Origin: Steroidobacteraceae bacterium
Lineage (GTDB): Bacteria; Pseudomonadota; Gammaproteobacteria; Steroidobacterales; Steroidobacteraceae
NCBI GenBank assembly: GCA_019634895.1
Contig: JAHCAM010000008.1
Coordinates: 4,785 to 68,784 of the forward strand
Length of the DNA: 64,000 nt
Direction: 5' to 3'
The position numbers and the translations under genes are program-made. This document shows, one piece after another, positions 1 to 64,000 of this stretch. The notes below the pieces were generated by a model. It searched no databases. It had not been told where the DNA came from and saw nothing but the letters and a program-made list of their open reading frames with translations. Position 1 is the first letter of the stretch, and each line of letters starts with the position of its first letter.

Positions 1-111
1 GAGCGCATCCGGGAGCGCCTGGGATGGCAGCCGCGGCATCAGGACATCGCCGGGATCGTGCGCTCGGCCCTCGCCTGGGAGCAGCGACTCCTGCGCCAGC
101 CGGCGGCCTGA
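1..111 (+). CDS. 3' end of an NAD-dependent sugar epimerase (GalE-like), truncated by the window edge
   Basis: Frame 1 is open from base 1 to TGA at 109-111. It translates to ERIRERLGWQPRHQDIAGIVRSALAWEQRLLRQPAA, which resembles the C-terminal LGW.P....I...AW.W tail of UDP-glucose 4-epimerases. Only 36 aa are visible. Confidence 0.35.
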   Translation, partial: ERIRERLGWQPRHQDIAGIVRSALAWEQRLLRQPAA

Positions 112-126
112 CGGTACCATAGGCAG

Positions 127-1578
127 ATGGCCAGCCTCCGCCCACGCTCGCTCAGTGGGCTGCTCTCCGCGGCGCTGCTGCTGATCGTGCTGCCGCTGAC
201 CGCCGCCGTCGTGTACGGCGGCGTGCAGCTGCGGCAGCTGTCCCGCACCAGCGACGCGCTGGTGCGCGACAGCATCGGCCTGACCCAGCACACCCAGGTC
301 CTGTTCCAGAACATCGCCGCCATGGAGCGTTCCGCGAGCCTTTACGCCGTGCTCGAGGACCCGCGCCTCGCCACGGCCTTCAGCACCAACGAGCGTGCCC
401 TGGAAGCCACGCTCGACCGGCTCGAGCCCCTCGCCCCGCCGATCGAGATCGCCCGCGTGCGCGCGGCCGCCCGCGCCAGCTCCGTGCTGGTCCACGGCGC
501 GCGCGGCGCCGAGCTGTCGGCGGGCCTCGTCGGCCGTTTCGACGTGCTCGGGGCCGAAGCCAACGCGCTTGCCGACCAGACTCGCCGGGCCATCGACACG
601 CGGCTGGAAGCGGCGGCCGAGCGCGCCGACGCCACGCGGCGCTGGCTGCTGTGGGCCATCATGGCCCTGGTGCCGGCCGCGATCGTCCTGGTGGCCATGT
701 TCTTCTTCTACGTGGTCCGGCCGCTGCGCGCCATCGACCGCGCCATCAGCGACCTCGGCCGCGGCGTGTTCTCGCAGCCGATCGCGATCCGCGGGCCCGC
801 CGACCTCGCCGCACTCGGCCGCCAGCTCGAGTGGCTGCGCACGCGCCTGCTCGAGATCGCGATGGAGCGCAACCGCTTCCTGCGCCACATGTCGCACGAG
901 CTGAAGACGCCGCTCGCCAACATCCGCGAGGGCACCGACCTGCTGCTCGACGGCGCGGTGGGGGACCTGGACGACAGCCAGCGCGAGGTCGCCACGATCC
1001 TGCGCGACAATGCGGTGCGCCTGCAGCACCTGATCGAGAACCTGCTGTCCTACAGCGCCTGGCAGTCGAGCGCCAGCACGATCGAGCTGACGCAGTTCCG
1101 GCTCGAGTCGCTGGTCGGCGCGGTGGTGGACAGCCAGCGGCTCGCGCTGGCGGCGCGGGAGGTCACGCTCGACCTGCAGGTCGCCGACCTGCAGCTGGTC
1201 GCGGACCGGCCCAAGCTCAAGCTGGTGCTCGACAACCTGCTCTCGAACGCGCTCAAGTTCACGCCGCGCGGCGGCACCATCCACCTGCACGCCTACCAGG
1301 CGGGCCGTTCGACGATCATCGACCTGGCCGATACCGGCCCCGGCATCCCGCGCGAGGAACGCGACAAGATCTTCCAGGCCTTCTACTCGGGGCAGACGCC
1401 GCAGGGCGGCCCGATCAAGGGCACCGGCATCGGGCTCTCGGTGGTGCGCGAGTTCGTGCAGGCGCACGGCGGCACGATCGAGATCGTGGACGGCCAGTTC
1501 TCCGGCGCGCACCTGCGCATCCGCCTGCCCATCCAGCAGCGCAAGGAAAGCAGCAAGGAGGCCGCCCATGCCGCGTAG
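127..1578 (+). CDS. Sensor histidine kinase (two TM segments, HAMP, HisKA, HATPase_c), GlrK/QseE-like
   Basis: 483 aa ORF. N-terminal TM LLSAALLLIVLPLTAAVVY, second TM WLLWAIMALVPAAIVLVAMFFFYVV followed by HAMP. H-box FLRHMSHELKTPLANI. N/G boxes LLSNALKFTP, DTGPGIP, GTGIGLSVV. Periplasmic AAMERSASLYAVLEDPRLA resembles my memory of GlrK. Confidence 0.85.
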   Translation: MASLRPRSLSGLLSAALLLIVLPLTAAVVYGGVQLRQLSRTSDALVRDSIGLTQHTQVLFQNIAAMERSASLYAVLEDPRLATAFSTNERALEATLDRLEPLAPPIEIARVRAAARASSVLVHGARGAELSAGLVGRFDVLGAEANALADQTRRAIDTRLEAAAERADATRRWLLWAIMALVPAAIVLVAMFFFYVVRPLRAIDRAISDLGRGVFSQPIAIRGPADLAALGRQLEWLRTRLLEIAMERNRFLRHMSHELKTPLANIREGTDLLLDGAVGDLDDSQREVATILRDNAVRLQHLIENLLSYSAWQSSASTIELTQFRLESLVGAVVDSQRLALAAREVTLDLQVADLQLVADRPKLKLVLDNLLSNALKFTPRGGTIHLHAYQAGRSTIIDLADTGPGIPREERDKIFQAFYSGQTPQGGPIKGTGIGLSVVREFVQAHGGTIEIVDGQFSGAHLRIRLPIQQRKESSKEAAHAA

Positions 1579-2173
1579 CGGGTGGCTGGCACTGGCGCTC
1601 GCGGCTGGTCTGGCCGCGGGCTGTTCCGCCGTGGACGACTGGTCCGGTCTCGGGCGCAAGCCCAGCTCCGCGCCGCCTCCGGCACTCGACGATGGCACAG
1701 TCGTCGCCGCCTACCTCGTGACGCTCGAGCGCCTGGGCCGCGGTGGCGCCGCCGAACAGGCCGAAATCCTGGAGTCGTCGCGCTCTGCCTACCTGGCGGA
1801 TCCTTCGACCCGCCATCGCCTGCGCTACGCCTTCGTGCTCGCGGTGCCCGGCCATGCCGGCGCCGACGCTGCCGGGGCGCGGACCCTGCTCGGCGAGGCG
1901 CTCGCCGTTCCCGAGACCCTGCTCGCCTCGGAACGGGCGCTGGCGGAACTCATGGTGCGCGACCTGGACGCGCGCCTCGCCCTCGCCCAGGAGAATGCGA
2001 CCTTGCGCGCCGATACGAGCACCGGCGAGCGCGACCGCATCGCCAGCCTGAACCGCCGCCTGCAGCAGGAAACCGCCGAAAAGGAGCGGCTGCGGCGCGA
2101 ACTGGAAGAGGCGCGCGCCAAGCTCGACGCAATCGCGGCGCTGGAGGGCGGCTCCGCCGCGCGCCAGCCATGA
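1568..2173 (+). CDS. Lipoprotein with C-terminal coiled coil, positioned like QseG/YfhG between kinase and regulator
   Basis: 201 aa. Signal peptide plus lipobox LAAGC. Ala/Leu/Arg/Glu-rich C-terminus (NRRLQQETAEKERLRRELEEARAKLDAI). Overlaps the kinase stop by 11 nt and the regulator start by 4 nt (ATGA). Confidence 0.6.
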   Translation: MPRSGWLALALAAGLAAGCSAVDDWSGLGRKPSSAPPPALDDGTVVAAYLVTLERLGRGGAAEQAEILESSRSAYLADPSTRHRLRYAFVLAVPGHAGADAAGARTLLGEALAVPETLLASERALAELMVRDLDARLALAQENATLRADTSTGERDRIASLNRRLQQETAEKERLRRELEEARAKLDAIAALEGGSAARQP

Positions 2174-3456
2174 AGACCCAGCTCGGACGGCGCGCGCGGG
2201 TGGTGATCGTGGACGACGATCCGGGGCTGCTGCGCCTGCTGACGATCCGCCTGCGCTCCGAGGGTTTCGAAGTCGCCGCCTGCGAGAATGCCGCGCAGGC
2301 GCTCTCGTCGGTGCCGCGCTTCCACCCCGACGTGCTGGTCACCGACCTGCGCATGAAGGACAAGGACGGCATCCAGCTGCTCAAGGAGTTGCAGGGCCGC
2401 TACCCCGCCCTGCCGGTCATCCTGCTCACCGCCCACGGCACGATCCCGGACGCAGTCACCGCCACCAAGAGCGGCGCCTTCGCCTTTCTGACCAAGCCGG
2501 TCGAGAAGGACCAACTGCTCGAGCAGATCGAGGCCGCGCTCAAGGTCTCGGGCTTCGCCACCGTCACCGAGGACTGGCGCGCCGGCATCGTCACCCGCAA
2601 CCCGGTCATGGAGGAACGCCTGTCGCAGGCGCTGATGGCGGCGGGATCCGACGCCCCGGTCCTGCTCACCGGCGGCCCCGGCTCGGGCAAGATGCAGCTG
2701 GCGCGCGCCATTCACCAGGCCAGCCCGCGCCGCGGCGCGCGGTTCTCGACGCTCGCCTGCGCGACCGCGACGCTCGAGTCGTTGCAGTCCGCCCTGATCG
2801 GCCGGCGCGAAGCCGACGCGCCGCCGCCGCAGGACGCCCCGCGCGGCACGCTGTTCCTCGACGAAGTCGCCGACCTGCCGCTCGATCTGCAGCTCTCGCT
2901 CAACGGCCTGCTGGATACGGAACCCACGCGCATCATTTCCGGCACCGCGCGGAACCTGCAGGAACTGGTGACCCGCGGCAAGTTCCGCGAGGATCTGTTC
3001 TACCGGCTGAGCGTGACGCGCATTGATCTGCCGCCGCTATCGCAACGCCGGGACGACGTGCCGCTGCTCGCCGCGCATTTCCTTGACGAGTACGGGCGCC
3101 AGGCCGGCCATCGCCACGTGCTCGCGCCGGAGGCGCTCGAACTCCTGATGGTCGGCGACTGGCCCGGCAACGTGCGCCAGCTGCAGACGCTCATCCAGCA
3201 CGCGGCGTCGCTCGCGACCGGGCCGGTGATCAGCGCGGAACTGGTGCAGCGGGCGCTCGGCAGCGGCACCGCGCCGCAGCTTTCGACCTTCGACCAGGCG
3301 CGCGACGAGTTCATGCGCAACTACCTGGTGCAGCTCCTGCAGATCACGCGGGGGAATGTGACGCAGGCCGCAAAGCTGGCGGGGCGCAACCGCACGGATT
3401 TCTACAAACTGTTGAATCGCCACGGCGTGCAGCCGGACGATTTCAAGCATAATTGA
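2170..3456 (+). CDS. NtrC-family response regulator (REC + degenerate AAA+ + Fis HTH), GlrR/QseF-like
   Basis: In-frame ATG at 2170 inside the 624-aa ORF, overlapping the upstream TGA. REC motifs VVIVDDD, LVTDLRM, FLTKP. Walker A GGPGSGK, Walker B LFLDEV. C-terminal LLQITRGNVTQAAKLAGRNRTDFYKLLNRHGV. The GAFTGA loop is absent (see finding). Confidence 0.85.
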   Translation: MKTQLGRRARVVIVDDDPGLLRLLTIRLRSEGFEVAACENAAQALSSVPRFHPDVLVTDLRMKDKDGIQLLKELQGRYPALPVILLTAHGTIPDAVTATKSGAFAFLTKPVEKDQLLEQIEAALKVSGFATVTEDWRAGIVTRNPVMEERLSQALMAAGSDAPVLLTGGPGSGKMQLARAIHQASPRRGARFSTLACATATLESLQSALIGRREADAPPPQDAPRGTLFLDEVADLPLDLQLSLNGLLDTEPTRIISGTARNLQELVTRGKFREDLFYRLSVTRIDLPPLSQRRDDVPLLAAHFLDEYGRQAGHRHVLAPEALELLMVGDWPGNVRQLQTLIQHAASLATGPVISAELVQRALGSGTAPQLSTFDQARDEFMRNYLVQLLQITRGNVTQAAKLAGRNRTDFYKLLNRHGVQPDDFKHN

Positions 3457-3463
3457 ACCACGT

Positions 3464-3910
3464 ATGTCCGCCGAAACCCGCGACAAGGGCACCCTTGCCG
3501 ACCTGACCGCGCACGCTTCCGGCCCCGAAGGGGGCTCGAACCGCGCCTTCGGCATCGTCTTCGCCGTCGTTTTCGCCATCATCGCAGCCTGGCCGCTGAT
3601 GAAGGGCGGGCCTGTGAGGCTCTGGGCGGCCGCCATTGCCGCGATCTTCCTCTTGCTGGCGCTCGCCCTGCCGCGCGTCCTCGCGCCGCTGAATCGCCTG
3701 TGGATGGCGTTCGGCCTGCTGCTGGGGCGCATCGTCAGCCCGATCATGTTGTTCCTGGTTTATGTCATCGCGGTCGTGCCCACCGGCCTGATCATGCGGA
3801 TGTTCGGCAAGGACCCGCTGCATCGGCGCTTCGACCCCGCCGCGACCAGTTACTGGGTGCATCGGGTGCCACCCGGCAAGCCCGATGGCACCATGACCCG
3901 CCAGTTCTGA
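3464..3910 (+). CDS. SxtJ-family small membrane protein
   Basis: 148 aa with two hydrophobic helices (FGIVFAVVFAIIAAWPL, LWAAAIAAIFLLLALAL). It sits just upstream of a DUF5989-like micro-ORF and a carbamoyltransferase, the arrangement I recall for sxtJ-sxtK-sxtI homologues. Confidence 0.55.
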   Translation: MSAETRDKGTLADLTAHASGPEGGSNRAFGIVFAVVFAIIAAWPLMKGGPVRLWAAAIAAIFLLLALALPRVLAPLNRLWMAFGLLLGRIVSPIMLFLVYVIAVVPTGLIMRMFGKDPLHRRFDPAATSYWVHRVPPGKPDGTMTRQF

Positions 3911-3924
3911 GGAGGCCGCGCACA

Positions 3925-4077
3925 ATGATGTCCTTCCTGAAAGAGTTCTGGGCCTTCCTCCGGGTGCGCAAGAAGTTCTGGCTGGCGCCCACGCTGATCG
4001 CCATGGCACTGCTCGGCGCGCTGATCGTGCTGTCGCAGGGATCGGCGGTCGCCCCGTTCATCTACACGCTCTTCTGA
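3925..4077 (+). CDS. DUF5989 / SxtK-like 50-aa membrane peptide
   Basis: ATG at 3925 preceded by GGAGG at 3911-3915. Peptide MMSFLKEFWAFLRVRKKFWLAPTLIAMALLGALIVLSQGSAVAPFIYTLF, a single TM. It ends 1 nt before the carbamoyltransferase start. Confidence 0.6.
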   Translation: MMSFLKEFWAFLRVRKKFWLAPTLIAMALLGALIVLSQGSAVAPFIYTLF

Positions 4078-4078
4078 C

Positions 4079-5917
4079 GTGAAGTACGTCCTCGGCATCT
4101 CCGCGTACTATCACGACAGCGCGGCGGCCCTGCTGCGCGACGGCGAAATCGTCGCGGCCGCGCAGGAAGAGCGCTTCTCGCGCAGGAAGCACGACGCGCG
4201 CTTTCCGCACCACGCGGTTGCGTACTGTCTGGCCGAGGCCGGCATCGGGGCAGCGGATCTCGACCACGTCGCCTTCTACGACAAGCCGTTCCTGAAGTTC
4301 GAGCGCCTGCTCGAGACCTACCTTGCCTTCGCGCCGCGCGGCTTCCGGTCCTTCCGCATCGCCATCCCGGTCTGGCTGCGTGAGAAGCTGTTCCTCAAGG
4401 ACCTGCTGATCCGCGAACTGAAGAAGGTGGATGCCGGCGCGCCGTGGTTCGAGAAGCTGTTGTTCGGCGAGCACCACCTGAGCCACGCCGCGAGCGCGTT
4501 CTATCCCTCGCCGTTCGAGGAAGCGGCTGTGCTCACGCTCGACGGCGTCGGCGAATGGGCAACCAGTTCTCTCGCGATCGGCCGCGGCAACCGGCTCGAG
4601 ATGCAGCGGGAGATCCACTTCCCGCACTCGATCGGGCTGCTCTACTCCGCCTTCACCTACTACACCGGCTTCAAGGTCAACTCCGGGGAGTACAAGGTCA
4701 TGGGGCTCGCGCCCTACGGCGAGCCGAAGTACGCGGACCTGATCCTGGAGCACCTGCTGGATCTCAAGGAGGACGGATCGTTCCGTCTCGACCAGCAGTA
4801 CTTCGACTACTGCACCGGCCTGACAATGACGAATGCGAAGTTCGCCGAGCTGTTCGGCGGCCCGCGCCGCAAGCCCGAGGAGCTGCTGACGCAGAAGCAC
4901 ATGGACCTGGCGGCCTCGGTGCAGAAGGTGACCGAGGAAGTGATGCTGCGCCTGACGCGATCCGTCGCCCGGGAGACCGGACAGCAGAATCTCTGCCTCG
5001 CCGGCGGCGTCGCGCTCAACTGCGTCGCCAACGGCAAGATCCTGCGCGACGGCGCATTCAGGCGGATCTGGATCCAGCCCGCTGCGGGCGACGCCGGCGG
5101 CGCGCTGGGCGCTGCGCTCTCGACCTATTACGGGATGCTCGAGGGCGAGCGAACCCGCAGCAACGGCCACGACCGGATGCGGGGCGCCTATCTCGGGCCG
5201 GCGTTCGCGCAGCACGATATCGAGCAGCGGCTGACCGCGGCCGGAGCGAAGTTCGATCGCCTGAGCGAGGCCGACATGATCGCCCGCGCGGCCCGCGACC
5301 TGGCCGACGGCAAGGCCCTGGGCTGGTTCCAGGGCCGCATGGAGTTCGGGCCGCGCGCGCTCGGCGGCCGCTCGATCCTGGGCGACGCCCGTTCGCCGAC
5401 CATGCAGAAGATGCTGAACCTCAAGGTCAAGTACCGCGAGTCATTCCGCCCTTTCGCGCCGGCGGTGCTGCGCGAAGACGTCGCCGACTGGTTCGAACTC
5501 GACGACGACAGCCCGTACATGCTGCTGGTCGCGGACGTGGTCAGGAACCGCCGCCGTGCGATGACGGAGGCCGAGCAGGCATTGTTCGGCATCGACAAGC
5601 TGAACGTGCCGCGCTCCGACATCCCCGCCGTCACGCACGTGGACTACTCGGCGCGCGTGCAGACCGTTCACGAGGACACGAACCCGCGCTATTACGCGCT
5701 CCTGCGCCAGTTCAAGCAGCTGACAGGTTGCCCGGTGATCGTCAATACGAGCTTCAACGTGCGCGGCGAGCCGATCGTCGGGTCACCGGAGGACGCGTTC
5801 CGCTGCTTCATGGGCACGGAGATCGATGTGCTCACCGTCGGCAACTGCTATCTGGAGAAACTACGGCAGTCTCCTTCGCTAAAGGTTGACTACAAGGACG
5901 CGTTTGAACTGGACTGA
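4079..5917 (+). CDS. Carbamoyltransferase, NodU/CmcH family
   Basis: 612 aa, GTG start. N-terminal MKYVLGISAYYHDSAAALLRDGEIVAAAQEERFSRRKHD; later GGVALNCVANG, FGPRALGGRSILGDARS, VNTSFNVRGEPIV. These are typical of NodU/CmcH O-carbamoyltransferases. Confidence 0.9.
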   Translation: MKYVLGISAYYHDSAAALLRDGEIVAAAQEERFSRRKHDARFPHHAVAYCLAEAGIGAADLDHVAFYDKPFLKFERLLETYLAFAPRGFRSFRIAIPVWLREKLFLKDLLIRELKKVDAGAPWFEKLLFGEHHLSHAASAFYPSPFEEAAVLTLDGVGEWATSSLAIGRGNRLEMQREIHFPHSIGLLYSAFTYYTGFKVNSGEYKVMGLAPYGEPKYADLILEHLLDLKEDGSFRLDQQYFDYCTGLTMTNAKFAELFGGPRRKPEELLTQKHMDLAASVQKVTEEVMLRLTRSVARETGQQNLCLAGGVALNCVANGKILRDGAFRRIWIQPAAGDAGGALGAALSTYYGMLEGERTRSNGHDRMRGAYLGPAFAQHDIEQRLTAAGAKFDRLSEADMIARAARDLADGKALGWFQGRMEFGPRALGGRSILGDARSPTMQKMLNLKVKYRESFRPFAPAVLREDVADWFELDDDSPYMLLVADVVRNRRRAMTEAEQALFGIDKLNVPRSDIPAVTHVDYSARVQTVHEDTNPRYYALLRQFKQLTGCPVIVNTSFNVRGEPIVGSPEDAFRCFMGTEIDVLTVGNCYLEKLRQSPSLKVDYKDAFELD

Positions 5918-5947
5918 TTGCTTGACGTTCGGGCTGCCGCGTGGGCG

Positions 5948-8881
<2,934 letters not shown>

Positions 8882-8891
8882 GACAATGACC

Positions 8892-10037
8892 TTAAAGCTT
8901 CAAACCACGTGCAATGATGTTACGCTGGATCTCCGATGTCCCGGAGTAGAGCGTGCTGCCGACCGAATCCCGCAGATCGCATTCGACCAGTTGCTCCGTC
9001 ATGTAACCATATCCGCCGAATACCTGGATCGCATCGAGACAGGATTTCACGTAGCACTCGGACACGTGCAGCTTGGCGATCGCTGCCTCCGTCGTCGCAT
9101 CGCGACCCGCATCCTTCAGCTCGCCGATCCGGTACACGAGCGGCCGGCAGGTGTCGAGGCGGACACGCATGTCCACCAGCCGGTTCGCCACCGACTGGAA
9201 TTTCCCGATTGGCTTGCCGAATTGCTTCCGGCTGCGCGCGTGCGCGAGACACTCCTCGAGCTGGCGCTCCATGGCGCCCAGGCAGCTCGCGAGGATGCAA
9301 CCGCGCTCCCATTCCATGGAACACTCAAAGACCGGCACGCCGCGCCCCTCGCGTCCCAGCCGCTGGGATGCCGGCACCCGGCAATCCTCCATGATGAGTT
9401 CCGCCATCGGCGACGTGCGCAGCCCCATCTTCTCCAGCTTGCGGCCCACGCGCAGCCCCGGCGTGCCCTTCTCGATGATGAAGGCCGTAATGCCGGTCGC
9501 GCCCAGGGCGGGATCCACCGTGGCGTAGACGACGAACAGGTCGGCGACCGGCGCATTGGTCACGAACATCTTGGTGCCTGTCAGCACGTAACCGTCGCCA
9601 TCCCGCAGTGCGCGCGTCCGCAGGCTGAAGATATCGGAACCTGCATCAGGCTCCGATGCGCCATTCGCGCCGATCAGACTGCCGTCGCAAAGGGGGCGAA
9701 GGTACTTATCCTTTTGTTGCGCGGTGCCGAACTTCAGGATGGGAATCGAGTTGGTCCACAGGTGGGCGTTCAGCGAGAACAGCAGTCCCTGGTCCCGCGT
9801 GCCGCGGCCGAGACCCTCCATCACCGCCAACAGGTCGGACAGTCCCAGTCCCATGCCGCCGAACTGCGGCGGGATCGGCATGCCGAGCACGCCGAATTCG
9901 GCGCATCGCCGCCATGCGTCACGATCGAACTCGCCGGTGCGCTCGCGCCGTGCCAGGTCCTTGCCCAGCGCCGATCGCGCAAACTGCTCCGCCGCTTCGC
10001 GCAGCCTGGTCCGTTCCTCGCTCAGTTCAAGTTGCAC
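8892..10037 (-). CDS. Acyl-CoA dehydrogenase-family flavoprotein, likely acting on a carrier-protein-bound substrate
   Basis: 381 aa. ASEPDAGSDIFS, FVTNAPVADLF, FIIEKGTPGL, RKQFGKPIGKFQSVANRLVDM, SGTSEIQRNIIARGL. It lies 20 nt downstream of the adenylating enzyme. Confidence 0.85.
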   Translation of the reverse strand: MQLELSEERTRLREAAEQFARSALGKDLARRERTGEFDRDAWRRCAEFGVLGMPIPPQFGGMGLGLSDLLAVMEGLGRGTRDQGLLFSLNAHLWTNSIPILKFGTAQQKDKYLRPLCDGSLIGANGASEPDAGSDIFSLRTRALRDGDGYVLTGTKMFVTNAPVADLFVVYATVDPALGATGITAFIIEKGTPGLRVGRKLEKMGLRTSPMAELIMEDCRVPASQRLGREGRGVPVFECSMEWERGCILASCLGAMERQLEECLAHARSRKQFGKPIGKFQSVANRLVDMRVRLDTCRPLVYRIGELKDAGRDATTEAAIAKLHVSECYVKSCLDAIQVFGGYGYMTEQLVECDLRDSVGSTLYSGTSEIQRNIIARGLKL

Positions 10038-10057
10038 GGGCTCGCTCCGGTTCCGGC

Positions 10058-11548
10058 TCAGGCAATGGCGACGAGACCCTGCAGATCGACCTTGTCCGTG
10101 GACGTCCGCGGCAGGGCTTCAATGACCTTGAACCGGTCCGGGACCATGTAGGGCGGAAGGTTCCGCGACGCATGAGTCTTGAGCGCGATGATGCTCGTCG
10201 CGCGCCCCGGCTGGCAACTCACGAACGCGGTGATGCGGACGCCGGACTCCGGGTCCGGGATGGCGACGGCCGCCGTCTCGCGGATATCGGGATGCCGCGC
10301 GAGCGCCGCCTCGATCTCTCCGAGCTCGACCCGATACCCGCGCCGCTTCACCATGCGGTCGCGGCGTCCGCGATAAGTGAATTCTCCAGGAGGGCCCTCG
10401 GTCACGAGGTCGCCGGTCCGGTACCAACGTCGGCCGTCGCCGCCGGTCAGGAAGGCAGCCGCAGTCAGCTCGGGGCGATTCCAGTAGCCGCGCATGACAT
10501 TCGGCCCGGCGATGAGCAACTCGCCCGTCGCACCGACCGGAACGTCGCCGCCCTGCTCGTCCACTACCCTCGCCGAGTTTGGCGGGCACACGCTGCCGAT
10601 CGGAAAGGAATCGCGCCCCTGCCGGCAATCACCGTCCGGAATCCCGTACCAGGTGCAGACATTCGTTTCCGTCGGCCCATAGAGGTTGTAGTAACGCGGG
10701 TGCGGCCACCGTTCGCGCAGCGCCCGGAACCGCGGCATGGGAAAAACCTCGCCTGCAAACAGGACGGCCCGCAACGCGCCGCAGTCGTGGCGCTCGAGCC
10801 TGCCGTATTCGCACAGCAGATTGAGGATCGATGGCGTCGAGTACCAGTGCGTGATCCGCTCCCCCGCGATCGTCGCCGCAAGCCGCTGCGGATCCTTGCC
10901 GAGGTCCTCGCCGATGAGAACCAGCGTCGCGCCGTGCCGGGCCGGCAAGAACACGTCGAGTATCGAAAGATCGAAATGCAGCGGCGCATGCGAGGAGAAC
11001 ACGTCTTCGCACGTCGGACGAAAGGTCGCGGAACACCAGTCCAGGAAGCTCAGTGCGTTGCCATGCGTGAGGACGACGCCCTTGGGCCTGCCGGTGGATC
11101 CGGACGTGTAGAGAACATAGGCGACGTCGTCCACATTGCAGCTGGTCGTAGCGGTCGCCGGCGCGTCCGGCAGTTCCCGCAGGTCCAGGAGCCGCGGGGA
11201 AACGGACTGCTTTGCCAGTTCCTCCGACAGCGCCTGCCGAGCGCCGGGCTCTGCGATGACGGCCTTGACCTGGCAGTCGCCCAGGATGAACGCGCCGCGC
11301 GCCACCGGGGAATCCGCATCCACGGGAACGTAGGCCGCGCCTGCCTTCAGGATGCCGAATATCGCGGCGACGGCGTCCGGCGACTTGTGCAGCCGCAGAC
11401 CCACGCGATCCCCACGCCCGACGCCGATCTGCCGCAGGCAATTGCGTATCCGGTCCGATCGCGCAGTCAGTTCGGTATGCGTCACCACCGCACCATCGCA
11501 GCGCACCGTGAACGTCGCGCTTTCCGCCAGCAGGTCGCCCAGGCTCAT
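10058..11548 (-). CDS. Stand-alone NRPS-type adenylation enzyme (DltA-like amino acid--carrier protein ligase)
   Basis: Start taken at internal ATG 11548 (MSLGDLL...), which forms an ATGA overlap with the carrier-protein stop. Core motifs YVLYTSGSTGRPKG, FDLSILDVF, NLYGPTETN, GELLIAGPNVMRGY, YRTGDL, GRRDRMVKRRGYRVELGEIE, LPPYMVP, TSTDKVD. Confidence 0.85.
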   Translation of the reverse strand: MSLGDLLAESATFTVRCDGAVVTHTELTARSDRIRNCLRQIGVGRGDRVGLRLHKSPDAVAAIFGILKAGAAYVPVDADSPVARGAFILGDCQVKAVIAEPGARQALSEELAKQSVSPRLLDLRELPDAPATATTSCNVDDVAYVLYTSGSTGRPKGVVLTHGNALSFLDWCSATFRPTCEDVFSSHAPLHFDLSILDVFLPARHGATLVLIGEDLGKDPQRLAATIAGERITHWYSTPSILNLLCEYGRLERHDCGALRAVLFAGEVFPMPRFRALRERWPHPRYYNLYGPTETNVCTWYGIPDGDCRQGRDSFPIGSVCPPNSARVVDEQGGDVPVGATGELLIAGPNVMRGYWNRPELTAAAFLTGGDGRRWYRTGDLVTEGPPGEFTYRGRRDRMVKRRGYRVELGEIEAALARHPDIRETAAVAIPDPESGVRITAFVSCQPGRATSIIALKTHASRNLPPYMVPDRFKVIEALPRTSTDKVDLQGLVAIA

Positions 11549-11790
11549 AACTTCGATTGCACCAGCCGTTGCAGCGCCGCAATGCTCGAAAGGTTTGCAG
11601 GCTCGAGGTCCGCCGCGGCGAACTCGATCGCGAACTGCTCCTCTAGATACGTGACCAGCTTGAGCGTGGACATCGAATCCAGGATCCCGCTCTCCTTCAG
11701 CTCCGTATCGTCGGTCAGGTTCGACGGGTCCTCTCCCGGGAGCAGGTTCTCGAGGATGTACGCCCTGAGCACGGATCTGATGTCGTTCAT
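11545..11790 (-). CDS. Acyl/peptidyl carrier protein (DltC-like)
   Basis: 81 aa from internal ATG 11790 (ATGA overlap with the MBOAT gene stop). Phosphopantetheine site in SGILDSMSTLKLV. Confidence 0.8.
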   Translation of the reverse strand: MNDIRSVLRAYILENLLPGEDPSNLTDDTELKESGILDSMSTLKLVTYLEEQFAIEFAAADLEPANLSSIAALQRLVQSKL

Positions 11791-14315
11791 TCTGCTGCAA
11801 ACTCCTTGTCTATGAAGGCCGCCAGGCCTGGATAGAGCCTGTCGGCAATGAGGCGATGGCCCTCGGCGTTCGGGTGGTCGTCCCACGACGCGACACGAAG
11901 CGCTGCGCGGCGTTCCTCCGGGTAGATTCCCAGCAAGTTCACGACCGGCAGGCCGGCCGCGCGCAAGGCTTCCTGGTTCGGCAGTTCGCGGGTCTCACGC
12001 TCCACGACTGCATCCAGCGCGACGACCAACGGCTTGACCCCGCGTTCGCGCGCGACCCTGGCAAACCGGGCGATCGCCGCATCCGATACCTCGTCCACGA
12101 TCCCGTGGATGCGTCCTTCGATCTCTGCACCCGGCATGCGCACGTTCACCCCGACCCAACGGGCAGCCCTGCGCCAGGGCTCGAACGGCACCGGCAGGCC
12201 ATCCCGGCCGACGTCTTCGATTCCGGCGGACCGGACCAGTTGCAGGACTTCTTCATGCGGAATCCCGACGCCGCGCCAGATGGTCTTGTAGAGGAAGACA
12301 CGGGACATTGCCCGGTTCGCATGATACGTCGTCATGATAACGACGTCGGGCGCGAAATCGAAGACACGCTCCTCGAGCATCCGGACCTGCTGCGTCAGGC
12401 AGTAGCCGTCAACGCCGAAGTTGAGGACCTCGTAGCGGCCGATACCCGGCAGCGCATGCTCGCGGTTCAGCCGGTCCTCCACCAGCGCCTCGAAGGTCTC
12501 GCCGTCGCCGACGCCGTTGCCCATGACGTGCGAAGGGCCCAGCAGCGCAATGCGCAGCGTCCCTGGTGCCTTTTCGAGTTCGTAGTCGCGGTCCCGCATG
12601 CCCCAGCGATTGGTGGAGAACGCGTTGCCATTCCAGACGACGCTGCGCGCCGGCAGCAGGTCACGCTCCAGGAAGTCATCGCGCAGCCGCAGTACGCCGG
12701 TGCTCGGCAGGTCCTGCCACTCGTCACGCCTCGCACCCGGCTGGTCCAGGTCCTGCGTGGCGAGACGCGCCCGCACGTCGAGCTGCTCGTAGTAGCCGCG
12801 ATGCTGAAGTTCCGCGTCGCGCACGTTCAGCCCGGTCGTGTGCAGCGCCGCCACCTTGTCCGCGACCGGCGCAGGCAACAGCCCAACGACGCTTGGAATC
12901 GCCAGGACGAGCAGAGCGGCCAACGGCAGCACGGTGCGCAGCACTGGCCTCGCCGAGGAAAGCGCGTCCCTGCTGCGGCCGCCCAGCCAGGTCAGCAGCA
13001 CGATCGCTGCGCCGATCAGCAGCGCACCCTTCGCATCCACGTTGATGGCCGCACCGAGCGTCCAGATCCACTGGCCTACCGATTCCGCGCTCCAAAGCGA
13101 CCACAGGAAGCAGAACAGCAGGAATGTGCCGCTCGTTCGGAGTCCCTCCGTGAGGCTCCATCGCGCGGCGCCTCGCAGCCGCTTCGGGCCTGGCCGAAGC
13201 TCGCGGATGGCGCCGACAATCACCAGCCCGCCGAGCAGTCCCCAGAACAGGATGTCCTGTGGAGTGACCGGAAATCCTCCGCGCAGCCAGAACCACTGGT
13301 ACGAGTGCAGCGCCCAGGTGGTCGCGAACACGGCCGCCGTCGCGATGCCGATCGCCATGGCCGGCCTCAGCTTCTTGACCCGGAAGTACACCGGATAGAA
13401 TACGAAGGACATCATGAAGTCCTTCCAGTAGATGTTGATGCGCCGCCACAGCTCGGTGAAGTTCCGCGACAGGTAGTAGAGCTTGTGCGTTTCAGGCAGC
13501 CGGAATCCGAAGAGGTGCAGCATGCCCACGATGAGGTGGAACATGCCCGACACCCGCAGGTACAACAGGAAAGTGCCCAGCATCCATTGCGCGAGGTCGC
13601 CTAGCGCCTCGACGTCCGCCGCATCGTTGACCACGCGCTGGTAGACCAGGCGGTAGAGCAGCAAGTGCACGATGCCCCGCGCGATCCAGAGCAGCCCCTG
13701 CTGGTAGATGACGGCGGAATCCTTGTCGAAGTGCGACCGCCGGAAAGTCTGGTAATCGATAACCGGAAACAGCGGGAACACCAGGTTGGGAAACATGAAG
13801 AAGTAGCCCAGCGCCGCCCAGATCCGCCCCTGCCGCGGTTCGGTTGCCAGCGACTTCGCGTAGATCGCGAGCCGGAACATGAACATCGAGCCCAGGATCG
13901 GCCAGACCACTGACGACCAGGGCGCGGCGATGGCACCTGCTCGCGAGGCGGCAAGCAGGCCTCCGATGGCGAGCAGCAGGGCGACTCGCGCCCACAGCGG
14001 CAGCGGAAGGTGGCAAGTGCCAATGAGCACCACGCCACAGGCGATGAGCCACGCGCCGTCCGCGGGACTGAACACCAGGAACACCGCGGCCAGCGACAGC
14101 AAGGCGAAGAATGGCAGCCTCCACGCGGCCCGCAGGAACATGGATACCGCGAAGCCTGCGGCCGCCAGCATGAAGAGCCGCAAGAATGCGGGTCCCTCGA
14201 TGCCATAGGCATGAACCACCAGCCCTGCGAGCAGCAACTGCGCCGCCAACGCGGCAATCGTTACAGCGGAAGGGCGCTCGGCGCCAATTTCTGGCGCTTC
14301 TGATTGTCCGGACAT
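11787..14315 (-). CDS. MBOAT-family membrane acyltransferase (AlgI/DltB-like) fused to a C-terminal SGNH/DltD-like extracytoplasmic domain
   Basis: 842 aa. About 11 hydrophobic segments in aa 1-480. MBOAT signature NFTELWRRINIYWKDFMMSFVFYPV and downstream TTWALHSYQW. After a last TM (LPLAALLVLAIPSVVGLL) comes a soluble domain with LRIALLGPSHVMGNG, FGVDGY and WDDHPNAEGHRLIA (SGNH block I/II/V-like). Confidence 0.8.
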   Translation of the reverse strand: MSGQSEAPEIGAERPSAVTIAALAAQLLLAGLVVHAYGIEGPAFLRLFMLAAAGFAVSMFLRAAWRLPFFALLSLAAVFLVFSPADGAWLIACGVVLIGTCHLPLPLWARVALLLAIGGLLAASRAGAIAAPWSSVVWPILGSMFMFRLAIYAKSLATEPRQGRIWAALGYFFMFPNLVFPLFPVIDYQTFRRSHFDKDSAVIYQQGLLWIARGIVHLLLYRLVYQRVVNDAADVEALGDLAQWMLGTFLLYLRVSGMFHLIVGMLHLFGFRLPETHKLYYLSRNFTELWRRINIYWKDFMMSFVFYPVYFRVKKLRPAMAIGIATAAVFATTWALHSYQWFWLRGGFPVTPQDILFWGLLGGLVIVGAIRELRPGPKRLRGAARWSLTEGLRTSGTFLLFCFLWSLWSAESVGQWIWTLGAAINVDAKGALLIGAAIVLLTWLGGRSRDALSSARPVLRTVLPLAALLVLAIPSVVGLLPAPVADKVAALHTTGLNVRDAELQHRGYYEQLDVRARLATQDLDQPGARRDEWQDLPSTGVLRLRDDFLERDLLPARSVVWNGNAFSTNRWGMRDRDYELEKAPGTLRIALLGPSHVMGNGVGDGETFEALVEDRLNREHALPGIGRYEVLNFGVDGYCLTQQVRMLEERVFDFAPDVVIMTTYHANRAMSRVFLYKTIWRGVGIPHEEVLQLVRSAGIEDVGRDGLPVPFEPWRRAARWVGVNVRMPGAEIEGRIHGIVDEVSDAAIARFARVARERGVKPLVVALDAVVERETRELPNQEALRAAGLPVVNLLGIYPEERRAALRVASWDDHPNAEGHRLIADRLYPGLAAFIDKEFAAE

Positions 14316-14763
14316 TGTGCTCAGCTACGGCCAGTTTCCGTCGAAATGCTTCTCATTCTAGCTTTGCACCGCTGGACTCTGCCTGAAATCCCGCACGCAG
14401 CCATCTTCCGGACGGAGGTGAGCCGCTTATGGCAAGTGAGCGAGCGCGGGGTGGAAGCGCATCGCAAATATTCTTCTCAAATCTGCTGATGACAAGCTAC
14501 CGCACACGTGTATGCGCCCGAACCCATTCTTGTCGATCGAACATTCCAGGCGCAAGATCGGCGCGTGGCAATATCGACTATAGTCTGCGGCACCTGCGCA
14601 ACAATCACGAACAGCAGTCCGGCCGGACGACTTACTTGTCACTCAAGCGAAAACGATGAGGCCCGGAAAGTCTTGCTCTGAACATGCCTGGGATGGGACC
14701 TGGGATTCGGCGGGGACAGTCACTCGCTGGTTTAAGGTGGCGGAACTTCAAGTGGAGCTATGA
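14316..14763. promoter_or_regulatory. Divergent intergenic control region between TU2 and TU3
   Basis: 448 bp non-coding gap, the longest in the window, and clearly lower in GC. It is flanked by divergent start codons at 14315 (-) and 14764 (+). Promoter elements were not resolved. Confidence 0.4.
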
Positions 14764-16071
14764 ATGCCGATGTCCAGGTGGGGCGTAACTTGCCAAACAA
14801 TTCTGCTGCGTCTCGCACTCGGCATCTTGTTCGGCACGATCCTGTTGCTGTACGCACCCCAGTCGACGCTGGGGTTGGCGATTGTGGCAATTATGGCCGC
14901 TCTGGTTGCGATTCTCAGGCCATCGAACGCTGCACTACTCACGACGTCGCTCCTGGTCATAACACTCATGCTGGAAGGTCTGTTTCGATTCCTAGCCAAC
15001 GACGTGGTGACACCGTACTACCGACCCCATGAAGTGCTGGCACTTGACACGCGCTACAAGCCGTCGGAACTCCTTGTGATGCACGTGCCACATGGTGATT
15101 TGCTCGCCATCGACCCATCACTCTCAAGGGATCTGGCCGTACCACGAACCGAGATCTTTCGTACAGACTCTCTGGGATTTCGCAACGATTACGACTACTC
15201 GGGACAAAAGCTCCTGATCGTTGGCGATTCGTTTGTGGCCGGCAATGGAAACTCTCAAGAACACACCATCACAGCCCGATTGCTCACCCAGTTTGGAGTT
15301 TACAGCTATAACCTGGGATTTCAGGCCGGTCCATTCGGGTACTCCGAACGTATCAGCTGGCTTCGCGAGCACTTCCCCCGCGACGCTTGTGTTGTTCTTT
15401 TAATGTTTGAAGGGAATGATTTTCAGTCAATCACTTCGCTTGGCGCCGCCGCCTATACCGACGTGCCTCGCGGCTTGCGAGAAACAGCAAAGAAGTACGT
15501 GCGATTCGTGCGTGAGCCATTTGTCCTTCCGCGAGTTGTGTATGGGCTCGTAACCCGGGCGCAGGCCGTGATCAAGAGCCGTGTTTCAGAACGTGTGCCC
15601 AATCATCAGCGCAACGCCGCGGACAAGGAATCGCGCGTGACCCTGTTGGGGACGGTGCGGGGACGGCCGATTGCCTTTCTCGCCGGGTATGCCGAGGTGG
15701 TCTACAGGACTCAGTATGATGATTTCGGGTTTCTTCATCAGAACCTTGCACGCGCCCGCCCCGACACTATCTTCTTCGTGCCGGACAAGTTCCGTGTGTA
15801 CGGTCCGCTGCTCGATGACCCCGTAGATGGGGCATTTCCCGATGCTCAATGGGCTCATCTCAAGCGTGCGGCAGATGATCTCGGTATTCCCGCCTTCAAT
15901 CTGACAGAACGCTTGCTGTCGCGATCCGCGAAGCTCGCGGACTCGGGGGATCTGACGTTCTGGCCGGATGACACGCATTGGAATGTCCACGGTATGGACG
16001 TCGCGGCAGAAGCGATCATCGCCGATCTAGCAGACGCTGGCGTCGATCATTGTGTTGTTGCGGTACATTAG
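14764..16071 (+). CDS. Membrane-anchored SGNH/AlgJ-AlgX-like acyltransferase/esterase
   Basis: 435 aa. N-terminal TM helices. LLIVGDSFVAGNG (block I) and FWPDDTHWNVHG (the D..HW motif typical of AlgJ/AlgX-type O-acetyltransferases). Confidence 0.65.
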   Translation: MPMSRWGVTCQTILLRLALGILFGTILLLYAPQSTLGLAIVAIMAALVAILRPSNAALLTTSLLVITLMLEGLFRFLANDVVTPYYRPHEVLALDTRYKPSELLVMHVPHGDLLAIDPSLSRDLAVPRTEIFRTDSLGFRNDYDYSGQKLLIVGDSFVAGNGNSQEHTITARLLTQFGVYSYNLGFQAGPFGYSERISWLREHFPRDACVVLLMFEGNDFQSITSLGAAAYTDVPRGLRETAKKYVRFVREPFVLPRVVYGLVTRAQAVIKSRVSERVPNHQRNAADKESRVTLLGTVRGRPIAFLAGYAEVVYRTQYDDFGFLHQNLARARPDTIFFVPDKFRVYGPLLDDPVDGAFPDAQWAHLKRAADDLGIPAFNLTERLLSRSAKLADSGDLTFWPDDTHWNVHGMDVAAEAIIADLADAGVDHCVVAVH

Positions 16072-16289
16072 GAGCATGGGGAGTTCTCACTTGCGCCGTG
16101 AGTGCAGCAGCAGGGATCGAGCGATGGCCGCGTTACCGCCGCTCCCAAGGCTGCCCGCGCCGCACGCACAAGGCGCCGACTTATACGAAGCCAATGACTT
16201 TAGTGCAACAGCGCAGGACGAGTCCGCGCAGTTGAAGGTCGTCCGGCCAACGGCTGCCCCGGGCAACTGGCCTTGAGTCCACTCGAACA

Positions 16290-17357
16290 GTGAGCTTTAA
16301 CCAGTTCAATTGGCGCAAAAGTTCCCGAGCGAAGCGCCCAGCTCGCCCTGGCATGCCCGACAGCAAGACGTCCGTTGGCCCGCGCGTTTTTACTGACCTG
16401 CAAGTTTCTCAGTCCGAGTGGTGGGCCACGCGTATCTCTGTGTTCCGTGCACGGCACGGTCGCGGACTGCTCATTCAGCTTGGAAACGTCTTATCGCTGC
16501 TTTGTGCCGCTGCGAAGCACGATGTGGTCATCACCTCAAGTGTTCGGAATGCCCTGCTCCTGGGCCTGACCAAGTCGCTTGGGCTTGTCCGTCGACCGCG
16601 AATCGTGACGGTAGAGACCAGACTGGATGAGCCTGCACCTGGACTCCGTTGGAGGCTGAAAGTTTGCCTGCAGCGGATTGCCTTCAGGCATGTTGACGTC
16701 GTCTGCGTATCAGCGCGCGACGAAATCAAAGCATATTCCGACCGCCTCAGATTGCCGGTTGGACGGTTTCGCTTTGTGCCGTGGCACACCAACGTGCTCG
16801 AACCCGCTCGCTACAGCGCACCGGACGGATACATATTCAGCGCAGGCCGTACTGGCAGGGACTGGAGCACCTTCACGGAAGCCGTGAAGGGACTCGCGTG
16901 CCCCATAGCGGTCGTTTGCGATGCCGATACGCGCATCCGCGAGACCTTTCCCAAGCATGCGACAGTTGAGAGCGAGATTCCGTATGCTCGATACCGGCAG
17001 TTGTTGATCGGCGCGCGTATCGTCGTCATACCGCTTGAGGAGCGAGTCTACTCTTCAGGGCAGGTCGTCATCCTGGAAGCCATGGCCCTCGGCAAGCCCG
17101 TCATCGCAACGCGAGCAGTCGGCTCGGCAGACTACATCAACGATGGCATCACCGGCTTGCTGGTACCGCCAAATGACGCTCCGTCACTGCGCGCTGCCAT
17201 CGTCAGACTGCTCGAAGACGACGCCCTGGCCGATCGACTGTCGCGGAATGCCCTCGAGACCGTGCTCGAAAGCCATACCCTCGACAGGTATCTTCATACA
17301 ATCGAAGGCATTGCGAAACGACTTGCATTGAAACAGCGCGCGCCGGTTGAAGACTGA
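16290..17357 (+). CDS. Glycosyltransferase family 4
   Basis: 355 aa from GTG 16290; an in-frame ATG at 16353 is an alternative start. C-terminal SSGQVVILEAMALGKPVIATRAVGSADYINDGITGLLVPP. Confidence 0.75.
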   Translation: MSFNQFNWRKSSRAKRPARPGMPDSKTSVGPRVFTDLQVSQSEWWATRISVFRARHGRGLLIQLGNVLSLLCAAAKHDVVITSSVRNALLLGLTKSLGLVRRPRIVTVETRLDEPAPGLRWRLKVCLQRIAFRHVDVVCVSARDEIKAYSDRLRLPVGRFRFVPWHTNVLEPARYSAPDGYIFSAGRTGRDWSTFTEAVKGLACPIAVVCDADTRIRETFPKHATVESEIPYARYRQLLIGARIVVIPLEERVYSSGQVVILEAMALGKPVIATRAVGSADYINDGITGLLVPPNDAPSLRAAIVRLLEDDALADRLSRNALETVLESHTLDRYLHTIEGIAKRLALKQRAPVED

Positions 17358-17387
17358 TACCTGCTCAAAGCCATTGCGGAGTGCCTG

Positions 17388-18284
17388 ATGTCGCCAGCAA
17401 CTTCCAGGAAAGGAATCATTCTAGCCGGTGGCACGGGCACGCGGCTTCATCCTGTCACGCTCGCGTTGAGCAAGCAGTTGGTACCGGTCTACGACAAGCC
17501 CATGGTGTATTACCCGCTCTCCACGCTCATGCTGGCCGGCATCCGTGAGTTTCTCATCATCACCACGCCACGTGACCAGACCGCTTTTGAGGGTCTGCTG
17601 GGTGATGGCAGCCAGTGGAACATATCGATCAGCTACGCGGTGCAACCGGAGCCAAACGGCATTGCGCAGGCGTTCCTCATTGGTGCGAACTTCATTGGCA
17701 ATAGTGCAGTTTCGCTGATACTGGGAGACAACATCTTCTACGGGCACAACCTGAGCCGGACATTGCAGCGCTGCGCGAAGAGACAGGCCGGTGCCACGGT
17801 ATTTGGCTATTACGTCCAGGATCCGGAACGATATGGCGTCGCGCAGTTCGACTCCAAGGGCCGACTGGTCGACCTGGTCGAAAAGCCGGAGCGCGCGCCG
17901 TCCAATTACGCGATTACGGGCATCTACTTTTACGACCGGAACGTCGTCAATATGGCGCGGCAGTTGAGCCCGTCCGCTCGCGGCGAGCTCGAAATCACAG
18001 ATCTCAATCGGGCATACCTGCGCAAAGGAAACCTCAAGCTCGAGAAGCTGGGTCGCGGCACCGCCTGGCTGGATACCGGCACGCCTGCTTCGCTGACGGA
18101 CGCCGGCAATTTCGTGCGTATTGTGGAAGAAAGACAGGGTCTCAAGATTGCCTGTGTGGAGGAAGTGGCGTTCCGTATGGGGTATATCAATCGCGAGCGG
18201 TTGCGACGCCTCGCAGCGCCGCTTCGCAAGAGTGGCTACGGCGAGTATTTGCTTGGCCTGCTGAAGGACAGGCGGCCACCGTGA
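17388..18284 (+). CDS. rfbA: Glucose-1-phosphate thymidylyltransferase
   Basis: 298 aa. [54 protein letters not shown] is the canonical RmlA. Confidence 0.95.
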
Positions 18285-18829
18285 GGTTCACACCGCAGGC
18301 AATCGCAGATGTCGTCCTTGTCGAGCCCACGGTGCTGTGGGACGCACGCGGCTGCTTTCAGGAAGTCTGGCGATCCGACCGGTTCGCAGAGGCTGGCATC
18401 GACGCAACTTTTGTTCAGGACAATCACAGCAGATCCGTCTGCGGCACGCTTCGCGGTCTTCACTATCAGCTGGAGAAGCCGCAGGGCAAGCTGGTCCGCG
18501 TGGTCAGCGGCGAGATCTATGACGTTGCCGTCGATCTGCGCCGAAACTCTCCCACATTCGGCAGGTGGGTCGGCACCACGCTCTCAGCTGAAAACTTCTG
18601 CCAGCTCTGGGTACCACCAGGGTTTGCACATGGGTTCTATGTTACGAGCGCATCTGCCGACGTCAGTTACAAGTGCACTGCCTTTTACCATGCTCCTTCA
18701 GAGCGCTGCCTGTTGTGGAATGATCCAGAACTTGCGATCACTTGGCCGATGACTGCCGGTCGCCCTCCTCTCATTTCTGCAAAAGACCAGGCCGGCACGC
18801 GCCTTCGGATTGCAGAGACGTTTCAGTGA
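18281..18829 (+). CDS. rfbC: dTDP-4-dehydrorhamnose 3,5-epimerase
   Basis: 182 aa. [56 protein letters not shown]. Confidence 0.92.
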
Positions 18830-19695
18830 GGGTGCTATTGACCGGCGCCAGTGGTCAGCTTGGATGGGAACTTCAACGTACGGTCCCGGACAGCGTCGAA
18901 CTTTTCGCCAAGAGCCATGCTGAACTTGACATCTGCGATGAGCAGTCAGTAGCTCGGGCATTCCGGTTGCACAGCCCCGAACTGGTGGTAAATACCGCTG
19001 CATTCACAGACGTCGACCGGGCGGAGCATTCTCGCGACCTGGCCTTTGCAATCAACGCTGAAGGTCCGCGTCTGATTGCCCGCCAGGCCGCTGATGCCGG
19101 CGGCCGCATGATCCAGGTCTCGACTGACTACGTGTTCGCCGGTGACGGCAATACTCCCATTCTGCCGACAGCACGTACGGCGCCGAACTCCGCTTATGGC
19201 CGTAGTAAGCTGGCAGGGGAGAAGCATGTGCTGCAGTTGCTCGGAACGCAATGTGCCGTTGTCCGCACTGCATGGCTGTACTCGAGACACGGCCGCAATT
19301 TCGTCAAGACAATGCTCGGTCTGATGAGATCCCGAACGAACTTGGGCGTAGTTTCAGACCAGCTTGGCTCGCCAACCTGGGCGAGGGAGCTTGCCCGATC
19401 GATATGGGCATTCGCTGCACGAGCCGACCTGCACGGCGTCTACCATTGGACCGACGACGGCGTGGCGAGCTGGTACGACTTCGCAGTTGCCATCCGCGAC
19501 AACGGTCTCGAACGGGGACTACTCAAGCGCCGGGTCGTCATTGACCCTATTCCAGCGGCAGCATACCCGACCGCTGCCCGGCGGCCTCGTTACAGCGTTC
19601 TGGACAAGCGCTCGACGATTGACGTACTCGGAGTGTCTCCGAATCATTGGCAGACCAATCTCTCACACATGTTGGACGACCTCGCAAATGCGTAG
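18826..19695 (+). CDS. rfbD: dTDP-4-dehydrorhamnose reductase
   Basis: Start set at in-frame GTG 18826 (GTGA overlap with the rfbC stop), giving [16 protein letters not shown]. Also NTAAFTDVDRAE, STDYVFAG, YGRSKLAGE. Confidence 0.88.
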   Translation: MRVLLTGASGQLGWELQRTVPDSVELFAKSHAELDICDEQSVARAFRLHSPELVVNTAAFTDVDRAEHSRDLAFAINAEGPRLIARQAADAGGRMIQVSTDYVFAGDGNTPILPTARTAPNSAYGRSKLAGEKHVLQLLGTQCAVVRTAWLYSRHGRNFVKTMLGLMRSRTNLGVVSDQLGSPTWARELARSIWAFAARADLHGVYHWTDDGVASWYDFAVAIRDNGLERGLLKRRVVIDPIPAAAYPTAARRPRYSVLDKRSTIDVLGVSPNHWQTNLSHMLDDLANA

Positions 19696-20791
19696 TCTGT
19701 TGATCACCGGCGGCGCAGGATTCATTGGTGCCAATTTTGTGCATTACTGGCGAGCACGGTACCCCGATGATCGCCTCGTTGTCCTCGACGCCCTCACCTA
19801 TGCCGGCAACCGCGCAAACCTGGCAACCCTCGAGGGCTCACCAGGATTCCATTTTGTTCGAGGCAACATCTGCGAGCAGTCGCTTGATGAGTCTCTGCTG
19901 CGGGAGCATGCCGTCGACACGGTCGTACACTTCGCGGCCGAATCGCACGTGGATCGCTCGATCGTTGGTCCGGGCGCCTTCATTTCGACGAATATCCTTG
20001 GTACGCACGCGCTGCTGGAAGCCTGCAGGTCCGTCTGGACCACCGATGCGCTGGCCGCTCAGCACCGGTTTCATCACATCTCCACGGACGAGGTTTACGG
20101 ATCTTTGGCGCAGGATGATCCCGCCTTCACCGAGTCAACACCGTATGCCCCGAACTCGCCTTACGCTGCCAGCAAGGCAGCGTCAGACCACCTCGTGCGC
20201 GCCTATTGCCACACCTATGGACTGGACACAACGATAACAAACTGTTCGAACAACTATGGCCCGTACCAGTTTCCAGAGAAGCTTATCCCGTTGATGATCG
20301 TCAATGTCTTGCTCGGAAAGCCGCTGCCGGTCTACGGCGACGGCGGCAATGTCCGTGATTGGATCCACGTGCGGGATCACTGCCATGCGATCGAGCGCGT
20401 ACTGCAGGCTGGAAGAAAAGGTTCCACCTACAATGTTGGCGGCGACTGCGAACTCGATAACCTTTCGCTCGTACGAATGATATGCGAGATCATGGACCGG
20501 GAACTCGACATGAATGCAGGACTATGCAAGAGATTTCCTGCCGCGCGGGGCGGCAAGCGCGCCCGTTCCGCTGATCTCATCAAGTTTGTCAAAGACCGAC
20601 CGGGACACGATCGGCGCTACGCCATCAATGGTCGCCTGATTCGCGAGGAGCTTGGTTTCGTGCCAACGACAAGTCTCGAGAAAGGATTGGCGGAGACAAT
20701 CACCTGGTATCTCTCAAACGAGCAATGGTGGCGCGCGGTCATGACGGGCACCTATCGCAACTGGATTGCCACGAACTATTCCAACCGCTGA
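19688..20791 (+). CDS. rfbB: dTDP-glucose 4,6-dehydratase
   Basis: Start at in-frame ATG 19688 (MRSLLITGGAGFIGANFV). Also HFAAESHVDRS, HISTDEVYG, PYAASKAASDH, CSNNYGPYQFPEKLIP. Confidence 0.92.
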   Translation: MRSLLITGGAGFIGANFVHYWRARYPDDRLVVLDALTYAGNRANLATLEGSPGFHFVRGNICEQSLDESLLREHAVDTVVHFAAESHVDRSIVGPGAFISTNILGTHALLEACRSVWTTDALAAQHRFHHISTDEVYGSLAQDDPAFTESTPYAPNSPYAASKAASDHLVRAYCHTYGLDTTITNCSNNYGPYQFPEKLIPLMIVNVLLGKPLPVYGDGGNVRDWIHVRDHCHAIERVLQAGRKGSTYNVGGDCELDNLSLVRMICEIMDRELDMNAGLCKRFPAARGGKRARSADLIKFVKDRPGHDRRYAINGRLIREELGFVPTTSLEKGLAETITWYLSNEQWWRAVMTGTYRNWIATNYSNR

Positions 20792-20943
20792 ACACGCTGC
20801 TGGCGAACTTCTCCTTCTGCGCGCCAGTGCACGTCCTCATCCTGATTCAGCTTCATGCCGATACATTTCGCATTCTCGCTTGGCCCTATTACACTCTGCC
20901 CAGGCTGCGGCAGGCTTCGAACCGCAGCGGAGATCCAATTATT

Positions 20944-22215
20944 ATGGCAAGCGCGTTAGCACGAGGTGCCGATGAGTCCGTGCCGGGACCGGCTCGCGTG
21001 TTCTATGTCGAGGGAAACTCGGACGGTACGGTCGGAGGATCGTTCATCCTGATGATGGACTTGATTCTCGGCCTGGACCGGTCGCGCTTCGAGCCGATCG
21101 CGCTGTTCCGCTTCGAGAACTTCGTGGCCGAACGGCTGCGTGCCTCCGGCGTCGAAGTGATCATCGATCCGCCGCGGGTGCCTTTCACGTTCCGCAGCAC
21201 CTGGGCTGCAAGGCTGCTCGCACCGGTCAAGAAGATGATCAATTTCTTCGGCGGCTTCGTGGCGCCGGCGCTGCGGTATGCGGCATTCCTTCGCAAGCAC
21301 CGCATCCAGCTGGTCAACCTCAACAACTCGATCACGCGCAATCACCCCTGGATGGTCGCCGCCCTGCTCACCCGCACGCCCTGCGTCACGCACGAGATGG
21401 GCATCAACCCGTCCTACTCCCCGCTGTCGCGCTTTCTCGGCAGGCGCCTCGACGCGGTCATCAGCCTGTCGCATGCGATCCACGATGCAATGAAGGCCCG
21501 GGGCGCAGACCTGCCGAATGTCGTCGTCATCCACTGCGGCATCGACGTCACCCGCTACGCACAGCGCGAGTCGCCGGAGGAACTGCGGCGCAAGCATGCG
21601 ATCCCCGAAGGCGCTCCGGTCATCGGCGTCGTCGGCAACCTGCGCTACTGGAAAGGCCAGGAGACCATCGTCCGCGCCACCGGAATTCTGCGGCTGAAGT
21701 ATCCGGAACTCCGCTGCATCCTGGCCGGCGCAGACACTCCGGCCGACCGCGCCTACGTCGAAGGACTGCGGACGGCCATCGAGGATCTGGGCATCCAGCG
21801 CAACGTCCTCTTCGTCGGCTTCCAGGACAACGCCATCGACTACATGCGACTCATGGATGTCGTGGCGCACACGTCCGTGAGCCCGGAGCCCTTCGGCATC
21901 GTGACGCTCGAAGCCATGTCGCTCGGCAAGCCGCTGGTGTCCACGACCATCGGCGGGCCCGCTGAGGTCGTCGTCAACGGGGTCACGGGCCTGCTCGTCG
22001 AACCGGGCAAGCCGGAACTGCTGGCCGCCGCCATTGCCAGGCTGCTGGACGACCGGCAGGCCGCGGCCGAGATGGGTGAGCGCGGCAGGCAGCGCCTGCA
22101 CGACGAGTTCAGCCTGGAGAAGAACCTACGGCGCACGCTCGAGGTTTACGAGCGCGTCCTGAACGTGCGAATGCAGAAGCAGGGAGTCCCGCAGAATGAA
22201 GCAATACACCCGTAG
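20944..22215 (+). CDS. Glycosyltransferase family 4
   Basis: Start chosen at ATG 20944 (GGAG 11 nt upstream) inside the 496-aa ORF. C-terminal [40 protein letters not shown]. Confidence 0.75.
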
Positions 22216-23158
22216 GCGAATCCTGGTGACCGGCGGCGCCGGGTTTCTCGGGTCGCACCTTTGCGACCGGCTCGTGGAAGCGGGCCACGACGTGGTCTGC
22301 GTGGACAACCTTTTCACGGGCTCCAAGGGCAACATCGCGCAGCTGCTCGGCAGGCCGAACTTCGAGTTCATCCGCCACGACGTGACGTTCCCGCTGTACC
22401 TGGAAGTGGACGAGATCTACAACCTCGCCTGCCCCGCCTCGCCGATCTACTACCAGCACGATCCGGTCCAGACCACCAAGACCAGCGTCCACGGCGCGAT
22501 CAACATGCTGGGCCTGGCGAAGCGCCTGCGCGCGCGCATCTTCCAGGCATCCACCTCCGAGGTCTATGGCGACCCCACGGTCCACCCGCAGACCGAGGAC
22601 TACTGGGGCAACGTGAACCCGATCGGCATCCGCTCCTGCTACGACGAGGGCAAGCGTTGCGCCGAGACGCTGTTCTTCGATTACCACCGCCAGCACAAGC
22701 TGCCGATCAAGGTCGCGCGGATCTTCAACACCTACGGCCCGCGCATGCACCCGAACGACGGGCGCGTGGTCTCGAATTTCATCATGCAGGCGCTGCTCGG
22801 CGAACCGATCACGATCTACGGCGACGGGACCCAGACGCGGTCGTTCTGCTACGTGGACGACATGATCCGCGGATTCATCGCGCTGATGGAAACGCCGGCC
22901 GACGTCACCGGCCCGGTCAACCTCGGCAATCCGGTGGAGTTCACCATGATCCAGCTGGCCGAGAAGGTCGTCGCCCGGACCGGGTCGCGCTCGAAGATCG
23001 AGTTCCGTCCCCTGCCCTCGGACGATCCGCGCCAGCGCCAGCCGGACATCTCGCGCGCCCGGAAGCTGCTCGGCTGGGAACCGAAAGCGCCCCTCGACGA
23101 GGGCCTGGCGAAGACGATCGAGTATTTCCGCGGCGTCATCGAACGTCACCCGGCCTGA
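22196..23158 (+). CDS. UDP-glucuronate decarboxylase (UDP-xylose synthase)
   Basis: 320 aa. [78 protein letters not shown]. Confidence 0.88.
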
Positions 23159-24695
23159 GGGCGGCACGCAGGCCGATGCGCTCCAGCACGAACTGCCTCT
23201 CCCGGGCGTTCAGTACGATCAGGAACGCACAGGGCGCGTAGATCGCGGTCAGGACGGCCATGTGCAGGAAGAAGACCGCGAGGTTCGGGGCAGGCAGATC
23301 CTGCTGCACCCACCACGCCGCCGCCGCGAACGGCGCGATGGCCAGCGCCGGGCGCAGGTAGGCCTGGGCGTAGTATTCGGCCAGGCCGACGCCGACGATG
23401 CGGCAGGCCACCAGCGGCATCACGACGGCGACGATCAGCACGCTCGGGATCGCGCCGCCGATCGCCACTCCGGCCAGGCCGATGGTCCGGACCAGCGCGA
23501 TGCTGAGCACGAGATTGACCGAGGCCTCGCCGATCCTGAGCGCCGCGATGACGTTGTGGCGGCTGATGCCGTACAGCACGCTGGAGAAAACGTACTGCGG
23601 CGAGGACAGGATCGCCGCGGCGGCCATGATCCTCAACACCTCGCCCGACGGCTGTGCAAACTCCGCACCCATCCACAGGCCGATGAACCGCTCTCCCAGC
23701 ACGACGAAGGCCATCGCCACGGGCATCGTCAGCAGGACCACGAGTTTGACCCCCAGCAGGAACGCCGCCTTGAGCTCCTCGCCCTGCCGCAGCTCGCGCA
23801 GGTGGCTCGCCAGCGGGTTGAAGACCTGGCTGGTCGCGGACAGCAGCGAGCGGAGGTAGCCCATCAGGCTGCCGGCGATCGCGTAATGCGCGACCGCCTG
23901 GATCGGCTGGAACAGGCCTGCAATCACGGCGCCGGAGGCGTGTATGACCTTTTCGCCGACGTTGTTGATGATCACGTAGGCCCCGTAGCCCAGCAGGCGC
24001 CGCGACAGCGCCCGGAACTGGCGACCGGTCAGGCGCGCGAATCCGAAAGCCATGCCGCGCCGGCGCAAAAGCACTGTGGAGATCGCCACGGAGGTCAGCC
24101 CCGACAGCACCGAAACGCCGAGCTGGATGGTGGCCAGCGCGACGATGCCGTGCCCGCGCATCAGGAAGTACACGATCAGGCCCGCGCGCAGGAAGTTCCA
24201 GCCGATGCCGATTGCGTTGCCGATGTCCCAGCGCCGCAAGCCGAAGACGATGCCGTTGAAGACGTTGAACAGGAAGGTCTGAGCAATCGTCAATCCGCCC
24301 AGCCCGACGGCCCAACGGGTGTCCGTCCAGTAGACTGGATCCAGGTCGAGCCAGTAAGGCAGCCGCCAGACGCACAGCGCGACGCCCATGAGAGTCAGCA
24401 GCGTGATGCCGGCGTATAGCGTCACCGCCGCGGTCAGCACGCGATTGAGCGGGTCGCGTCGCCCGCGCGCCGCGTACTTCGACGTGTAGCGGATCACCGA
24501 TTCGCGGACGCCGAAGTCGAGCAGGTACATGTAGCCGACTAACTGGCCGGCGACCGCCCAGACGCCGTACCAGGCCGCGCCCAGCTTGTTGACCACGAAC
24601 GGCGACAGGAAGAAGGAAACCGCGACGCCCACGCCCAGCGCGAGCCAGCTCGACGCCAGGCTGCGGGCAATGGACGAGCCGCGTTCGCCGGTCAT
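23136..24695 (-). CDS. Wzx-like oligosaccharide flippase (MOP superfamily polysaccharide biosynthesis protein)
   Basis: 519 aa from internal ATG 24695 (ATGA overlap with the asnB-like stop). Polytopic (>10 hydrophobic helices), and N-terminal [13 protein letters not shown] is typical of Wzx/RfbX. The 3' end overlaps the convergent UXS gene by 23 nt. Confidence 0.75.
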
Positions 24696-26536
24696 CCGGC
24701 ACCCTCGAGCCAGAGCCCCAGGTTGAGCGCGCCCCAGAGGAATTCGCTGTGGTCGGCCGCGCCGGCGCGATGCTCGCTGACCAAGGCCGCCAGCCCGATG
24801 CCCGGCAGCAGCCCGCGCAGTCGCGTACTCGATGCGACCCGATCCAGCAGGCGTGACACGGGCCCGTCGCCACGCATCCACAGAGCCAGCGGCACCCCGA
24901 AGCCCGACTTGCGCCGGTCCACGATCGCCGCCGGCAGGTAGCGGCGGGCGACGTCCTTGAGCACGCGCTTGCGATGCCGCAGCGTCTGCTTGAATACGGG
25001 CGGCAGCGAGCGCGCAAGATCGATGATCTCGTTGTCGAGGAAAGGCACACGCGACTCGAGGCTGGTCGCCATGCTCATCTTGTCCTGGCGGTTGAGGATC
25101 GACAGCAGGTAGGTCTCGAAGTCCAGCTGCGACATGGCGCTGAACGGGTCCCGCCACAGCCGCTGCGCGCGCTCGATGGACTGGCGGCGGAAATGCCAGT
25201 CCCCTGGCGCGTACGCCTGCTGCAATGCGGATCGGACGGTCTCCAGTCCGACGTTGGTCGCATTGAAGAGCAACCGATCCTCCGGCGCGAGCCGCGCCAC
25301 GGCCCCGAGCTTGCGCAGCCGGTGATCCGGCAGCGCTCGCGCCAGCGCCGCGATCGGCGCGCGCAGCGCTGCCGGCAGCCGGTCGAGACCCGCAGCCAGC
25401 CGCGGGATGTAGTAGCGCGGATAGCCGCCGAACAGCTCGTCCGCGCCTTCGCCGGTCAGCACGACCTTGACGTCGCGCCTGGCGAGTTCGCTGACCGCGT
25501 AGATGTGGACCGAGTTCGCGAAATTGAGCGGCAAATCGTGGTGCCAGATCAGCTTCGGCAGCAGCTCCGCGAATTGTGCCTCGTCCACCCGGATCTCGTG
25601 GTGGCGGGTCCTGCAGTGCTCAGCGGCCATGCGCGCGAAGCCGCTCTCGTCCCAGCCCTGCTCCGCGAAGCCGACGGAATAGGTGTTGACCGCCGCTCCG
25701 GCATGGCGGGCGGCGAGCGCGGTGACCAGGCTGGAATCGATGCCGCCGCTGCAGAACGTCCCCAGCGGCACGTCGGCCACCATCTGCCGCCGGACGGCAT
25801 CGGAGAGCGCGGCATCCAGCGTCTCGACCGCGGCGCCGTAGTCGCCGGCGAACGGCTTGGGCAGATCGTCTAGGCGCCAGTAGGCCTGCGGCGGCGAGGC
25901 GCGGCCTTCGGTCACCGCCAGCGTGTGGCCGGGCGGCAGGGACAACACGCCCGAGAACAGGTTCTCGGGACCCGCCACGTGACGAAAGACCAGGTACTCG
26001 GCGACGTGGCGCGTGTCGGGGCTCGGCCGGATCAGGCCGGACTCGAACAAGGCCTTGATCTCGGAACCGAATACGAAACCGTCAGCAGTCTGCGCGTAGT
26101 ACAGCGGCTTGATGCCCGCGCGGTCGCGGGCCAGCAGCAATCGCCGGCGCTCGCGGTCCCAGATGGCGTAGGTGAAGATCCCGTTGAGGCGCGCCACCCC
26201 GGCGTCGCCATCCATCGCCTGCAGCGCCAGGATGACTTCCGTGTCGGACTGCGTGTGGAAATGCGCCCCCCGCGTCTCCAGTTCCCGCCGCAGTTCGCGG
26301 TAGTTGTAGATCTCGCCGTTGAAGACGATGGTGTAGCGGCCGTCCGCCGTCGCCATCGGCTGGTGGCCGGTGCCGAGGTCGATGATGCTGAGCCGGCGAT
26401 GGCCGAGTCCCAGCGGACCTTCGACGAAGTTGTCGGCATCGTCCGGCCCGCGGTGCGCCAGGACGTCCCGCATGCGAGTGAGAACCGCTGGGTCGCAGTT
26501 CGCATTGCGCAGGTGGATGCCGGTGATGCCGCACAT
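24692..26536 (-). CDS. Asparagine synthase (glutamine-hydrolysing) family amidotransferase, copy 1
   Basis: 614 aa. N-terminal MCGITG (Ntn Cys2), HRGPDD, FNGEIYNY, PP-loop FCSGGIDSS. Confidence 0.88.
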   Translation of the reverse strand: MCGITGIHLRNANCDPAVLTRMRDVLAHRGPDDADNFVEGPLGLGHRRLSIIDLGTGHQPMATADGRYTIVFNGEIYNYRELRRELETRGAHFHTQSDTEVILALQAMDGDAGVARLNGIFTYAIWDRERRRLLLARDRAGIKPLYYAQTADGFVFGSEIKALFESGLIRPSPDTRHVAEYLVFRHVAGPENLFSGVLSLPPGHTLAVTEGRASPPQAYWRLDDLPKPFAGDYGAAVETLDAALSDAVRRQMVADVPLGTFCSGGIDSSLVTALAARHAGAAVNTYSVGFAEQGWDESGFARMAAEHCRTRHHEIRVDEAQFAELLPKLIWHHDLPLNFANSVHIYAVSELARRDVKVVLTGEGADELFGGYPRYYIPRLAAGLDRLPAALRAPIAALARALPDHRLRKLGAVARLAPEDRLLFNATNVGLETVRSALQQAYAPGDWHFRRQSIERAQRLWRDPFSAMSQLDFETYLLSILNRQDKMSMATSLESRVPFLDNEIIDLARSLPPVFKQTLRHRKRVLKDVARRYLPAAIVDRRKSGFGVPLALWMRGDGPVSRLLDRVASSTRLRGLLPGIGLAALVSEHRAGAADHSEFLWGALNLGLWLEGAG

Positions 26537-26537
26537 C

Positions 26538-27938
26538 TCAGAGACCGGTGCCGACCTGGTTGACGACCCACTTGAACTTGCCGCGGCTGGTGCGCGGCAA
26601 CTCGTCCACGACCTCGATGTCGATGCGCATGTCGTCGCCGAGCCGCGCTTTCAGCTCCCGCGCCAGGTGCGCCCGGTCCGCCTCGCTGAAGCGGCCGCCC
26701 GGCACGATGCGCACCAGCAGCCGGTCCAGGTCGGTCTGCACCAGCTGCGAGCCCTCGATGGAATCGAGCGGCTTGAACGGGTGCGTCAGCACCGAGGGCG
26801 AGATGAGCCTCCCGTCCCGCAGCCGCAGCACGTCCTCCGCCTTGGTCGTCACGTCCTCCGTCAGCGGCAGGCCGCGGCCGCAGCTGCAGGCGGCTGTCTT
26901 GCGCGCGCCGCGATCCGTCGTGCGGTAGCGGATCAGGGGCATGCCGAGGTTGTGCAGGGTCGTGCCCAGCATGTCGCCCTCGGTCCCGTCCGGAACGCCG
27001 GTCCCGTCCGGCCCGACGAACTCGGTGACGCCGTACTCCTCGCAGAGATGGTGCCCCTCGTGGCGGTCGCACTCCACCGAGAACACCACGCGCTCGGCGG
27101 CGGCGTAGTAATCGAACACGCGGCAGGCGAAGGCGGATTCGATCGCCTGGCGCTGGAAGTCGTAGAGCGTCTCGGACGAGGTGATCGCGGCGCGCAGCGG
27201 CAGGCGCTCGCCCAAGTTCAGCAGCAGCTTCGCCAGCACGTACAGCGACGACGGGTAACCGTCGAGCACGGCCGGGCGGAACTCCCGCAGCGCGCCGAGA
27301 TAGGCCGGCAAGTTCTGCGGTGACAGGTGAAAGGTCGAGAAGATCGCCTGGTTCATGGCGCGGTTGCGGCGCCAGAACGGCGGCCGCTTCTGTTCCAGCG
27401 GCACGATGACGTTGCCGCGCAGCACGGCGGCACGGTCGCCGTCCCTGCCCATGCGCAGGCCGGCCCAGCGGTACTGCCGGTCCATGACCGCATAGTTCAT
27501 CGCGATCATGTCCGGGTCATAGAACAGTGTGATCGGGGATCCCGTCGTGCCGCTCGTATGGCCTTCCGTCAGCCGCGGCGCCGCGCGCGACCGGAGGTCA
27601 GCCGCCCGGTGCTTGACGACATCCCGCTCCAGAACGGGCAGGAGGGCGAGGTCATCGAGACCCCGGAAGCGTGCCGGGTCGTAGCCGACCGCACGGAAGC
27701 TTTCGCGGTAGTACGGCACCTGCTCGTAGGCGTGAGTCAGCACCGCGCGCAGCCTCTCCTCCTGCCAGGCGCGCATGCGCGGGGCGTCCCACCACTGGCT
27801 TTGCTCGAGCAGGGTGCGGAACTCCGCGAAACGGCCGCGGTAGCGGCCCCGGTTCAGGCTGGAACTGAACGCCCCGAGCAGGAAGTTCTGCACCGGGACG
27901 GGGCTCCAGTCGTAGAGTCGCTTGAGTGCCGGATTCAC
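26538..27938 (-). CDS. Phenylacetate-CoA ligase / CapK / F390-synthetase family adenylate-forming enzyme
   Basis: 466 aa, GTG start. AYEQVPYYRESF, LALLPVLERDVVK, GHTSGTTGSPITLFYD, and C-terminal RTSRGKFKWVV. Confidence 0.7.
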   Translation of the reverse strand: MNPALKRLYDWSPVPVQNFLLGAFSSSLNRGRYRGRFAEFRTLLEQSQWWDAPRMRAWQEERLRAVLTHAYEQVPYYRESFRAVGYDPARFRGLDDLALLPVLERDVVKHRAADLRSRAAPRLTEGHTSGTTGSPITLFYDPDMIAMNYAVMDRQYRWAGLRMGRDGDRAAVLRGNVIVPLEQKRPPFWRRNRAMNQAIFSTFHLSPQNLPAYLGALREFRPAVLDGYPSSLYVLAKLLLNLGERLPLRAAITSSETLYDFQRQAIESAFACRVFDYYAAAERVVFSVECDRHEGHHLCEEYGVTEFVGPDGTGVPDGTEGDMLGTTLHNLGMPLIRYRTTDRGARKTAACSCGRGLPLTEDVTTKAEDVLRLRDGRLISPSVLTHPFKPLDSIEGSQLVQTDLDRLLVRIVPGGRFSEADRAHLARELKARLGDDMRIDIEVVDELPRTSRGKFKWVVNQVGTGL

Positions 27939-29164
27939 GTCGCGGCCCGATCAATGGCGCGCCGGTACAGGTCGCCCAGCTTCCGCCCCAGGATGGGCCA
28001 GGAATAGCGTTCCACCGCACGTTCGCGAGCCGCATCGCCGAGACCCGTTCTTCGGGCCGGATCGCGCAGCAATTCAACGACGCGGCCTGCAAATGACCGG
28101 GCATCGTCCGCCAGTACGAGGTGCACCCCGTCTTCCACGTCGATTCCTTCGGCCCCCAGCGAAGTGGAGACGATGGCCTTGCCCTGTGCCATTGCATCGA
28201 GAACTTTCAGTCGAGTTCCTCCGCCCACCCGCAGCGGGACCACGTACACCGCCGCCCGCGCAACCGCGGGACGGATATCCGCGATGTATCCCGGCGCTTC
28301 CACTCCGTCGCCCCGTGCAACGGCAGCGACAAGCTGCGCACTCGGCTTCTGTCCGATTGCCACGAACCGGGCATCGGGCAGTTCCCGCCGGACCAGCGGC
28401 CACACTTCCTTCACGAACCAGTCCACTCCGTCGCGGTTCGCGAACATGTTCATGCCGCCCGTGAAGATGGCCAGCAACTGTTCCTCGCCGCGTCGCGGCA
28501 CGAAGTAATTGGTGTCCACGCCGTTCGGGATCACTTCCGCGACGGCCTGCGGGCATATCGTCATGAGCTCGCGCGCGTCGTCTTCCGAAACCGTGATGTT
28601 GGAACGAAACGAGGCACAATGCACCGCCTCGTATGCCCGCAACTTTCTCGCCTCCCTGCGCACATACCACCTGGCAAGCACGCGATGCTCGTAGGCCGCA
28701 CGCCGCTGCAGCAGCCGCGACTCGATGTTGTGATGCGCGAGTACCGCGGGTGCCGGACCGCAGTCGCCTGCGTAGCGAGCCAGGCCGATGGTGTCCAGGT
28801 GCACGATGTCCGGCCGCCGGTCGCTTCGACATATTCCGGAGATTCGCTCCGATAGCCTTCGCGAGCGATGCGCGAGCACGCTGAATGGTTGCCTCCGAAA
28901 ACCTGCCAGTGCCAGCCCCGCCGCCATATGCAAGGGGCTGCGTTTCGGCCAGAGCGAGAAGTACTCCACGGATTCGCAGAATTCCCCGAGTTCCCGCCTG
29001 CTCCATTCGACCGTCTCTCCCGGCGGCAACTCTTCGGGATGGTGGAATGCAAGCAGCTGCACTTCGTGGAGCCGACCTAGTTCCCGAAGCAGGTTGTATC
29101 CGCGTTGCAGGACGCCCCCGTGCGGTGGATACGGCACGATCTGGGTCACATACAGGATGCGCAT
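27935..29164 (-). CDS. Glycosyltransferase family 4
   Basis: Start at internal ATG 29164 (MRILYVTQIVPYPPHGGV, a classic GT4 N-terminus). C-terminal GGGTRLKVLDAMAQGKAIVSTSLGAEGI. Confidence 0.8.
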   Translation of the reverse strand: MRILYVTQIVPYPPHGGVLQRGYNLLRELGRLHEVQLLAFHHPEELPPGETVEWSRRELGEFCESVEYFSLWPKRSPLHMAAGLALAGFRRQPFSVLAHRSRRLSERISGICRSDRRPDIVHLDTIGLARYAGDCGPAPAVLAHHNIESRLLQRRAAYEHRVLARWYVRREARKLRAYEAVHCASFRSNITVSEDDARELMTICPQAVAEVIPNGVDTNYFVPRRGEEQLLAIFTGGMNMFANRDGVDWFVKEVWPLVRRELPDARFVAIGQKPSAQLVAAVARGDGVEAPGYIADIRPAVARAAVYVVPLRVGGGTRLKVLDAMAQGKAIVSTSLGAEGIDVEDGVHLVLADDARSFAGRVVELLRDPARRTGLGDAARERAVERYSWPILGRKLGDLYRRAIDRAAT

Positions 29165-29223
29165 GAAGTTGTGCACTGCACGGTATACTGCCGTCTCTGT
29201 CAAGTCTGCGGATTTGCTCCAGA

Positions 29224-31248
29224 ATGTCGGAAACACTCCGGGTCGCCCTGCTGGGCGGCGGCAAGATGGCGCTCCAGCACGCGACCGCGATCCGGCTGTG
29301 CCGGGCAGTCGAGCTCGTCGCCGTCGCGGATCCGCAGGTCAGCCTCGCGGAGCTGACAGCACGGTTCGGCGCCGATGTGCGCACTTACTCTGATCTGCAA
29401 GCCATGCTGACCGAGACCAGGCCGCATGTCGTGCATATCGTCACACCGCCCGATAGCCACTCGACCCTTGCAAAGCAGTGCCTCGCAAGTGGCGCGAGCG
29501 TCTATGTCGAGAAGCCATTCGCGCTCACGTCGCATGATGCGCAATCGGTGCTGGAACTGGCGCGCACACATGGTCTCAGGTCATGTGCAGCGCATCAGTT
29601 GCTTTTTCACGATGCAGGCCGCAGGTACCGCGAGTCCCTGCCGATCGTTGGCGATGTCGTTCACGTCGAGAGCTTCTTTTCATTCCGTCCCGTTCGTCGC
29701 CGCATTGGCGGCAGCGGATTGAGCGAACCGGTCGATCAGCTGATCGACATTCTGCCGCACCCAGTCTATCTGCTGCTGGATGCGTTGCCGAAAGCATTCG
29801 GCGCCGCAGCGGAACTGACCGCCCTGGATGTTTCCTGCGCCGGCGAAGTACGCGCCGTCGTGCGCCGCGGAGGCGCCATGGGGTGCCTCACGGTTTCGTT
29901 GCGAGCACGGCCCGTGGAGTCCTGGCTGCGGGTAATGGGTACGAACGGCATGGTCGAAGCCGACTTTGTACTCGGAACGATTATTCGCCATCCGGGTCCT
30001 GGTGCATCGGCGCCAGCCGTCGTGCTCAAACCCTTCAGCCGCGCCTGGCAGACTGGCTGGGGCAGCTTCAAGGCGGTACTGAAGCTGATTTATCGGCGCC
30101 ACAGGAGCTATCCCGGCCTCGCCGAACTGCTCGACGAATTCTACCGGAGCATACGCGAGGGCAGAGACCCGCCCACCAGTCCGTCGGAGATCCTGGACAC
30201 GGTACGACTATGCGAGGAGATCAGCGCTCGCCTGCACGCGGACAAGGCCGCGGCGGATGCGCGCGCGCTCACTGAGCTTAGGGCGGCCGAGATGCAGCTA
30301 CCGCCGCTTAATGATCGCGGCGTCGTGCTGGTCACGGGCGGAACCGGCTTGCTGGGGCGCCCGACGGTAGCGGGACTTCGTAACGCCGGCTGGCGCGTGC
30401 GTGTGCCGGTGCGGCGGGAACTGGCTCCGGCGGAGCGACTTCCCGGCGTCGAATATGTCCGTGCAGATCTCGGCGATTCCGTGCCGGGCGGCCTGCTGGA
30501 TGGCGTCGAGATCGTCCTGCACCTCGCGGCGGAAACGGCCGGACGCCTGCCCGACCACGAGCGCAACACGGTTGCGGCCACGCGCCATCTCCTCGATGCC
30601 ATGTCGGCGAGCGGCGTACGCCGGCTGGTCAACGTCAGCAGCGTTGCCGTGCTCAAGCCATCGCGATTCGGCCGTCAACTGCGCGAGGATTCCCCGGTGG
30701 ACCACGGCAATCTCCGGCGCGGGCCATATGTCTGGGCCAAGGCGGCAGCCGAGCGTTTGGCCTCCGAATGCGCTTCCGCAGGGGCAATCGAGCTGCGCAC
30801 GGTCCGGCTCGGGCCGCTGGTGGACTTTGACGCATTTGCGCCGCCCGGGCGGCTGGGACGGGAGGTGGCACGCCTTTTCGTCGCGATGGGACTTCCTTCG
30901 AGCGATCTCGCCGTCTGCGGTGTCGGAACCGCAGCCTCCGCCATGCGTCACTACGTCGAACATTTCGCCACTACCCCGCCGGTCGTGAATCTGCTCGAGA
31001 CCCCGGCCCTTGCCAGGCGTGATCTCGTGGCACGGTTGCGGCACGTGCGTCCGGACCTGAAGGTCATGTGGCTGCCTTTCTCCGTGTTGCGGGTGCTCAG
31101 CTGGTCGGCAACGGCGCTGCAGAAGCTTTTGCACCCATCCAGGCCTGCTCTGAATCTTTACGGCGCATTCAAGTCGGAGCGCTACGACGCCGCAGTCGTC
31201 AGGACATTGCGGCTTGGTCACCCTGCTGCCGCCGGCCGGACCCTGTGA
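29224..31248 (+). CDS. Bifunctional fusion: Gfo/Idh/MocA-type oxidoreductase (aa 1-340) + NAD-dependent epimerase/dehydratase SDR (aa 365-674)
   Basis: 674 aa. N-terminal RVALLGGGKMALQHA and VYVEKPFA (EKP motif). C-terminal VVLVTGGTGLLGRP and YVWAK (YxxxK). Confidence 0.75.
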   Translation: MSETLRVALLGGGKMALQHATAIRLCRAVELVAVADPQVSLAELTARFGADVRTYSDLQAMLTETRPHVVHIVTPPDSHSTLAKQCLASGASVYVEKPFALTSHDAQSVLELARTHGLRSCAAHQLLFHDAGRRYRESLPIVGDVVHVESFFSFRPVRRRIGGSGLSEPVDQLIDILPHPVYLLLDALPKAFGAAAELTALDVSCAGEVRAVVRRGGAMGCLTVSLRARPVESWLRVMGTNGMVEADFVLGTIIRHPGPGASAPAVVLKPFSRAWQTGWGSFKAVLKLIYRRHRSYPGLAELLDEFYRSIREGRDPPTSPSEILDTVRLCEEISARLHADKAAADARALTELRAAEMQLPPLNDRGVVLVTGGTGLLGRPTVAGLRNAGWRVRVPVRRELAPAERLPGVEYVRADLGDSVPGGLLDGVEIVLHLAAETAGRLPDHERNTVAATRHLLDAMSASGVRRLVNVSSVAVLKPSRFGRQLREDSPVDHGNLRRGPYVWAKAAAERLASECASAGAIELRTVRLGPLVDFDAFAPPGRLGREVARLFVAMGLPSSDLAVCGVGTAASAMRHYVEHFATTPPVVNLLETPALARRDLVARLRHVRPDLKVMWLPFSVLRVLSWSATALQKLLHPSRPALNLYGAFKSERYDAAVVRTLRLGHPAAAGRTL

Positions 31249-32435
31249 TTTCCGTGAGCCCGAGATCCGAACCCGCCAGTGGCGGCGCCCCGCACCCGGC
31301 GCGACCGATCAAGGTCATGCTCGTCATCGACGGGCTCGGGATCGGCGGCGCCGAGATGGTGGTGCGCGACCTGGCCCGGCACCTGAATCGGGACTGGTTC
31401 GATGTGTGCGTCTGCTGCACCAAAGGATTGGGCGGACCGGTCGGCGAGGAGCTGCTGCGTTGCGGAATCGACGTATTCGTGTTGCCGGGAAGAAAGCAGG
31501 GGCGCGCAGACTACCTGACGCCGTGGAAGCTGAGGCGCACAGTCGCTGCACGGGGAATCGACATCGCGCATTCTCACGGCTCGGCTGCGTTGTTTGCCGT
31601 GGCTCCTTGCAGGCTGACCAGGCCGACCCTCAAGACGGTGCACACCTTTCATTTCGGAAACTACCCTTACGACATGCGCCGCACCCACCTGCTGGAGTTC
31701 CTGTGTTCCCGTGCCGTGGACCGGCTTGTTGCCGTGGGACACCAGCAACAGCGCGAGATTCAGGCTGCCTACCGGTTGCCAGACACTCGGATCGTGACGG
31801 TGTGGAACGGAATACGGGTCGCGACGCCTCGCGTCGACCCGTCGTTCCGGGCCGCTCTTGGCACCGGGAATCGTCTGCTGATCGGTACGATTGCGAAGCT
31901 GATCCAGCAGAAGGGACTCGATGCCCTGCTGATCGTTGCGAAGAGATGCCGCGATGCCGGTTACCCGTTTCAGTTCGCCATCGTTGGCGATGGGCCGCTC
32001 CGATCGGAGCTTGAGCAGCGTCGCCTGGAGCTGGGGCTGGGGGATACTGTCGTGATCACCGGCTGGATTCCAGATGCTGCGAGTAGGGTCCTGCCGGCAT
32101 TTGACGTCTTCTTTCAGTCATCCCGCTGGGAGGCGATGTCCATCGCCATTCTCGAGGCAATGGCACTTGGCAAACCGATCGTCGCGACACGAGTCGGCGA
32201 CAACCCGCGGGTACTGGAGCAAGGAACGAGTGGCACCCTGGTGGATTCCGGGGACATTGAAGCAATGGTCGCTGCGCTGGCCAGATTCATGGACCCTGAC
32301 ATGCGCGAGAGCTATGGACGCGCAGCGTTTGAGAGGTTCTCCGGGCACTTTACGGTTGAGCGCATGGTGCAAAGCTACGAGCGCATTTATCTTGAGTTGG
32401 CTGGACGCACGGAACCGATGCACCGGAGCCAATGA
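31245..32435 (+). CDS. Glycosyltransferase family 4
   Basis: GTG 31245 (GTGA overlap with the upstream stop); alternative ATG at 31317 (MLVIDGLGIGGAEM). C-terminal SSRWEAMSIAILEAMALGKPIVATRVGDNPRVLEQGTSGTLV. Confidence 0.8.
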   Translation: MISVSPRSEPASGGAPHPARPIKVMLVIDGLGIGGAEMVVRDLARHLNRDWFDVCVCCTKGLGGPVGEELLRCGIDVFVLPGRKQGRADYLTPWKLRRTVAARGIDIAHSHGSAALFAVAPCRLTRPTLKTVHTFHFGNYPYDMRRTHLLEFLCSRAVDRLVAVGHQQQREIQAAYRLPDTRIVTVWNGIRVATPRVDPSFRAALGTGNRLLIGTIAKLIQQKGLDALLIVAKRCRDAGYPFQFAIVGDGPLRSELEQRRLELGLGDTVVITGWIPDAASRVLPAFDVFFQSSRWEAMSIAILEAMALGKPIVATRVGDNPRVLEQGTSGTLVDSGDIEAMVAALARFMDPDMRESYGRAAFERFSGHFTVERMVQSYERIYLELAGRTEPMHRSQ

Positions 32436-33331
32436 TGCCCACCATCTGGTTTCGCATGTTGCGCCGGCTCCGCTACGAGTACCTGCGAAGATTTGAGAAT
32501 CCCGCAGTGCTCGAGACCAGGCAGGGCATATTCCGCGTTCCAATCGCCGTGCCGGACCCGATCAGCCGCGAACTGTTCCTGTTTGGCTCATTTGAACTTG
32601 AGCTGATGAATGAGGCCATGGAACTCGTGCGCAGGCTGTCTGGCCGTACCCGGGGCAAAGGCACTCTGATTGACATCGGTGCGAACAATGGCGTGACTTC
32701 AATTGGAATGCTCGTCACCGGCCAACTGGATTCCGCGATAGCCATCGAGCCCGAGCCTGTAAATTTCGGGCGGCTCCGTGACAACGTTACCTTGAACGGC
32801 CTCGACGCCTCGATCCTGCAGCTCAACTGCGCTCTATCGGACCGCAAGACGACTCTTGCGTTCGAACTGAGCGACACCAACTATGGTGATCACCGGGTCC
32901 GCGTTTCCGTTGACCCAGCCGGCGTCCGGGAAGACTTCAGGGAGTCGGAGCGCCCGGTGATTGATGTGCCTGCGGACACACTCGACGCTACTCTTGCAGG
33001 CCTACCAAGCCGCTGGACCAATGACATTGCCGTTATCTGGATCGACGTCCAAGGATATGAAGGGCTCGTCTTCTCGGGTGCAAGACGAACACTCGAGCGC
33101 GGGATTCCCGTCGTCTCAGAAGTCTGGCCATACGGGATCATGCGCGCCGGGATGACCCTCGATGCGTTCAGCGCCTTGGTCGGGGAGATCTGGCAGTCAT
33201 TCTGGGTGCGCAGGCGCGGGAGATTCGTCCGATACCCCGTCCTGGCATTTCGTGCTTTTCTTGACGAACTCGGATCGAATGGGGACTACGAAAACGTAGT
33301 TTTCACCTGTGATCGGGAGAAGGCAAACTAG
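32432..33331 (+). CDS. FkbM-family methyltransferase
   Basis: 299 aa, ATGA overlap with the upstream gene. SAM-binding LIDIGANNGVTSI, AIEPEPVNF, IWIDVQGYE. Confidence 0.75.
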   Translation: MMPTIWFRMLRRLRYEYLRRFENPAVLETRQGIFRVPIAVPDPISRELFLFGSFELELMNEAMELVRRLSGRTRGKGTLIDIGANNGVTSIGMLVTGQLDSAIAIEPEPVNFGRLRDNVTLNGLDASILQLNCALSDRKTTLAFELSDTNYGDHRVRVSVDPAGVREDFRESERPVIDVPADTLDATLAGLPSRWTNDIAVIWIDVQGYEGLVFSGARRTLERGIPVVSEVWPYGIMRAGMTLDAFSALVGEIWQSFWVRRRGRFVRYPVLAFRAFLDELGSNGDYENVVFTCDREKAN

Positions 33332-33344
33332 CCCGCTGCCATAA

Positions 33345-34018
33345 ATGCGCACAAATGTGATCTCATGGGACAGTGGTGGACTGGCGACCGACATCGACGT
33401 GCTCGCCGAAGCCCTGCGCCGCGCGGGTTGTGATGTCTGGTTCAAGGGTCGTCGCCATCGCGTTGCCAGAAGTGGTATCAATAGCTTGGTGACGACCGCC
33501 ATTCCCAATGCCTGGAGATTGCCGCGTTTGGCCGTACGCGGCGCTATTGCGGCGAGGCAGCAACACCGCTTCCACCACTGTAGAGAAGGCGAGTTCACAC
33601 CGAGTATGTTGCCGATAATCACCTTCGAAAACTGCAGTACCGGTGCAGACTCCACTTCATCCACTCTCTCTGGCCGAAGGCTACGACCAGCTGATCGCCG
33701 AAGCGCTAAGCTGCGGGCCGCGGTCGTGACTACGGAAACACCACCGACAAACGAGCGTGTCATCTCCGAGCGGGCTTCCTGATTCGCGTCGCGAAGTCAG
33801 GGCGTATGCGGTGTTCGGCGAGGTATATGGCAGATGTTACGGATCTCGAAGCAAAGTTGAGTGCGACTCTCATTCTTTGGCGGGAGACGCCTGTCTTGTT
33901 GGGCTTCAATGCCCAAGCATGGTTCGAGGCCCGCAAGCAAGGCCTCGAGCCAGAGGTTTGCGCGTTGCTACATGATGTGTCCAGGCTCGCCAAGGTGGCG
34001 GGACTTCCTAAAACATGA
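33345..34018 (+). pseudogene. Decayed paralogue of the 5948-6994 glycosyltransferase (frameshifts plus an internal deletion)
   Basis: Similarity to the 348-aa GT is split over three frames. Frame A: NVISWDSGGLATDIDVLAEALRRAGCDVWFKGRR vs VNIVSWDGGGLGTDIDVLSSALARADCEVRYKGRR. Frame B: EYVADNHLRKLQYRCRLH vs GYVCESDLRRLQNECEIH. Frame C: LSLAEGYDQLIAEALSCG vs LPSQAEAYGHVIGEAMSCG. Back in frame A: AAVVTTETPPTNERV. A further reading frame gives the tail (VTDLEAKL...NAQAWFEARKQG vs ISDLEHKL...NARAWFEAERTR). The span is 674 bp against 1047 bp for the intact gene. Confidence 0.8.
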
Positions 34019-35337
34019 GAACCACGCTTTTCGTCCTGATGGTACTGGTTGGCCTGCTGTTCGCAGGGTTCCTCTATCGGCAAGGTTATGTCGAGGGCGG
34101 ATTTGGTCCCGCTGCCCTACTCGGCGCCACAGTCCTTGCTGTAGTCGTCCTCATACTCGGACTGATGACCTGGTTGAGCGGTACGCGCTTTCGCCCAATC
34201 GTCGTCAACGCTCTTCTGGTACTCACGGCGACTACCTTCACCTACATCGTTGTTGACTTTGCGGCCGGCAGACTGCTTATCGTGCCACTCTCGCCGCCGC
34301 TAGTGCCGGATCCCTATCGGCACCATGCCTTGGTGCCCGATTCCTATGCGGAACTGCGGCAACGGGATTTTCACTACATCCAGCGCGTCAATCACTTCGG
34401 CTTACGGGGCCGCGAAACGACCGTGGGCAAGCCTCCCGGGACACGAAGGATACTGATGCTGGGTGATTCATTCACCATGGGTAAGGGCGTCGAGGATGAC
34501 CAGACATTCTCCGTGCTCGTGGAGCAGGAACTGCGGGCGAGGCTCGCGACTTGCAGTGGCGGCACCGTGGAAGTCCTCAACGCCGGAGTGGACAGCTATT
34601 CGCCGCTGCTCTCCTACATTCAATTCAGCCGCGACTTGGTTCGCTTTGCTCCGGATCTTGTGATTCTCAATCTGGACCACAGCGACCTCGTGCAGGAACA
34701 GGCCTACCGACGGCAGGCAGTTCGTGACAGCAGTGGCGAAATTGTCGCCGTACCGCAGGTCTGGCAGCAGTCCCTGTACGAGAGGGTTCTGAGTTGGGTC
34801 TCACGAAACCTGTACCTTACTCGCATCCTTCTGGTCCACGTCAATCGCGCGATGGACCATCGCGAACTGACGGTACGGCGTGTGGTCAACGAGTTCGGGC
34901 GCGAGCATTTTGCCCACACGCTGGAGGGAGACGTTGACCGATCTGCACAGTGGCAGGACATCTTTGACTCGATTGTCCGCATCAAGACACTGTCAGCATC
35001 GATCGACGCGGATTTCCTCCTTGCGACTTATCCGTGGGGACACCAGCTCGCGAATGCGGGCTGGGAGGCCGGACGGAAGGACCTGATGAAGGACGGCGAA
35101 CGGACCTCCAATGTCACCCAGCAGACCATTCGCACACATTCGACGGCCCTTGGCATCGACCTGCTTGAGACACTGCCGGATTTCAAAGCTTACAACAGCC
35201 GCGGACCACTCTATTTCGACTACGATCCGCATTGGACTCCCGCCGGACACCGGGTAATGGCGGACTCCCTCGCGAAGTTCGTCAGGGACCACTATATCTC
35301 GCGATGGTGCACATCGATCTCCGCCAAGGAGCCGTAG
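34015..35337 (+). CDS. Membrane-anchored SGNH/GDSL-like hydrolase or acyltransferase
   Basis: 440 aa with three N-terminal TM helices. ILMLGDSFTMGKG (block I), NAGVDSYSP, and FDYDPHWTPAGHRVMA (block V-like). Confidence 0.65.
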   Translation: MRTTLFVLMVLVGLLFAGFLYRQGYVEGGFGPAALLGATVLAVVVLILGLMTWLSGTRFRPIVVNALLVLTATTFTYIVVDFAAGRLLIVPLSPPLVPDPYRHHALVPDSYAELRQRDFHYIQRVNHFGLRGRETTVGKPPGTRRILMLGDSFTMGKGVEDDQTFSVLVEQELRARLATCSGGTVEVLNAGVDSYSPLLSYIQFSRDLVRFAPDLVILNLDHSDLVQEQAYRRQAVRDSSGEIVAVPQVWQQSLYERVLSWVSRNLYLTRILLVHVNRAMDHRELTVRRVVNEFGREHFAHTLEGDVDRSAQWQDIFDSIVRIKTLSASIDADFLLATYPWGHQLANAGWEAGRKDLMKDGERTSNVTQQTIRTHSTALGIDLLETLPDFKAYNSRGPLYFDYDPHWTPAGHRVMADSLAKFVRDHYISRWCTSISAKEP

Positions 35338-35341
35338 ATCA

Positions 35342-36031
35342 ATGTTAAGAAGTGTCATACGGCCCGTGTTTCGTCGCCTTCCACTGAACTGGCGACGCAA
35401 CCTACGCGCATTGCGCCTGGAGCATCTCGTTCGAACCGGAAGGTTTGACTCCGATGAACCGGAATTCGATCGACTTGCCAGCTGGCTTGGTCCCGGTGAC
35501 GTTGCATTGGATGTCGGAGCTAACTTCGGCTCCTACACAATGAAGATGTCCGAGATTGTGGGTGAGTCCGGGCGCGTGTTCGCGTTTGAACCTGTCCCTC
35601 AGACCTTTGTGATGCTGATTAGGTCACTCTCGGTACGCGGATGCAAGAACGTGACGGCAATTAACGCCGCCTGTTCAAATGAGAACGGCATTGTGGGGAT
35701 GACGGTTCCCGACGACTCGCTGACGGGCGAAGACCTGTATCAGGCCTCGATTTCCGGCGTACAACGCAGGTCGGTCAACGTTTTCCGGGCTCGTATTGAT
35801 GCACTTCCGCTACCCACGGAAAGGCTGCGACTCGTAAAAGTGGATGCCGAGGGTCATGACGCTGAAGTGATCGAAGGCATGATCGCAACGTTGCGGCGAG
35901 CCATGCCCGTGCTAATAACCGAGCATCCGAAGGATCATACCTGCGGCTCATTGCAGGCTATCGGCTACCGACTTGTCCGGCTCCCCGGATCGCCGAACGG
36001 AGTATTCCTGCCTCCGGGGATCGCCCAGTAG
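35342..36031 (+). CDS. FkbM-family methyltransferase (second copy)
   Basis: 229 aa. ALDVGANFGSYTM, VFAFEPVPQTF, LVKVDAEGHD. Confidence 0.75.
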   Translation: MLRSVIRPVFRRLPLNWRRNLRALRLEHLVRTGRFDSDEPEFDRLASWLGPGDVALDVGANFGSYTMKMSEIVGESGRVFAFEPVPQTFVMLIRSLSVRGCKNVTAINAACSNENGIVGMTVPDDSLTGEDLYQASISGVQRRSVNVFRARIDALPLPTERLRLVKVDAEGHDAEVIEGMIATLRRAMPVLITEHPKDHTCGSLQAIGYRLVRLPGSPNGVFLPPGIAQ

Positions 36032-36035
36032 TGTC

Positions 36036-37082
36036 CTAGCGCAACGCGTCTTCCGAAGTTGCAAGCCGCAGGTTGTCGATGTTGATCCACCGGTCCGGTC
36101 CCCCGGTGTCGCTTCCCCAAGTCGTAGGTATGCGCAATAACTTGGCGCCGCGACGATCCAACGGCGCTGTCCGATACGTGAATCCAGAGGTAACTCCACC
36201 CGTAAAGTCTGCGATGAGCCCAAGCGGCTGGCCCTGACTTCCTACCCAGATCCTATGAATTCCCTGGTCACCAGAGACATCGTAAAGGAACCGTACCGTG
36301 TACCAGCGGTTCGGCCGGATCCAGGGGTCACCGATGTTTGGCGACATCAAATGTCCGGCGCCAGCATTGACCTGATCGGAGATCAAGGCGCGCGGACCAT
36401 CCGCGCTGGCGTATGAAATATTCACGAAGGTGAACGCGCCGGGTTCAGGCCTTTGGATCATGGTCCCGCCCCGATATGCGCTCGTACTGATGGTCTGCAG
36501 CCAAGCAGCGTCCTGCACGGCGGTCGGGTAGCCGTCGCGCGATCCGAACAGGGGATAGATGAGCTTGTCCTGGACACTCGCAACATCCGACATTTCACCG
36601 CCCGCCCGACTAGTGCACAGATCAAACTGCACAAACACCCTGGCTGGGATGCTTCCGGCGGTGCCATTGCCTAGCTGGAGATAGAAGTCAGTTTGGCCTC
36701 CCAGAGAACCTGGCAACCCTTCCATGGTCAGCATCCGTCCGCTCGGTGCCGGCCCGCAACCTGGAGCGTCGGTTCGCGTGTACATATAGCCGTTGGCGCG
36801 TCTGCCGGGCTGGGTCTGCTCGTCTTTCAGCCCGCTCCAGCCTGCCGCCGAGAATTGCGCGAGCTTGGTTTCGGCGGAATCGAACTTGTTCACGACGTAG
36901 TTGAAATTGTCAGAGAACAGCAGCCCCGGCAGCGGGGTACCGGGCACGGTCGTGCCCCCATCAATGGTAAGGCCGGTCGGCGGATTTGGCTGGGTCTGCG
37001 CCATGGCCACCGATGTCGATGCGACGATCAGGAGGCAGGCTTTCGAAAGCATGCCCCAGGCGACTTGCGTACTATTGGTCAT
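36036..37082 (-). CDS. Secreted protein of unknown function (possible beta-sandwich glycan-binding / glycanase-like protein)
   Basis: Start at ATG 37082 with AAGGAG about 7 nt upstream. Signal peptide MTNSTQVAWGMLSKACLLIVASTSVAMAQ. It is Gly/Thr/Trp-rich and I recognise no motif. It forms a monocistronic unit. Confidence 0.5.
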   Translation of the reverse strand: MTNSTQVAWGMLSKACLLIVASTSVAMAQTQPNPPTGLTIDGGTTVPGTPLPGLLFSDNFNYVVNKFDSAETKLAQFSAAGWSGLKDEQTQPGRRANGYMYTRTDAPGCGPAPSGRMLTMEGLPGSLGGQTDFYLQLGNGTAGSIPARVFVQFDLCTSRAGGEMSDVASVQDKLIYPLFGSRDGYPTAVQDAAWLQTISTSAYRGGTMIQRPEPGAFTFVNISYASADGPRALISDQVNAGAGHLMSPNIGDPWIRPNRWYTVRFLYDVSGDQGIHRIWVGSQGQPLGLIADFTGGVTSGFTYRTAPLDRRGAKLLRIPTTWGSDTGGPDRWINIDNLRLATSEDALR

Positions 37083-37194
37083 CAGTCGTCTCCTTGCGCG
37101 CGCTGCGCCAGCCAACCACATGGTATCTCCCCGGCCAGCTGGTTTCGCATCCTACCTGTCTCAAATTTGCGTCGAATCAAGGCCGACCCTTGCC

Positions 37195-37210
37195 TGTGAC
37201 CGGCGTCACA
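37195..37210. promoter_or_regulatory. Perfect CRP/Clp-type palindrome TGTGA-N6-TCACA
   Basis: Sequence TGTGACCGGCGTCACA lies in the 265-bp divergent intergenic region. It is about 120 bp from start 37082 (-) and about 145 bp from start 37348 (+). Confidence 0.5.
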
Positions 37211-37347
37211 GTCCTTGAACCTCTCGAATCCACAGCGCGTATGCTTCACATATCTGCGGCGGCGGCGGCAGTCTAGGATAAACGACAGACGCCGCCTACC
37301 GTCGAAGAACCCCCTTGCGCCGAAGCTTCCCCCAGGCCCCCATAACC

Positions 37348-38538
37348 ATGTCGTTCATCGCGCCGGCCGGCACGCCCGTAACCATCCGAGACCTTGCCAG
37401 CGGCCTTGCAGCGCCGGGGAGCGGCGCGTCAGAGGCCCTTCGCGCGATCTCGGGACTGCCGCACGCATGGTCCATCAGCTCGGGCCGGGCTGCGATGACC
37501 ATCATTCTCGAGGCCATGCGGCAGGCATCCGGCGACTCCAAGCGCGACGAAGTGATCGTCCCTGCCTACACCTGCTACTCGGTGCCAGCATCGATCGAGC
37601 GGGCCGGGCTGCGGCCACGCCTCTGCGATGTCGTTCCGGCAACGCTCGGCACGAATCCCGAGGTGCTTCGCCGACAGGATTTCTCAAGGGTGCTCGCGGT
37701 CGTCAGTTCCAATCTGTACGGACTTCCGAATGATCTCGCCGGAATCGAGTCCGTGTGCAAGGAGCAAGGTGTACTGCTCCTGGACGACGCCGCCCAGGCA
37801 CTCGGTGCGCGCGTGGATAACCGTGCCGTCGGCTCCTTCGGCGAGGCCGGCCTATACAGCTTCGACAAGGGCAAAGTAATCTCCACCATCCAGGGCGGGG
37901 CAATCGTCTGCCGGCCTGGCCCCGTCGCCGAACGGCTGGAGTCCGCAATTGCGACCTTGCCTGCCTCCGGTCTTGTGGAACGCGTGGGCAATGCGCTCAA
38001 GCTGGGCATCTACTCGGTATTCCTGAGGCCTACCCTTTATCCCATGATTCGGGCATTGCCATTCACGGGCCTCGGTCACACGGTCTACAAGACCCGGTTT
38101 CCGATCGCGCGTCTGTCGAATTTCTCCACCGCCGTCGCGACACGCCTGATCGGGCGGCTCGACGAGCTGGCCTCGGCCCGACGCCGGAATGCGGCCGCGC
38201 TCACCGCCGCGCTCGAAGGCGAGCCCGGCATCGAGTTGATTCGCCCTCTGCCCGGCTCCGTCGCCGCCTGGGTCCGGTTCCCGCTGCTCGTGAGCGATCC
38301 GGACCGGCGCGCCCGGCTGATCGCCGCGTTCGAGCGCGCCGGTATCGGTGCCACGGCCTCCTACCCGCGCGCCCTGGCCGATGTCCCGGCGGTGCGATCG
38401 AGAATGGCGCCGGGCGACACGGATTACCCCGGAGCCCGTAGAATTGCGCAGTCTATCGTCACGTTGCCCACGCATGCGTACTGCCCGCCAGACCTTCCCG
38501 AACGCGTCCGCAAGGTGATCCGGGAATGCCGCAACTGA
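37348..38538 (+). CDS. DegT/DnrJ/EryC1/StrS-family PLP aminotransferase
   Basis: ATG 37348 chosen; an in-frame TTG at 37315 is the ORF-track start. VPAYTCYSVPASIERAGL, LLDDAAQALGA, and YSFDKGKVISTIQGGAI (the PLP-lysine region). Confidence 0.7.
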   Translation: MSFIAPAGTPVTIRDLASGLAAPGSGASEALRAISGLPHAWSISSGRAAMTIILEAMRQASGDSKRDEVIVPAYTCYSVPASIERAGLRPRLCDVVPATLGTNPEVLRRQDFSRVLAVVSSNLYGLPNDLAGIESVCKEQGVLLLDDAAQALGARVDNRAVGSFGEAGLYSFDKGKVISTIQGGAIVCRPGPVAERLESAIATLPASGLVERVGNALKLGIYSVFLRPTLYPMIRALPFTGLGHTVYKTRFPIARLSNFSTAVATRLIGRLDELASARRRNAAALTAALEGEPGIELIRPLPGSVAAWVRFPLLVSDPDRRARLIAAFERAGIGATASYPRALADVPAVRSRMAPGDTDYPGARRIAQSIVTLPTHAYCPPDLPERVRKVIRECRN

Positions 38539-39548
38539 AGCGCGCCATCCGGCGCGCACTGGCGTACGGCCTGTATTACACGGGGCTGCTGTGGCTGTAC
38601 GCGGCGATTCGCCTGCGTCGCAAGGCGGTCGTGTTGATGTACCACCGGGTGCTGCCTGCGGATGCCGATACCTGCTCGCACGCCGGTATCATCGTTACTC
38701 CAGAGACGTTCGACATGCACCTCGCCTTCCTGGCGAGGCACTTCCGGACGCTGACTCAGGCGCAGTTCAAGCAGGAACTCGATGCATCGGCATTCGGACC
38801 GCGCTCCTGCCTCGTGACCTTCGACGACGGCTGGCAGGACAACGTCCAGAACGCGCTTCCCCTGCTCATGAAGCACAAAGTCCCCGCCGTCTTCTTTGTA
38901 GCGACCGGCTACGTCGGGACGGCCGGCACCTTCTGGCAGGAAAGGCTCACGCGGCTGCTTTGTCTCGCCGCGGCGAACGCAAAGCATGCTTCCGGCCTGC
39001 TGCAGGAGGCCGGCCTGGGCGGCGTCGTGCAGCAGTCGCCGGCACGCGTCCGGCAGCTTGCCCGTGAGTTCGTGACTTCCCTCAAGTCTCGCGACCCTGC
39101 GGTCGCGCACCGGTTCATCGAGCGCCTCGAGCACGCCCTGCGCGACGTCGCCGCGGCATCCGACCTCGGGGCCGACCGATTCATGAGCTGGGACGAGTTG
39201 GAAGTCCTGCGCCGGAGCGGCCTGGCAGCGATCGGCTCGCATGCCCATTCCCATGCGCGGCTCACGACGCTGGGCTACAAGGGCGCCCGCGCCGAACTGG
39301 AGTTGTCCCGGCAGACGCTGGCCGGGTATGGGTTCGCCAACGTGAGCGCCTGCGCCTATCCGAATGGCGACGTGAACGATCCCGTGGAGGCGGCGGCGGT
39401 GGACGCCGGGTTCACGCTCGGCTTCAGCACCCGCAGCGGCTTCGTCCGCCACAGTTCCGAGGCGACGCATCTGCGCCGCATCAACATTCACGAGTCCGAT
39501 ACAAGATCAAGGCCTGAGCTTCTGTACCGGATGCTGAATCTACCCTGA
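38526..39548 (+). CDS. Polysaccharide deacetylase (NodB/CE4 family)
   Basis: 340 aa. LVTFDDGWQDNVQNALPLLMKHKVPAVFFVATG, GSHAHSHARL, AYPNG. Confidence 0.8.
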   Translation: MPQLKRAIRRALAYGLYYTGLLWLYAAIRLRRKAVVLMYHRVLPADADTCSHAGIIVTPETFDMHLAFLARHFRTLTQAQFKQELDASAFGPRSCLVTFDDGWQDNVQNALPLLMKHKVPAVFFVATGYVGTAGTFWQERLTRLLCLAAANAKHASGLLQEAGLGGVVQQSPARVRQLAREFVTSLKSRDPAVAHRFIERLEHALRDVAAASDLGADRFMSWDELEVLRRSGLAAIGSHAHSHARLTTLGYKGARAELELSRQTLAGYGFANVSACAYPNGDVNDPVEAAAVDAGFTLGFSTRSGFVRHSSEATHLRRINIHESDTRSRPELLYRMLNLP

Positions 39549-39556
39549 GGCCCGCT

Positions 39557-41467
39557 TCAGGCGGGAGCGCCCGGCGTCAGCATGACCTTCAGCACCGCCT
39601 GCGAGCGGGAGGTCGCCAGCGCCTTGTCGTAATGCTCGAGCGGGAACGTCGCCCGCAGGAAGGGCGCCGTATCGATCCTCGGCAAGGTGGCCAGCGCCTC
39701 CCTGAAATCCTGTGCGCTGCTGCCGACCGAGCCCACGACCGTGCGGTCAAAAGCGACGATGGATTCGAAACTGAAGTTCTGTTCCGCATAGGGAAGCCCG
39801 AGCAACAGCAGGGTCGAGCCGGGCCGTGACTCGTTCAGCAACTGGTTGAGCACGGCCGCCCTGCCGGTCGCTTCGATCAGCCAGTCGTAGCCATCAAGGC
39901 TCCCGGGCGTCTCCACGGTTGCGACCGCTCCATCGAGCGCGCTGCGGCGCTCGGCGGATGGATCCACGACCGTCACCGAATGTCCACGGGCGGACAGGAC
40001 CCTCGCCGCGAGGTGGCCGATCGTGCCGGCGCCGAAGACCATGCATTTCCGGGGGCGGTTGTCCGCGGTCGTGGACCCCAGCCGGCGGAGCCCCTTGTGG
40101 ACCACGGCGAGCGGCTCGGTCAGCGCTGCCTGTGCGAGCGAAACGCCTTCCGGGATCCGATGCGCGTAGCGTGCGCGCGTCACGAAGTAGGTTGCGCAGG
40201 CGCCGTCCTGGCCGATCACGCCGACCTCGCGCCGGTCGCGGCACTGGATCGCGTCGTCCCGCCGGCAGGCCGCGCATTCGCCGCAGCCCTGGATGCACTC
40301 GACCACCACGCGATCGCCCTCGGCCAGCTCCGTCACCCGCGGTCCGAGCGCCACCACGACGCCCGATGACTCGTGCCCGGGGACGATCGGAAAGCTCGCC
40401 AGGCCGGTCCGGAAATAACCCAGCCTGCCTTCGACGATTTCGACGTCGGTGCCGCAGATGCCGACGTGCGACACGCGCACCAGCACTTCGCCCGGCTTCA
40501 GGCTCGGGACCGTGCGCTCCTCCAGGCGCACGCGGTTCGGCCCGTGCACTACCAGCGCCTGGAACCCCTGCTGCAGGAAGACCTCGGCCTTCCTGGCCGG
40601 ATTGCTGAGCCGCTTGCTCTCGACGATGCCGCGGATGGTGCCGGCGGTCTTCTCGTAGCGGAAGCGCAGGATCTCGCCGGCCAGGCTCGCCGCGCGGCCC
40701 TGGCGCGCCGCCAGCCACAGATCCTGCCCGCACCAGCGCAGTTCGCGCCAGATCTCGCCCGGAATGTGCCGCATGAGCCGGATGCCGACCCAGCGCGCCG
40801 CGATCGCCTCGCGGTAGTACCGGCGCCGCACCTGCGGCCAGGTTTCCGAATGGACGTGGATCACGCAGGCGTCCGGCACGTAGACGATCTGCCGCTCCCG
40901 GTGGCTCCAGTGGATGGCCCACTCGATGTCCTCCAGGCCCGGCAGGCCCTCGTCGAAAGCGTGCAGCTCCCAGAGATCCTTGCGCACGGCCGAGTTGGCG
41001 TTGTTGGCGAACGGGTTGCTCGCCTCCACCGGCCTGGGTTGCTCCGGGAAGATCCGTTCGAAATCCTGCACCTCGGAGAACTTGGATATCGCATGCCCGC
41101 GCTGGCCGCCATAGACCATCGCCACGTCCGGGTTGCGCAATGGCGCAACCAGCTTCTCCAGCCAGTCCTCATCGGCCGGGATCGCGTGGGCCGACACGAT
41201 CGCGATCAGCCGGCCGCGGGATTCCGACAGGCCCACGTTCAGGGAATGGCCGAAGGTGAAGTCTTCGGTGCGCAGCCGCACGATCCGCGCGCCGTTCGCC
41301 GCCGCGATGTCGCGCGTGCGGTCCACCGATCCGGAGTCCACCAGCAGGACCTCGAAGTCCCGGTAGCGCTGCGTCGCGAGCGCGGCGAAGACCTCCGGCA
41401 GCCAGCGTTCTTCGTTGAACGCGCGGATCACGATGCTGGTTTCGGGCTGGTCCTGTGGGGACGTCAA
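39557..41467 (-). CDS. Fusion protein: GT2 glycosyltransferase (aa 1-255) + zinc-dependent medium-chain alcohol dehydrogenase (aa 300-636)
   Basis: 636 aa, TTG start (TTGA overlap). N-terminal SIVIRAFNEERWLPEVFAALATQRYRDFEVLLVDSGSVDRT. C-terminal VGICGTDVEIVEG, GHESSGVV, CGECAACRRDDAIQC, VFGAGTIGHLAA. Confidence 0.75.
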   Translation of the reverse strand: MTSPQDQPETSIVIRAFNEERWLPEVFAALATQRYRDFEVLLVDSGSVDRTRDIAAANGARIVRLRTEDFTFGHSLNVGLSESRGRLIAIVSAHAIPADEDWLEKLVAPLRNPDVAMVYGGQRGHAISKFSEVQDFERIFPEQPRPVEASNPFANNANSAVRKDLWELHAFDEGLPGLEDIEWAIHWSHRERQIVYVPDACVIHVHSETWPQVRRRYYREAIAARWVGIRLMRHIPGEIWRELRWCGQDLWLAARQGRAASLAGEILRFRYEKTAGTIRGIVESKRLSNPARKAEVFLQQGFQALVVHGPNRVRLEERTVPSLKPGEVLVRVSHVGICGTDVEIVEGRLGYFRTGLASFPIVPGHESSGVVVALGPRVTELAEGDRVVVECIQGCGECAACRRDDAIQCRDRREVGVIGQDGACATYFVTRARYAHRIPEGVSLAQAALTEPLAVVHKGLRRLGSTTADNRPRKCMVFGAGTIGHLAARVLSARGHSVTVVDPSAERRSALDGAVATVETPGSLDGYDWLIEATGRAAVLNQLLNESRPGSTLLLLGLPYAEQNFSFESIVAFDRTVVGSVGSSAQDFREALATLPRIDTAPFLRATFPLEHYDKALATSRSQAVLKVMLTPGAPA

Positions 41468-42471
41468 CGCGCTTCTCCGGACGCCACCGACGGCAACTTC
41501 TCATTGTGCGGAGCGTCTAGCGGGTTTGGAAGCAGGGGCGACAGCCTCACCGCGACCCGGGTCGCAAACTCCTCCCCGGGCGCGAGCCGCGCGGACTGGC
41601 CGAGACGCGCCGCCTCCGCCAGGTCCTTCGGGCAGTTGCTGCAGGGTTCGAGCACGGCAGTGTAATGGCCGCGCCACCCGCCATAGCTCAGGAACAGCCA
41701 CAGGTACGGCAAGTGTGAAGCGTCGAACCGCATGCGCAATGACGCTCCGCAACCCGGGTCGTCCACCCCGCACCAGGGCTGCGGCAGGTCGCGCAGGTAG
41801 AGGAACTCCTGCTGCCGGCTGGACCCGGCGGGGATCCTGCGCAGGTCGATGAGGCGTCCATTCGCCGGCGCATGCGGCCATGCGAACTCGGCAGGATCGG
41901 TTACGTTCGTCCCGAACGACGGGTCCACGCAGCGTGCCCTGCCGCCCGGCAGTTGCAGCAGGCAGTCGGACGCCAGCTGGATCGGCAGGTGCTGCTTGAA
42001 CAGGAAATGGAACGGCTGGGGTTCCTCGCTGCGGACGGCATAGCGCACGTCGAGCGTCGCGCCGTCGTCCAGCAGCCGGAACTCCTTGGTGCAGCTCGCC
42101 TTCACGACCGTCATCGAAGCCGTGAGCCGCAGCATGGGTCCGGCATCCCCCGCCAGCCCGGAAACGTCCCATCGGCGCGCCCACCACTCACCGTGATCCG
42201 GCAGCTCGCGCCCTTCAAATGGACCCGGGGCGTCGTTCGGAAAGAGCTCTTCCCAGCCCCCGGCCCAGACCTCGTCGTAGTTCGCGCCGACGGGCTGCTC
42301 GCGAAGCTGGTCCACGCCACGGTTCCAGATCCACTGCCGGCCGCGGACCTTGTCCATCAGTTCCCAGACCCGCCCGCCCAGCGCGGGCAGCACGACCGCG
42401 CGCAGCGCGTCGCTCTCGAGCACGACCGAATCGAACGGCCCGACCCTTCCGGCAGTAATGCCAGTCCTCAT
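41464..42471 (-). CDS. Galactose-mutarotase-like (aldose 1-epimerase superfamily) protein
   Basis: 335 aa. LESDALRAVVLPALGGRVWELMD, PDHGEWWARRW and VLEPCSN resemble mutarotase-fold signatures. Assignment is tentative. Confidence 0.45.
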   Translation of the reverse strand: MRTGITAGRVGPFDSVVLESDALRAVVLPALGGRVWELMDKVRGRQWIWNRGVDQLREQPVGANYDEVWAGGWEELFPNDAPGPFEGRELPDHGEWWARRWDVSGLAGDAGPMLRLTASMTVVKASCTKEFRLLDDGATLDVRYAVRSEEPQPFHFLFKQHLPIQLASDCLLQLPGGRARCVDPSFGTNVTDPAEFAWPHAPANGRLIDLRRIPAGSSRQQEFLYLRDLPQPWCGVDDPGCGASLRMRFDASHLPYLWLFLSYGGWRGHYTAVLEPCSNCPKDLAEAARLGQSARLAPGEEFATRVAVRLSPLLPNPLDAPHNEKLPSVASGEAR

Positions 42472-43691
42472 GCGAACTCGTCGGCAGGCGCCTTGCCCAC
42501 CATGCCTTTCACGAAGGAGCGCGCGCTGATGGCGAGCGTCTCCAGCGAGTAACGCCAGTCGCGCCAGTCGAGGTCATAGAAGGCGCGCCGCCCGCGATAG
42601 GAACGGATGACGTCTCGCCAGCCGATCAGGCCGGCTTTCAGGTAGGCGGGCACGGCGCAGGCGTCGTTGCGCAGCACGATATGGCGGAAGTGGCCGTCTC
42701 GCGGAGCGACTGGGGCGACCTGCCGGCCGATCAGGTCCTGGTAGTGGATCCAGCACAGATCCACGCCGGCGTAGGGCGCGGCGTCGCCGCCTCCGGACAG
42801 CCGCGGATTGGCTTCGATCAGCCTGGGCCGGCCGTCGCGGGAGTCCCGTTTCATCTCGATTTCACAGAGGCCAACGAAGCCGATGCTGCGCAGGAATCCA
42901 TCGCAGATGCGGTCCACCTCCGGATCGCTGACCGGCTCGGAAACGGTCGCCGGCCCGAAGCGCAAGGGGTCGCAGCGCAGTTCCCGGAACATGGCATGCG
43001 CGATCCGCCGCCCGCGGGCGTCGTAACAGCTCAGGTACACCCGCTTGGCCGTGTCGTCGCCCTGGATGATCTCCTGGGCGATCACGACCGGCGTGGCGGC
43101 GGCCGCAAGCTCGTACGCGCGGACCAGTTCCTGCGGAGTTCGGACGATCGCGATCTTGCGCCCGAGCAGCGGGTGTTCCGGTGGAAATCGCTGCCATTCG
43201 CGGAAATGATCGGGCTTGACCAGGCAGGGGAAGCGGGCCGCTTCGGCGAAGGTCCGCGCGTCCTCGGCCGAGCCGATGGTTGCCGTCACCGGCATCGGCA
43301 TGCCGTGGCCTGCAGCCAGGCGGTATTGGGTGCTCTTTTCGGCGAGCGCCGCCTGCAGGGCGATGCCGGGCGACAGAATGAAGTACTCCTGCAACGGGGC
43401 GGCATGCCGGGCGATCGCGGTCACGAACTTGTCGGAGCTCGGAATCAGCGCCGCGCGGCCGCCTAGATCCACAGCAAGCTCCAGCATGAATGCCAGCCAG
43501 GCGTCGTCCTGCAGGTCAGGGTCCGGGCACAGGCGGGCAGGGCCGTACACCGAGCGGAAGCCGGGATTGTCCGGATTCGAATCGAAGCAGATCGCCTGCA
43601 CGCCTTGGCGCTGGAGGCTTCTGAGGCCCAGCACGCCGGTCTGGTAGGCGCCGGCGATGACCGCCGGCGGTAAAGCCGTGCCGGACGTCAT
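42468..43691 (-). CDS. ATP-grasp domain protein (COG3919-like carboxylate-amine ligase)
   Basis: 407 aa. N-terminal AVIAGAYQTGVLGLRSLQRQGV, PCLVKPDHF, VIAQEIIQGDD and LCEIEMKRD...RLIEANPRLSG are typical ATP-grasp elements. Confidence 0.65.
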   Translation of the reverse strand: MTSGTALPPAVIAGAYQTGVLGLRSLQRQGVQAICFDSNPDNPGFRSVYGPARLCPDPDLQDDAWLAFMLELAVDLGGRAALIPSSDKFVTAIARHAAPLQEYFILSPGIALQAALAEKSTQYRLAAGHGMPMPVTATIGSAEDARTFAEAARFPCLVKPDHFREWQRFPPEHPLLGRKIAIVRTPQELVRAYELAAAATPVVIAQEIIQGDDTAKRVYLSCYDARGRRIAHAMFRELRCDPLRFGPATVSEPVSDPEVDRICDGFLRSIGFVGLCEIEMKRDSRDGRPRLIEANPRLSGGGDAAPYAGVDLCWIHYQDLIGRQVAPVAPRDGHFRHIVLRNDACAVPAYLKAGLIGWRDVIRSYRGRRAFYDLDWRDWRYSLETLAISARSFVKGMVGKAPADEFA

Positions 43692-44974
43692 GAAATTCGG
43701 CGGGCCGCCGCAGCGCTGGCATACGCCCCAGATTCCCGCTGCGTCCGCCCGTGCAGGCGCTGTGCCGCGAGAACTCGCGCCGAGATCATCAACCCAGTCA
43801 GCAAGAATAGGTGCGGGTGGTATGCAGCCGAAAGGAAAGCGCCCGCCACCGCATACCCAATCATGCCCGCGGTCAGCATATCCAGCAGTCGCGCCGAACC
43901 GCCAACTGAGACTTCTGACTCAGGTCCTGCCCGCGCAAACAGTCTTGATCGCAATCTGCCGTTCTCGCGGATGTTCCCGAATATGAGCACGAGGACACAG
44001 ATCAAACCTGGAAGGCCAAGCTCGGCAAATGCAAGGAAGTAGGTTGAATGCGCCGTCATGCCCCAGCGCGTACCGAAGTGCCGCGTACCGATGCCGAGTA
44101 TCGGATTCTTGATTCCCATGCCGATCGCCCCCTTCCACGCGTCGATTCGGCCCTGGGCCGAACCGTCGCGTTCACTGGCGGCCATCGTTCGCATGCGCGT
44201 AAAGTAGGCGTCAGGCGCATAAATCAATGCCGCCGCCACCAGAACACAAATGCCCAGCGCGGCGGGCAGCTTCCTGGGACTGCGCCACCACAAGTACGCA
44301 ATCACGGCAAGTAGTCCAAGCGTCCCGCCACGGGACTGTGTCGCGATGATCGCAAACACAACCACCAGCGCGCCGCCCCATGCCAGGTATCGGCCGATGC
44401 CCCTCCGGCTGAGCCCCAGCTCCACCATCAGCGGCAGCAGGATGCACAACGACAAGGCAAAGTCGTTGCCGTCCCCGAGGAAGGTTGCGCCGTCGATGTA
44501 GTTGCGCTGCTCCGGGTTCAGCAGGGCATCGGGGTTCATTGCAAGCAGGTACATGTGCGCAATGAACAAGGTGAGGATGATGCCGCGGATTCGTGCTTCC
44601 GACGTCGCGAGGCGACTGATCATCACAAATAGCAGAACGTATCCAAGAATCGTGATGAACGTGTCGTAGGAATACGTGAACACGCTTGCGAAAACGACCG
44701 ACAGGGCGGTGAGCCCCAGCATGATGAAGATCCACTTGGCGAGCCGATCGGTGAGCACTTCGCGCATGGGCCGCAGGCCGGGCGCGAAAAGCGTCACCAG
44801 GAACAGCGACATCGGCACGATGCTGTAGAAGTATGGAATGTTCAGAAACGTCAATTGGCTGGCCGGCCGCGCGTATTCGACGAACAGCGCCACCAGCAGC
44901 CAGCCGTAGAGGAATCCGGTGCCCGGCTGGGCCCTGCTCTTCGCCGGCGCCACGGACTGGGCGCGAACGCTCAC
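43688..44974 (-). CDS. O-antigen ligase/Wzy-like polymerase (exosortase A-associated O-glycosylation ligase type)
   Basis: 428 aa, GTG start, >10 TM helices. Central loop TQSRGGTLGL and AHSTYFLAFAELGLPGL are typical of the Wzy_C/O-antigen ligase domain. Confidence 0.7.
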   Translation of the reverse strand: MSVRAQSVAPAKSRAQPGTGFLYGWLLVALFVEYARPASQLTFLNIPYFYSIVPMSLFLVTLFAPGLRPMREVLTDRLAKWIFIMLGLTALSVVFASVFTYSYDTFITILGYVLLFVMISRLATSEARIRGIILTLFIAHMYLLAMNPDALLNPEQRNYIDGATFLGDGNDFALSLCILLPLMVELGLSRRGIGRYLAWGGALVVVFAIIATQSRGGTLGLLAVIAYLWWRSPRKLPAALGICVLVAAALIYAPDAYFTRMRTMAASERDGSAQGRIDAWKGAIGMGIKNPILGIGTRHFGTRWGMTAHSTYFLAFAELGLPGLICVLVLIFGNIRENGRLRSRLFARAGPESEVSVGGSARLLDMLTAGMIGYAVAGAFLSAAYHPHLFLLTGLMISARVLAAQRLHGRTQRESGAYASAAAARRIS

Positions 44975-46098
44975 TGCTCCGACCTCGCGACGGCTTCATA
45001 CACCACGGTCTGCCTGGCCGCACGCGCAGCGATCGAAAAGTTCGCCTCGATGTGCGCGCGTCCGCGGGCGGCCATCGCGATGCTCGCCGCAGGATCGTCG
45101 AGGTAGCGGCGGATCCCGGCCGCCAACGCCGCCGCGGAGCCGGCCCGCACCAGCCAGCCGTTGACCCCGTGCTCGATCACTTCACGCGTCCCGCCCACGT
45201 CAGTCGCCACGACCGGAAGCCCAAGGTACGCGGTCTCCAGCATGACGTTCGGCAGGCCTTCCGTCAGGCTACTCTGAACCACCAGATCGCACTCGGCGTA
45301 AAGTGCCGGCATATCAGTCACATATCCAGCATATCTCACTCGGTCTGTCAGACTCAGTTCCGCGCCGAGACCGCGCAGCGCGGCTTCTTCCGGTCCGGTG
45401 CCGGCGATCGTCAGATCGATCCGCGGGCAGTCGCGCACCAGCTCCGCGACCGCCCGCAGCAGCAGGTCGAACCCTTTCTCCTTCGACAGCCGCCCGACGC
45501 TCAGCAGGCGCACGGGCCGGCCGGGGACGGGCGGCCTGCGCGGCGTCTGCCGCGCAGCCTGGCCGTAACTTTCCAGCATCAGCGCGTTGTGGATCACCTG
45601 CGCGCGCGCGTCCGGCACCCACCAATGCGGCACGCGCCGGCGCGTTGCCTGCGATACGAAGATGACCCGATCGAACCGCCGCAGCAGGATGCGGTCCAGC
45701 AGCGTCTTGACCTGGCCGCGCAGTTCGTTCGCGATCCACCCATGCGCCGTGCTGACGAGCTTCAGATGCGGCCGCCGCCGCCGGCACCTGAGTGCGACCA
45801 GGTTGGTGCGGAATTCGGAGCTATGCAGGATCTCGATGCCGAGCCGATCCACGAGCCCGGTCACGCGCTCGACCAGTGGCGCGAGCGGGCCGGTGTCGGT
45901 GACCGGTTGCACCGGCAGGCCGCGCTCGCGCGCGGCGACCACCAGCGGATGCGTCGCGCCGTCGTCCGGCACCAGCGGCGCGATCGTGTAGTCCACGCGG
46001 CTGCGGTCGATGCGCGCCGCCGTCTCGAGGATCGTGCGACCGGGCCCGTCCACCCAGGGCGAATCGCGCAGCTGCAGCACGCGGATCGGTCTGCTCAC
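44971..46098 (-). CDS. Glycosyltransferase family 4
   Basis: GTG 46098 (GTGA overlap) inside the composite 997-aa ORF. IRVLQLRDSPWVDGPGRTILE, and C-terminal SSLTEGLPNVMLETAYLGLPVVATDVGGTREVIEHGVNGWLV. Confidence 0.8.
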   Translation of the reverse strand: MSRPIRVLQLRDSPWVDGPGRTILETAARIDRSRVDYTIAPLVPDDGATHPLVVAARERGLPVQPVTDTGPLAPLVERVTGLVDRLGIEILHSSEFRTNLVALRCRRRRPHLKLVSTAHGWIANELRGQVKTLLDRILLRRFDRVIFVSQATRRRVPHWWVPDARAQVIHNALMLESYGQAARQTPRRPPVPGRPVRLLSVGRLSKEKGFDLLLRAVAELVRDCPRIDLTIAGTGPEEAALRGLGAELSLTDRVRYAGYVTDMPALYAECDLVVQSSLTEGLPNVMLETAYLGLPVVATDVGGTREVIEHGVNGWLVRAGSAAALAAGIRRYLDDPAASIAMAARGRAHIEANFSIAARAARQTVVYEAVARSEQ

Positions 46099-47243
46099 GC
46101 CGGCCTCCGCGTCGGCTCCCAGACTTCCTGGCGCACGCCCGCGAGCCACAGCCCCAGCGCCCGCGCAGCCGCAGCGTTCACGAGCAGGAAGAATCCGGCG
46201 AGGCGAATGAGCGGCGAGCGCTGCGCCACGGCCGGCGACTGCAGGCCGAGGCCCGCCAGCGCGTACAGGGCCAGCTGGCCGTAGAACGCCAGGGCGTAGG
46301 CCGGATCGCGCTGCAGCAGGAATGCCGCGACGAAGCAGGCCGCGAGCGGAATGAACGCCAGCCAGCGCATCAGCTTGTGCGAGAACAGGATGAAGCTGAA
46401 GGCCGGATGCCGCAACGGATCGAGCAATGCCGCATTGCCGAACAGCGCCGTGATGCCGCGCAGGAAAGTCCGGGTCTTGCGGTCGTACTCCGCGGCCGCG
46501 CTGCCGGTCGCGGTCATGACGCCGCGCGCGGCGGGTTCGGCCAGCGCGCGGAAACCCGCCCGCACCGTGTCGAGCACGGAAAGGAAGTCGGGCGCCATGC
46601 CGGGACGGAAAGGGCGGCAGAGACTGCGGCGCATCGCGTACAGGCAGCCGCTCGCGCCGGCGATGCTGTGCAGGCGCGCTTCCTCGCGCCGCAGCAGCAG
46701 CTCCAGCCGCCCGTACAGCCCCTCCCCGCCGCCGCCCTCGATCGCGTCCTCGCCGGACACGCAGCCGACCTCCGGGTTCGCGAAGTGGGCAGCGAGGGCC
46801 GGCAGCGAGCCCGGCTCCAGCACGATGCCGGCATCCGTGAACAGCAGGATCTCGCCATGCGCGCGCTCGAGGCCGGCATTGAGCGCGGCGGCCTTGCCGC
46901 GCCGCTCGGGCAGGTCCACGACCTCGACCCGGCCGTTGCCCTCGAGCAGTGCGGTCTCCAGCGTGCGGTCGGTGCAGCCGTCGCCGATGACCAGGATCTG
47001 CATCAGGTCCGACGGGTAATCGAGCGCCAGCAGGTTGCGCACCTTGTCGCCGATGCGCGCGGCCTCGTTGTGCACGGGGCAGATGACGGTGACCGTCGGC
47101 TGGTGGCCCGATTGCGGCGCAGGGGCACGGCGCAAGGTCAAGCGATTCCAGGCCACGAGCAGCAGCGGATAGACCAGGTAGGGATAGGCGACCGCCGCGA
47201 GCGAGGCCCAGAACACCACCACCGGCCAGCCAGGCGTCGCCAT
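46095..47243 (-). CDS. Membrane-associated glycosyltransferase family 2
   Basis: 382 aa. N-terminal TM, VTVICPVHNEAARIGDKVRNLLALDYP, VIGDGCTDRT, FTDAGIVLEP, and C-terminal TM helices. Confidence 0.8.
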   Translation of the reverse strand: MATPGWPVVVFWASLAAVAYPYLVYPLLLVAWNRLTLRRAPAPQSGHQPTVTVICPVHNEAARIGDKVRNLLALDYPSDLMQILVIGDGCTDRTLETALLEGNGRVEVVDLPERRGKAAALNAGLERAHGEILLFTDAGIVLEPGSLPALAAHFANPEVGCVSGEDAIEGGGGEGLYGRLELLLRREEARLHSIAGASGCLYAMRRSLCRPFRPGMAPDFLSVLDTVRAGFRALAEPAARGVMTATGSAAAEYDRKTRTFLRGITALFGNAALLDPLRHPAFSFILFSHKLMRWLAFIPLAACFVAAFLLQRDPAYALAFYGQLALYALAGLGLQSPAVAQRSPLIRLAGFFLLVNAAAARALGLWLAGVRQEVWEPTRRPA

Positions 47244-47252
47244 CGCGGCGCT

Positions 47253-48230
47253 TCAGGCCGGCAGTTCGGCGACGGCTTCCACCAGCACGGCCTTGGCGTG
47301 CAGGTAACGCGTGGTCCGGCGCTTGGCCTGGATGTCGGCGTACACGCGCCCGGCCTGTTCCGCCGTGATGCCGAGCGCCGCGCCAAGTTCCGCCGCCGGA
47401 CGGCCGTGATTGAGCGCCCACAGCGCGAGGTCCATCTGCCGGTACGGCAGCGCGAAGTAGAACTCGTCCTGTCCCTGCGACAGGCTGTACGTGTCGGTGG
47501 TCGGCGTCGCGGAACAGATCTCCTCCGGCAGGCCGAGATGGCGTGCCATGGCGTACACCTGGGTCTTGTAGAGGTGCGCGATCGGCTTGACGTCGGCGCT
47601 GCCGTCGCCGTTCTTGACGAAGAAGCCCTGGTCGTACTCGAGCCGGTTCGGCGTGCCGACCACGGCGTAGTTGAGCCGGTCGGCGTGGAAGTACTCGACC
47701 GTCTTGCGGATGCGCTGCTTGAAGTTGGTGGCGGCGACGATCTGCAGGTACTCGCGCAGGCCCAGGCGCTCCTCGCGGATCTCGCCGGAGGGTGCCTCGA
47801 CGACGAGCTTGAAGTGGTTCACCTGCCCCTCGAGGCCGCCGGCGATCACGATCTTGTTCTTCCACGTGCCGTCGTAGTCCGGGAACACGCGGCGGATCGC
47901 CTCGTCGCGCCAGCGGTAGCAGCCGATGGCGGCGAGCGCAGGCGCGATGTCCACCAGTTCGCACTCGACCCCCAGGTGCTCCGCAAGCTGGCGGCCGCGC
48001 AGGCTGCTGCCGCTCGAGGAATCCTGCTCCGGCAGCAGCAGGCCGAACACCCTGTCCTTGCCTACGGCGCGGACCGCGAGCGCCGCGCAGACCGAACTGT
48101 CGATGCCGCCCGACATGGCGACCACCAGGCCGCGGCGCGACAGCTCGCGCAGGATCTCGCGCAGCCGGCGGGCGATGCGATCGGCCTCGGCGCCGCAGTC
48201 GAAGTCGAGTACGGAGTAGTCCAGCTTCAT
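47253..48230 (-). CDS. NAD+ synthetase-like (NadE family) PP-loop ATP pyrophosphatase
   Basis: 325 aa from internal ATG 48230 (ATGA overlap with the ligase stop). PP-loop VAMSGGIDSSV, VVGTPNRLEYDQGFFVKNGDGSADVKPIAHLYKTQVY, PTTDTYS. Confidence 0.75.
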   Translation of the reverse strand: MKLDYSVLDFDCGAEADRIARRLREILRELSRRGLVVAMSGGIDSSVCAALAVRAVGKDRVFGLLLPEQDSSSGSSLRGRQLAEHLGVECELVDIAPALAAIGCYRWRDEAIRRVFPDYDGTWKNKIVIAGGLEGQVNHFKLVVEAPSGEIREERLGLREYLQIVAATNFKQRIRKTVEYFHADRLNYAVVGTPNRLEYDQGFFVKNGDGSADVKPIAHLYKTQVYAMARHLGLPEEICSATPTTDTYSLSQGQDEFYFALPYRQMDLALWALNHGRPAAELGAALGITAEQAGRVYADIQAKRRTTRYLHAKAVLVEAVAELPA

Positions 48231-49741
48231 GCCAGTCCCAGCCGGCGCACCTTGCCGGTCGCAGTGTAGGGAAGCGTGGCGGCGAACTCGACCAGCTTCG
48301 GCACCTTGTACATGGCGAGATGCTGGCGGCAGTGCGCCTTCACCGCGCGCACGTCGAGATGCGCGCCGTTCTTCAGCACGATCACGGCCTTGATGGCCTG
48401 GCCCAGCAGCTCGTCCGGCACCGCCGTGACGCCGACCTCCTGCACGCCGGAAATGGCCGCGATGACCTCCTCGACTTCCTGCGGGCTCACGCGGAAGGCG
48501 CCGACCTTGATCATCTCGACCGCGCGGCCGTCGATGTAGAAGAAGCCGTCGTCGTCGCAATGGCCGAGGTCGCCGGTGTGCAGCCAGCCGTCGCGCAGCG
48601 CCTCGCGGGTCGCCGGCACGTCGTTCAGGTAGCCCTGCATGACGTTCGGGCCGCGCGCGATGATCTCGCCGACCTCGTTCGGGTTCGCGGGCGTGCCGTC
48701 GGCGCGCTGCACCATCAGTTCGACCCCGGGAATCGCGATGCCGACCGAGCCCAGCTTGTCCTCGAGCCGTTCCGGCGGCAGGTAGGACAGGCGCGCCGCG
48801 GCCTCGGTCTGGCCGTACATGACGAACAGCCGCGCGCCCGGAAGCTGCGCGCGCAGGCGCTGGATGTTGGCCTTCGGCATCGGCCCGCCGGCCTGGGTCA
48901 GGTAACGGAGCTTGCGCAGGTCGAAGGCCGGCAGCTCGCAGCGCGACAGCAGCAGCGCAAAGGTCGAGGGCACGCCGGAGAAGCCGGTGACGCCCTCGTC
49001 CGCCATGCGCTGCAGCACCGCGTGCGGATAGGCGATCGAATCCTCCAGCAGCAGCTCGGCGCCGATCGACAGGTGCATGTGCAGCACCGAGTTGCCATAC
49101 GAGAACTGGAACGGCAGCACCGCGATGCCGCGATCCTCGGGTGTCAGGCCGAGGTACTCGACGATCGCGGCGGTGTTCGCGGCCAGGTTGCGGTGCGACA
49201 GCATCACGCCCTTGGGCCGGCCGGTGGTGCCGGAAGTGTAGATGATGGTCGCGAGCGCGTCCGGCGCCGGGCCGGCGCCGCCCGCCGCCGCCGGGCCGCC
49301 CATCTGCTTCAGGTAGCGCGCGTGCGTGCCGGCATCGTCCTCCGACGGGACCTCGATCGCCTCGGCGCCGGCGGCGGACGCCAGCTCCGCGATCGCGCTC
49401 CATTCCGGGTGCGCCGGATCGCCGAGCAGCAGCCGCGCCTGGGAATGCTCCATCTGCCGCGCCAGCACCTGCGCGTGCTCGTGCGGGTTCAGCGGCACGG
49501 TGACGCAGCCCGCGGCGAGCGCGCCGTAGTAGGCGGCCACGTAATGCGGCGAGTTGCGGAACAGCAGCGCCACGCGCTCGCCCTGGGCCACGTCATGCGT
49601 CTGCAGGAAGGCGGCGGTCGCCGCGGCCGCGCCCGAGAGCTGCGCGTAGCTCCAGCGCGCGGCCTTCCACGACAGCGCCGGCGCGTCGGGCCGGCGCTGC
49701 GCGGCGGCGTCCAGGAGGCTGGTGAGCGTGGGTTCGGTCAT
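48227..49741 (-). CDS. Acyl-CoA/acyl-carrier ligase (AMP-forming), exosortase A-associated type
   Basis: 504 aa. IIYTSGTTGRPKGVMLSHRN, MYGQTEA, GEIIARGPNVMQGY, LHTGDLG, YKVPKLVEF, TATGKV. Confidence 0.85.
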   Translation of the reverse strand: MTEPTLTSLLDAAAQRRPDAPALSWKAARWSYAQLSGAAAATAAFLQTHDVAQGERVALLFRNSPHYVAAYYGALAAGCVTVPLNPHEHAQVLARQMEHSQARLLLGDPAHPEWSAIAELASAAGAEAIEVPSEDDAGTHARYLKQMGGPAAAGGAGPAPDALATIIYTSGTTGRPKGVMLSHRNLAANTAAIVEYLGLTPEDRGIAVLPFQFSYGNSVLHMHLSIGAELLLEDSIAYPHAVLQRMADEGVTGFSGVPSTFALLLSRCELPAFDLRKLRYLTQAGGPMPKANIQRLRAQLPGARLFVMYGQTEAAARLSYLPPERLEDKLGSVGIAIPGVELMVQRADGTPANPNEVGEIIARGPNVMQGYLNDVPATREALRDGWLHTGDLGHCDDDGFFYIDGRAVEMIKVGAFRVSPQEVEEVIAAISGVQEVGVTAVPDELLGQAIKAVIVLKNGAHLDVRAVKAHCRQHLAMYKVPKLVEFAATLPYTATGKVRRLGLA

Positions 49742-49759
49742 GCGTCGTGCCGGCGCGGC

Positions 49760-50017
49760 TCAGGCGGCCTTGCGCTTGGAAGTGACGAAGGCGGCGATGC
49801 GGTTCACCGAATCGAGGTTCTCGGGAATCATCTCGCTGTCGGCGACCTTGACGCCGAGCTGCTCCTCGATGAACAGGATGATCTCGAGCATGCCGGTGGA
49901 GTCCACGATGCCGCGGCCGAGCAGCGAGTCGTCGAGGCCGAGCTGCGACGCGTCATCCGTGAACAGGTAGTTCTCGAGGATGAAGCGGCGGACCTGGTCG
50001 TGCAGTGAATCGCTCAT
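49760..50017 (-). CDS. Acyl carrier protein (second copy)
   Basis: 85 aa. Phosphopantetheine site GIVDSTGMLEIILFIEE. Overall architecture parallels the carrier at 11545-11790. Confidence 0.8.
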   Translation of the reverse strand: MSDSLHDQVRRFILENYLFTDDASQLGLDDSLLGRGIVDSTGMLEIILFIEEQLGVKVADSEMIPENLDSVNRIAAFVTSKRKAA

Positions 50018-50032
50018 CGTGTGCGGCTCCCG

Positions 50033-51973
50033 TCAGTGCGTGCGGTCGATGAATTCGGCATGCCACAGCTGGGTGGACAGGATGCCGACGAATGCCATGT
50101 TGTCCCGCACGGCGGGGGCCCTGCTGCGACGCAGTTTCGCGACCAGCCGGGCCACCTTGTCCGGGTCGAAATAACCATAGCTTTTCAGGGCGTTAGGGGT
50201 CGTCAACTCGTTCACATAATCGGGGGTCCGCGGGCCCAGGAATGCGGCCGCGTCGGGGGCCCGGTAGGGTTGCTTGTGGCGCTCCAGGATCGAGGCAGGG
50301 AGGGCTTCCTGCATCGCCAGGCGCAGCAGGTATTTTTCCTTCAGGACCCGCATCTTGAGCGACGGGTGCAGGGCGTTGGCGAAGGCCACCAGGCGGTGGT
50401 CGAGATATGGAAAACGGCCCTCGACGGAACTGGCCATGAGCATGCGGTCGCCCTGCGAGGTCAGCAGGTACCCGGGCAGCAGCGTGGCGGCTTCGAGGTA
50501 CTCGGCGCGGTTGAACGGGTGCCAGCGGGGGAAGTCCGGCGGCAGGTTGGCTGCGAGGCGTTCGGTAGCGCCGGTCCCGGCACGGGCGGCGAAGTCGCGG
50601 CTCCAGAACAGCTTGCACTGCGCGGTCGTCATCCAGCGCGGCTGGTGCGAGAAGAAGGGATCGTCCGGCGTCGCGAGTCCCTGGCCGAAGAATTCCTTGA
50701 GGTAGGCGTCGCCCTGCGCGCTGGTGAAGTCGAGGTAGGGATACAGGCGCTTGAGCAGCAGCGGCCGCCACGGCGAGCCCGGATTTCGGGCCCAGAACTG
50801 GCGCACCTTCGCTTCCTTGAAGATGTCGTAGCCGCCCAGCACCTCGTCGGCGCCCTCGCCGGTCAGCACCACCTTGAGCCCCGCCTGGCGCACCGACTGC
50901 GACAGCAGGCGCATGGGCGCGGGCGCGGTGCGCAGCACCGGGCTCTCGGTGTGGCGGATGGCCGTCGGGAAGCTGTCGGCGATGTCCGCGGCCGTGCACT
51001 GGAAGTGGTGGTGCCGGGTCTGCAGGCGCTCGACCACGGCGCGCTGGTGCGCGCTCTCGTCGAGGTCGGGGTCGTCGAAGCCGATCGAGAAGGTGTGCAG
51101 CGAGCTGGCGATGCTGCGGTTCAGCAGCGCGACCAGGGAGGATGAATCCAGGCCGCCCGAGAGGTAGGCGCCCACCGGGACGTCCGCGCGCAGGCGGATC
51201 TGCGTGGCGTCGCCCAGGATGCCGGTGAGTTCGTGCGCGAGCTCGGGCAGCGGCGCGCGCCGGTGCTGGCCGGCATCAGGGAACTCCCAGTTCCAGTACT
51301 TGCGGCGCGTGACCTTCGCGCCCTCGATCACCAGCATCTCGCCGGGGCGGATCATCTCCACGCCCTTGAACACGGTTCGCGGCGCGATCGGCGACCAGAA
51401 GGTCCAGAGTTCGTCAAGTCCTTCGGGATCGGCCTCGGCCTGCACGAGGCCGCTCGCGAACAGCGCCTTGACCTCGGAGCCGAACACGATGGCCGGACCC
51501 GAAACCTCCGAATCTACGACCCGGCACCAGTAGAGAGGCAGGATGCCGGTTCGGTCGCGGCAGAGGAGGAGGCGGCGGCGGGGGCGGTCCCAGAGGGCGA
51601 AGGCGTACTGGCCGTTGAGGCGGTCCACGAAACCGTCGCCCTCCTCCTCGTACAGGTGCACGAGACATTCGGTGTCGGTATCGGTTGCGAAGCGGTGGCC
51701 CTTCGCGAGCAGTTCCTTGCGCAGTTCCGGGTAATTGAAGACTTCGCCGTTGTAGACGATCGCGATCGTGCGCTCCTCGTTCCAGATCGGCTGCGCGCCG
51801 CCGGCGAGGTCTATGATCGAGAGCCGCGCATGCGCGAGGCCGATGCCGGGCTCCGCCAGGAAGCCCTCCCCGTCCGGCCCGCGGTGGCCGATGGCCGCGA
51901 TCATGCGGCGCAGCAGCGCCCCGTCGGGAGGCCGCGCGGCGTCGTCGAAGTGGATGCCGGCCAGTCCGCACAT
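50033..51973 (-). CDS. Asparagine synthase-family amidotransferase, XrtA/PEP-CTERM-associated type (copy 2)
   Basis: 646 aa. MCGLAG, HRGPDGEG, YNGEVFNY, PP-loop YLSGGLDSS. Confidence 0.88.
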   Translation of the reverse strand: MCGLAGIHFDDAARPPDGALLRRMIAAIGHRGPDGEGFLAEPGIGLAHARLSIIDLAGGAQPIWNEERTIAIVYNGEVFNYPELRKELLAKGHRFATDTDTECLVHLYEEEGDGFVDRLNGQYAFALWDRPRRRLLLCRDRTGILPLYWCRVVDSEVSGPAIVFGSEVKALFASGLVQAEADPEGLDELWTFWSPIAPRTVFKGVEMIRPGEMLVIEGAKVTRRKYWNWEFPDAGQHRRAPLPELAHELTGILGDATQIRLRADVPVGAYLSGGLDSSSLVALLNRSIASSLHTFSIGFDDPDLDESAHQRAVVERLQTRHHHFQCTAADIADSFPTAIRHTESPVLRTAPAPMRLLSQSVRQAGLKVVLTGEGADEVLGGYDIFKEAKVRQFWARNPGSPWRPLLLKRLYPYLDFTSAQGDAYLKEFFGQGLATPDDPFFSHQPRWMTTAQCKLFWSRDFAARAGTGATERLAANLPPDFPRWHPFNRAEYLEAATLLPGYLLTSQGDRMLMASSVEGRFPYLDHRLVAFANALHPSLKMRVLKEKYLLRLAMQEALPASILERHKQPYRAPDAAAFLGPRTPDYVNELTTPNALKSYGYFDPDKVARLVAKLRRSRAPAVRDNMAFVGILSTQLWHAEFIDRTH

Positions 51974-51988
51974 CGCGAGGTCCGGCGC

Positions 51989-52894
51989 TCAGCCGGCCGA
52001 TCCGGCGGCGGCGGGCCTCAGGTAAGCCGAAACCGGGCGGCTCGGGAGCTGCGGCGCCTGCAGCGCGTCCCAGACCGTGCCCATCGGGAACTCGTCGAGC
52101 AGCGCGGCGAGCTTGCGCTCGCAGCTGTCGATGTTGGTGTAGTGTCGCAGCCGCGATTTCAGTCCGACCTTCATGCGCGGCTGGTCGGGGTCGATCTCCC
52201 AGGGATGCAGGTAGAACAGGAACGGCAGTCCCTCGCCGTTGACGCGGCGGATCGCCCAGCGCGTGACCGCGAGCGGCAGCAGGCGGAAGTAGCCGCCGCC
52301 GGCGACCGGCAGGTTGAGCGGGCCGAGGCGCACGGTGGAGGGAGGGAACTCGAGCAGCATTCCGCCGCCCTGCAGCGTCAGCCGGTGCGGCACCCGCGGC
52401 GCTTCCGGAATCCCGTACAGGTCGTGATGGGTCGGGAAGATGCTGGAGTCGTAGTCGAAGCCGAGCTCGCCCAGGATGTCGAGCGCCCACAGCGACTGCC
52501 GCGTGATCGACCAGGTGGCCGCGCGGTAACCGCGGACGCGGGCCTGCGCCTGCTGCTCGAGGATTCCCTTCGAGCGGCGGGTCTCCTCGCGGAAGGCCTC
52601 GGGTGTCTGCCGGTAGATCAGCTCGTGGCTGTAGCCGTGGCAGGCGATTTCATGCCCGGCCGCGGCGATCCTGCGCACGATCGCCGGGTGGCGCTCGGCG
52701 ATCCAGCCGAGTACGAAGAAGGTCGCGCGCACTTTCCGCTCGGCCAGCAGGTCGAGCAGCCGGGCGGTGTTCGCGCCCACGCGCGAGGGCTGCGCGTCCC
52801 AGGAACCGCGGTCCACGGCGGAAGCCAGCGCCGCGACCTGGAAGTAGTCCTCGACGTCGAACGAGAGCGCATTGCGACGGATGCCGGCTGTCAA
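51989..52894 (-). CDS. Polysaccharide deacetylase, PEP-CTERM locus subfamily
   Basis: 301 aa. NALSFDVEDYFQV, RATFFVLGWIAERHP, GHEIACHGYSH, HPWEIDPDQP. Confidence 0.85.
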   Translation of the reverse strand: MTAGIRRNALSFDVEDYFQVAALASAVDRGSWDAQPSRVGANTARLLDLLAERKVRATFFVLGWIAERHPAIVRRIAAAGHEIACHGYSHELIYRQTPEAFREETRRSKGILEQQAQARVRGYRAATWSITRQSLWALDILGELGFDYDSSIFPTHHDLYGIPEAPRVPHRLTLQGGGMLLEFPPSTVRLGPLNLPVAGGGYFRLLPLAVTRWAIRRVNGEGLPFLFYLHPWEIDPDQPRMKVGLKSRLRHYTNIDSCERKLAALLDEFPMGTVWDALQAPQLPSRPVSAYLRPAAAGSAG

Positions 52895-54193
52895 TCAGCC
52901 TCCCGTATTGCTCGAGCGGCGCCAGGCGAAGCGCAGGAACGCGCGCGTTTCGTCGAAATCGGACGCCGCGTTCGTGCTGTCGCGATTGAAATGCTGGGCC
53001 TCGAGCTCGATCCACAGCCGACCGGCGGCGTTCCAGCTCAGCGACAGGCCGTACTGCGTCTCGTCGTCCTCCTGGGAAGCCGAGCTGAAGTCCGAGCTGA
53101 AGAGCGAGGCCTCCGCCCGCAGCGTCAGGCGCGGCGTGAGCCGCCGGCTCGCCGACGCGCGATACATCTGGCGCTCGCGATCGAGCAGGCCCAGGGTCTC
53201 GTACACGTCCTCCTCCCAGCCGGCCGACAGCATGAAATCCGTGCGCTGGGCCTGGAAGTGCCAGCTCAGCGTCACCTGGCGCGTCTCGAATGGATCGGAG
53301 GTCGAGATCAGGCCGGGGCTCAGGCCGGGCAACGGGGCGCCCGCGCGCAGCGCGGTCGAGGCGTCCGATGAGCGCACGCCCGCCAGCAGGGTGAGCGTCG
53401 AGCGTTCCGACAGCTCGCGCTCGAGATCGATTTCGAACAACGGGCTGCTGGTCGAGTTGACCGCGAACGGCAGCGGCGTGTCGAACTCGACCTCCGTGTA
53501 CCCGGCCTCGGCGCCGAGCCGGGTGCGCGCGCCTTCGATTTCGTAGCGCAGGAAGGCGGAGCGGCGCTCGAAGTCGCGGCCGAACGCCGGATCGTCGAAC
53601 TCCACCGTCTCGCTGGTGACGTTGAGCGAGACATTGCTTCGCTGCGACAGGCTGCGGCCGAGCGAAAGCCCCGCGAGCAGGCGCTCGTCGTCGAAGTTCG
53701 ATTCCTCGAACTGCGAGGCCGACCAGCGGCCGAACAGGACCAGGTTCGCGGCCGACCCGAGCCGGATCGTGAGGTCCGGCCCGGTCGTAAAGTAGTTGAC
53801 GTTCTCGCGATTGTCCGGGGTCACCGCCGCGAACGGGTCGATCTGGCTCTGGCCGAAGCTGTCCGCCAGCATCCATTCGAAGCGACCCGGCACGAACAGG
53901 AAGCGCAGGTCCGCGTTCGCGATCCCGGTGACCTCGCCGTCGTAGGTATTGTCCTGATAATCGAAGTACGTGAGATCCACGCTCACGTCGGCATGCAGCC
54001 GGCCCTCCTCGCGCAGGAAAGCGAGGTCCAGACCGGCGGTCAGTATCGTCTCGCTTTCCTCCGCAGCCGGCACGCGGCGGATGTTGTCGGAATGGCCGAC
54101 GCCGGCCTCGACGCCGAAGTCGAACTCCGCGGCGCCCGCGGGCCCCGCGACGGCGGCCAGCGCGATTGCGGCCGCGGTGATCGTGCGTTTCAT
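52895..54193 (-). CDS. Outer-membrane beta-barrel protein, PEP-CTERM/EPS-locus associated
   Basis: 432 aa. Signal peptide MKRTITAAAIALAAVAGPAGAAE, alternating-hydrophobic beta-strand pattern throughout, and an aromatic-rich C-terminal strand (RAFLRFAWRR). Confidence 0.7.
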   Translation of the reverse strand: MKRTITAAAIALAAVAGPAGAAEFDFGVEAGVGHSDNIRRVPAAEESETILTAGLDLAFLREEGRLHADVSVDLTYFDYQDNTYDGEVTGIANADLRFLFVPGRFEWMLADSFGQSQIDPFAAVTPDNRENVNYFTTGPDLTIRLGSAANLVLFGRWSASQFEESNFDDERLLAGLSLGRSLSQRSNVSLNVTSETVEFDDPAFGRDFERRSAFLRYEIEGARTRLGAEAGYTEVEFDTPLPFAVNSTSSPLFEIDLERELSERSTLTLLAGVRSSDASTALRAGAPLPGLSPGLISTSDPFETRQVTLSWHFQAQRTDFMLSAGWEEDVYETLGLLDRERQMYRASASRRLTPRLTLRAEASLFSSDFSSASQEDDETQYGLSLSWNAAGRLWIELEAQHFNRDSTNAASDFDETRAFLRFAWRRSSNTGG

Positions 54194-54215
54194 CGTGGTC
54201 TCCCTCGAAGTCCGC

Positions 54216-55124
54216 TCAGGCCTGGCGGCCGCCGTAGCGCGCGTACTCGCCGTAGCTGCCGTCGCGGTAGTAATAGCCCGCCTCGGTCACCGCCTCGCTC
54301 TGGTTCAGCAGCAGCGAGACCGGCTTGCCCTCTCCCAGGCAGGCAATGGCGTCGTGCACCGCGCGCTGCGGCGTCTTGCCGGCCTGCACCACAAGCACCA
54401 CCTGCCCCATCGGTTGCGCCAGCACGCGCGACTCGGAGGTCAGCAGCAGCGGCGGCGAGTCGAAGATGGCGACGCGCGCGCGGTCCTGGCTCGCGGCCAG
54501 GCGCGCGATCACCGCCTGCATGCGCCGGCTGGCGAGCAGCTCGGTCGCCGTGTCGATCGGCTGGCCGGCCGGCAGCACCGAGAACTTGGGGATGTCGGTC
54601 GGCAGCACCAGCGACTCGACGTCGATGCGCTCGTCCTGAAGCGCTTCCAGCAGGCCGGGTTCCCCGGCGATGCCGAACAGCCGGCTGATGTGCGGCTTCG
54701 CCACGTCAGCGTCCACCAGCAGCACGCTGATGTCCCGCTCCAGCGACATGGACAGCGCCAGGTTCACGCTGACGAAGGTCTTGCCCTCGCCCGGCAGCGA
54801 GCTCGCCAGCATGATCATGCGCCCGTTCGGCAGCGGCTCGACGCCGCGGCCGAGCGCGGCGGCCAGCAGCGGCCGCTTGACGTGGCGGAACTGGTCGGCG
54901 ATCTGCCGCTGCTTGTGGTCCGGCGGCAGGAAGCCGGCCTGCACCAGCGCGTTGCGGTCGAGCTGCACGATCCGGCGCGGCGTCGCCGGGGCGCCGTCGA
55001 TCGCCGCCGCGGCCGGCGCGGAGACCTCGCGGATCACGCCCAGCGGCGCATCGCGGCGCGGCTCGCCGGCCACCGCCCGCCGCGTTTCCTGGAGCTTCTT
55101 GAGCGCCTGTTCGACCAGACTCAT
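54216..55124 (-). CDS. EPS-locus tyrosine autokinase (BY-kinase, EpsG-like)
   Basis: 302 aa. Walker A SSLPGEGKTFVSVNLA, Walker A' LLVDAD, Walker B FDSPP. Tyr-rich tail EAGYYYRDGSYGEYARYGG. Confidence 0.85.
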   Translation of the reverse strand: MSLVEQALKKLQETRRAVAGEPRRDAPLGVIREVSAPAAAAIDGAPATPRRIVQLDRNALVQAGFLPPDHKQRQIADQFRHVKRPLLAAALGRGVEPLPNGRMIMLASSLPGEGKTFVSVNLALSMSLERDISVLLVDADVAKPHISRLFGIAGEPGLLEALQDERIDVESLVLPTDIPKFSVLPAGQPIDTATELLASRRMQAVIARLAASQDRARVAIFDSPPLLLTSESRVLAQPMGQVVLVVQAGKTPQRAVHDAIACLGEGKPVSLLLNQSEAVTEAGYYYRDGSYGEYARYGGRQA

Positions 55125-55133
55125 GCGTCCGCC

Positions 55134-56735
55134 TCAGCCCAGCAGCTTCTGGATCAGGCGCGCGCCGGGCACGTGCGCGGCGGCCGCGAGCACCGTCGCC
55201 GCCAGCAGCAGGGCGCCGGCGCCGGCGAAGCGCAGGTAATCCATGCGCAGCACCGCCCGGTGCCGCTCGACCCAGGCCAGGCTGACGACGCCGATCACCG
55301 GCAGGCCGGTCAGTTCCGCCAGCGTGCGCCCGTGATTGAACACCGGCCGGGTCTTGGACAGCAGCCACGCGATGCCCGCGCCGATGCCGAGCGCCATGAA
55401 CAGCACCGCGAGCATGAGCACCGGGCGCGTCGGGAACACCGGACTGAACGGCGCGGCCGGGGGATCCACGATCTGGAACTCCACGATGCCGGTGCGCTGC
55501 GCGTCCTCGGACACCCGCGCCTGCTCGAGCCGCTGCAGCAGGTTGTTGTACTGGGTCTGGGTCACGTCGTAGTCGCGCGTCAGGCGCGTGAACTCGGCCT
55601 CGACTTCCGGCGCGGTGTCGAGCGCGCGGCGCAGCGCGGCGACGTTGTTGCGGTAGTCGCCGAGTTCGCCGCGCAGGGCGGCGATCTGCACGTCGGTGTC
55701 GTGCAGCTGGAGCTGGATGTTCTGGTACACGGGATTGGCCGACGCGCCGGCGACCGCCGCCGCGCCCGGATCGCCGCGCCGCACCGCCTCCAGCTCCTGC
55801 TGTTGCCTGGCCTTGAGATCCTCGAGCGTCTGCTTGGCGGCGATCACGTCCGGGTGCCGGTCGGTATAGCGCAGCAGCAGGTCGTCGAGGCGCGCTTGGG
55901 TCTCCTGGATGCGGCTCGCCGTATCGGCCGGCGGCTGCCCGCCGGCGCCCTGCATGGCGGCCTGCGCGGAGGGCACGAACGGGGACTCGCCGCGCAGCTG
56001 GCGCTCCAGCTCCGTCTTGCGGCTGAGTGCGACCCGCAGCTGCTGCTCGACGCGCTGCACGTTGGCCGCTTCCTGGTCGAGGCGCTGGAAGAAGCCGCCG
56101 GACTCCCCCGGCACCATGCCGATGTTGCGGCGCTTGAACTCGGCGAGCGCGTTCTCCGCCGCGGTCAGGCGCTCGCGGTACTGCTTGAGCTGGTCCTCGA
56201 GGAAGGCCTGCGCGTTCTCCGCGCCGCCCCGCTTGGTACCGAAGGTGTCTTCGACGAACGCATTGAGCAGCACGTCCACGACCTTGATGGCCTTGCCGCG
56301 ATCCCGGTCGCGGTAGGCGATGCGGTAGAACGTGTTGGGAATGCGCGGGTCACGAGTCACGGGCGGCTCGAGTTCGATCTCGATGCGACCGGCCATGTCG
56401 GCGATGAGCTTCTGCCGCTCTTCCGGCGTTGCGGCGCGCAGCAGCAGGTCCGCTTCGCGCGCGACCCGCTCCAGATGCGGCCCGCCGAGCAGCGCCTGCC
56501 GGACCATCACGATCTGCGATTCGACGTCCTGGTCCGCGGCAACGCCGGTCAGCAGCGGCCGCAGCGGCGTGCGGGTGTCCACGTACACGCGGGCCTTCGC
56601 CTCGTAAAGGTCCGGCATCGAGAACACCACGAACCAGCCGATGACGCTCACGCCCCAGGCGCAGGCGATCGCGACCCAGCGGTAGCGCCAGGCGCCGCGC
56701 AGTTCGTCCAGGACCATGTCGAGGATGTTCTGCAC
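55134..56735 (-). CDS. Polysaccharide chain-length determinant (PCP/Wzz family, PEP-CTERM locus subfamily)
   Basis: 533 aa. N-terminal TM after LRGAWRYRW, a long coiled-coil periplasmic region, PPAAPFSPVFP, and a C-terminal TM. Confidence 0.85.
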   Translation of the reverse strand: MQNILDMVLDELRGAWRYRWVAIACAWGVSVIGWFVVFSMPDLYEAKARVYVDTRTPLRPLLTGVAADQDVESQIVMVRQALLGGPHLERVAREADLLLRAATPEERQKLIADMAGRIEIELEPPVTRDPRIPNTFYRIAYRDRDRGKAIKVVDVLLNAFVEDTFGTKRGGAENAQAFLEDQLKQYRERLTAAENALAEFKRRNIGMVPGESGGFFQRLDQEAANVQRVEQQLRVALSRKTELERQLRGESPFVPSAQAAMQGAGGQPPADTASRIQETQARLDDLLLRYTDRHPDVIAAKQTLEDLKARQQQELEAVRRGDPGAAAVAGASANPVYQNIQLQLHDTDVQIAALRGELGDYRNNVAALRRALDTAPEVEAEFTRLTRDYDVTQTQYNNLLQRLEQARVSEDAQRTGIVEFQIVDPPAAPFSPVFPTRPVLMLAVLFMALGIGAGIAWLLSKTRPVFNHGRTLAELTGLPVIGVVSLAWVERHRAVLRMDYLRFAGAGALLLAATVLAAAAHVPGARLIQKLLG

Positions 56736-56736
56736 C

Positions 56737-57354
56737 TCAGAACCTCGATTCCGGCACCACGATCACGTCGCCGGGGCGCAGGGCGAGATTCTGCGACAGG
56801 TCGCCCTTGTTCAGCAGGTCGGACAGCCGGACCTTCATCTCGCGCGGCTTGCCGCCGTCCGCGCGCACGACCTTGGAGCGGTTGCCGGCCGCGTACGGTC
56901 CGAGTCCGCCGACCGCGAGCACGGCGTCCATGACCGTCATTCCTTCGCGATACGGCAGCGCCTGCGGATTCGTGACCTGGCCGATCACCTTGACCTGGCT
57001 GAAGGTGCTGACGGCCGTGCTGACGATGATGTTGACCTGCGGCTGGCGGATGTACTCGGCGAGCACCGTTTCGATGTCGCGCGCCAGCTGCGACGGCGTC
57101 TTGCCGACCGCGACCATGTCCTCGACCAGCGGCGTCGAGATCTTGCCGTCCGGCCGCACCGGCACGCTGGTCGTCAGTTCGGGATTGCGCCAGACGAAGA
57201 CCTGCAGCGTGTCGCCGGGACCGATGACGTAGGAATTGGCGTCGAGGCTGGCTGCCGCCGGCGGCGCCGCATCCTGCGCCGCGGCCGCGCCGAAAGCTGC
57301 GATGCCCGCAAGCGCCAGCAGCAGCTTCGCGACCAGTCCGTTCATGCCCTTCAT
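56737..57354 (-). CDS. Periplasmic polysaccharide export protein (short Wza/EpsE-like)
   Basis: 205 aa from ATG 57354 within the composite 937-aa ORF. Signal peptide, then YVIGPGDTLQVFVWRNPELT (PES motif) and LRPGDVIVVPE. Confidence 0.8.
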   Translation of the reverse strand: MKGMNGLVAKLLLALAGIAAFGAAAAQDAAPPAAASLDANSYVIGPGDTLQVFVWRNPELTTSVPVRPDGKISTPLVEDMVAVGKTPSQLARDIETVLAEYIRQPQVNIIVSTAVSTFSQVKVIGQVTNPQALPYREGMTVMDAVLAVGGLGPYAAGNRSKVVRADGGKPREMKVRLSDLLNKGDLSQNLALRPGDVIVVPESRF

Positions 57355-57362
57355 TCCCTCGC

Positions 57363-60173
57363 TCACCCGCCGGCCCTCACCATCAATTCCCTGGCCCTGG
57401 ACCGGCCGGCGAACTCCGCGCTGCCATCGAGCAGTCTCGACAGGACCGCGCGCGCTTCGTCCCTCTGGCCTGCGTCCAGCAGGGCCTCTGCCAGGTGGAG
57501 CTGGATCTCGGGCTCCTGCGGCGCCAGGGCCGCGGCCTCGCGCAGCAGCCGCACGCCCTCTTCCAGGGCCCCTTTGCTGTGCAAAATCCAGCCCAGTGTA
57601 TCGGCAATCGCGGCATTTGTCGGGGCGAGACGGTACGCCTCCCGCGCCAGCGTTTCGGCCCGCGCATCCCCCTTCTTCTGGTACAGCACGGCCAGGTTGT
57701 TCGACATAACCGCATCGGGCTGGCCGGCGGCGAGCACGCGCTCGTACTCGCGGATCGCGGCCTCCGCCTGGCCGGCCTGGTCGAGCAGGATCGCGTACAT
57801 GGCCCTCGCCGGCAGGTCGTCCGGCCGGGTCCGCAGCCATTCCTGCAGCGGCGCGACCGCGTCGCGGCGCCCGGCCAGCTGGCGCGACTGCGCGAGCCGC
57901 ACCGTGGCGGCGAGTCCGGGCTGCAGCCGTGCGGACTGCTCGAAGGCCGCCGCCGCCAGCGCGTGCTGGCCGAGCGTCGAGCGCGTGTCGCCCTCGAGCA
58001 TGGCGGCGGCCGCGTCCTGCGGCAGGCGCCGGCGCAGCTCCAGCACGCGCGCGAGCGCGGCATCCCTGCGGCCCTCGGCGATGTCGAGCATGACCGCAAG
58101 CGCCACCGCGTCCACGTGCTGCGGGTCCAGCGCCAGCGCGCGCTCCACCGACTCCCGCGCGGCCGGCTGGTAGCCGAGCGCGCCCTGCGCGCGGGCCATG
58201 CGGATCCAGTGCTCGGCCTGGCGCGGCTCCAGGTCCGCGGCCTTGCGGTAGTACCCGAGCGCCTGCTCGTGGTTCGCGAAGTCGCGTTGCAGGTCCCCGG
58301 CCGCCACCAGCATGTCGGCGCGGCCGGGCGCCGCGGCCAGTGCGTCGGCCAGCGCTTTCGAGGCCTTGGCCGCTTCCTTGCCCTGCAGGTACAGCCGCGC
58401 CAGCAGCAGCCTCGACGCCACCGCGCGGGCGTCGTCCATGCGGATCTCCTCCAGCAGGCGCCGCGCCTCGGCGGAGTCGCCCTTGCGGCTCGCGACCTCG
58501 GCCAGCGCGATGCGCGCGTCCGCGTCGCCGGACTGGCGCGTCAATGCCCGCCGCAGCAGCGCTTCCGCGGCATCGAGTTCGCCGGCGGCGAGGCGCGCGC
58601 GGCCCACGTTGACGAGGGTGGCGGCGTCGTCGGGCCGGACCGCCAGGGCCTTGTCGAGGAGCGCGATCGCTGCGGCCGGGTCGCCGAACGACAGCAGGAA
58701 TCCCGCCGCCAGGTTCAGCCGTTCGGGATCGTCCGGGAACGCGCGCACCATGCGCTCGATCTCGGCGCGCGCCGCCGCCTGGCCCTGCGAGTCGGCGAGC
58801 GCGCGCACCAGCAGGAACTCGCGCCGCGCATCCTCGGCGCTGGCGGTCATGCCGCGCAGCAGTTCGGCGGCCTTGCCCGGCTCTCCGGCATTGATGTACA
58901 GGCCGGCCAGGTCGAGCCGCGCCATGCGGTTGGCGGGCTCGCGGGCGACGGCCTGCTCGAGTTGCGGAATCGCGGAGGCGTCCACGCCGGCGCCGAGCTG
59001 GGCGGCGCCCAACAGTGCGATGGCGCGCGAATCGGCCAGTCCGCCCTCCAGCGACGATCCCAGCAGGTCGATGGCCGATTCCGGCCGGTTCATCCGCAGC
59101 CGCACTTCCGCCAGGCGCTTGCGCGCCTCGATGTTGTCGGGAACGGCCTGGACTACGGCCGCCAGATGGCGCTCGGCCTGGTACAGGCTGCCCTGCGCCA
59201 GCAGCGCGCTGCCCAGCAGGAACCGCGCAGGCACGAACTGCGGCAGGTCGTTGGTCAGGGAAGTGAGGCCGACGATCGCGCTCTGCAGCTCCCCCTTGCC
59301 GAGGTCCACGCGCGCGCGATAGAGCCGCGTGATCGGCACGTTGGGCGCGCGCTGCTGCAGCTCCCCCAGGGCCTGGGCCGCGCGCTCGAGGTCGTCGGCC
59401 GCGAGGCGCGCCTCGATCTGGCCGGCGATGGCCTGCATCTGCATGGTTTCGTCGAGCCTGCCCTTCGCGTGCTCCAGTGCGCGGCCCAGGGATTCGTCGG
59501 CGTCCACCGGACGCCCGAGCTGAAGCTGCAGGCTGCCGCGCGACAGCCACGCCAGCGCGGCGCTCGGGTCGTCGTTCGTGATCTCGGCGAGCAGCGCCAG
59601 CGCCGCGCTGACGTCGCCCTGCGCCGCCAGCGCTTCGGCGACCCCGACCCTGGCTTCGACGAGGCCGGGCGCGGCCTGCAGCGCGGACTGGTATGCGGCA
59701 TGCGCCTGCGCCGGCTGGCGCAGGTTCATCAGCGCCCGGCCGCGATACAGCGACCGCTGCGGCTCCGGCAGCGCCACTTCGCCCGCCTCGAGCTGCGTCA
59801 GCAGCACTTCCGCGCGTCCCAGCGCGATCTGGATCTTCGCCTTCAGCAGCATGGCCGCCTGCGGGTCGGCGCCGGCTTCCAGCGCGCGTTGCAGGTCCGC
59901 ATCCGCCGCGGCGACGTCGCCGCTGGCGTACTCGGCCTCCGCCAGCAGCAGGCGCGCCTGCGCATGCCCCGGCTCGTCCGCCAGCACCTTGCGCAGCTCG
60001 AACACTGCGCTGCGGTACTCGCCCGCCGCAAGGTGCGCGGACGCGCGTTCGACGCGCTGCTCCGGGCTCGTCAGCATGTCGCAGCCGGCCAGCGCCAGCA
60101 GCGCGCAGGCGCAGGCGACCGCGGCCCGCCGCCGCCAGCCCGCACCGGGATCCGGATGATTGGCGTCCATCAT
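57363..60173 (-). CDS. prsT: PEP-CTERM system TPR-repeat lipoprotein
   Basis: About 936 aa from ATG 60173; an upstream ATG at 60236 is an alternative. Lipobox LALAGC, then roughly 20 or more Ala/Leu-rich 34-aa TPR units through to the C-terminus. Confidence 0.8.
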   Translation of the reverse strand: MMDANHPDPGAGWRRRAAVACACALLALAGCDMLTSPEQRVERASAHLAAGEYRSAVFELRKVLADEPGHAQARLLLAEAEYASGDVAAADADLQRALEAGADPQAAMLLKAKIQIALGRAEVLLTQLEAGEVALPEPQRSLYRGRALMNLRQPAQAHAAYQSALQAAPGLVEARVGVAEALAAQGDVSAALALLAEITNDDPSAALAWLSRGSLQLQLGRPVDADESLGRALEHAKGRLDETMQMQAIAGQIEARLAADDLERAAQALGELQQRAPNVPITRLYRARVDLGKGELQSAIVGLTSLTNDLPQFVPARFLLGSALLAQGSLYQAERHLAAVVQAVPDNIEARKRLAEVRLRMNRPESAIDLLGSSLEGGLADSRAIALLGAAQLGAGVDASAIPQLEQAVAREPANRMARLDLAGLYINAGEPGKAAELLRGMTASAEDARREFLLVRALADSQGQAAARAEIERMVRAFPDDPERLNLAAGFLLSFGDPAAAIALLDKALAVRPDDAATLVNVGRARLAAGELDAAEALLRRALTRQSGDADARIALAEVASRKGDSAEARRLLEEIRMDDARAVASRLLLARLYLQGKEAAKASKALADALAAAPGRADMLVAAGDLQRDFANHEQALGYYRKAADLEPRQAEHWIRMARAQGALGYQPAARESVERALALDPQHVDAVALAVMLDIAEGRRDAALARVLELRRRLPQDAAAAMLEGDTRSTLGQHALAAAAFEQSARLQPGLAATVRLAQSRQLAGRRDAVAPLQEWLRTRPDDLPARAMYAILLDQAGQAEAAIREYERVLAAGQPDAVMSNNLAVLYQKKGDARAETLAREAYRLAPTNAAIADTLGWILHSKGALEEGVRLLREAAALAPQEPEIQLHLAEALLDAGQRDEARAVLSRLLDGSAEFAGRSRARELMVRAGG

Positions 60174-60189
60174 GCGTTTCACTCCCGTT

Positions 60190-61694
60190 TCACTCGCCGG
60201 TTGCCGCCGCTGCGGCCAGCAGCTGCGGCAACGCATCGGATGCGAATTGTTCCATGGCCGACCGGGCGCGGTCGCAGTCCCCGGCGCAGGGCGTGCGCAG
60301 CGCGACGATCGAGGACACCGGCGCCGTCCCCAGCGCCGCCACGCCGTACCAGAGCTGCGCCGCCAGCGGCCGCGCGAACTGCCGTCCGCCCACCTGGTAG
60401 GTCCACCACAGCAGCGCGCGACCGCCGCCCGCGTCGCGCCACTCCGCTTCGAGCACCTCGAGCGGCGGCTCGTTCATTACGCGCCTGCGGTTCCAGCCGT
60501 GAAACCGGCCGGGGCCGGCGCCCTCGACCCTGCTGTCGTGCCCGACCAGTTCCCGGCCCTGCGCCTGCCGCAGGTAGGATGCCGTGTACACCGTCACGTA
60601 GGCGTCGCCATTGGTGTACTCCACCAGCGATTCGGCGTCGGCGCCCGGGAAGACCGGCACCCAGTCGCCGCCGGCAGGCAGCGTCCGCCACTGCTGCTGG
60701 CCGGGGATCTCCAGCGCGCGCACGCCGAGGCCGGCGCCCTCCGCGTCGCCGCGGGCGAGCCACGCCGGTCCGAACACCAGCCCCGGGCCTAGCGCCATCG
60801 CCGCCGCAGCCGCCGCGGGCATGGCGGAACGGCTGCGGCGGGGCGGCGGCGCCTGGCCGGCGTCCTCGTCGCCCGCCGCTGCGCCCGCAGGCAGCCGGCG
60901 CGCGATCAGGAAGAACGCCGCCAGCACGAACGCGTACAGCACCCAGCCGAAGTTGTAATGGTCCACGCGCACCAGGTAATGCGTCATGTCGCTGACGTGG
61001 CCGGCGTAGATGATGATGAACACGCGCAGCCAGTTGCTGGCGATCGCCATGGCGCCGCCCAGCAGGATCAGCAGCAGCCGGCGCCCCGGCGTGTCTCGGT
61101 TGAGCTCGCCCAGCAGCGTCGCGATCGCCAGCCCCACGATCAGGTAGTTCAACCCGCTGCAGCCGCCGGCGATCTCGAACGTTCCCTCGGGGATGTGCAC
61201 GTACGTATCCTGGATCAGCATCGGCACGCCGGCGATGGAGCCCAGCACCTGGTTCGCCAGCACGGTCGCGGACTGCAGCGTAGGCATCAGCGCCTCCCAG
61301 ACCGGCATGGCGAAGTAGAGGAATCCCACCGGCAGCGACAGCACGCGCCCGGCGCGCAGCCCGAGCGCGCCGGCGAGCGCGCACCACAGCACCGCCGGCC
61401 AGATGACGAAATGCAGCACCTGCAGCCCCGCATTCCAGGCGATCCCCCAGGCGATGCCGCCCAGCGCCGCCAGCACCAGCATGGCCGGATTCGCCGGGCC
61501 GGCGGCAGCCGCGAGCCGCGCCCGTTCCCGCCACACCAGCCAGAGCGCAATGGCCGCGATCAGGTAGCCGTGCTGGTAGGTGCGCCGCTCCGGATGGCTC
61601 CACAGCTCCGCGAGCGCCGCGACCGACGGCCAGAACGCCGCCGTCGCGAACGCGATCAGCGCCAGCGCCACGGCCAGGGGACCGCGCGGGGCCG

Positions 61695-61698
<4 letters not shown>
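60190..61698 (-). CDS. xrtA: Exosortase A fused to an EpsI-family domain
   Basis: 502 aa from GTG 61698 (GTGA overlap with the prsR stop). Polytopic N-terminal domain with exosortase signature residues in IAGGCSGLNY, ASNWLRVF and VDHYNFGW. After an Ala/Pro linker, a soluble roughly 200-aa EpsI-like domain (aa ~300-502). Confidence 0.8.
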
Positions 61699-63067
<1,369 letters not shown>

Positions 63068-63071
<4 letters not shown>

Positions 63072-64000
63072 GCGGCGCCCTCGGCCGCGACCGCAGCCGC
63101 GAGCGGCAGGACGATGCGCATGAGCGTGCCCTTGCCGGGCTGCGACTCGACCTCGAGCCAGCCGCCGATCGAGCGGACGTATTCCCGCGCCTGGTACGCG
63201 CCGATGCCCATGCCCTTGCTGCCCTTGGTGCTGTCGAAGGGGCGGAACAGCCTTTCTCGCACGAACTCGGCGCTCATGCCCGGACCATCGTCGCGGATCT
63301 CGATGACTGCGTGGCCGTCCCTGCGGCCCGCCGACACGCGCACCTGGCCGCCGGCGCGCGCGGCGTCCTGCGCATTGCGGATCAGGTGCTCCACGACGCC
63401 GGTCAGCCGTTCGCGGTCCGCCTCCACCGCGAGCCCCGGCTCCTCGGCAGCGAGCACGGGACGGGGCTCGCGCGCGCGGCTGCGGGCGATCGCCGCCGCC
63501 AGCGTCGCCCCGAGCTCCAGGCGCTCCCGGCTCAGCGCCTCGCTGCCACGCTGCAACTGCGAGATCAGCTGCGAGATGCGCTGCACCGCGCCGGAGACCG
63601 TCGAGATCGCATCGTCGATGAACTGCGGGTTGCCGCGGTGACGCTCGGCGTTCGCGACCACCAGCTCGAGCTGGGCGGTGGCGTTCTTGAGGTCGTGCAT
63701 CATGAAGGAGGCCAGCTTGCTGAAGGCGGCGAACTGGCGCTGCTCCGCGAGCCGCTCCTCGGAGGCATGCTGCGCCAGGTGCGTCGCGACGTGGCGCGCA
63801 GCCGTCTTCAGCAGGTCGCGGTCCTCGAAGGTGAGCTGGAATCCTTCCGGCGGCTCGGCCAGCAGCAGCATGCCGATCAGCTTCGGGCCCAGCAGCACCG
63901 GCACCACCAGCCGCCAGGCGCCCTCCTGCGCCACCCACGGCGGCAGCGCGAGCAGGTCGTACAGCTCGGCATCCCGCCGCCACTCCGGCAGGTCGATGAC
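63068..64000 (-). CDS. prsK: PEP-CTERM system sensor histidine kinase, C-terminal part (5' end outside the window)
   Basis: The frame stays open to base 64000 (VIDLPEWRRDAELYDLLALPPW precedes the listed ORF). GAF-like LIGMLLLAEPP, H-box SFMMHDLKNATAQLE, and HATPase DDGPGMS, GMGIGAYQ. Confidence 0.85.

What the first reader, a model, noticed from the sequence alone, without database searches (positions are those of the whole stretch)
8892..14315. Dlt-like carrier-protein acylation pathway plus an extra ACAD-type dehydrogenase, hard-wired to a D-rhamnose EPS operon
**What is there.** Four consecutive, translationally coupled genes sit at the head of TU2.
- An 842-aa MBOAT membrane acyltransferase fused to an SGNH/DltD-like domain.
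- An 81-aa carrier protein (DSM phosphopantetheine site).
- A 496-aa stand-alone NRPS-type adenylation enzyme. Its A4 motif FDLSILD keeps the Asp that normally pairs with a substrate alpha-amino group and looks DltA-like.
- A 381-aa acyl-CoA-dehydrogenase-family flavoprotein.

**Known logic it matches.** Together the first three supply every function of the Gram-positive D-alanylation machine (DltA, DltC, DltB, DltD), here in a high-GC Gram-negative EPS locus. The extra flavoenzyme adds a further layer. The adenylase + carrier + ACAD-like dehydrogenase triad is the established logic for making pyrrolyl-2-carboxyl-S-carrier from prolyl-S-carrier (pyoluteorin PltF/L/E, prodiginine PigI/G/A, and the clorobiocin/coumermycin CloN4/N5/N3 set). 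In the aminocoumarins that pyrrolyl unit ends up esterified to a deoxysugar.

**Proposal.** An amino acid is activated, tethered, oxidised on the carrier, and then passed through the MBOAT channel to be esterified onto the extracytoplasmic glycan. That glycan is probably the D-rhamnose-containing polymer, because rmd, gmd and a GT follow in the same operon. I do not know of a characterised system with this composition.
Basis: partly seen in the sequence, partly recalled or inferred. Interest (0 to 1): 0.85.

Follow-up and report, generated by a model that had tools for sequence, protein, structure and literature searches.

The report
Proline-derived acyl transfer cassette, envelope-directed
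Four adjacent genes look like a widespread, undescribed pathway that loads proline on a carrier protein, oxidises it towards a pyrrole, and passes it through an unusual membrane acyltransferase to decorate something outside the cytoplasm, probably the cell's exopolysaccharide.

Summary
The four genes are real, on the minus strand (8892-14315); the first three overlap by ATGA.

**What the sequences show**
- **Adenylating enzyme:** proline-specific. Its nine pocket residues are identical to PltF, not DltA.
- **Flavoprotein:** a prolyl-carrier-protein dehydrogenase (AnaB 427 bits; NCBIfam PigA 458).
- **Carrier:** a type II PCP, closer to PltL than to DltC.
- **842-aa protein:** matches no Pfam MBOAT model. 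A confident AF2 model hits HHAT and DltB plus SGNH esterases, and hhalign to Neisseria PatA gives 91% probability.
- **Departures from canonical MBOATs:**
  - The universal MBOAT His is an invariant Asn.
  - The C-terminal FXYXXF shuttle motif is missing.
  - An invariant Tyr-Tyr lies between the last helix and the SGNH domain.

**Distribution**
- The 842-aa family spans about 900 clusters, 384 species and many phyla.
- The carrier, adenylase and dehydrogenase lie within 10 kb in 31 of 37 loci with ample flank.

**Correction to the finding**
- The D-rhamnose link is local. The nearest relatives lack rmd-gmd-GT, which has lower GC.
- The stable setting here is an XrtA/PEP-CTERM exopolysaccharide locus.

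**Not shown**
- The acceptor, the oxidation state of the acyl group, and transfer itself are all inferred.

I found no description in the literature. Verdict: a new variant of MBOAT-SGNH envelope acylation, of high interest.

The parts
11787..14315 (-). 842-aa fusion protein: MBOAT-like membrane domain, Tyr-Tyr linker and SGNH domain. Founding member in this window of a large family with no annotation.
   Evidence: ORF. AF2 model: pLDDT 86.9, pTM 0.82. Foldseek hits HHAT, DltB and SGNH esterases. More than 3200 homologues. 909 clusters at E<=1e-30.
12846..14315 (-). Membrane domain (aa 1-490), MBOAT fold. Invariant Asn294 (13434-13436) stands where all MBOATs have the catalytic His. His260 and His337 are invariant.
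   Evidence: hhalign of A2 against N. gonorrhoeae PatA: probability 91%, E 1e-6. WDKWH aligns with WRRIN, and IWHGYGW with LHSYQWF. Invariant residues. DltB 8jem_A TM-score 0.63, HHAT 0.54.
12780..12800 (-). Motif R-G-Y-Y-E-Q-L (aa 506-512) just after the last transmembrane helix. Tyr508 and Tyr509 are invariant. Candidate acyl-Tyr shuttle.
   Evidence: Y508 and Y509 are among only 22 residues invariant in 77 representatives at 35-48% identity. pLDDT is low for 512-527, which suggests a flexible linker. The acyl-Tyr precedent comes from PMC12148441. The role is inferred.
11790..12698 (-). SGNH domain (aa 540-842) with Ser595 (12531-12533), Asp812 and His814 (11874-11876). Predicted periplasmic.
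   Evidence: Lipase_GDSL_2 at 23 bits, below the cut-off, but hit by 20 of 22 family members. Foldseek hits to CgnD, EstL5, CEX and TesA. S595 and H814 invariant, D812 in at least 90%. The basic loop before the last helix gives the topology. Location is inferred.
11545..11790 (-). 81-aa type II peptidyl carrier protein. Phosphopantetheine site Ser39 (11674-11676).
   Evidence: PP-binding 32 bits. Best PDB hits: 2my5 PCP 39 bits, PltL 33, PigG 24, DltC 22-23. DltC equivalog 30.9 bits against a cut-off of 68.
10058..11548 (-). 496-aa stand-alone adenylation enzyme, predicted L-proline-specific (PltF/PigI type).
   Evidence: TIGR01733 at 388 bits, above its cut-off. The pocket segment hits PltF 6o6e best (91 bits), then PigI 7thn (65 bits). 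It is identical to PltF at the 9 pocket residues in that alignment. The code DLLY[LFNH]ALVCK is kept in 55 cassette adenylases.
8892..10037 (-). 381-aa FAD-dependent prolyl-carrier-protein dehydrogenase (AnaB/PigA/RedW family).
   Evidence: NCBIfam PigA 458 bits (cut-off 500), RedW 414, next family 298. PDB: AnaB 4irn 427 bits, prolyl-PCP dehydrogenase 5zw0 349, best housekeeping ACAD 309.
5948..8881 (-). rmd (7958-8881), gmd (6991-7968) and a GT4 glycosyltransferase (5948-6994). They are co-transcribed with the cassette here but are not a conserved part of it.
   Evidence: Rmd 6x3b 272 bits. gmd TIGR01472 406 bits. Gaps and overlaps, and GC of 0.57-0.59 against 0.65-0.67 for the cassette. Absent at this position in L083 and L082. 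No close copies in 80 loci.
14764..16071 (+). 435-aa membrane-anchored AlgX/SGNH-like protein, transcribed divergently from the cassette. Possible second transferase (AlgX analogue).
   Evidence: Pfam ALGX 27.4 bits, just above the cut-off. Similar genes flank the cassette in L082 and L086. Only weak similarity to the fused SGNH domain.
34015..35337 (+). Second stand-alone AlgX/SGNH-like membrane protein of the locus.
   Evidence: Lipase_GDSL_2 34.9 bits and ALGX 29.2 bits. Same family as cluster 8, which is present in 7 related loci.
3464..5917 (+). Carbamoylation module: SxtJ-like (3464-3910), DUF5989 microprotein ending in FIYTLF (3925-4077), and a NodU/CmcH-type carbamoyltransferase (4079-5917). 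It recurs beside the cassette in a minority of loci.
   Evidence: Carbamoyltransferase present in 7-9 of 80 loci.
60190..61977 (-). Exosortase A (XrtA) with an EpsI domain. It marks the whole window as an XrtA/PEP-CTERM exopolysaccharide locus.
   Evidence: TIGR03109 220.6 bits against a cut-off of 208. PrsT 494, chain-length determinant 462 and XrtA deacetylase 386 are all above their cut-offs. PrsK 322 against 300.

Best explanation
The four genes form a self-contained acyl-transfer cassette.

**Proposed steps.**
1. The adenylase activates L-proline and loads it on the phosphopantetheine arm of the 81-aa carrier.
2. The flavoprotein oxidises prolyl-S-carrier.
   - Four electrons would give pyrrole-2-carboxyl-S-carrier, as PigA, RedW and PltE do.
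   - Two electrons would give a pyrroline-carboxyl thioester, as AnaB does.
3. The loaded carrier docks on the cytoplasmic face of the MBOAT-like membrane domain.
4. That domain passes the acyl group to the outer face, most likely onto the invariant Tyr508/Tyr509.
5. The fused periplasmic SGNH domain takes the acyl group on Ser595.
6. The SGNH domain then esterifies an extracytoplasmic acceptor.

In this genome the acceptor is most likely the XrtA/PEP-CTERM exopolysaccharide. The stand-alone AlgX-like SGNH proteins may help.

**Shown by sequence or structure comparison.**
- Proline specificity of the adenylase.
- The dehydrogenase family and the carrier type.
- An MBOAT fold followed by an SGNH fold.
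- Conserved linkage of the four genes.

**Inferred.**
- Direction of transfer and the acyl-Tyr step.
- Periplasmic location of the SGNH domain.
- Oxidation state of the acyl group.
- Identity of the acceptor.
For: **The proline-to-pyrrole triad.**
- The pocket code is identical to PltF at 9 of 9 positions, and PltF and PigI are the best matches to the pocket segment.
- The code is conserved in 55 cassette adenylases.
- The dehydrogenase scores 458 bits (PigA), 414 (RedW) and 427 (AnaB), against about 300 for other ACADs.
- The carrier is closer to PltL and PigG than to DltC.

**The membrane and SGNH domains.**
- A confident AF2 model matches HHAT and DltB in the membrane part and SGNH esterases in the C-terminal part.
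- hhalign to PatA gives 91% probability, E 1e-6.
- Ser595, His814, Tyr508 and Tyr509 are among only 22 residues invariant at 35-48% identity.
- PatA and DltX use an acyl-Tyr shuttle that feeds an SGNH Ser (PMC12148441).

**Linkage.**
- Carrier, adenylase and dehydrogenase lie within 10 kb in 54 of 80 loci.
- The figure is 31 of 37 for loci with at least 6 kb of flank on both sides.
- At least nine gene orders occur, across more than ten phyla.

**Support for a pyrrole.** Carrier-substrate-type flavin halogenases (hits include Mpy16 and PltA) lie next to the cassette in 11 loci.

**Support for a glycan acceptor.**
- The window is an XrtA/PEP-CTERM EPS locus.
- Close relatives keep the cassette inside the same EPS locus.
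- About a third of loci have polysaccharide genes within 10 kb.
- No thioesterase, condensation or ketosynthase partner recurs with the cassette.
Against: - The universal catalytic His of MBOATs is replaced by an invariant Asn, so classical MBOAT chemistry cannot be assumed.
- The canonical FXYXXF shuttle motif is absent from the protein.
- No Pfam MBOAT match.
- By fold, the SGNH domain looks like generic esterases. DltD, PatB and AlgX are not among the top 50 matches, so it could be a hydrolase.
- About two thirds of loci show no glycan genes within 10 kb. Steroidobacter flavus, for example, has none.
- The dehydrogenase is slightly closer to AnaB, which stops after two electrons.
- I know of no pyrrole-2-carboxyl glycan substituent and found none in the literature.
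- All of the evidence is computational.
Confidence: 0.6

Rival explanations
1. This is a small-molecule (natural-product) pathway rather than polymer decoration. The triad makes (halo)pyrrolyl-S-carrier. The MBOAT-like/SGNH protein is the off-loading enzyme. It either hydrolyses the thioester to export free pyrrole-2-carboxylate, or esterifies it to a membrane lipid or small alcohol.
For: - Every characterised use of this triad is in secondary metabolism (established knowledge: pyoluteorin, prodiginines, aminocoumarins, anatoxin).
- Halogenases accompany the cassette in 11 loci.
- Many loci, such as S. flavus, lack glycan genes nearby.
- The SGNH domain resembles esterases and thioesterases such as TesA.
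- The His-less MBOAT domain may not act as a classical transferase.
Against: - No other biosynthetic enzymes (KS, C domain, TE) recur with the cassette.
- Where context is informative, it is EPS context: XrtA, GT4, AsnB, Wzy, carbamoyl- and sulfotransferases.
- An 11-plus-helix MBOAT fold with a periplasmic SGNH domain is the known design for acylating extracytoplasmic polymers (PMC12148441).
- Stand-alone AlgX-like partners sit next to the cassette.
Confidence: 0.2
2. The mechanism is the same, but the acceptor is another envelope component rather than the exopolysaccharide. Candidates are LPS or O-antigen, peptidoglycan, periplasmic glucans, or the PEP-CTERM proteins processed by exosortase.
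For: - The cassette is often found away from EPS genes.
- In this window it is co-transcribed with rmd-gmd-GT, which in Pseudomonas and Xanthomonas serve O-antigen synthesis (established knowledge).
- The XrtA system has protein substrates whose final attachment is unknown.
Against: - The nearest relatives keep the cassette inside the XrtA EPS locus while swapping the sugar genes.
- No LPS-core or peptidoglycan genes recur beside it.
Confidence: 0.15
3. It is a true Dlt-type aminoacylation system that puts an unoxidised amino acid (D-alanine or similar) on a surface polymer. The flavoprotein would be an unrelated metabolic neighbour.
For: - Four-part logic: adenylase, carrier, MBOAT fold, SGNH fold.
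- DltA models score 279-287 bits.
Against: - The DltA scores are far below their cut-offs (476 and 560).
- The pocket differs from DltA at about 5 of 9 positions and equals PltF.
- The flavoprotein is a prolyl-carrier dehydrogenase. In nearly all loci with adequate flank it stays linked to the other three genes.
- The carrier is not DltC.
- The membrane domain lacks the His that DltB requires.
Confidence: 0.02

Closest known systems
Dlt D-alanylation pathway of Gram-positive bacteria (DltA, DltC, DltB, DltX, DltD)
   Same: - It is the only known MBOAT/SGNH envelope-acylation system whose donor is an acyl-S-carrier protein loaded by a stand-alone adenylase (PMC12148441).
- The flow is the same: adenylase, then carrier, then an MBOAT-fold membrane protein, then an SGNH domain outside.
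   Different: - The substrate is L-proline, not D-alanine.
- An extra on-carrier oxidation step is present.
- MBOAT and SGNH are fused in one polypeptide.
- The catalytic His is replaced by Asn.
- No DltX microprotein and no FXYXXF motif; an internal RGYYEQL motif stands in their place.
- The hosts are diderm phyla.
Pyrrolyl-2-carboxyl-S-carrier triads (PltF/PltL/PltE, PigI/PigG/PigA, RedM/RedO/RedW, CloN4/N5/N3, Bmp4/Bmp1/Bmp3) and the AnaC/AnaD/AnaB variant
   Same: - A stand-alone proline adenylase with the identical pocket code.
- A type II PCP.
- An ACAD-family prolyl-carrier dehydrogenase.
- Carrier-substrate halogenases in some related loci.
   Different: - Downstream partners in the known systems are ketosynthases, soluble acyltransferases or thioesterases that build small molecules.
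- Here the only conserved partner is a membrane MBOAT-like/SGNH fusion, often inside polysaccharide loci.
PatA/PatB, AlgI/AlgJ/AlgF/AlgX and WssH/WssI polymer O-acetylation systems
   Same: - An MBOAT-fold protein paired with periplasmic SGNH transferase(s).
- Two extra C-terminal helices that lead to a periplasmic Tyr-bearing segment.
- Stand-alone AlgX-like proteins in the same locus.
   Different: - Those systems use acetyl-CoA, keep the universal His and end in FXYXXF.
- Their MBOAT and SGNH parts are separate proteins.
OatA/OafA-type AT3-SGNH fusion acetyltransferases
   Same: - A single polypeptide with a membrane acyl-translocating domain fused to an extracytoplasmic SGNH domain.
- An acyl-Tyr intermediate in a loop.
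   Different: - The membrane domain there is the AT3 fold, not MBOAT.
- The donor is acetyl-CoA, with no carrier protein.

Membership tests
Dlt D-alanylation system | DltA: D-alanine-specific carrier-protein ligase | tested here: not met
   - DltA models score 287 and 279 bits against cut-offs of 476 and 560.
- The pocket code equals PltF and differs from DltA 3dhv at about 5 of 9 positions.
Dlt D-alanylation system | DltC carrier protein | tested here: not met
   - PP-binding is present.
- DltC equivalogs score 30.9 and 24.5 bits against cut-offs of 68 and 52.
- PltL-type PCPs score higher than DltC.
Dlt D-alanylation system | DltB MBOAT with the essential His | tested here: not met
   - The fold is similar: DltB 6bug_C and 8jem_A, TM-score 0.53-0.63.
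- The His position is an invariant Asn294.
Dlt D-alanylation system | DltX microprotein with a C-terminal FXYXXF motif | tested here: not met
   - No such ORF lies in or beside the cassette.
- The only ORF ending in F.Y..F is DUF5989, which belongs to the carbamoyltransferase module.
Pyrrolyl-S-carrier-forming triad (PltF/L/E type) | Stand-alone adenylation enzyme with a proline pocket | tested here: met
   - DLLYLALVCK is identical to PltF at all 9 aligned pocket positions.
- PltF scores 91 bits and PigI 65 bits, the best matches to the pocket segment.
- Over the full length, PltF scores 311 bits.
Pyrrolyl-S-carrier-forming triad (PltF/L/E type) | Type II peptidyl carrier protein with a Ser attachment site | tested here: met
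   - PP-binding 32 bits, above its cut-off.
- Ser39 lies in the motif LDSM.
- PltL scores 32.8 bits and PigG 24 bits.
Pyrrolyl-S-carrier-forming triad (PltF/L/E type) | ACAD-family L-prolyl-carrier-protein dehydrogenase | tested here: inconclusive
   - Clearly nearest to this family: PigA 458, RedW 414 and AnaB 427 bits, against 298-309 for other ACADs.
- It is still below the equivalog cut-offs (500 and 650).
Pyrrolyl-S-carrier-forming triad (PltF/L/E type) | Four-electron oxidation to the aromatic pyrrole, as opposed to the two-electron AnaB outcome | not testable with these tools
   Only indirect evidence: carrier-substrate halogenases in 11 related loci.
Bacterial MBOAT/SGNH polymer acyltransferases | MBOAT fold or sequence family | tested here: inconclusive
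   - No Pfam MBOAT hit.
- Foldseek probability 1.00 to HHAT and DltB.
- hhalign 91% to PatA.
- 39 weak tblastn hits, nearly all annotated MBOAT.
- JGI labels many homologues COG1696 DltB.
Bacterial MBOAT/SGNH polymer acyltransferases | Universally conserved catalytic His | tested here: not met
   - WDKWH of PatA aligns with WRRIN.
- Asn294 is invariant in 99 close and 77 distant members.
Bacterial MBOAT/SGNH polymer acyltransferases | C-terminal FXYXXF acyl-shuttle motif after two extra helices | tested here: not met
   - The motif is absent.
- Analogous helices (428-445 and 457-478) are followed by the invariant RGYYEQL.
Bacterial MBOAT/SGNH polymer acyltransferases | SGNH partner with a Ser-His-Asp triad outside the membrane | tested here: met
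   - SGNH fold.
- S595 and H814 are invariant and D812 is present in at least 90% of members.
- The periplasmic side is inferred from the positive-inside rule only.
XrtA/PEP-CTERM exopolysaccharide locus (genomic setting) | Exosortase A, PrsT, PrsK, XrtA chain-length determinant and deacetylase | tested here: met
   All are above their NCBIfam cut-offs.

The most novel reading that the evidence does not exclude
Hundreds of environmental diderm bacteria decorate a surface polymer with pyrrole-2-carboxyl esters. In some lineages the pyrrole would be halogenated. Alternatively the group is a reactive pyrroline-carboxyl. In this genome the polymer would be the XrtA/PEP-CTERM exopolysaccharide.

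This would be a second, independent carrier-protein-fed transmembrane acylation route besides Dlt. It would run through a fused MBOAT-SGNH enzyme that has lost the 'universal' MBOAT histidine. That enzyme would use an internal Tyr-Tyr shuttle instead of the FXYXXF tail.
Probability: 0.4. Interest if true: 0.88.

Novelty: new variant of a known kind. Interest (0 to 1): 0.78.

Why it matters
**Consequences if true.**
- It would add a new chemical class of glycan or envelope substituent: an aromatic, proline-derived acyl group, possibly halogenated.
- It would give a second example of carrier-protein-dependent acyl export, so far known only from Dlt.
- It would show that the 'universal' MBOAT histidine is dispensable, which bears on the mechanism of the whole superfamily, including the human enzymes.
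- It would reveal a new exit route for pyrrolyl-S-carrier intermediates, outside small-molecule biosynthesis.

**Practical value.**
- It would give a function to a family of about 900 sequence clusters that NCBI lists as 'hypothetical protein' and that has no Pfam model for its membrane domain.
- The family is common in soil and wastewater phyla: Acidobacteriota, Gemmatimonadota, Steroidobacteraceae and Accumulibacter.
- In these groups exopolysaccharides drive aggregate and floc formation.

Tried and rejected
**Searches that found nothing.**
- Pfam MBOAT or MBOAT_2 on the 842-aa protein and on 22 relatives, up to E = 10.
- PDB sequence search with the protein and with a 99-sequence profile. 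There was no MBOAT hit, only a marginal GDSL match. The fold comparison and hhalign to a PatA sequence recovered from a tblastn hit were needed instead.
- A sigma-54 promoter scan, to link the cassette to the sigma-54 regulator. It gave 33 matches against 28 expected, and none in the 14316-14763 intergenic region.
- Literature searches for the specificity code, MBOAT + prolyl/pyrrole, pyrrole-2-carboxyl + polysaccharide, PEP-CTERM + ACP/ACAD, and DltB + pyrrole. No description of the cassette turned up.

**Readings rejected.**
- A genuine Dlt system and a fatty-acyl-AMP ligase: rejected on the pocket code and family scores.
- The ACP_for_OlsHI hit of the carrier (83 bits against a cut-off of 130) as a lead to ornithine-lipid synthesis. 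That pathway uses a GH3-like enzyme and an alpha/beta hydrolase, and neither is present here.
- A His/Asn 'swap' (PETH His277 replacing the canonical His). It was weakened because His277 is not conserved in the wider family, whereas His260 and His337 are.

**Limits.**
- The stand-alone 435-aa SGNH protein is only marginally similar to the fused domain (E = 0.16).

Full report
**1. The observation**

The four genes lie on the minus strand exactly where stated.
- 842 aa: 11787-14315.
- 81 aa: 11545-11790.
- 496 aa: 10058-11548.
- 381 aa: 8892-10037.

The first three are joined by ATGA overlaps. A 20-nt gap precedes the fourth gene. The run then continues through rmd, gmd and a GT4 gene with a 10-nt gap and 11-nt and 4-nt overlaps.

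Family searches give these results.
- Pfam and NCBIfam confirm PP-binding, AMP-binding with the amino-acid adenylation subfamily above its cut-off, and all three ACAD domains.
- Rmd and Gmd are correctly called. Rmd (6x3b) scores 272 bits. gmd scores 406 bits against a cut-off of 415.
- The 842-aa protein is the exception. It gets no Pfam MBOAT match and only a sub-threshold GDSL match.
- It also gets no PDB sequence match, even with a profile.

**2. What the soluble proteins are**

The adenylase:
- The best stand-alone structural relative is PltF, the L-proline-[prolyl-carrier] ligase (311 bits).
- I searched with the pocket segment alone (A4 to A5). PltF (91 bits) and PigI (65 bits) ranked above every DltA (50-57 bits).
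- The printed alignment gives the same residue as PltF at all nine pocket positions: D, L, L, Y, L, A, L, V, C.
- With the A10 lysine the code is DLLYLALVCK.
- In an alignment of adenylases from the related loci, 55 have DLLY[L/F/N/H]ALVCK. Four more carry a single change at the third position (DLF or DLR).

The flavoprotein:
- It scores 458 bits on NCBIfam PigA and 414 on RedW. The next family scores 298.
- It scores 427 bits on AnaB (4irn) and 349 on another prolyl-PCP dehydrogenase. The best ordinary ACAD scores 309.

The carrier:
- It is nearest to a PCP (2my5, 39 bits), then PltL (33 bits) and PigG (24 bits).
- DltC scores 22-23 bits.

This is the proline-to-pyrrolyl (or AnaB-type dehydroprolyl) triad, not a D-alanine system.

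**3. What the 842-aa protein is**

Structure and homology:
- An AF2 model built on 99 homologues is confident: pLDDT 86.9, pTM 0.82.
- Foldseek against the PDB returns HHAT and DltB for the membrane part. DltB 8jem_A reaches a TM-score of 0.63 on the target.
- It returns SGNH esterases for residues from about 540 to 842.
- A tblastn of the central segment against plasmid records found one true family member. It also found 39 weak hits, nearly all annotated as MBOAT or AlgI.
- From one of those hits I recovered N. gonorrhoeae PatA. Its sequence ends in FIYANF, as published.
- hhalign of the family profile against this PatA gives 91% probability, E 1e-6, over 191 columns.

Key residues:
- That alignment puts PatA's WDKWH opposite WRRIN. 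The His that PMC12148441 calls 'universally conserved in all MBOAT proteins', and shows to be essential, is Asn294 here.
- Asn294 is invariant in 99 close members and in 77 distant members.
- The family also lacks the C-terminal FXYXXF acyl-shuttle motif.
- After two helices analogous to PatA's extra pair comes the motif R-G-Y-Y-E-Q-L. Tyr508 and Tyr509 are invariant.
- Only 22 residues are invariant at 35-48% identity. They include His260, Asn294, His337, Tyr508, Tyr509, Ser595 and His814.
- Asp812 is conserved in at least 90% of members.
- The loop before the last helix is basic, which places the SGNH domain in the periplasm by the positive-inside rule.

**4. Conservation**
- The family has more than 3200 members in the 90% clusters.
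- It has 909 clusters at 50% identity with E <= 1e-30.
- It is found in 384 of the species genomes scanned. These span Acidobacteriota, Gemmatimonadota, Verrucomicrobiota, Pseudomonadota, Chloroflexota, Rhodothermales, Planctomycetota, Myxococcota and others.
- Of 80 loci, 54 carry carrier, adenylase and dehydrogenase within 10 kb.
- Among the 37 loci with at least 6 kb on both sides, 31 carry all three.
- In the 54 loci with all three partners, all four genes lie on one strand, in at least nine different orders.
- Apart from the four cassette genes, no gene family is shared by more than 12 of the 80 loci. The small carrier gene fell below that clustering's length limit.

This pattern is what a single functional module looks like.

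**5. Setting and the D-rhamnose claim**

The window is an XrtA/PEP-CTERM exopolysaccharide locus.
- Exosortase A, PrsT, PrsK, the XrtA chain-length determinant and the XrtA deacetylase all pass their NCBIfam cut-offs. The XrtA-associated Tyr kinase falls just short (220 bits against 231).
- The window also holds Wzy, a flippase-like gene, several GT4 genes, AsnB-type amidotransferases, rmlA and further candidate dTDP-sugar genes, and a UXS-like gene.

The two nearest relatives keep the same locus.
- Their fusion proteins are 81% and 76% identical to the one here.
- The shared genes are the kinase, the sigma-54 regulator, SxtJ, DUF5989, the carbamoyltransferase, the cassette, GT4 and an epimerase.
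- The 76% relative, whose stored flank reaches further, also keeps AsnB and the CapK-like gene.
- Between the dehydrogenase and the carbamoyltransferase, one has nothing and the other has an AlgX-like gene. Neither has rmd-gmd-GT there.

The rmd-gmd-GT trio looks like an insertion.
- It has GC of 0.57-0.59, against 0.65-0.67 for its neighbours.
- None of the 80 loci has close rmd or gmd.

So the link to D-rhamnose is a local insertion into a variable sugar region, not a property of the system. Other contexts support EPS more generally.
- PEP-CTERM, AsnB and CapK genes in L087.
- An exosortase locus in L088.
- Sulfotransferases, carbamoyltransferase and AlgX-like genes in L086.
- About a third of loci have polysaccharide-type genes within 10 kb.
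- Others, such as S. flavus and the Verrucomicrobiales loci, have none.

**6. Mechanism proposed**

Proline is adenylated and loaded on Ser39 of the carrier. The flavoprotein then oxidises it on the carrier. The acyl-S-carrier docks on the cytoplasmic side of the MBOAT-like domain. The acyl group moves to the periplasmic Tyr508/509, then to Ser595 of the fused SGNH domain, then to a hydroxyl of the acceptor. The Tyr step follows the precedent of PatA Tyr and DltX Tyr.

In this genome the two stand-alone AlgX-like SGNH proteins (14764-16071 and 34015-35337) may complete the transfer. AlgJ and AlgX do this in alginate acetylation (established knowledge).

The oxidation state is open.
- The dehydrogenase is marginally closer to AnaB, which stops at two electrons.
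- Eleven related loci encode flavin halogenases of the carrier-substrate class. The PDB hits are CndH, CmlS, Mpy16 and PltA. That fits an aromatic pyrrole in those lineages.

Everything downstream of the dehydrogenase is inference.

**7. Comparison with known systems, and novelty**

PMC12148441 states two things about the field.
- Dlt is the MBOAT/SGNH pathway that uses a carrier protein, and the other MBOAT/SGNH pathways lack one.
- Fused membrane-SGNH enzymes are of the AT3 type, whereas MBOAT and SGNH are separate proteins.

The cassette here differs in five respects.
- It is carrier-fed.
- It is an MBOAT-SGNH fusion.
- It lacks the canonical His.
- It lacks the FXYXXF motif.
- It is coupled to the pyrrole-forming triad.

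NCBI lists the exact protein as hypothetical. None of my eight literature searches found a description. I rate it a new variant of a known kind (MBOAT/SGNH envelope acylation), with high interest. All claims about activity still need experiments.

**8. Side finding**

The 50-aa DUF5989 (SxtK-like) microprotein lies next to the carbamoyltransferase at 3925-4077.
- It has a basic N-terminus and one transmembrane helix, and it ends in FIYTLF. That is the DltX/PatA FXYXXF motif.
- Among 15,444 ORFs in the related loci, only eight end in F.Y..F. All eight are this microprotein.
- No paper links SxtK or DUF5989 to DltX.
- It may mark a transmembrane carbamoyl-Tyr shuttle.
- Alternatively it may serve the His-less MBOAT-like protein where the two co-occur.

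Noticed in passing
window 3925-4077 (+); also L004 8608-8766, L017, L048, L052, L064, L082 18606-18758, L083 10656-10808, L086 7991-8143: The 50-aa DUF5989/SxtK-like microprotein sits beside the carbamoyltransferase; here it lies between SxtJ and that gene. It has DltX-like architecture and ends in PFIYT(L/I)F, the FXYXXF acyl-shuttle motif of DltX, PatA and AlgI. All 8 ORFs ending in F.Y..F among 15,444 in the related loci are this protein. No literature links SxtK to DltX. This hints at a transmembrane carbamoyl-Tyr shuttle.
   Followed up: partly
window 5948-8881 and about 14400-20800: Two blocks have GC about 8 points below their neighbours (0.56-0.59 against 0.65-0.69). The first holds rmd-gmd-GT4. 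The second holds an AlgX-like gene, a GT4, rmlA and further candidate dTDP-sugar genes that I did not check against family models. Both blocks are missing from the otherwise syntenic loci L082 and L083. They look like swapped-in sugar cassettes.
   Followed up: partly
window 48227-50017 (-): A second adenylate-forming ligase (exosortase-A-associated type, TIGR03098, 386 bits against a cut-off of 592) sits with its own 85-aa carrier protein in the XrtA core. No other membrane acyltransferase turned up among the window proteins I scanned, so the 842-aa protein might serve both carriers.
   Followed up: no
L088 10001-12601 and flanks: A family member (56% identity) sits inside an exosortase (EpsH/EpsI) locus. 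The proline adenylase, carrier and dehydrogenase are absent from it. An exosortase-type AMP-binding gene lies nearby instead. This suggests the fusion protein can work with other carrier systems.
   Followed up: no
L040, L041 (1262-4562), L055, L064, L065, L066, L073, L078, L079 and others: One or two flavin-dependent halogenase genes lie next to the cassette in 11 loci, mostly Gemmatimonadota and Chloroflexota. They hit Pfam Trp_halogenase, and in the PDB CndH, CmlS, Mpy16 and PltA.
   Followed up: partly
L085 (Verrucomicrobiales), L002, L026, L048: Some loci keep only the fusion protein and the carrier gene side by side. No adenylase or dehydrogenase lies within 10 kb, and the flanking genes are housekeeping ones.
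   Followed up: no
window 24692-27938 (-): An AsnB-type amidotransferase and a CapK/PaaK-like adenylate-forming enzyme (466 aa, no Pfam hit here, CapK_C in relatives) form a pair. The pair recurs beside the cassette in 6-10 loci.
   Followed up: no
L086 1-5122: A relative's locus combines the cassette with three sulfotransferase-family genes, an arylsulfotransferase, two AlgX-like SGNH genes and the carbamoyltransferase module. This points to a heavily decorated polymer.
   Followed up: no
window 29224-31248 (+): A 674-aa fusion of a GFO_IDH_MocA oxidoreductase domain with an NAD-dependent epimerase domain. It recurs next to the cassette in six or more related loci, including L087 and L088.
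   Followed up: no

What the first reader, a model, noticed from the sequence alone, without database searches (positions are those of the whole stretch)
11787..14315. Single-polypeptide DltB-DltD-type fusion (MBOAT + SGNH) with a variant MBOAT motif
In known systems the MBOAT channel and its extracytoplasmic SGNH-fold partner are separate proteins: DltB/DltD, AlgI/AlgJ-AlgX, PatA/PatB, WssH/WssI. Here aa 1-480 are polytopic MBOAT. One further TM (aa ~462-480) then leads into a soluble domain, aa ~585-830 (nt ~11826-12563), with GPSH (Ser595) and WDDHPNAEGH (Asp812/813, His814) resembling SGNH blocks I and V. In the MBOAT signature the usual W-R-R-W-H reads W-R-R-I-N (Asn294). A later His (His337 in TTWALHSYQW) is a plausible equivalent of the invariant catalytic histidine. 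The fusion fixes a 1:1 stoichiometry and suggests direct hand-off from channel to transferase.
Basis: partly seen in the sequence, partly recalled or inferred. Interest (0 to 1): 0.6.

Follow-up and report, generated by a model that had tools for sequence, protein, structure and literature searches.

The report
Fused membrane relay for proline-derived pyrrole
This gene joins in one protein the membrane channel, a likely carrier arm and the outer enzyme that other bacteria keep as three separate proteins for decorating their cell surface, and its neighbours suggest that it exports a pyrrole group made from proline, a surface modification I found in none of the papers searched.

Summary
Minus-strand ORF 14315-11787 (842 aa) is intact and belongs to a widespread uncharacterised family: a DltB-fold MBOAT (aa 38-418), two more transmembrane helices, and an outward-facing SGNH domain. 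His337 aligns with catalytic DltB His336. Asn294 sits at DltB His289, but Asn there is usual in eukaryotic MBOATs, so the 'variant motif' is minor.

(1) A near-invariant GYYE motif (507-510) follows the last helix. In natural split homologues it stays with the SGNH half, so the protein looks like DltB + DltX-like shuttle + DltD-like enzyme in one chain; hand-off is probably through a tyrosine, not direct. Structure models did not dock this segment. (2) Three coupled genes follow: a carrier protein, an adenylation enzyme with the proline code, and a prolyl-carrier dehydrogenase (AnaB/PigA-like). They flank the fusion in 42 of 49 well-flanked loci, five loci with a PltA-like halogenase.

Best reading: export of pyrrole-2-carbonyl onto a surface glycan. 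Cargo oxidation state, tyrosine relay and acceptor are inferred, not shown. The scan noted this cassette before in other genomes; I reached the reading before looking. New variant of a known kind.

The parts
11787..14315 (-). MBOAT-shuttle-SGNH fusion protein, 842 aa
   Evidence: ORF; homologues; AlphaFold model pLDDT 91.5, pTM 0.89
13062..14204 (-). DltB-fold MBOAT core, aa 38-418
   Evidence: VIA-align Z 21.2, rmsd 4.1 over 356 residues to DltB 8JEM, best of 48,161 chains; hhalign E 9.6e-6 to the genome's AlgI-type MBOAT
13434..13436 (-). Asn294, position of DltB His289
   Evidence: Alignment chain; Asn in 147/150 distant representatives
13305..13307 (-). His337, position of catalytic DltB His336
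   Evidence: Alignment chain; 124/124 and 150/150 conserved
12900..13034 (-). Two extra transmembrane helices (aa 428-445 and 457-472) with a basic cytoplasmic loop between them
   Evidence: Model; K/R counts; about one helix plus loop is missing in split homologues
12786..12797 (-). GYYE motif, aa 507-510: candidate internal tyrosine acyl shuttle
   Evidence: Invariant in 124/124; Tyr508 150/150, Tyr509 149/150; travels with the SGNH half in split forms; segment has pLDDT <50 in both models
11802..12737 (-). SGNH-fold domain with N-terminal extension, aa 527-838; Ser595 (nt 12533-12531), Asp812-x-His814 (nt 11882-11874)
   Evidence: Pfam Lipase_GDSL_2 E 9e-5, below cut-off; VIA-align Z 20.3, rmsd 3.5 over 245 residues to CgnD, Z about 15 to TesA-like esterases; conservation
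11545..11790 (-). Carrier protein, 81 aa, Ser39; start overlaps the fusion's stop
   Evidence: PP-binding; PltL, PigG and 2MY5 rank above DltC
10058..11548 (-). Stand-alone adenylation enzyme, 496 aa, specificity code DLLYLALVCK (L-proline type)
   Evidence: Best single-domain PDB match PltF 6O6E, E 1e-91; code; consensus in PMC3874040
8892..10037 (-). Prolyl-carrier-protein dehydrogenase, 381 aa, Glu244
   Evidence: PDB: AnaB E 8e-127, PigA E 3e-103, Bmp3 E 5e-91, then general ACADs at E>=1e-81; NCBIfam PigA 458 bits, cut-off 500
5948..8881 (-). Downstream, same strand: Rmd-like reductase, GDP-mannose dehydratase, GT4 glycosyltransferase; local, not conserved with the cassette
   Evidence: Pfam; third-position GC 0.60 in the GT4 gene against 0.81-0.83 in the cassette; no close matches in related loci

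Best explanation
A single-chain, carrier-protein-fed acyl relay of the Dlt type with a proline-derived cargo. In the cytoplasm the adenylation enzyme loads L-proline on the carrier protein and the flavoprotein oxidises it, most likely to pyrrole-2-carbonyl. The carrier docks on the inner face of the MBOAT; His337, helped by Asn294, moves the acyl group to Tyr508 or Tyr509 on a mobile outer arm; the arm passes it to Ser595 of the SGNH domain, which acylates an acceptor outside the inner membrane, here probably the Wzx/Wzy exopolysaccharide encoded around it. Shown: ORF, folds, conserved residues, gene linkage, split forms. Inferred, with my odds for each step: periplasmic topology 0.93, proline-carrier cargo 0.88, pyrrole rather than pyrroline 0.72, tyrosine relay 0.7, glycan acceptor 0.65.
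For: Folds: DltB Z 21.2, SGNH Z 15-20. Catalytic residues conserved at 32-47% identity. Topology: loops alternate in charge, ending with 371-390 inside (+4.9), 409-428 outside (-1.8), 444-460 inside (+2.2), so what follows helix 457-472 is outside; the helix-short helix-helix-motif layout matches that described for PatA (PMC12148441). Shuttle: conserved GYYE; split homologues break at about aa 424 and keep one helix + GYYE + SGNH in the second gene; only 5 of about 97 related loci have a separate FxYxxF microprotein, each beside a carbamoyltransferase. Cargo: all three partner genes in 53/80 loci and 42/49 with at least 3.5 kb each side; proline-type code in the query and all 55 orthologues at >40% identity; these loaders form one clade with no non-linked member; PltA-like halogenases (E 2e-167 to PltA) beside the cassette in five loci, between cassette genes in two. 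Acceptor: Wza, Wzc, Wzy, flippase, rml, gmd and many glycosyltransferases in this window.
Against: No biochemical data. The best solved match of the dehydrogenase is AnaB, a two-electron enzyme by my recollection of the literature, ahead of PigA (427 against 350 bits). AlphaFold leaves the GYYE segment at pLDDT <50 in both the full and the truncated model, and GYYEQL is only loosely like FxYxxF and is not C-terminal. SGNH block III Asn is not conserved and the best fold match, CgnD, is a slow hydrolase (PMC10070186). Glycan genes are not constant neighbours: GT4 in 10 of about 97 loci, none within 10 kb in Steroidobacter flavus. Three split-form loci carry a fatty-acyl-AMP-ligase-like loader and no prolyl dehydrogenase nearby, so the cargo is not fixed for the whole family.
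Confidence: 0.5

Rival explanations
1. Same relay, but the cargo stops at the two-electron product (pyrroline-carbonyl, as with AnaB) or is modified further before export.
For: AnaB is the top solved match of the dehydrogenase; the protein falls short of the PigA and RedW cut-offs.
Against: PltA-like halogenases, which act on carrier-bound aromatic rings, sit by the cassette in five loci; four-electron oxidation is the rule for PltE, RedW and Bmp3 (PMC11177257); a pyrroline ester would be labile outside the cell (inference).
Confidence: 0.2
2. The acceptor is not a polysaccharide: the SGNH domain hydrolyses the exported group to release a free pyrrole acid, or acylates a lipid, a surface protein or a secreted small molecule.
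For: Best SGNH fold match is the hydrolase CgnD; some cassettes have no glycan genes nearby; methyltransferases and halogenases recur beside it, as in natural-product clusters.
Against: Every characterised MBOAT/SGNH pair acylates an envelope polymer (PMC12148441); this window and several relatives lie in polysaccharide loci; a three-step relay is a costly way to excrete a free acid (inference).
Confidence: 0.2
3. One reading: the MBOAT passes the acyl group straight to Ser595, and GYYE is only structural.
For: No model places the tyrosines in the funnel; pTM 0.89 suggests the two domains pack in a fixed way.
Against: A structural motif would be expected to model confidently; DltB/DltX/DltD, PatA/PatB and OatA all use an acyl-Tyr intermediate (PMC12148441); the motif is retained in split forms.
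Confidence: 0.12
4. The fusion is an assembly or frame artefact, or the SGNH domain is cytoplasmic.
For: Split two-gene forms exist.
Against: Thousands of full-length homologues; an independent gap-free contig; charge pattern and the helix lost in split forms fit an outside domain.
Confidence: 0.02

Closest known systems
Dlt pathway of Firmicutes (DltA, DltC, DltB, DltX, DltD)
   Same: Stand-alone adenylation enzyme, carrier protein, DltB-fold MBOAT with the His336 equivalent, a Tyr motif after a transmembrane helix, an outer SGNH enzyme.
   Different: The three membrane parts are one chain; His289 is Asn; the motif is internal GYYExL, not C-terminal FxYxxF; the loader has the proline code; a dehydrogenase is added; hosts are mostly diderms without teichoic acid; the sequence is too far for Pfam MBOAT to detect.
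PatA/PatB, AlgI/AlgJ-AlgX, WssH/WssI (MBOAT-SGNH acetylation pairs)
   Same: MBOAT core + two extra helices + Tyr motif; D-x-H block V as I recall for AlgJ/AlgX; polysaccharide-locus setting.
   Different: Those use acetyl-CoA (shown for PatA) and a separate SGNH protein; here a carrier protein is the likely donor and SGNH is fused.
Thiotemplated proline-oxidation triads (PltF/PltL/PltE, PigI/PigG/PigA, RedM/RedO/RedW, Bmp4/Bmp1/Bmp3, AnaC/AnaD/AnaB, CloN4/CloN5/CloN3)
   Same: All three cytoplasmic genes have these as top or near-top solved relatives; proline code and catalytic Glu retained.
   Different: Known triads feed PKS/NRPS lines or cytoplasmic acyltransferases; no PKS or NRPS is part of the conserved cassette, and the partner is a membrane relay.
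AT3-SGNH fusions (OatA, OafA, OafB)
   Same: One polypeptide with a membrane acyltransferase, an internal acyl-Tyr and an outer SGNH transferase.
   Different: The membrane domain here has the MBOAT fold, not AT3; the donor is probably carrier-bound.

Membership tests
MBOAT superfamily | MBOAT fold | tested here: met
   The ten best of 48,161 chains are all MBOATs, DltB first at Z 21.2, rmsd 4.1, 356 aligned; next unrelated Z 6.3
MBOAT superfamily | Invariant catalytic His | tested here: met
   His337 aligns to the GLWH His of an AlgI-type protein, which aligns to DltB His336; 150/150
MBOAT superfamily | Second active-site Asn/His/Asp upstream | tested here: met
   Asn294 at DltB His289; Asn in ACAT1, DGAT1, PORCN (PMC11035591)
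MBOAT superfamily | Match to Pfam PF03062 | tested here: not met
   No hit at E 0.1 for the protein or ten homologues; the family search of this genome found only another gene. A divergent branch, recognised by fold.
SGNH hydrolase superfamily | Fold and block I Ser, block V Asp/His | tested here: met
   Z 15-20 to SGNH proteins; Ser595 150/150, Asp812 145/150, His814 147/150
SGNH hydrolase superfamily | Block II Gly | tested here: met
   Gly637 in 105/150, preceded by Asn632 in 148/150; assignment to block II is by position
SGNH hydrolase superfamily | Block III Asn (GxND) | tested here: not met
   No conserved Asn at 660-670; Asp/Glu at 665 in 119/150, His in this protein
Dlt system (DltABCDX) | D-alanine-specific loader DltA | tested here: not met
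   DltA models 278-286 bits against cut-offs of 476-560; proline code
Dlt system (DltABCDX) | C-terminal FxYxxF shuttle motif on DltX or on the MBOAT | tested here: not met
   Not at this protein's end; only two ORFs in the genome end so, neither in the cassette. An internal GYYExL takes the corresponding place.
Dlt system (DltABCDX) | Acyl-Tyr intermediate | not testable with these tools
   Needs labelling or MS; models did not dock the segment
Thiotemplated pyrrole triad | Proline-specific stand-alone adenylation code L(L/F)YLALVC | tested here: met
   DLLYLALVCK (positions picked by motif correspondence to GrsA from my own knowledge); consensus from PMC3874040
Thiotemplated pyrrole triad | Prolyl-carrier dehydrogenase with catalytic Glu | tested here: met
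   Glu244 aligns with the AnaB and PigA Glu and is kept in the query and all 55 cassette orthologues
Thiotemplated pyrrole triad | Four-electron oxidation to pyrrole | not testable with these tools
   Indirect support only: PltA-like halogenases in five related loci

The most novel reading that the evidence does not exclude
An undescribed pathway, present in at least eleven phylum-level groups, that esterifies bacterial surface polysaccharide with pyrrole-2-carboxylate (halogenated in some lineages) through a single-chain DltB + DltX + DltD equivalent with an internal tyrosine shuttle, and whose cargo can be exchanged by replacing the cytoplasmic loading genes.
Probability: 0.4. Interest if true: 0.82.

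Novelty: new variant of a known kind. Interest (0 to 1): 0.68.

Why it matters
The 2025 account of bacterial polymer acylation lists two designs: separate MBOAT/SGNH pairs and fused AT3-SGNH proteins, with Dlt as the only MBOAT/SGNH system using a carrier protein (PMC12148441). This family would be a third design: fused MBOAT-SGNH, carrier-fed, mostly in diderms. One chain holding both active sites and the shuttle is a convenient object for trapping each acyl intermediate, and tests whether the shuttle Tyr needs a free C-terminus. If the cargo is pyrrole-2-carbonyl, it is a surface modification I found no report of, and it means that some 'pyrrole natural-product' gene triads found by genome mining serve the envelope instead. 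Cultured carriers exist (Methylomonas subterranea SURF-2, Mesorhizobium temperatum SDW018, Steroidobacter flavus), so the prediction can be tested now.

Tried and rejected
Sequence searches do not see the MBOAT: no Pfam PF03062 hit and no DltB hit in the PDB with the single protein or the 124-sequence profile; only profile-profile and fold comparison do.

Complex prediction of aa 14-482 with aa 492-528 gave 'no answer' (score 0.02); it is not used as evidence either way. A second AlphaFold model cut at aa 513, to mimic a C-terminal motif, still left 508-513 below pLDDT 50.

The IQ-TREE run did not finish; the loader tree is FastTree only. The groups in that tree were partly defined by the fusion search, and nine rows in the clade have no fusion within the fetched DNA, including L099 and L101 (9-12 kb).

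Starting from the dehydrogenase alone is not specific: of four other genomes with a strong match among 400 of the class, only one had the fusion.

No RNA holder was listed. Schultz et al. 2023 (Nat Microbiol) was not held, so I could not check whether it mentions such fusions; I relied on PMC12148441's account. Paper searches for MBOAT with pyrrole, pyrrole-2-carboxyl with exopolysaccharide or O-antigen, and fused MBOAT-SGNH returned nothing on this system; subscription journals are largely missing.

Rejected: the nearby DUF5989 microprotein as the cassette's shuttle (present in few loci, each time with a carbamoyltransferase); GDP-D-rhamnose genes as a fixed part of the system (not conserved beside it).
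Full report
OBSERVATION. The ORF lies on the minus strand, 14315-11787, 842 aa, and carries the motifs at the stated positions. It is real and whole. There are 3212 homologues, the best 120 full length, and 274 loci among GTDB genomes. The record titles span Verrucomicrobiota, Acidobacteriota, Pseudomonadota, Gemmatimonadota, Myxococcota, Methylomirabilota, Rhodothermales, Anaerolineales, Pirellulales, Hydrogenedentota and Eisenbacteria. An independently assembled contig covers 8800-14500 with no gap. Within its own genus it is accessory: found in 1 of 18 other genomes searched, several incomplete. The host is probably a gammaproteobacterium, judged only from the closest named locus, L012.

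THE MEMBRANE DOMAIN. No Pfam, NCBIfam or PDB sequence search detects an MBOAT. The fold does. The AlphaFold model (pLDDT 91.5, pTM 0.89) matches DltB over aa 39-418 at Z 21.2, rmsd 4.1, and the ten best chains are all MBOATs. The genome holds a canonical AlgI-type MBOAT that I used as a bridge: the family profile aligns to it at E 9.6e-6 and it aligns to DltB at E 8e-24. Both are conserved in 150 representatives of 32-47% identity (150 and 147). Asn at this place is what ACAT1 (Asn421), DGAT1 (Asn378) and PORCN (Asn301) have (PMC11035591), so the variant motif is a family marker, not a sign of odd chemistry.

TOPOLOGY AND THE OUTER DOMAIN. After the core come helices 428-445 and 457-472 with a short helix between, the layout described for PatA (PMC12148441). 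Family-wide charges alternate as expected: 371-390 net +4.9, 409-428 net -1.8, 444-460 net +2.2. The C-terminal part is therefore inferred to be periplasmic. It has the SGNH fold (Z 20.3 to CgnD, about 15 to TesA-like esterases) with Ser595, Asp812 and His814 conserved. Block III Asn is not conserved.

A CANDIDATE SHUTTLE. Between the last helix and the SGNH domain lies GYYE (507-510), invariant in 124 sequences and nearly so in 150 more distant ones, in an otherwise variable linker. DltX and PatA carry the acyl group on a Tyr in an FxYxxF motif just after a transmembrane helix (PMC12148441). Natural split forms support the comparison. In a near-complete genome and in a separate metagenome contig the family is two adjacent genes: an MBOAT ending at about aa 424, which is the DltB boundary, and a protein of one helix + GYYE + SGNH. 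They lack about one helix and its loop relative to the fusion, which a sequencing frameshift would not produce and which the topology predicts. Six further proteins of each half, from other assemblies, form a split clade. So the split state is DltB + [DltX-like + DltD-like] and the fusion adds a return helix. The limit of this evidence: neither model docks the motif (pLDDT <50). That fits a mobile arm but does not show one.

THE CARGO. Three genes follow, the first two overlapping the preceding stop codon and the third after a 20-base gap. The carrier protein's nearest solved relatives include PltL and PigG, above DltC. The adenylation enzyme's best single-domain match is PltF and its code is DLLYLALVCK, the consensus of stand-alone proline loaders (PMC3874040); all 55 orthologues above 40% identity keep this code type. 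The dehydrogenase matches AnaB, PigA and Bmp3 ahead of all general acyl-CoA dehydrogenases and keeps the catalytic Glu (PMC11177257). All three lie beside the fusion in 53 of 80 loci and in 42 of 49 with at least 3.5 kb on both sides, in varied order. A search begun from the loader gives the same picture: loaders at about 50% identity or more sit by the fusion on most contigs long enough to show it, while those at 40-46% belong almost all to other proline triads. The linked loaders form one clade of 74 rows (SH-like 97) with 65 linked, 9 undetermined and none of the 41 non-linked. Five loci add a halogenase of the PltA/ChlB4 kind, between cassette genes in L062 and L052. Such enzymes act on carrier-bound aromatic rings (my knowledge; for pyrroles PMC11177257), which favours pyrrole over pyrroline. 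Two phosphopantetheinyl transferases are in the genome. Three split-clade loci have a fatty-acyl-AMP-ligase-like loader and a carrier-like gene instead, two of them with chorismate-lyase-like and PaaK-like genes upstream; the split locus L134 keeps the proline-type loader. The membrane machine thus seems tied to a carrier protein, while the cargo module can change.

THE ACCEPTOR. The window is a Wzx/Wzy exopolysaccharide locus: export protein, chain-length regulator and kinase, polymerase, flippase, rhamnose pathways and many glycosyltransferases. Several relatives are in similar settings, others are not, and no glycan gene is a constant neighbour. A polysaccharide acceptor is the most likely reading, by analogy with all characterised MBOAT/SGNH pairs, but it is the least tested step.

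COMPARISON. It works like the Dlt pathway but is not a member: the loader is not DltA and there is no C-terminal FxYxxF. It is an MBOAT by fold and catalytic residues, though outside the Pfam model. Fusion of a membrane acyltransferase with SGNH is common for AT3 proteins (PMC9558356); for MBOATs the papers I could read describe only separate partners (PMC12148441). The ESM Atlas shows another uncharacterised cluster with MBOAT plus DHHW/ALGX domains in Bacillota (score 0.76, a lead only), so fusion by itself may have happened more than once. I found no paper on this family or on pyrrole-acylated polysaccharide.

EARLIER SCAN NOTES. I recorded the proline-pyrrole and tyrosine-shuttle reading before consulting them. 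At least six reports on other genomes describe the same cassette. They are not independent evidence and did not change the scores. The split forms, their different loader and the halogenase link were tested here.

VERDICT. Observation confirmed; interpretation partly supported. The fusion is real, but the larger finding is the four-gene system it belongs to. New variant of a known kind; interest 0.68.

Noticed in passing
window 3925-4077 (+): A 50-aa one-helix DUF5989/SxtK-like protein ends in FIYTLF, the FxYxxF shuttle motif of DltX and PatA. It lies between an SxtJ-like gene (3464-3910) and a carbamoyltransferase (4079-5917). Only two ORFs in the genome end this way. It may be a separate carbamoyl relay; the scan has noted this on other genomes.
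   Followed up: partly
L081:1132-2571 (-) (G000 contig C68): The genome also has a canonical AlgI-type MBOAT ending in FIYFQF, followed by a 356-aa membrane-anchored gene that looks like its SGNH-type partner. Used as an internal control.
   Followed up: partly
window 14764-16071 (+) and 34015-35337 (+): Two stand-alone membrane-anchored SGNH/AlgX-like genes; the first is divergent from the fusion, the second shares 36% identity with fusion aa 569-684. They could take acyl groups from either relay.
   Followed up: no
window 48227-49741 (-) and about 49780-49990 (-): A second adenylation enzyme with a carrier-protein gene just upstream lies in the same EPS locus; similar second pairs occur near the cassette in L009 and L053.
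   Followed up: no
L187:4682-11176, L188:4618-11130: Split MBOAT + SGNH pair flanked by chorismate-lyase-like, PaaK-like, carrier-like and fatty-acyl-AMP-ligase-like genes: possibly the same relay exporting an aromatic acyl group such as hydroxybenzoyl. The carrier serine motif was not clearly seen in L187 and L189.
   Followed up: partly
L018, L030-L032, L034, L035, L051, L052, L057, L066, L075, L078: Twelve of 80 loci carry two or more full fusion paralogues (36-46% identical to the query) close together, usually sharing one loading module; perhaps different acceptor sites.
   Followed up: no
L001:3366-6118, L003:7983-10735: In two Verrucomicrobiales the fusion and carrier genes stand alone, without loader or dehydrogenase nearby.
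   Followed up: no
L099:3527-6538, L101:5792-9813: Cassette-type proline loader next to a distant flavin halogenase-like gene (and a methyltransferase in L101), with no fusion, carrier or dehydrogenase in the 9-12 kb fetched.
   Followed up: no
window 5948-8881 and 14764-20791: The gmd/rmd/GT4 block and the SGNH-GT-rml block have about 58-61% GC against about 66% for the cassette, suggesting a mosaic locus.
   Followed up: no
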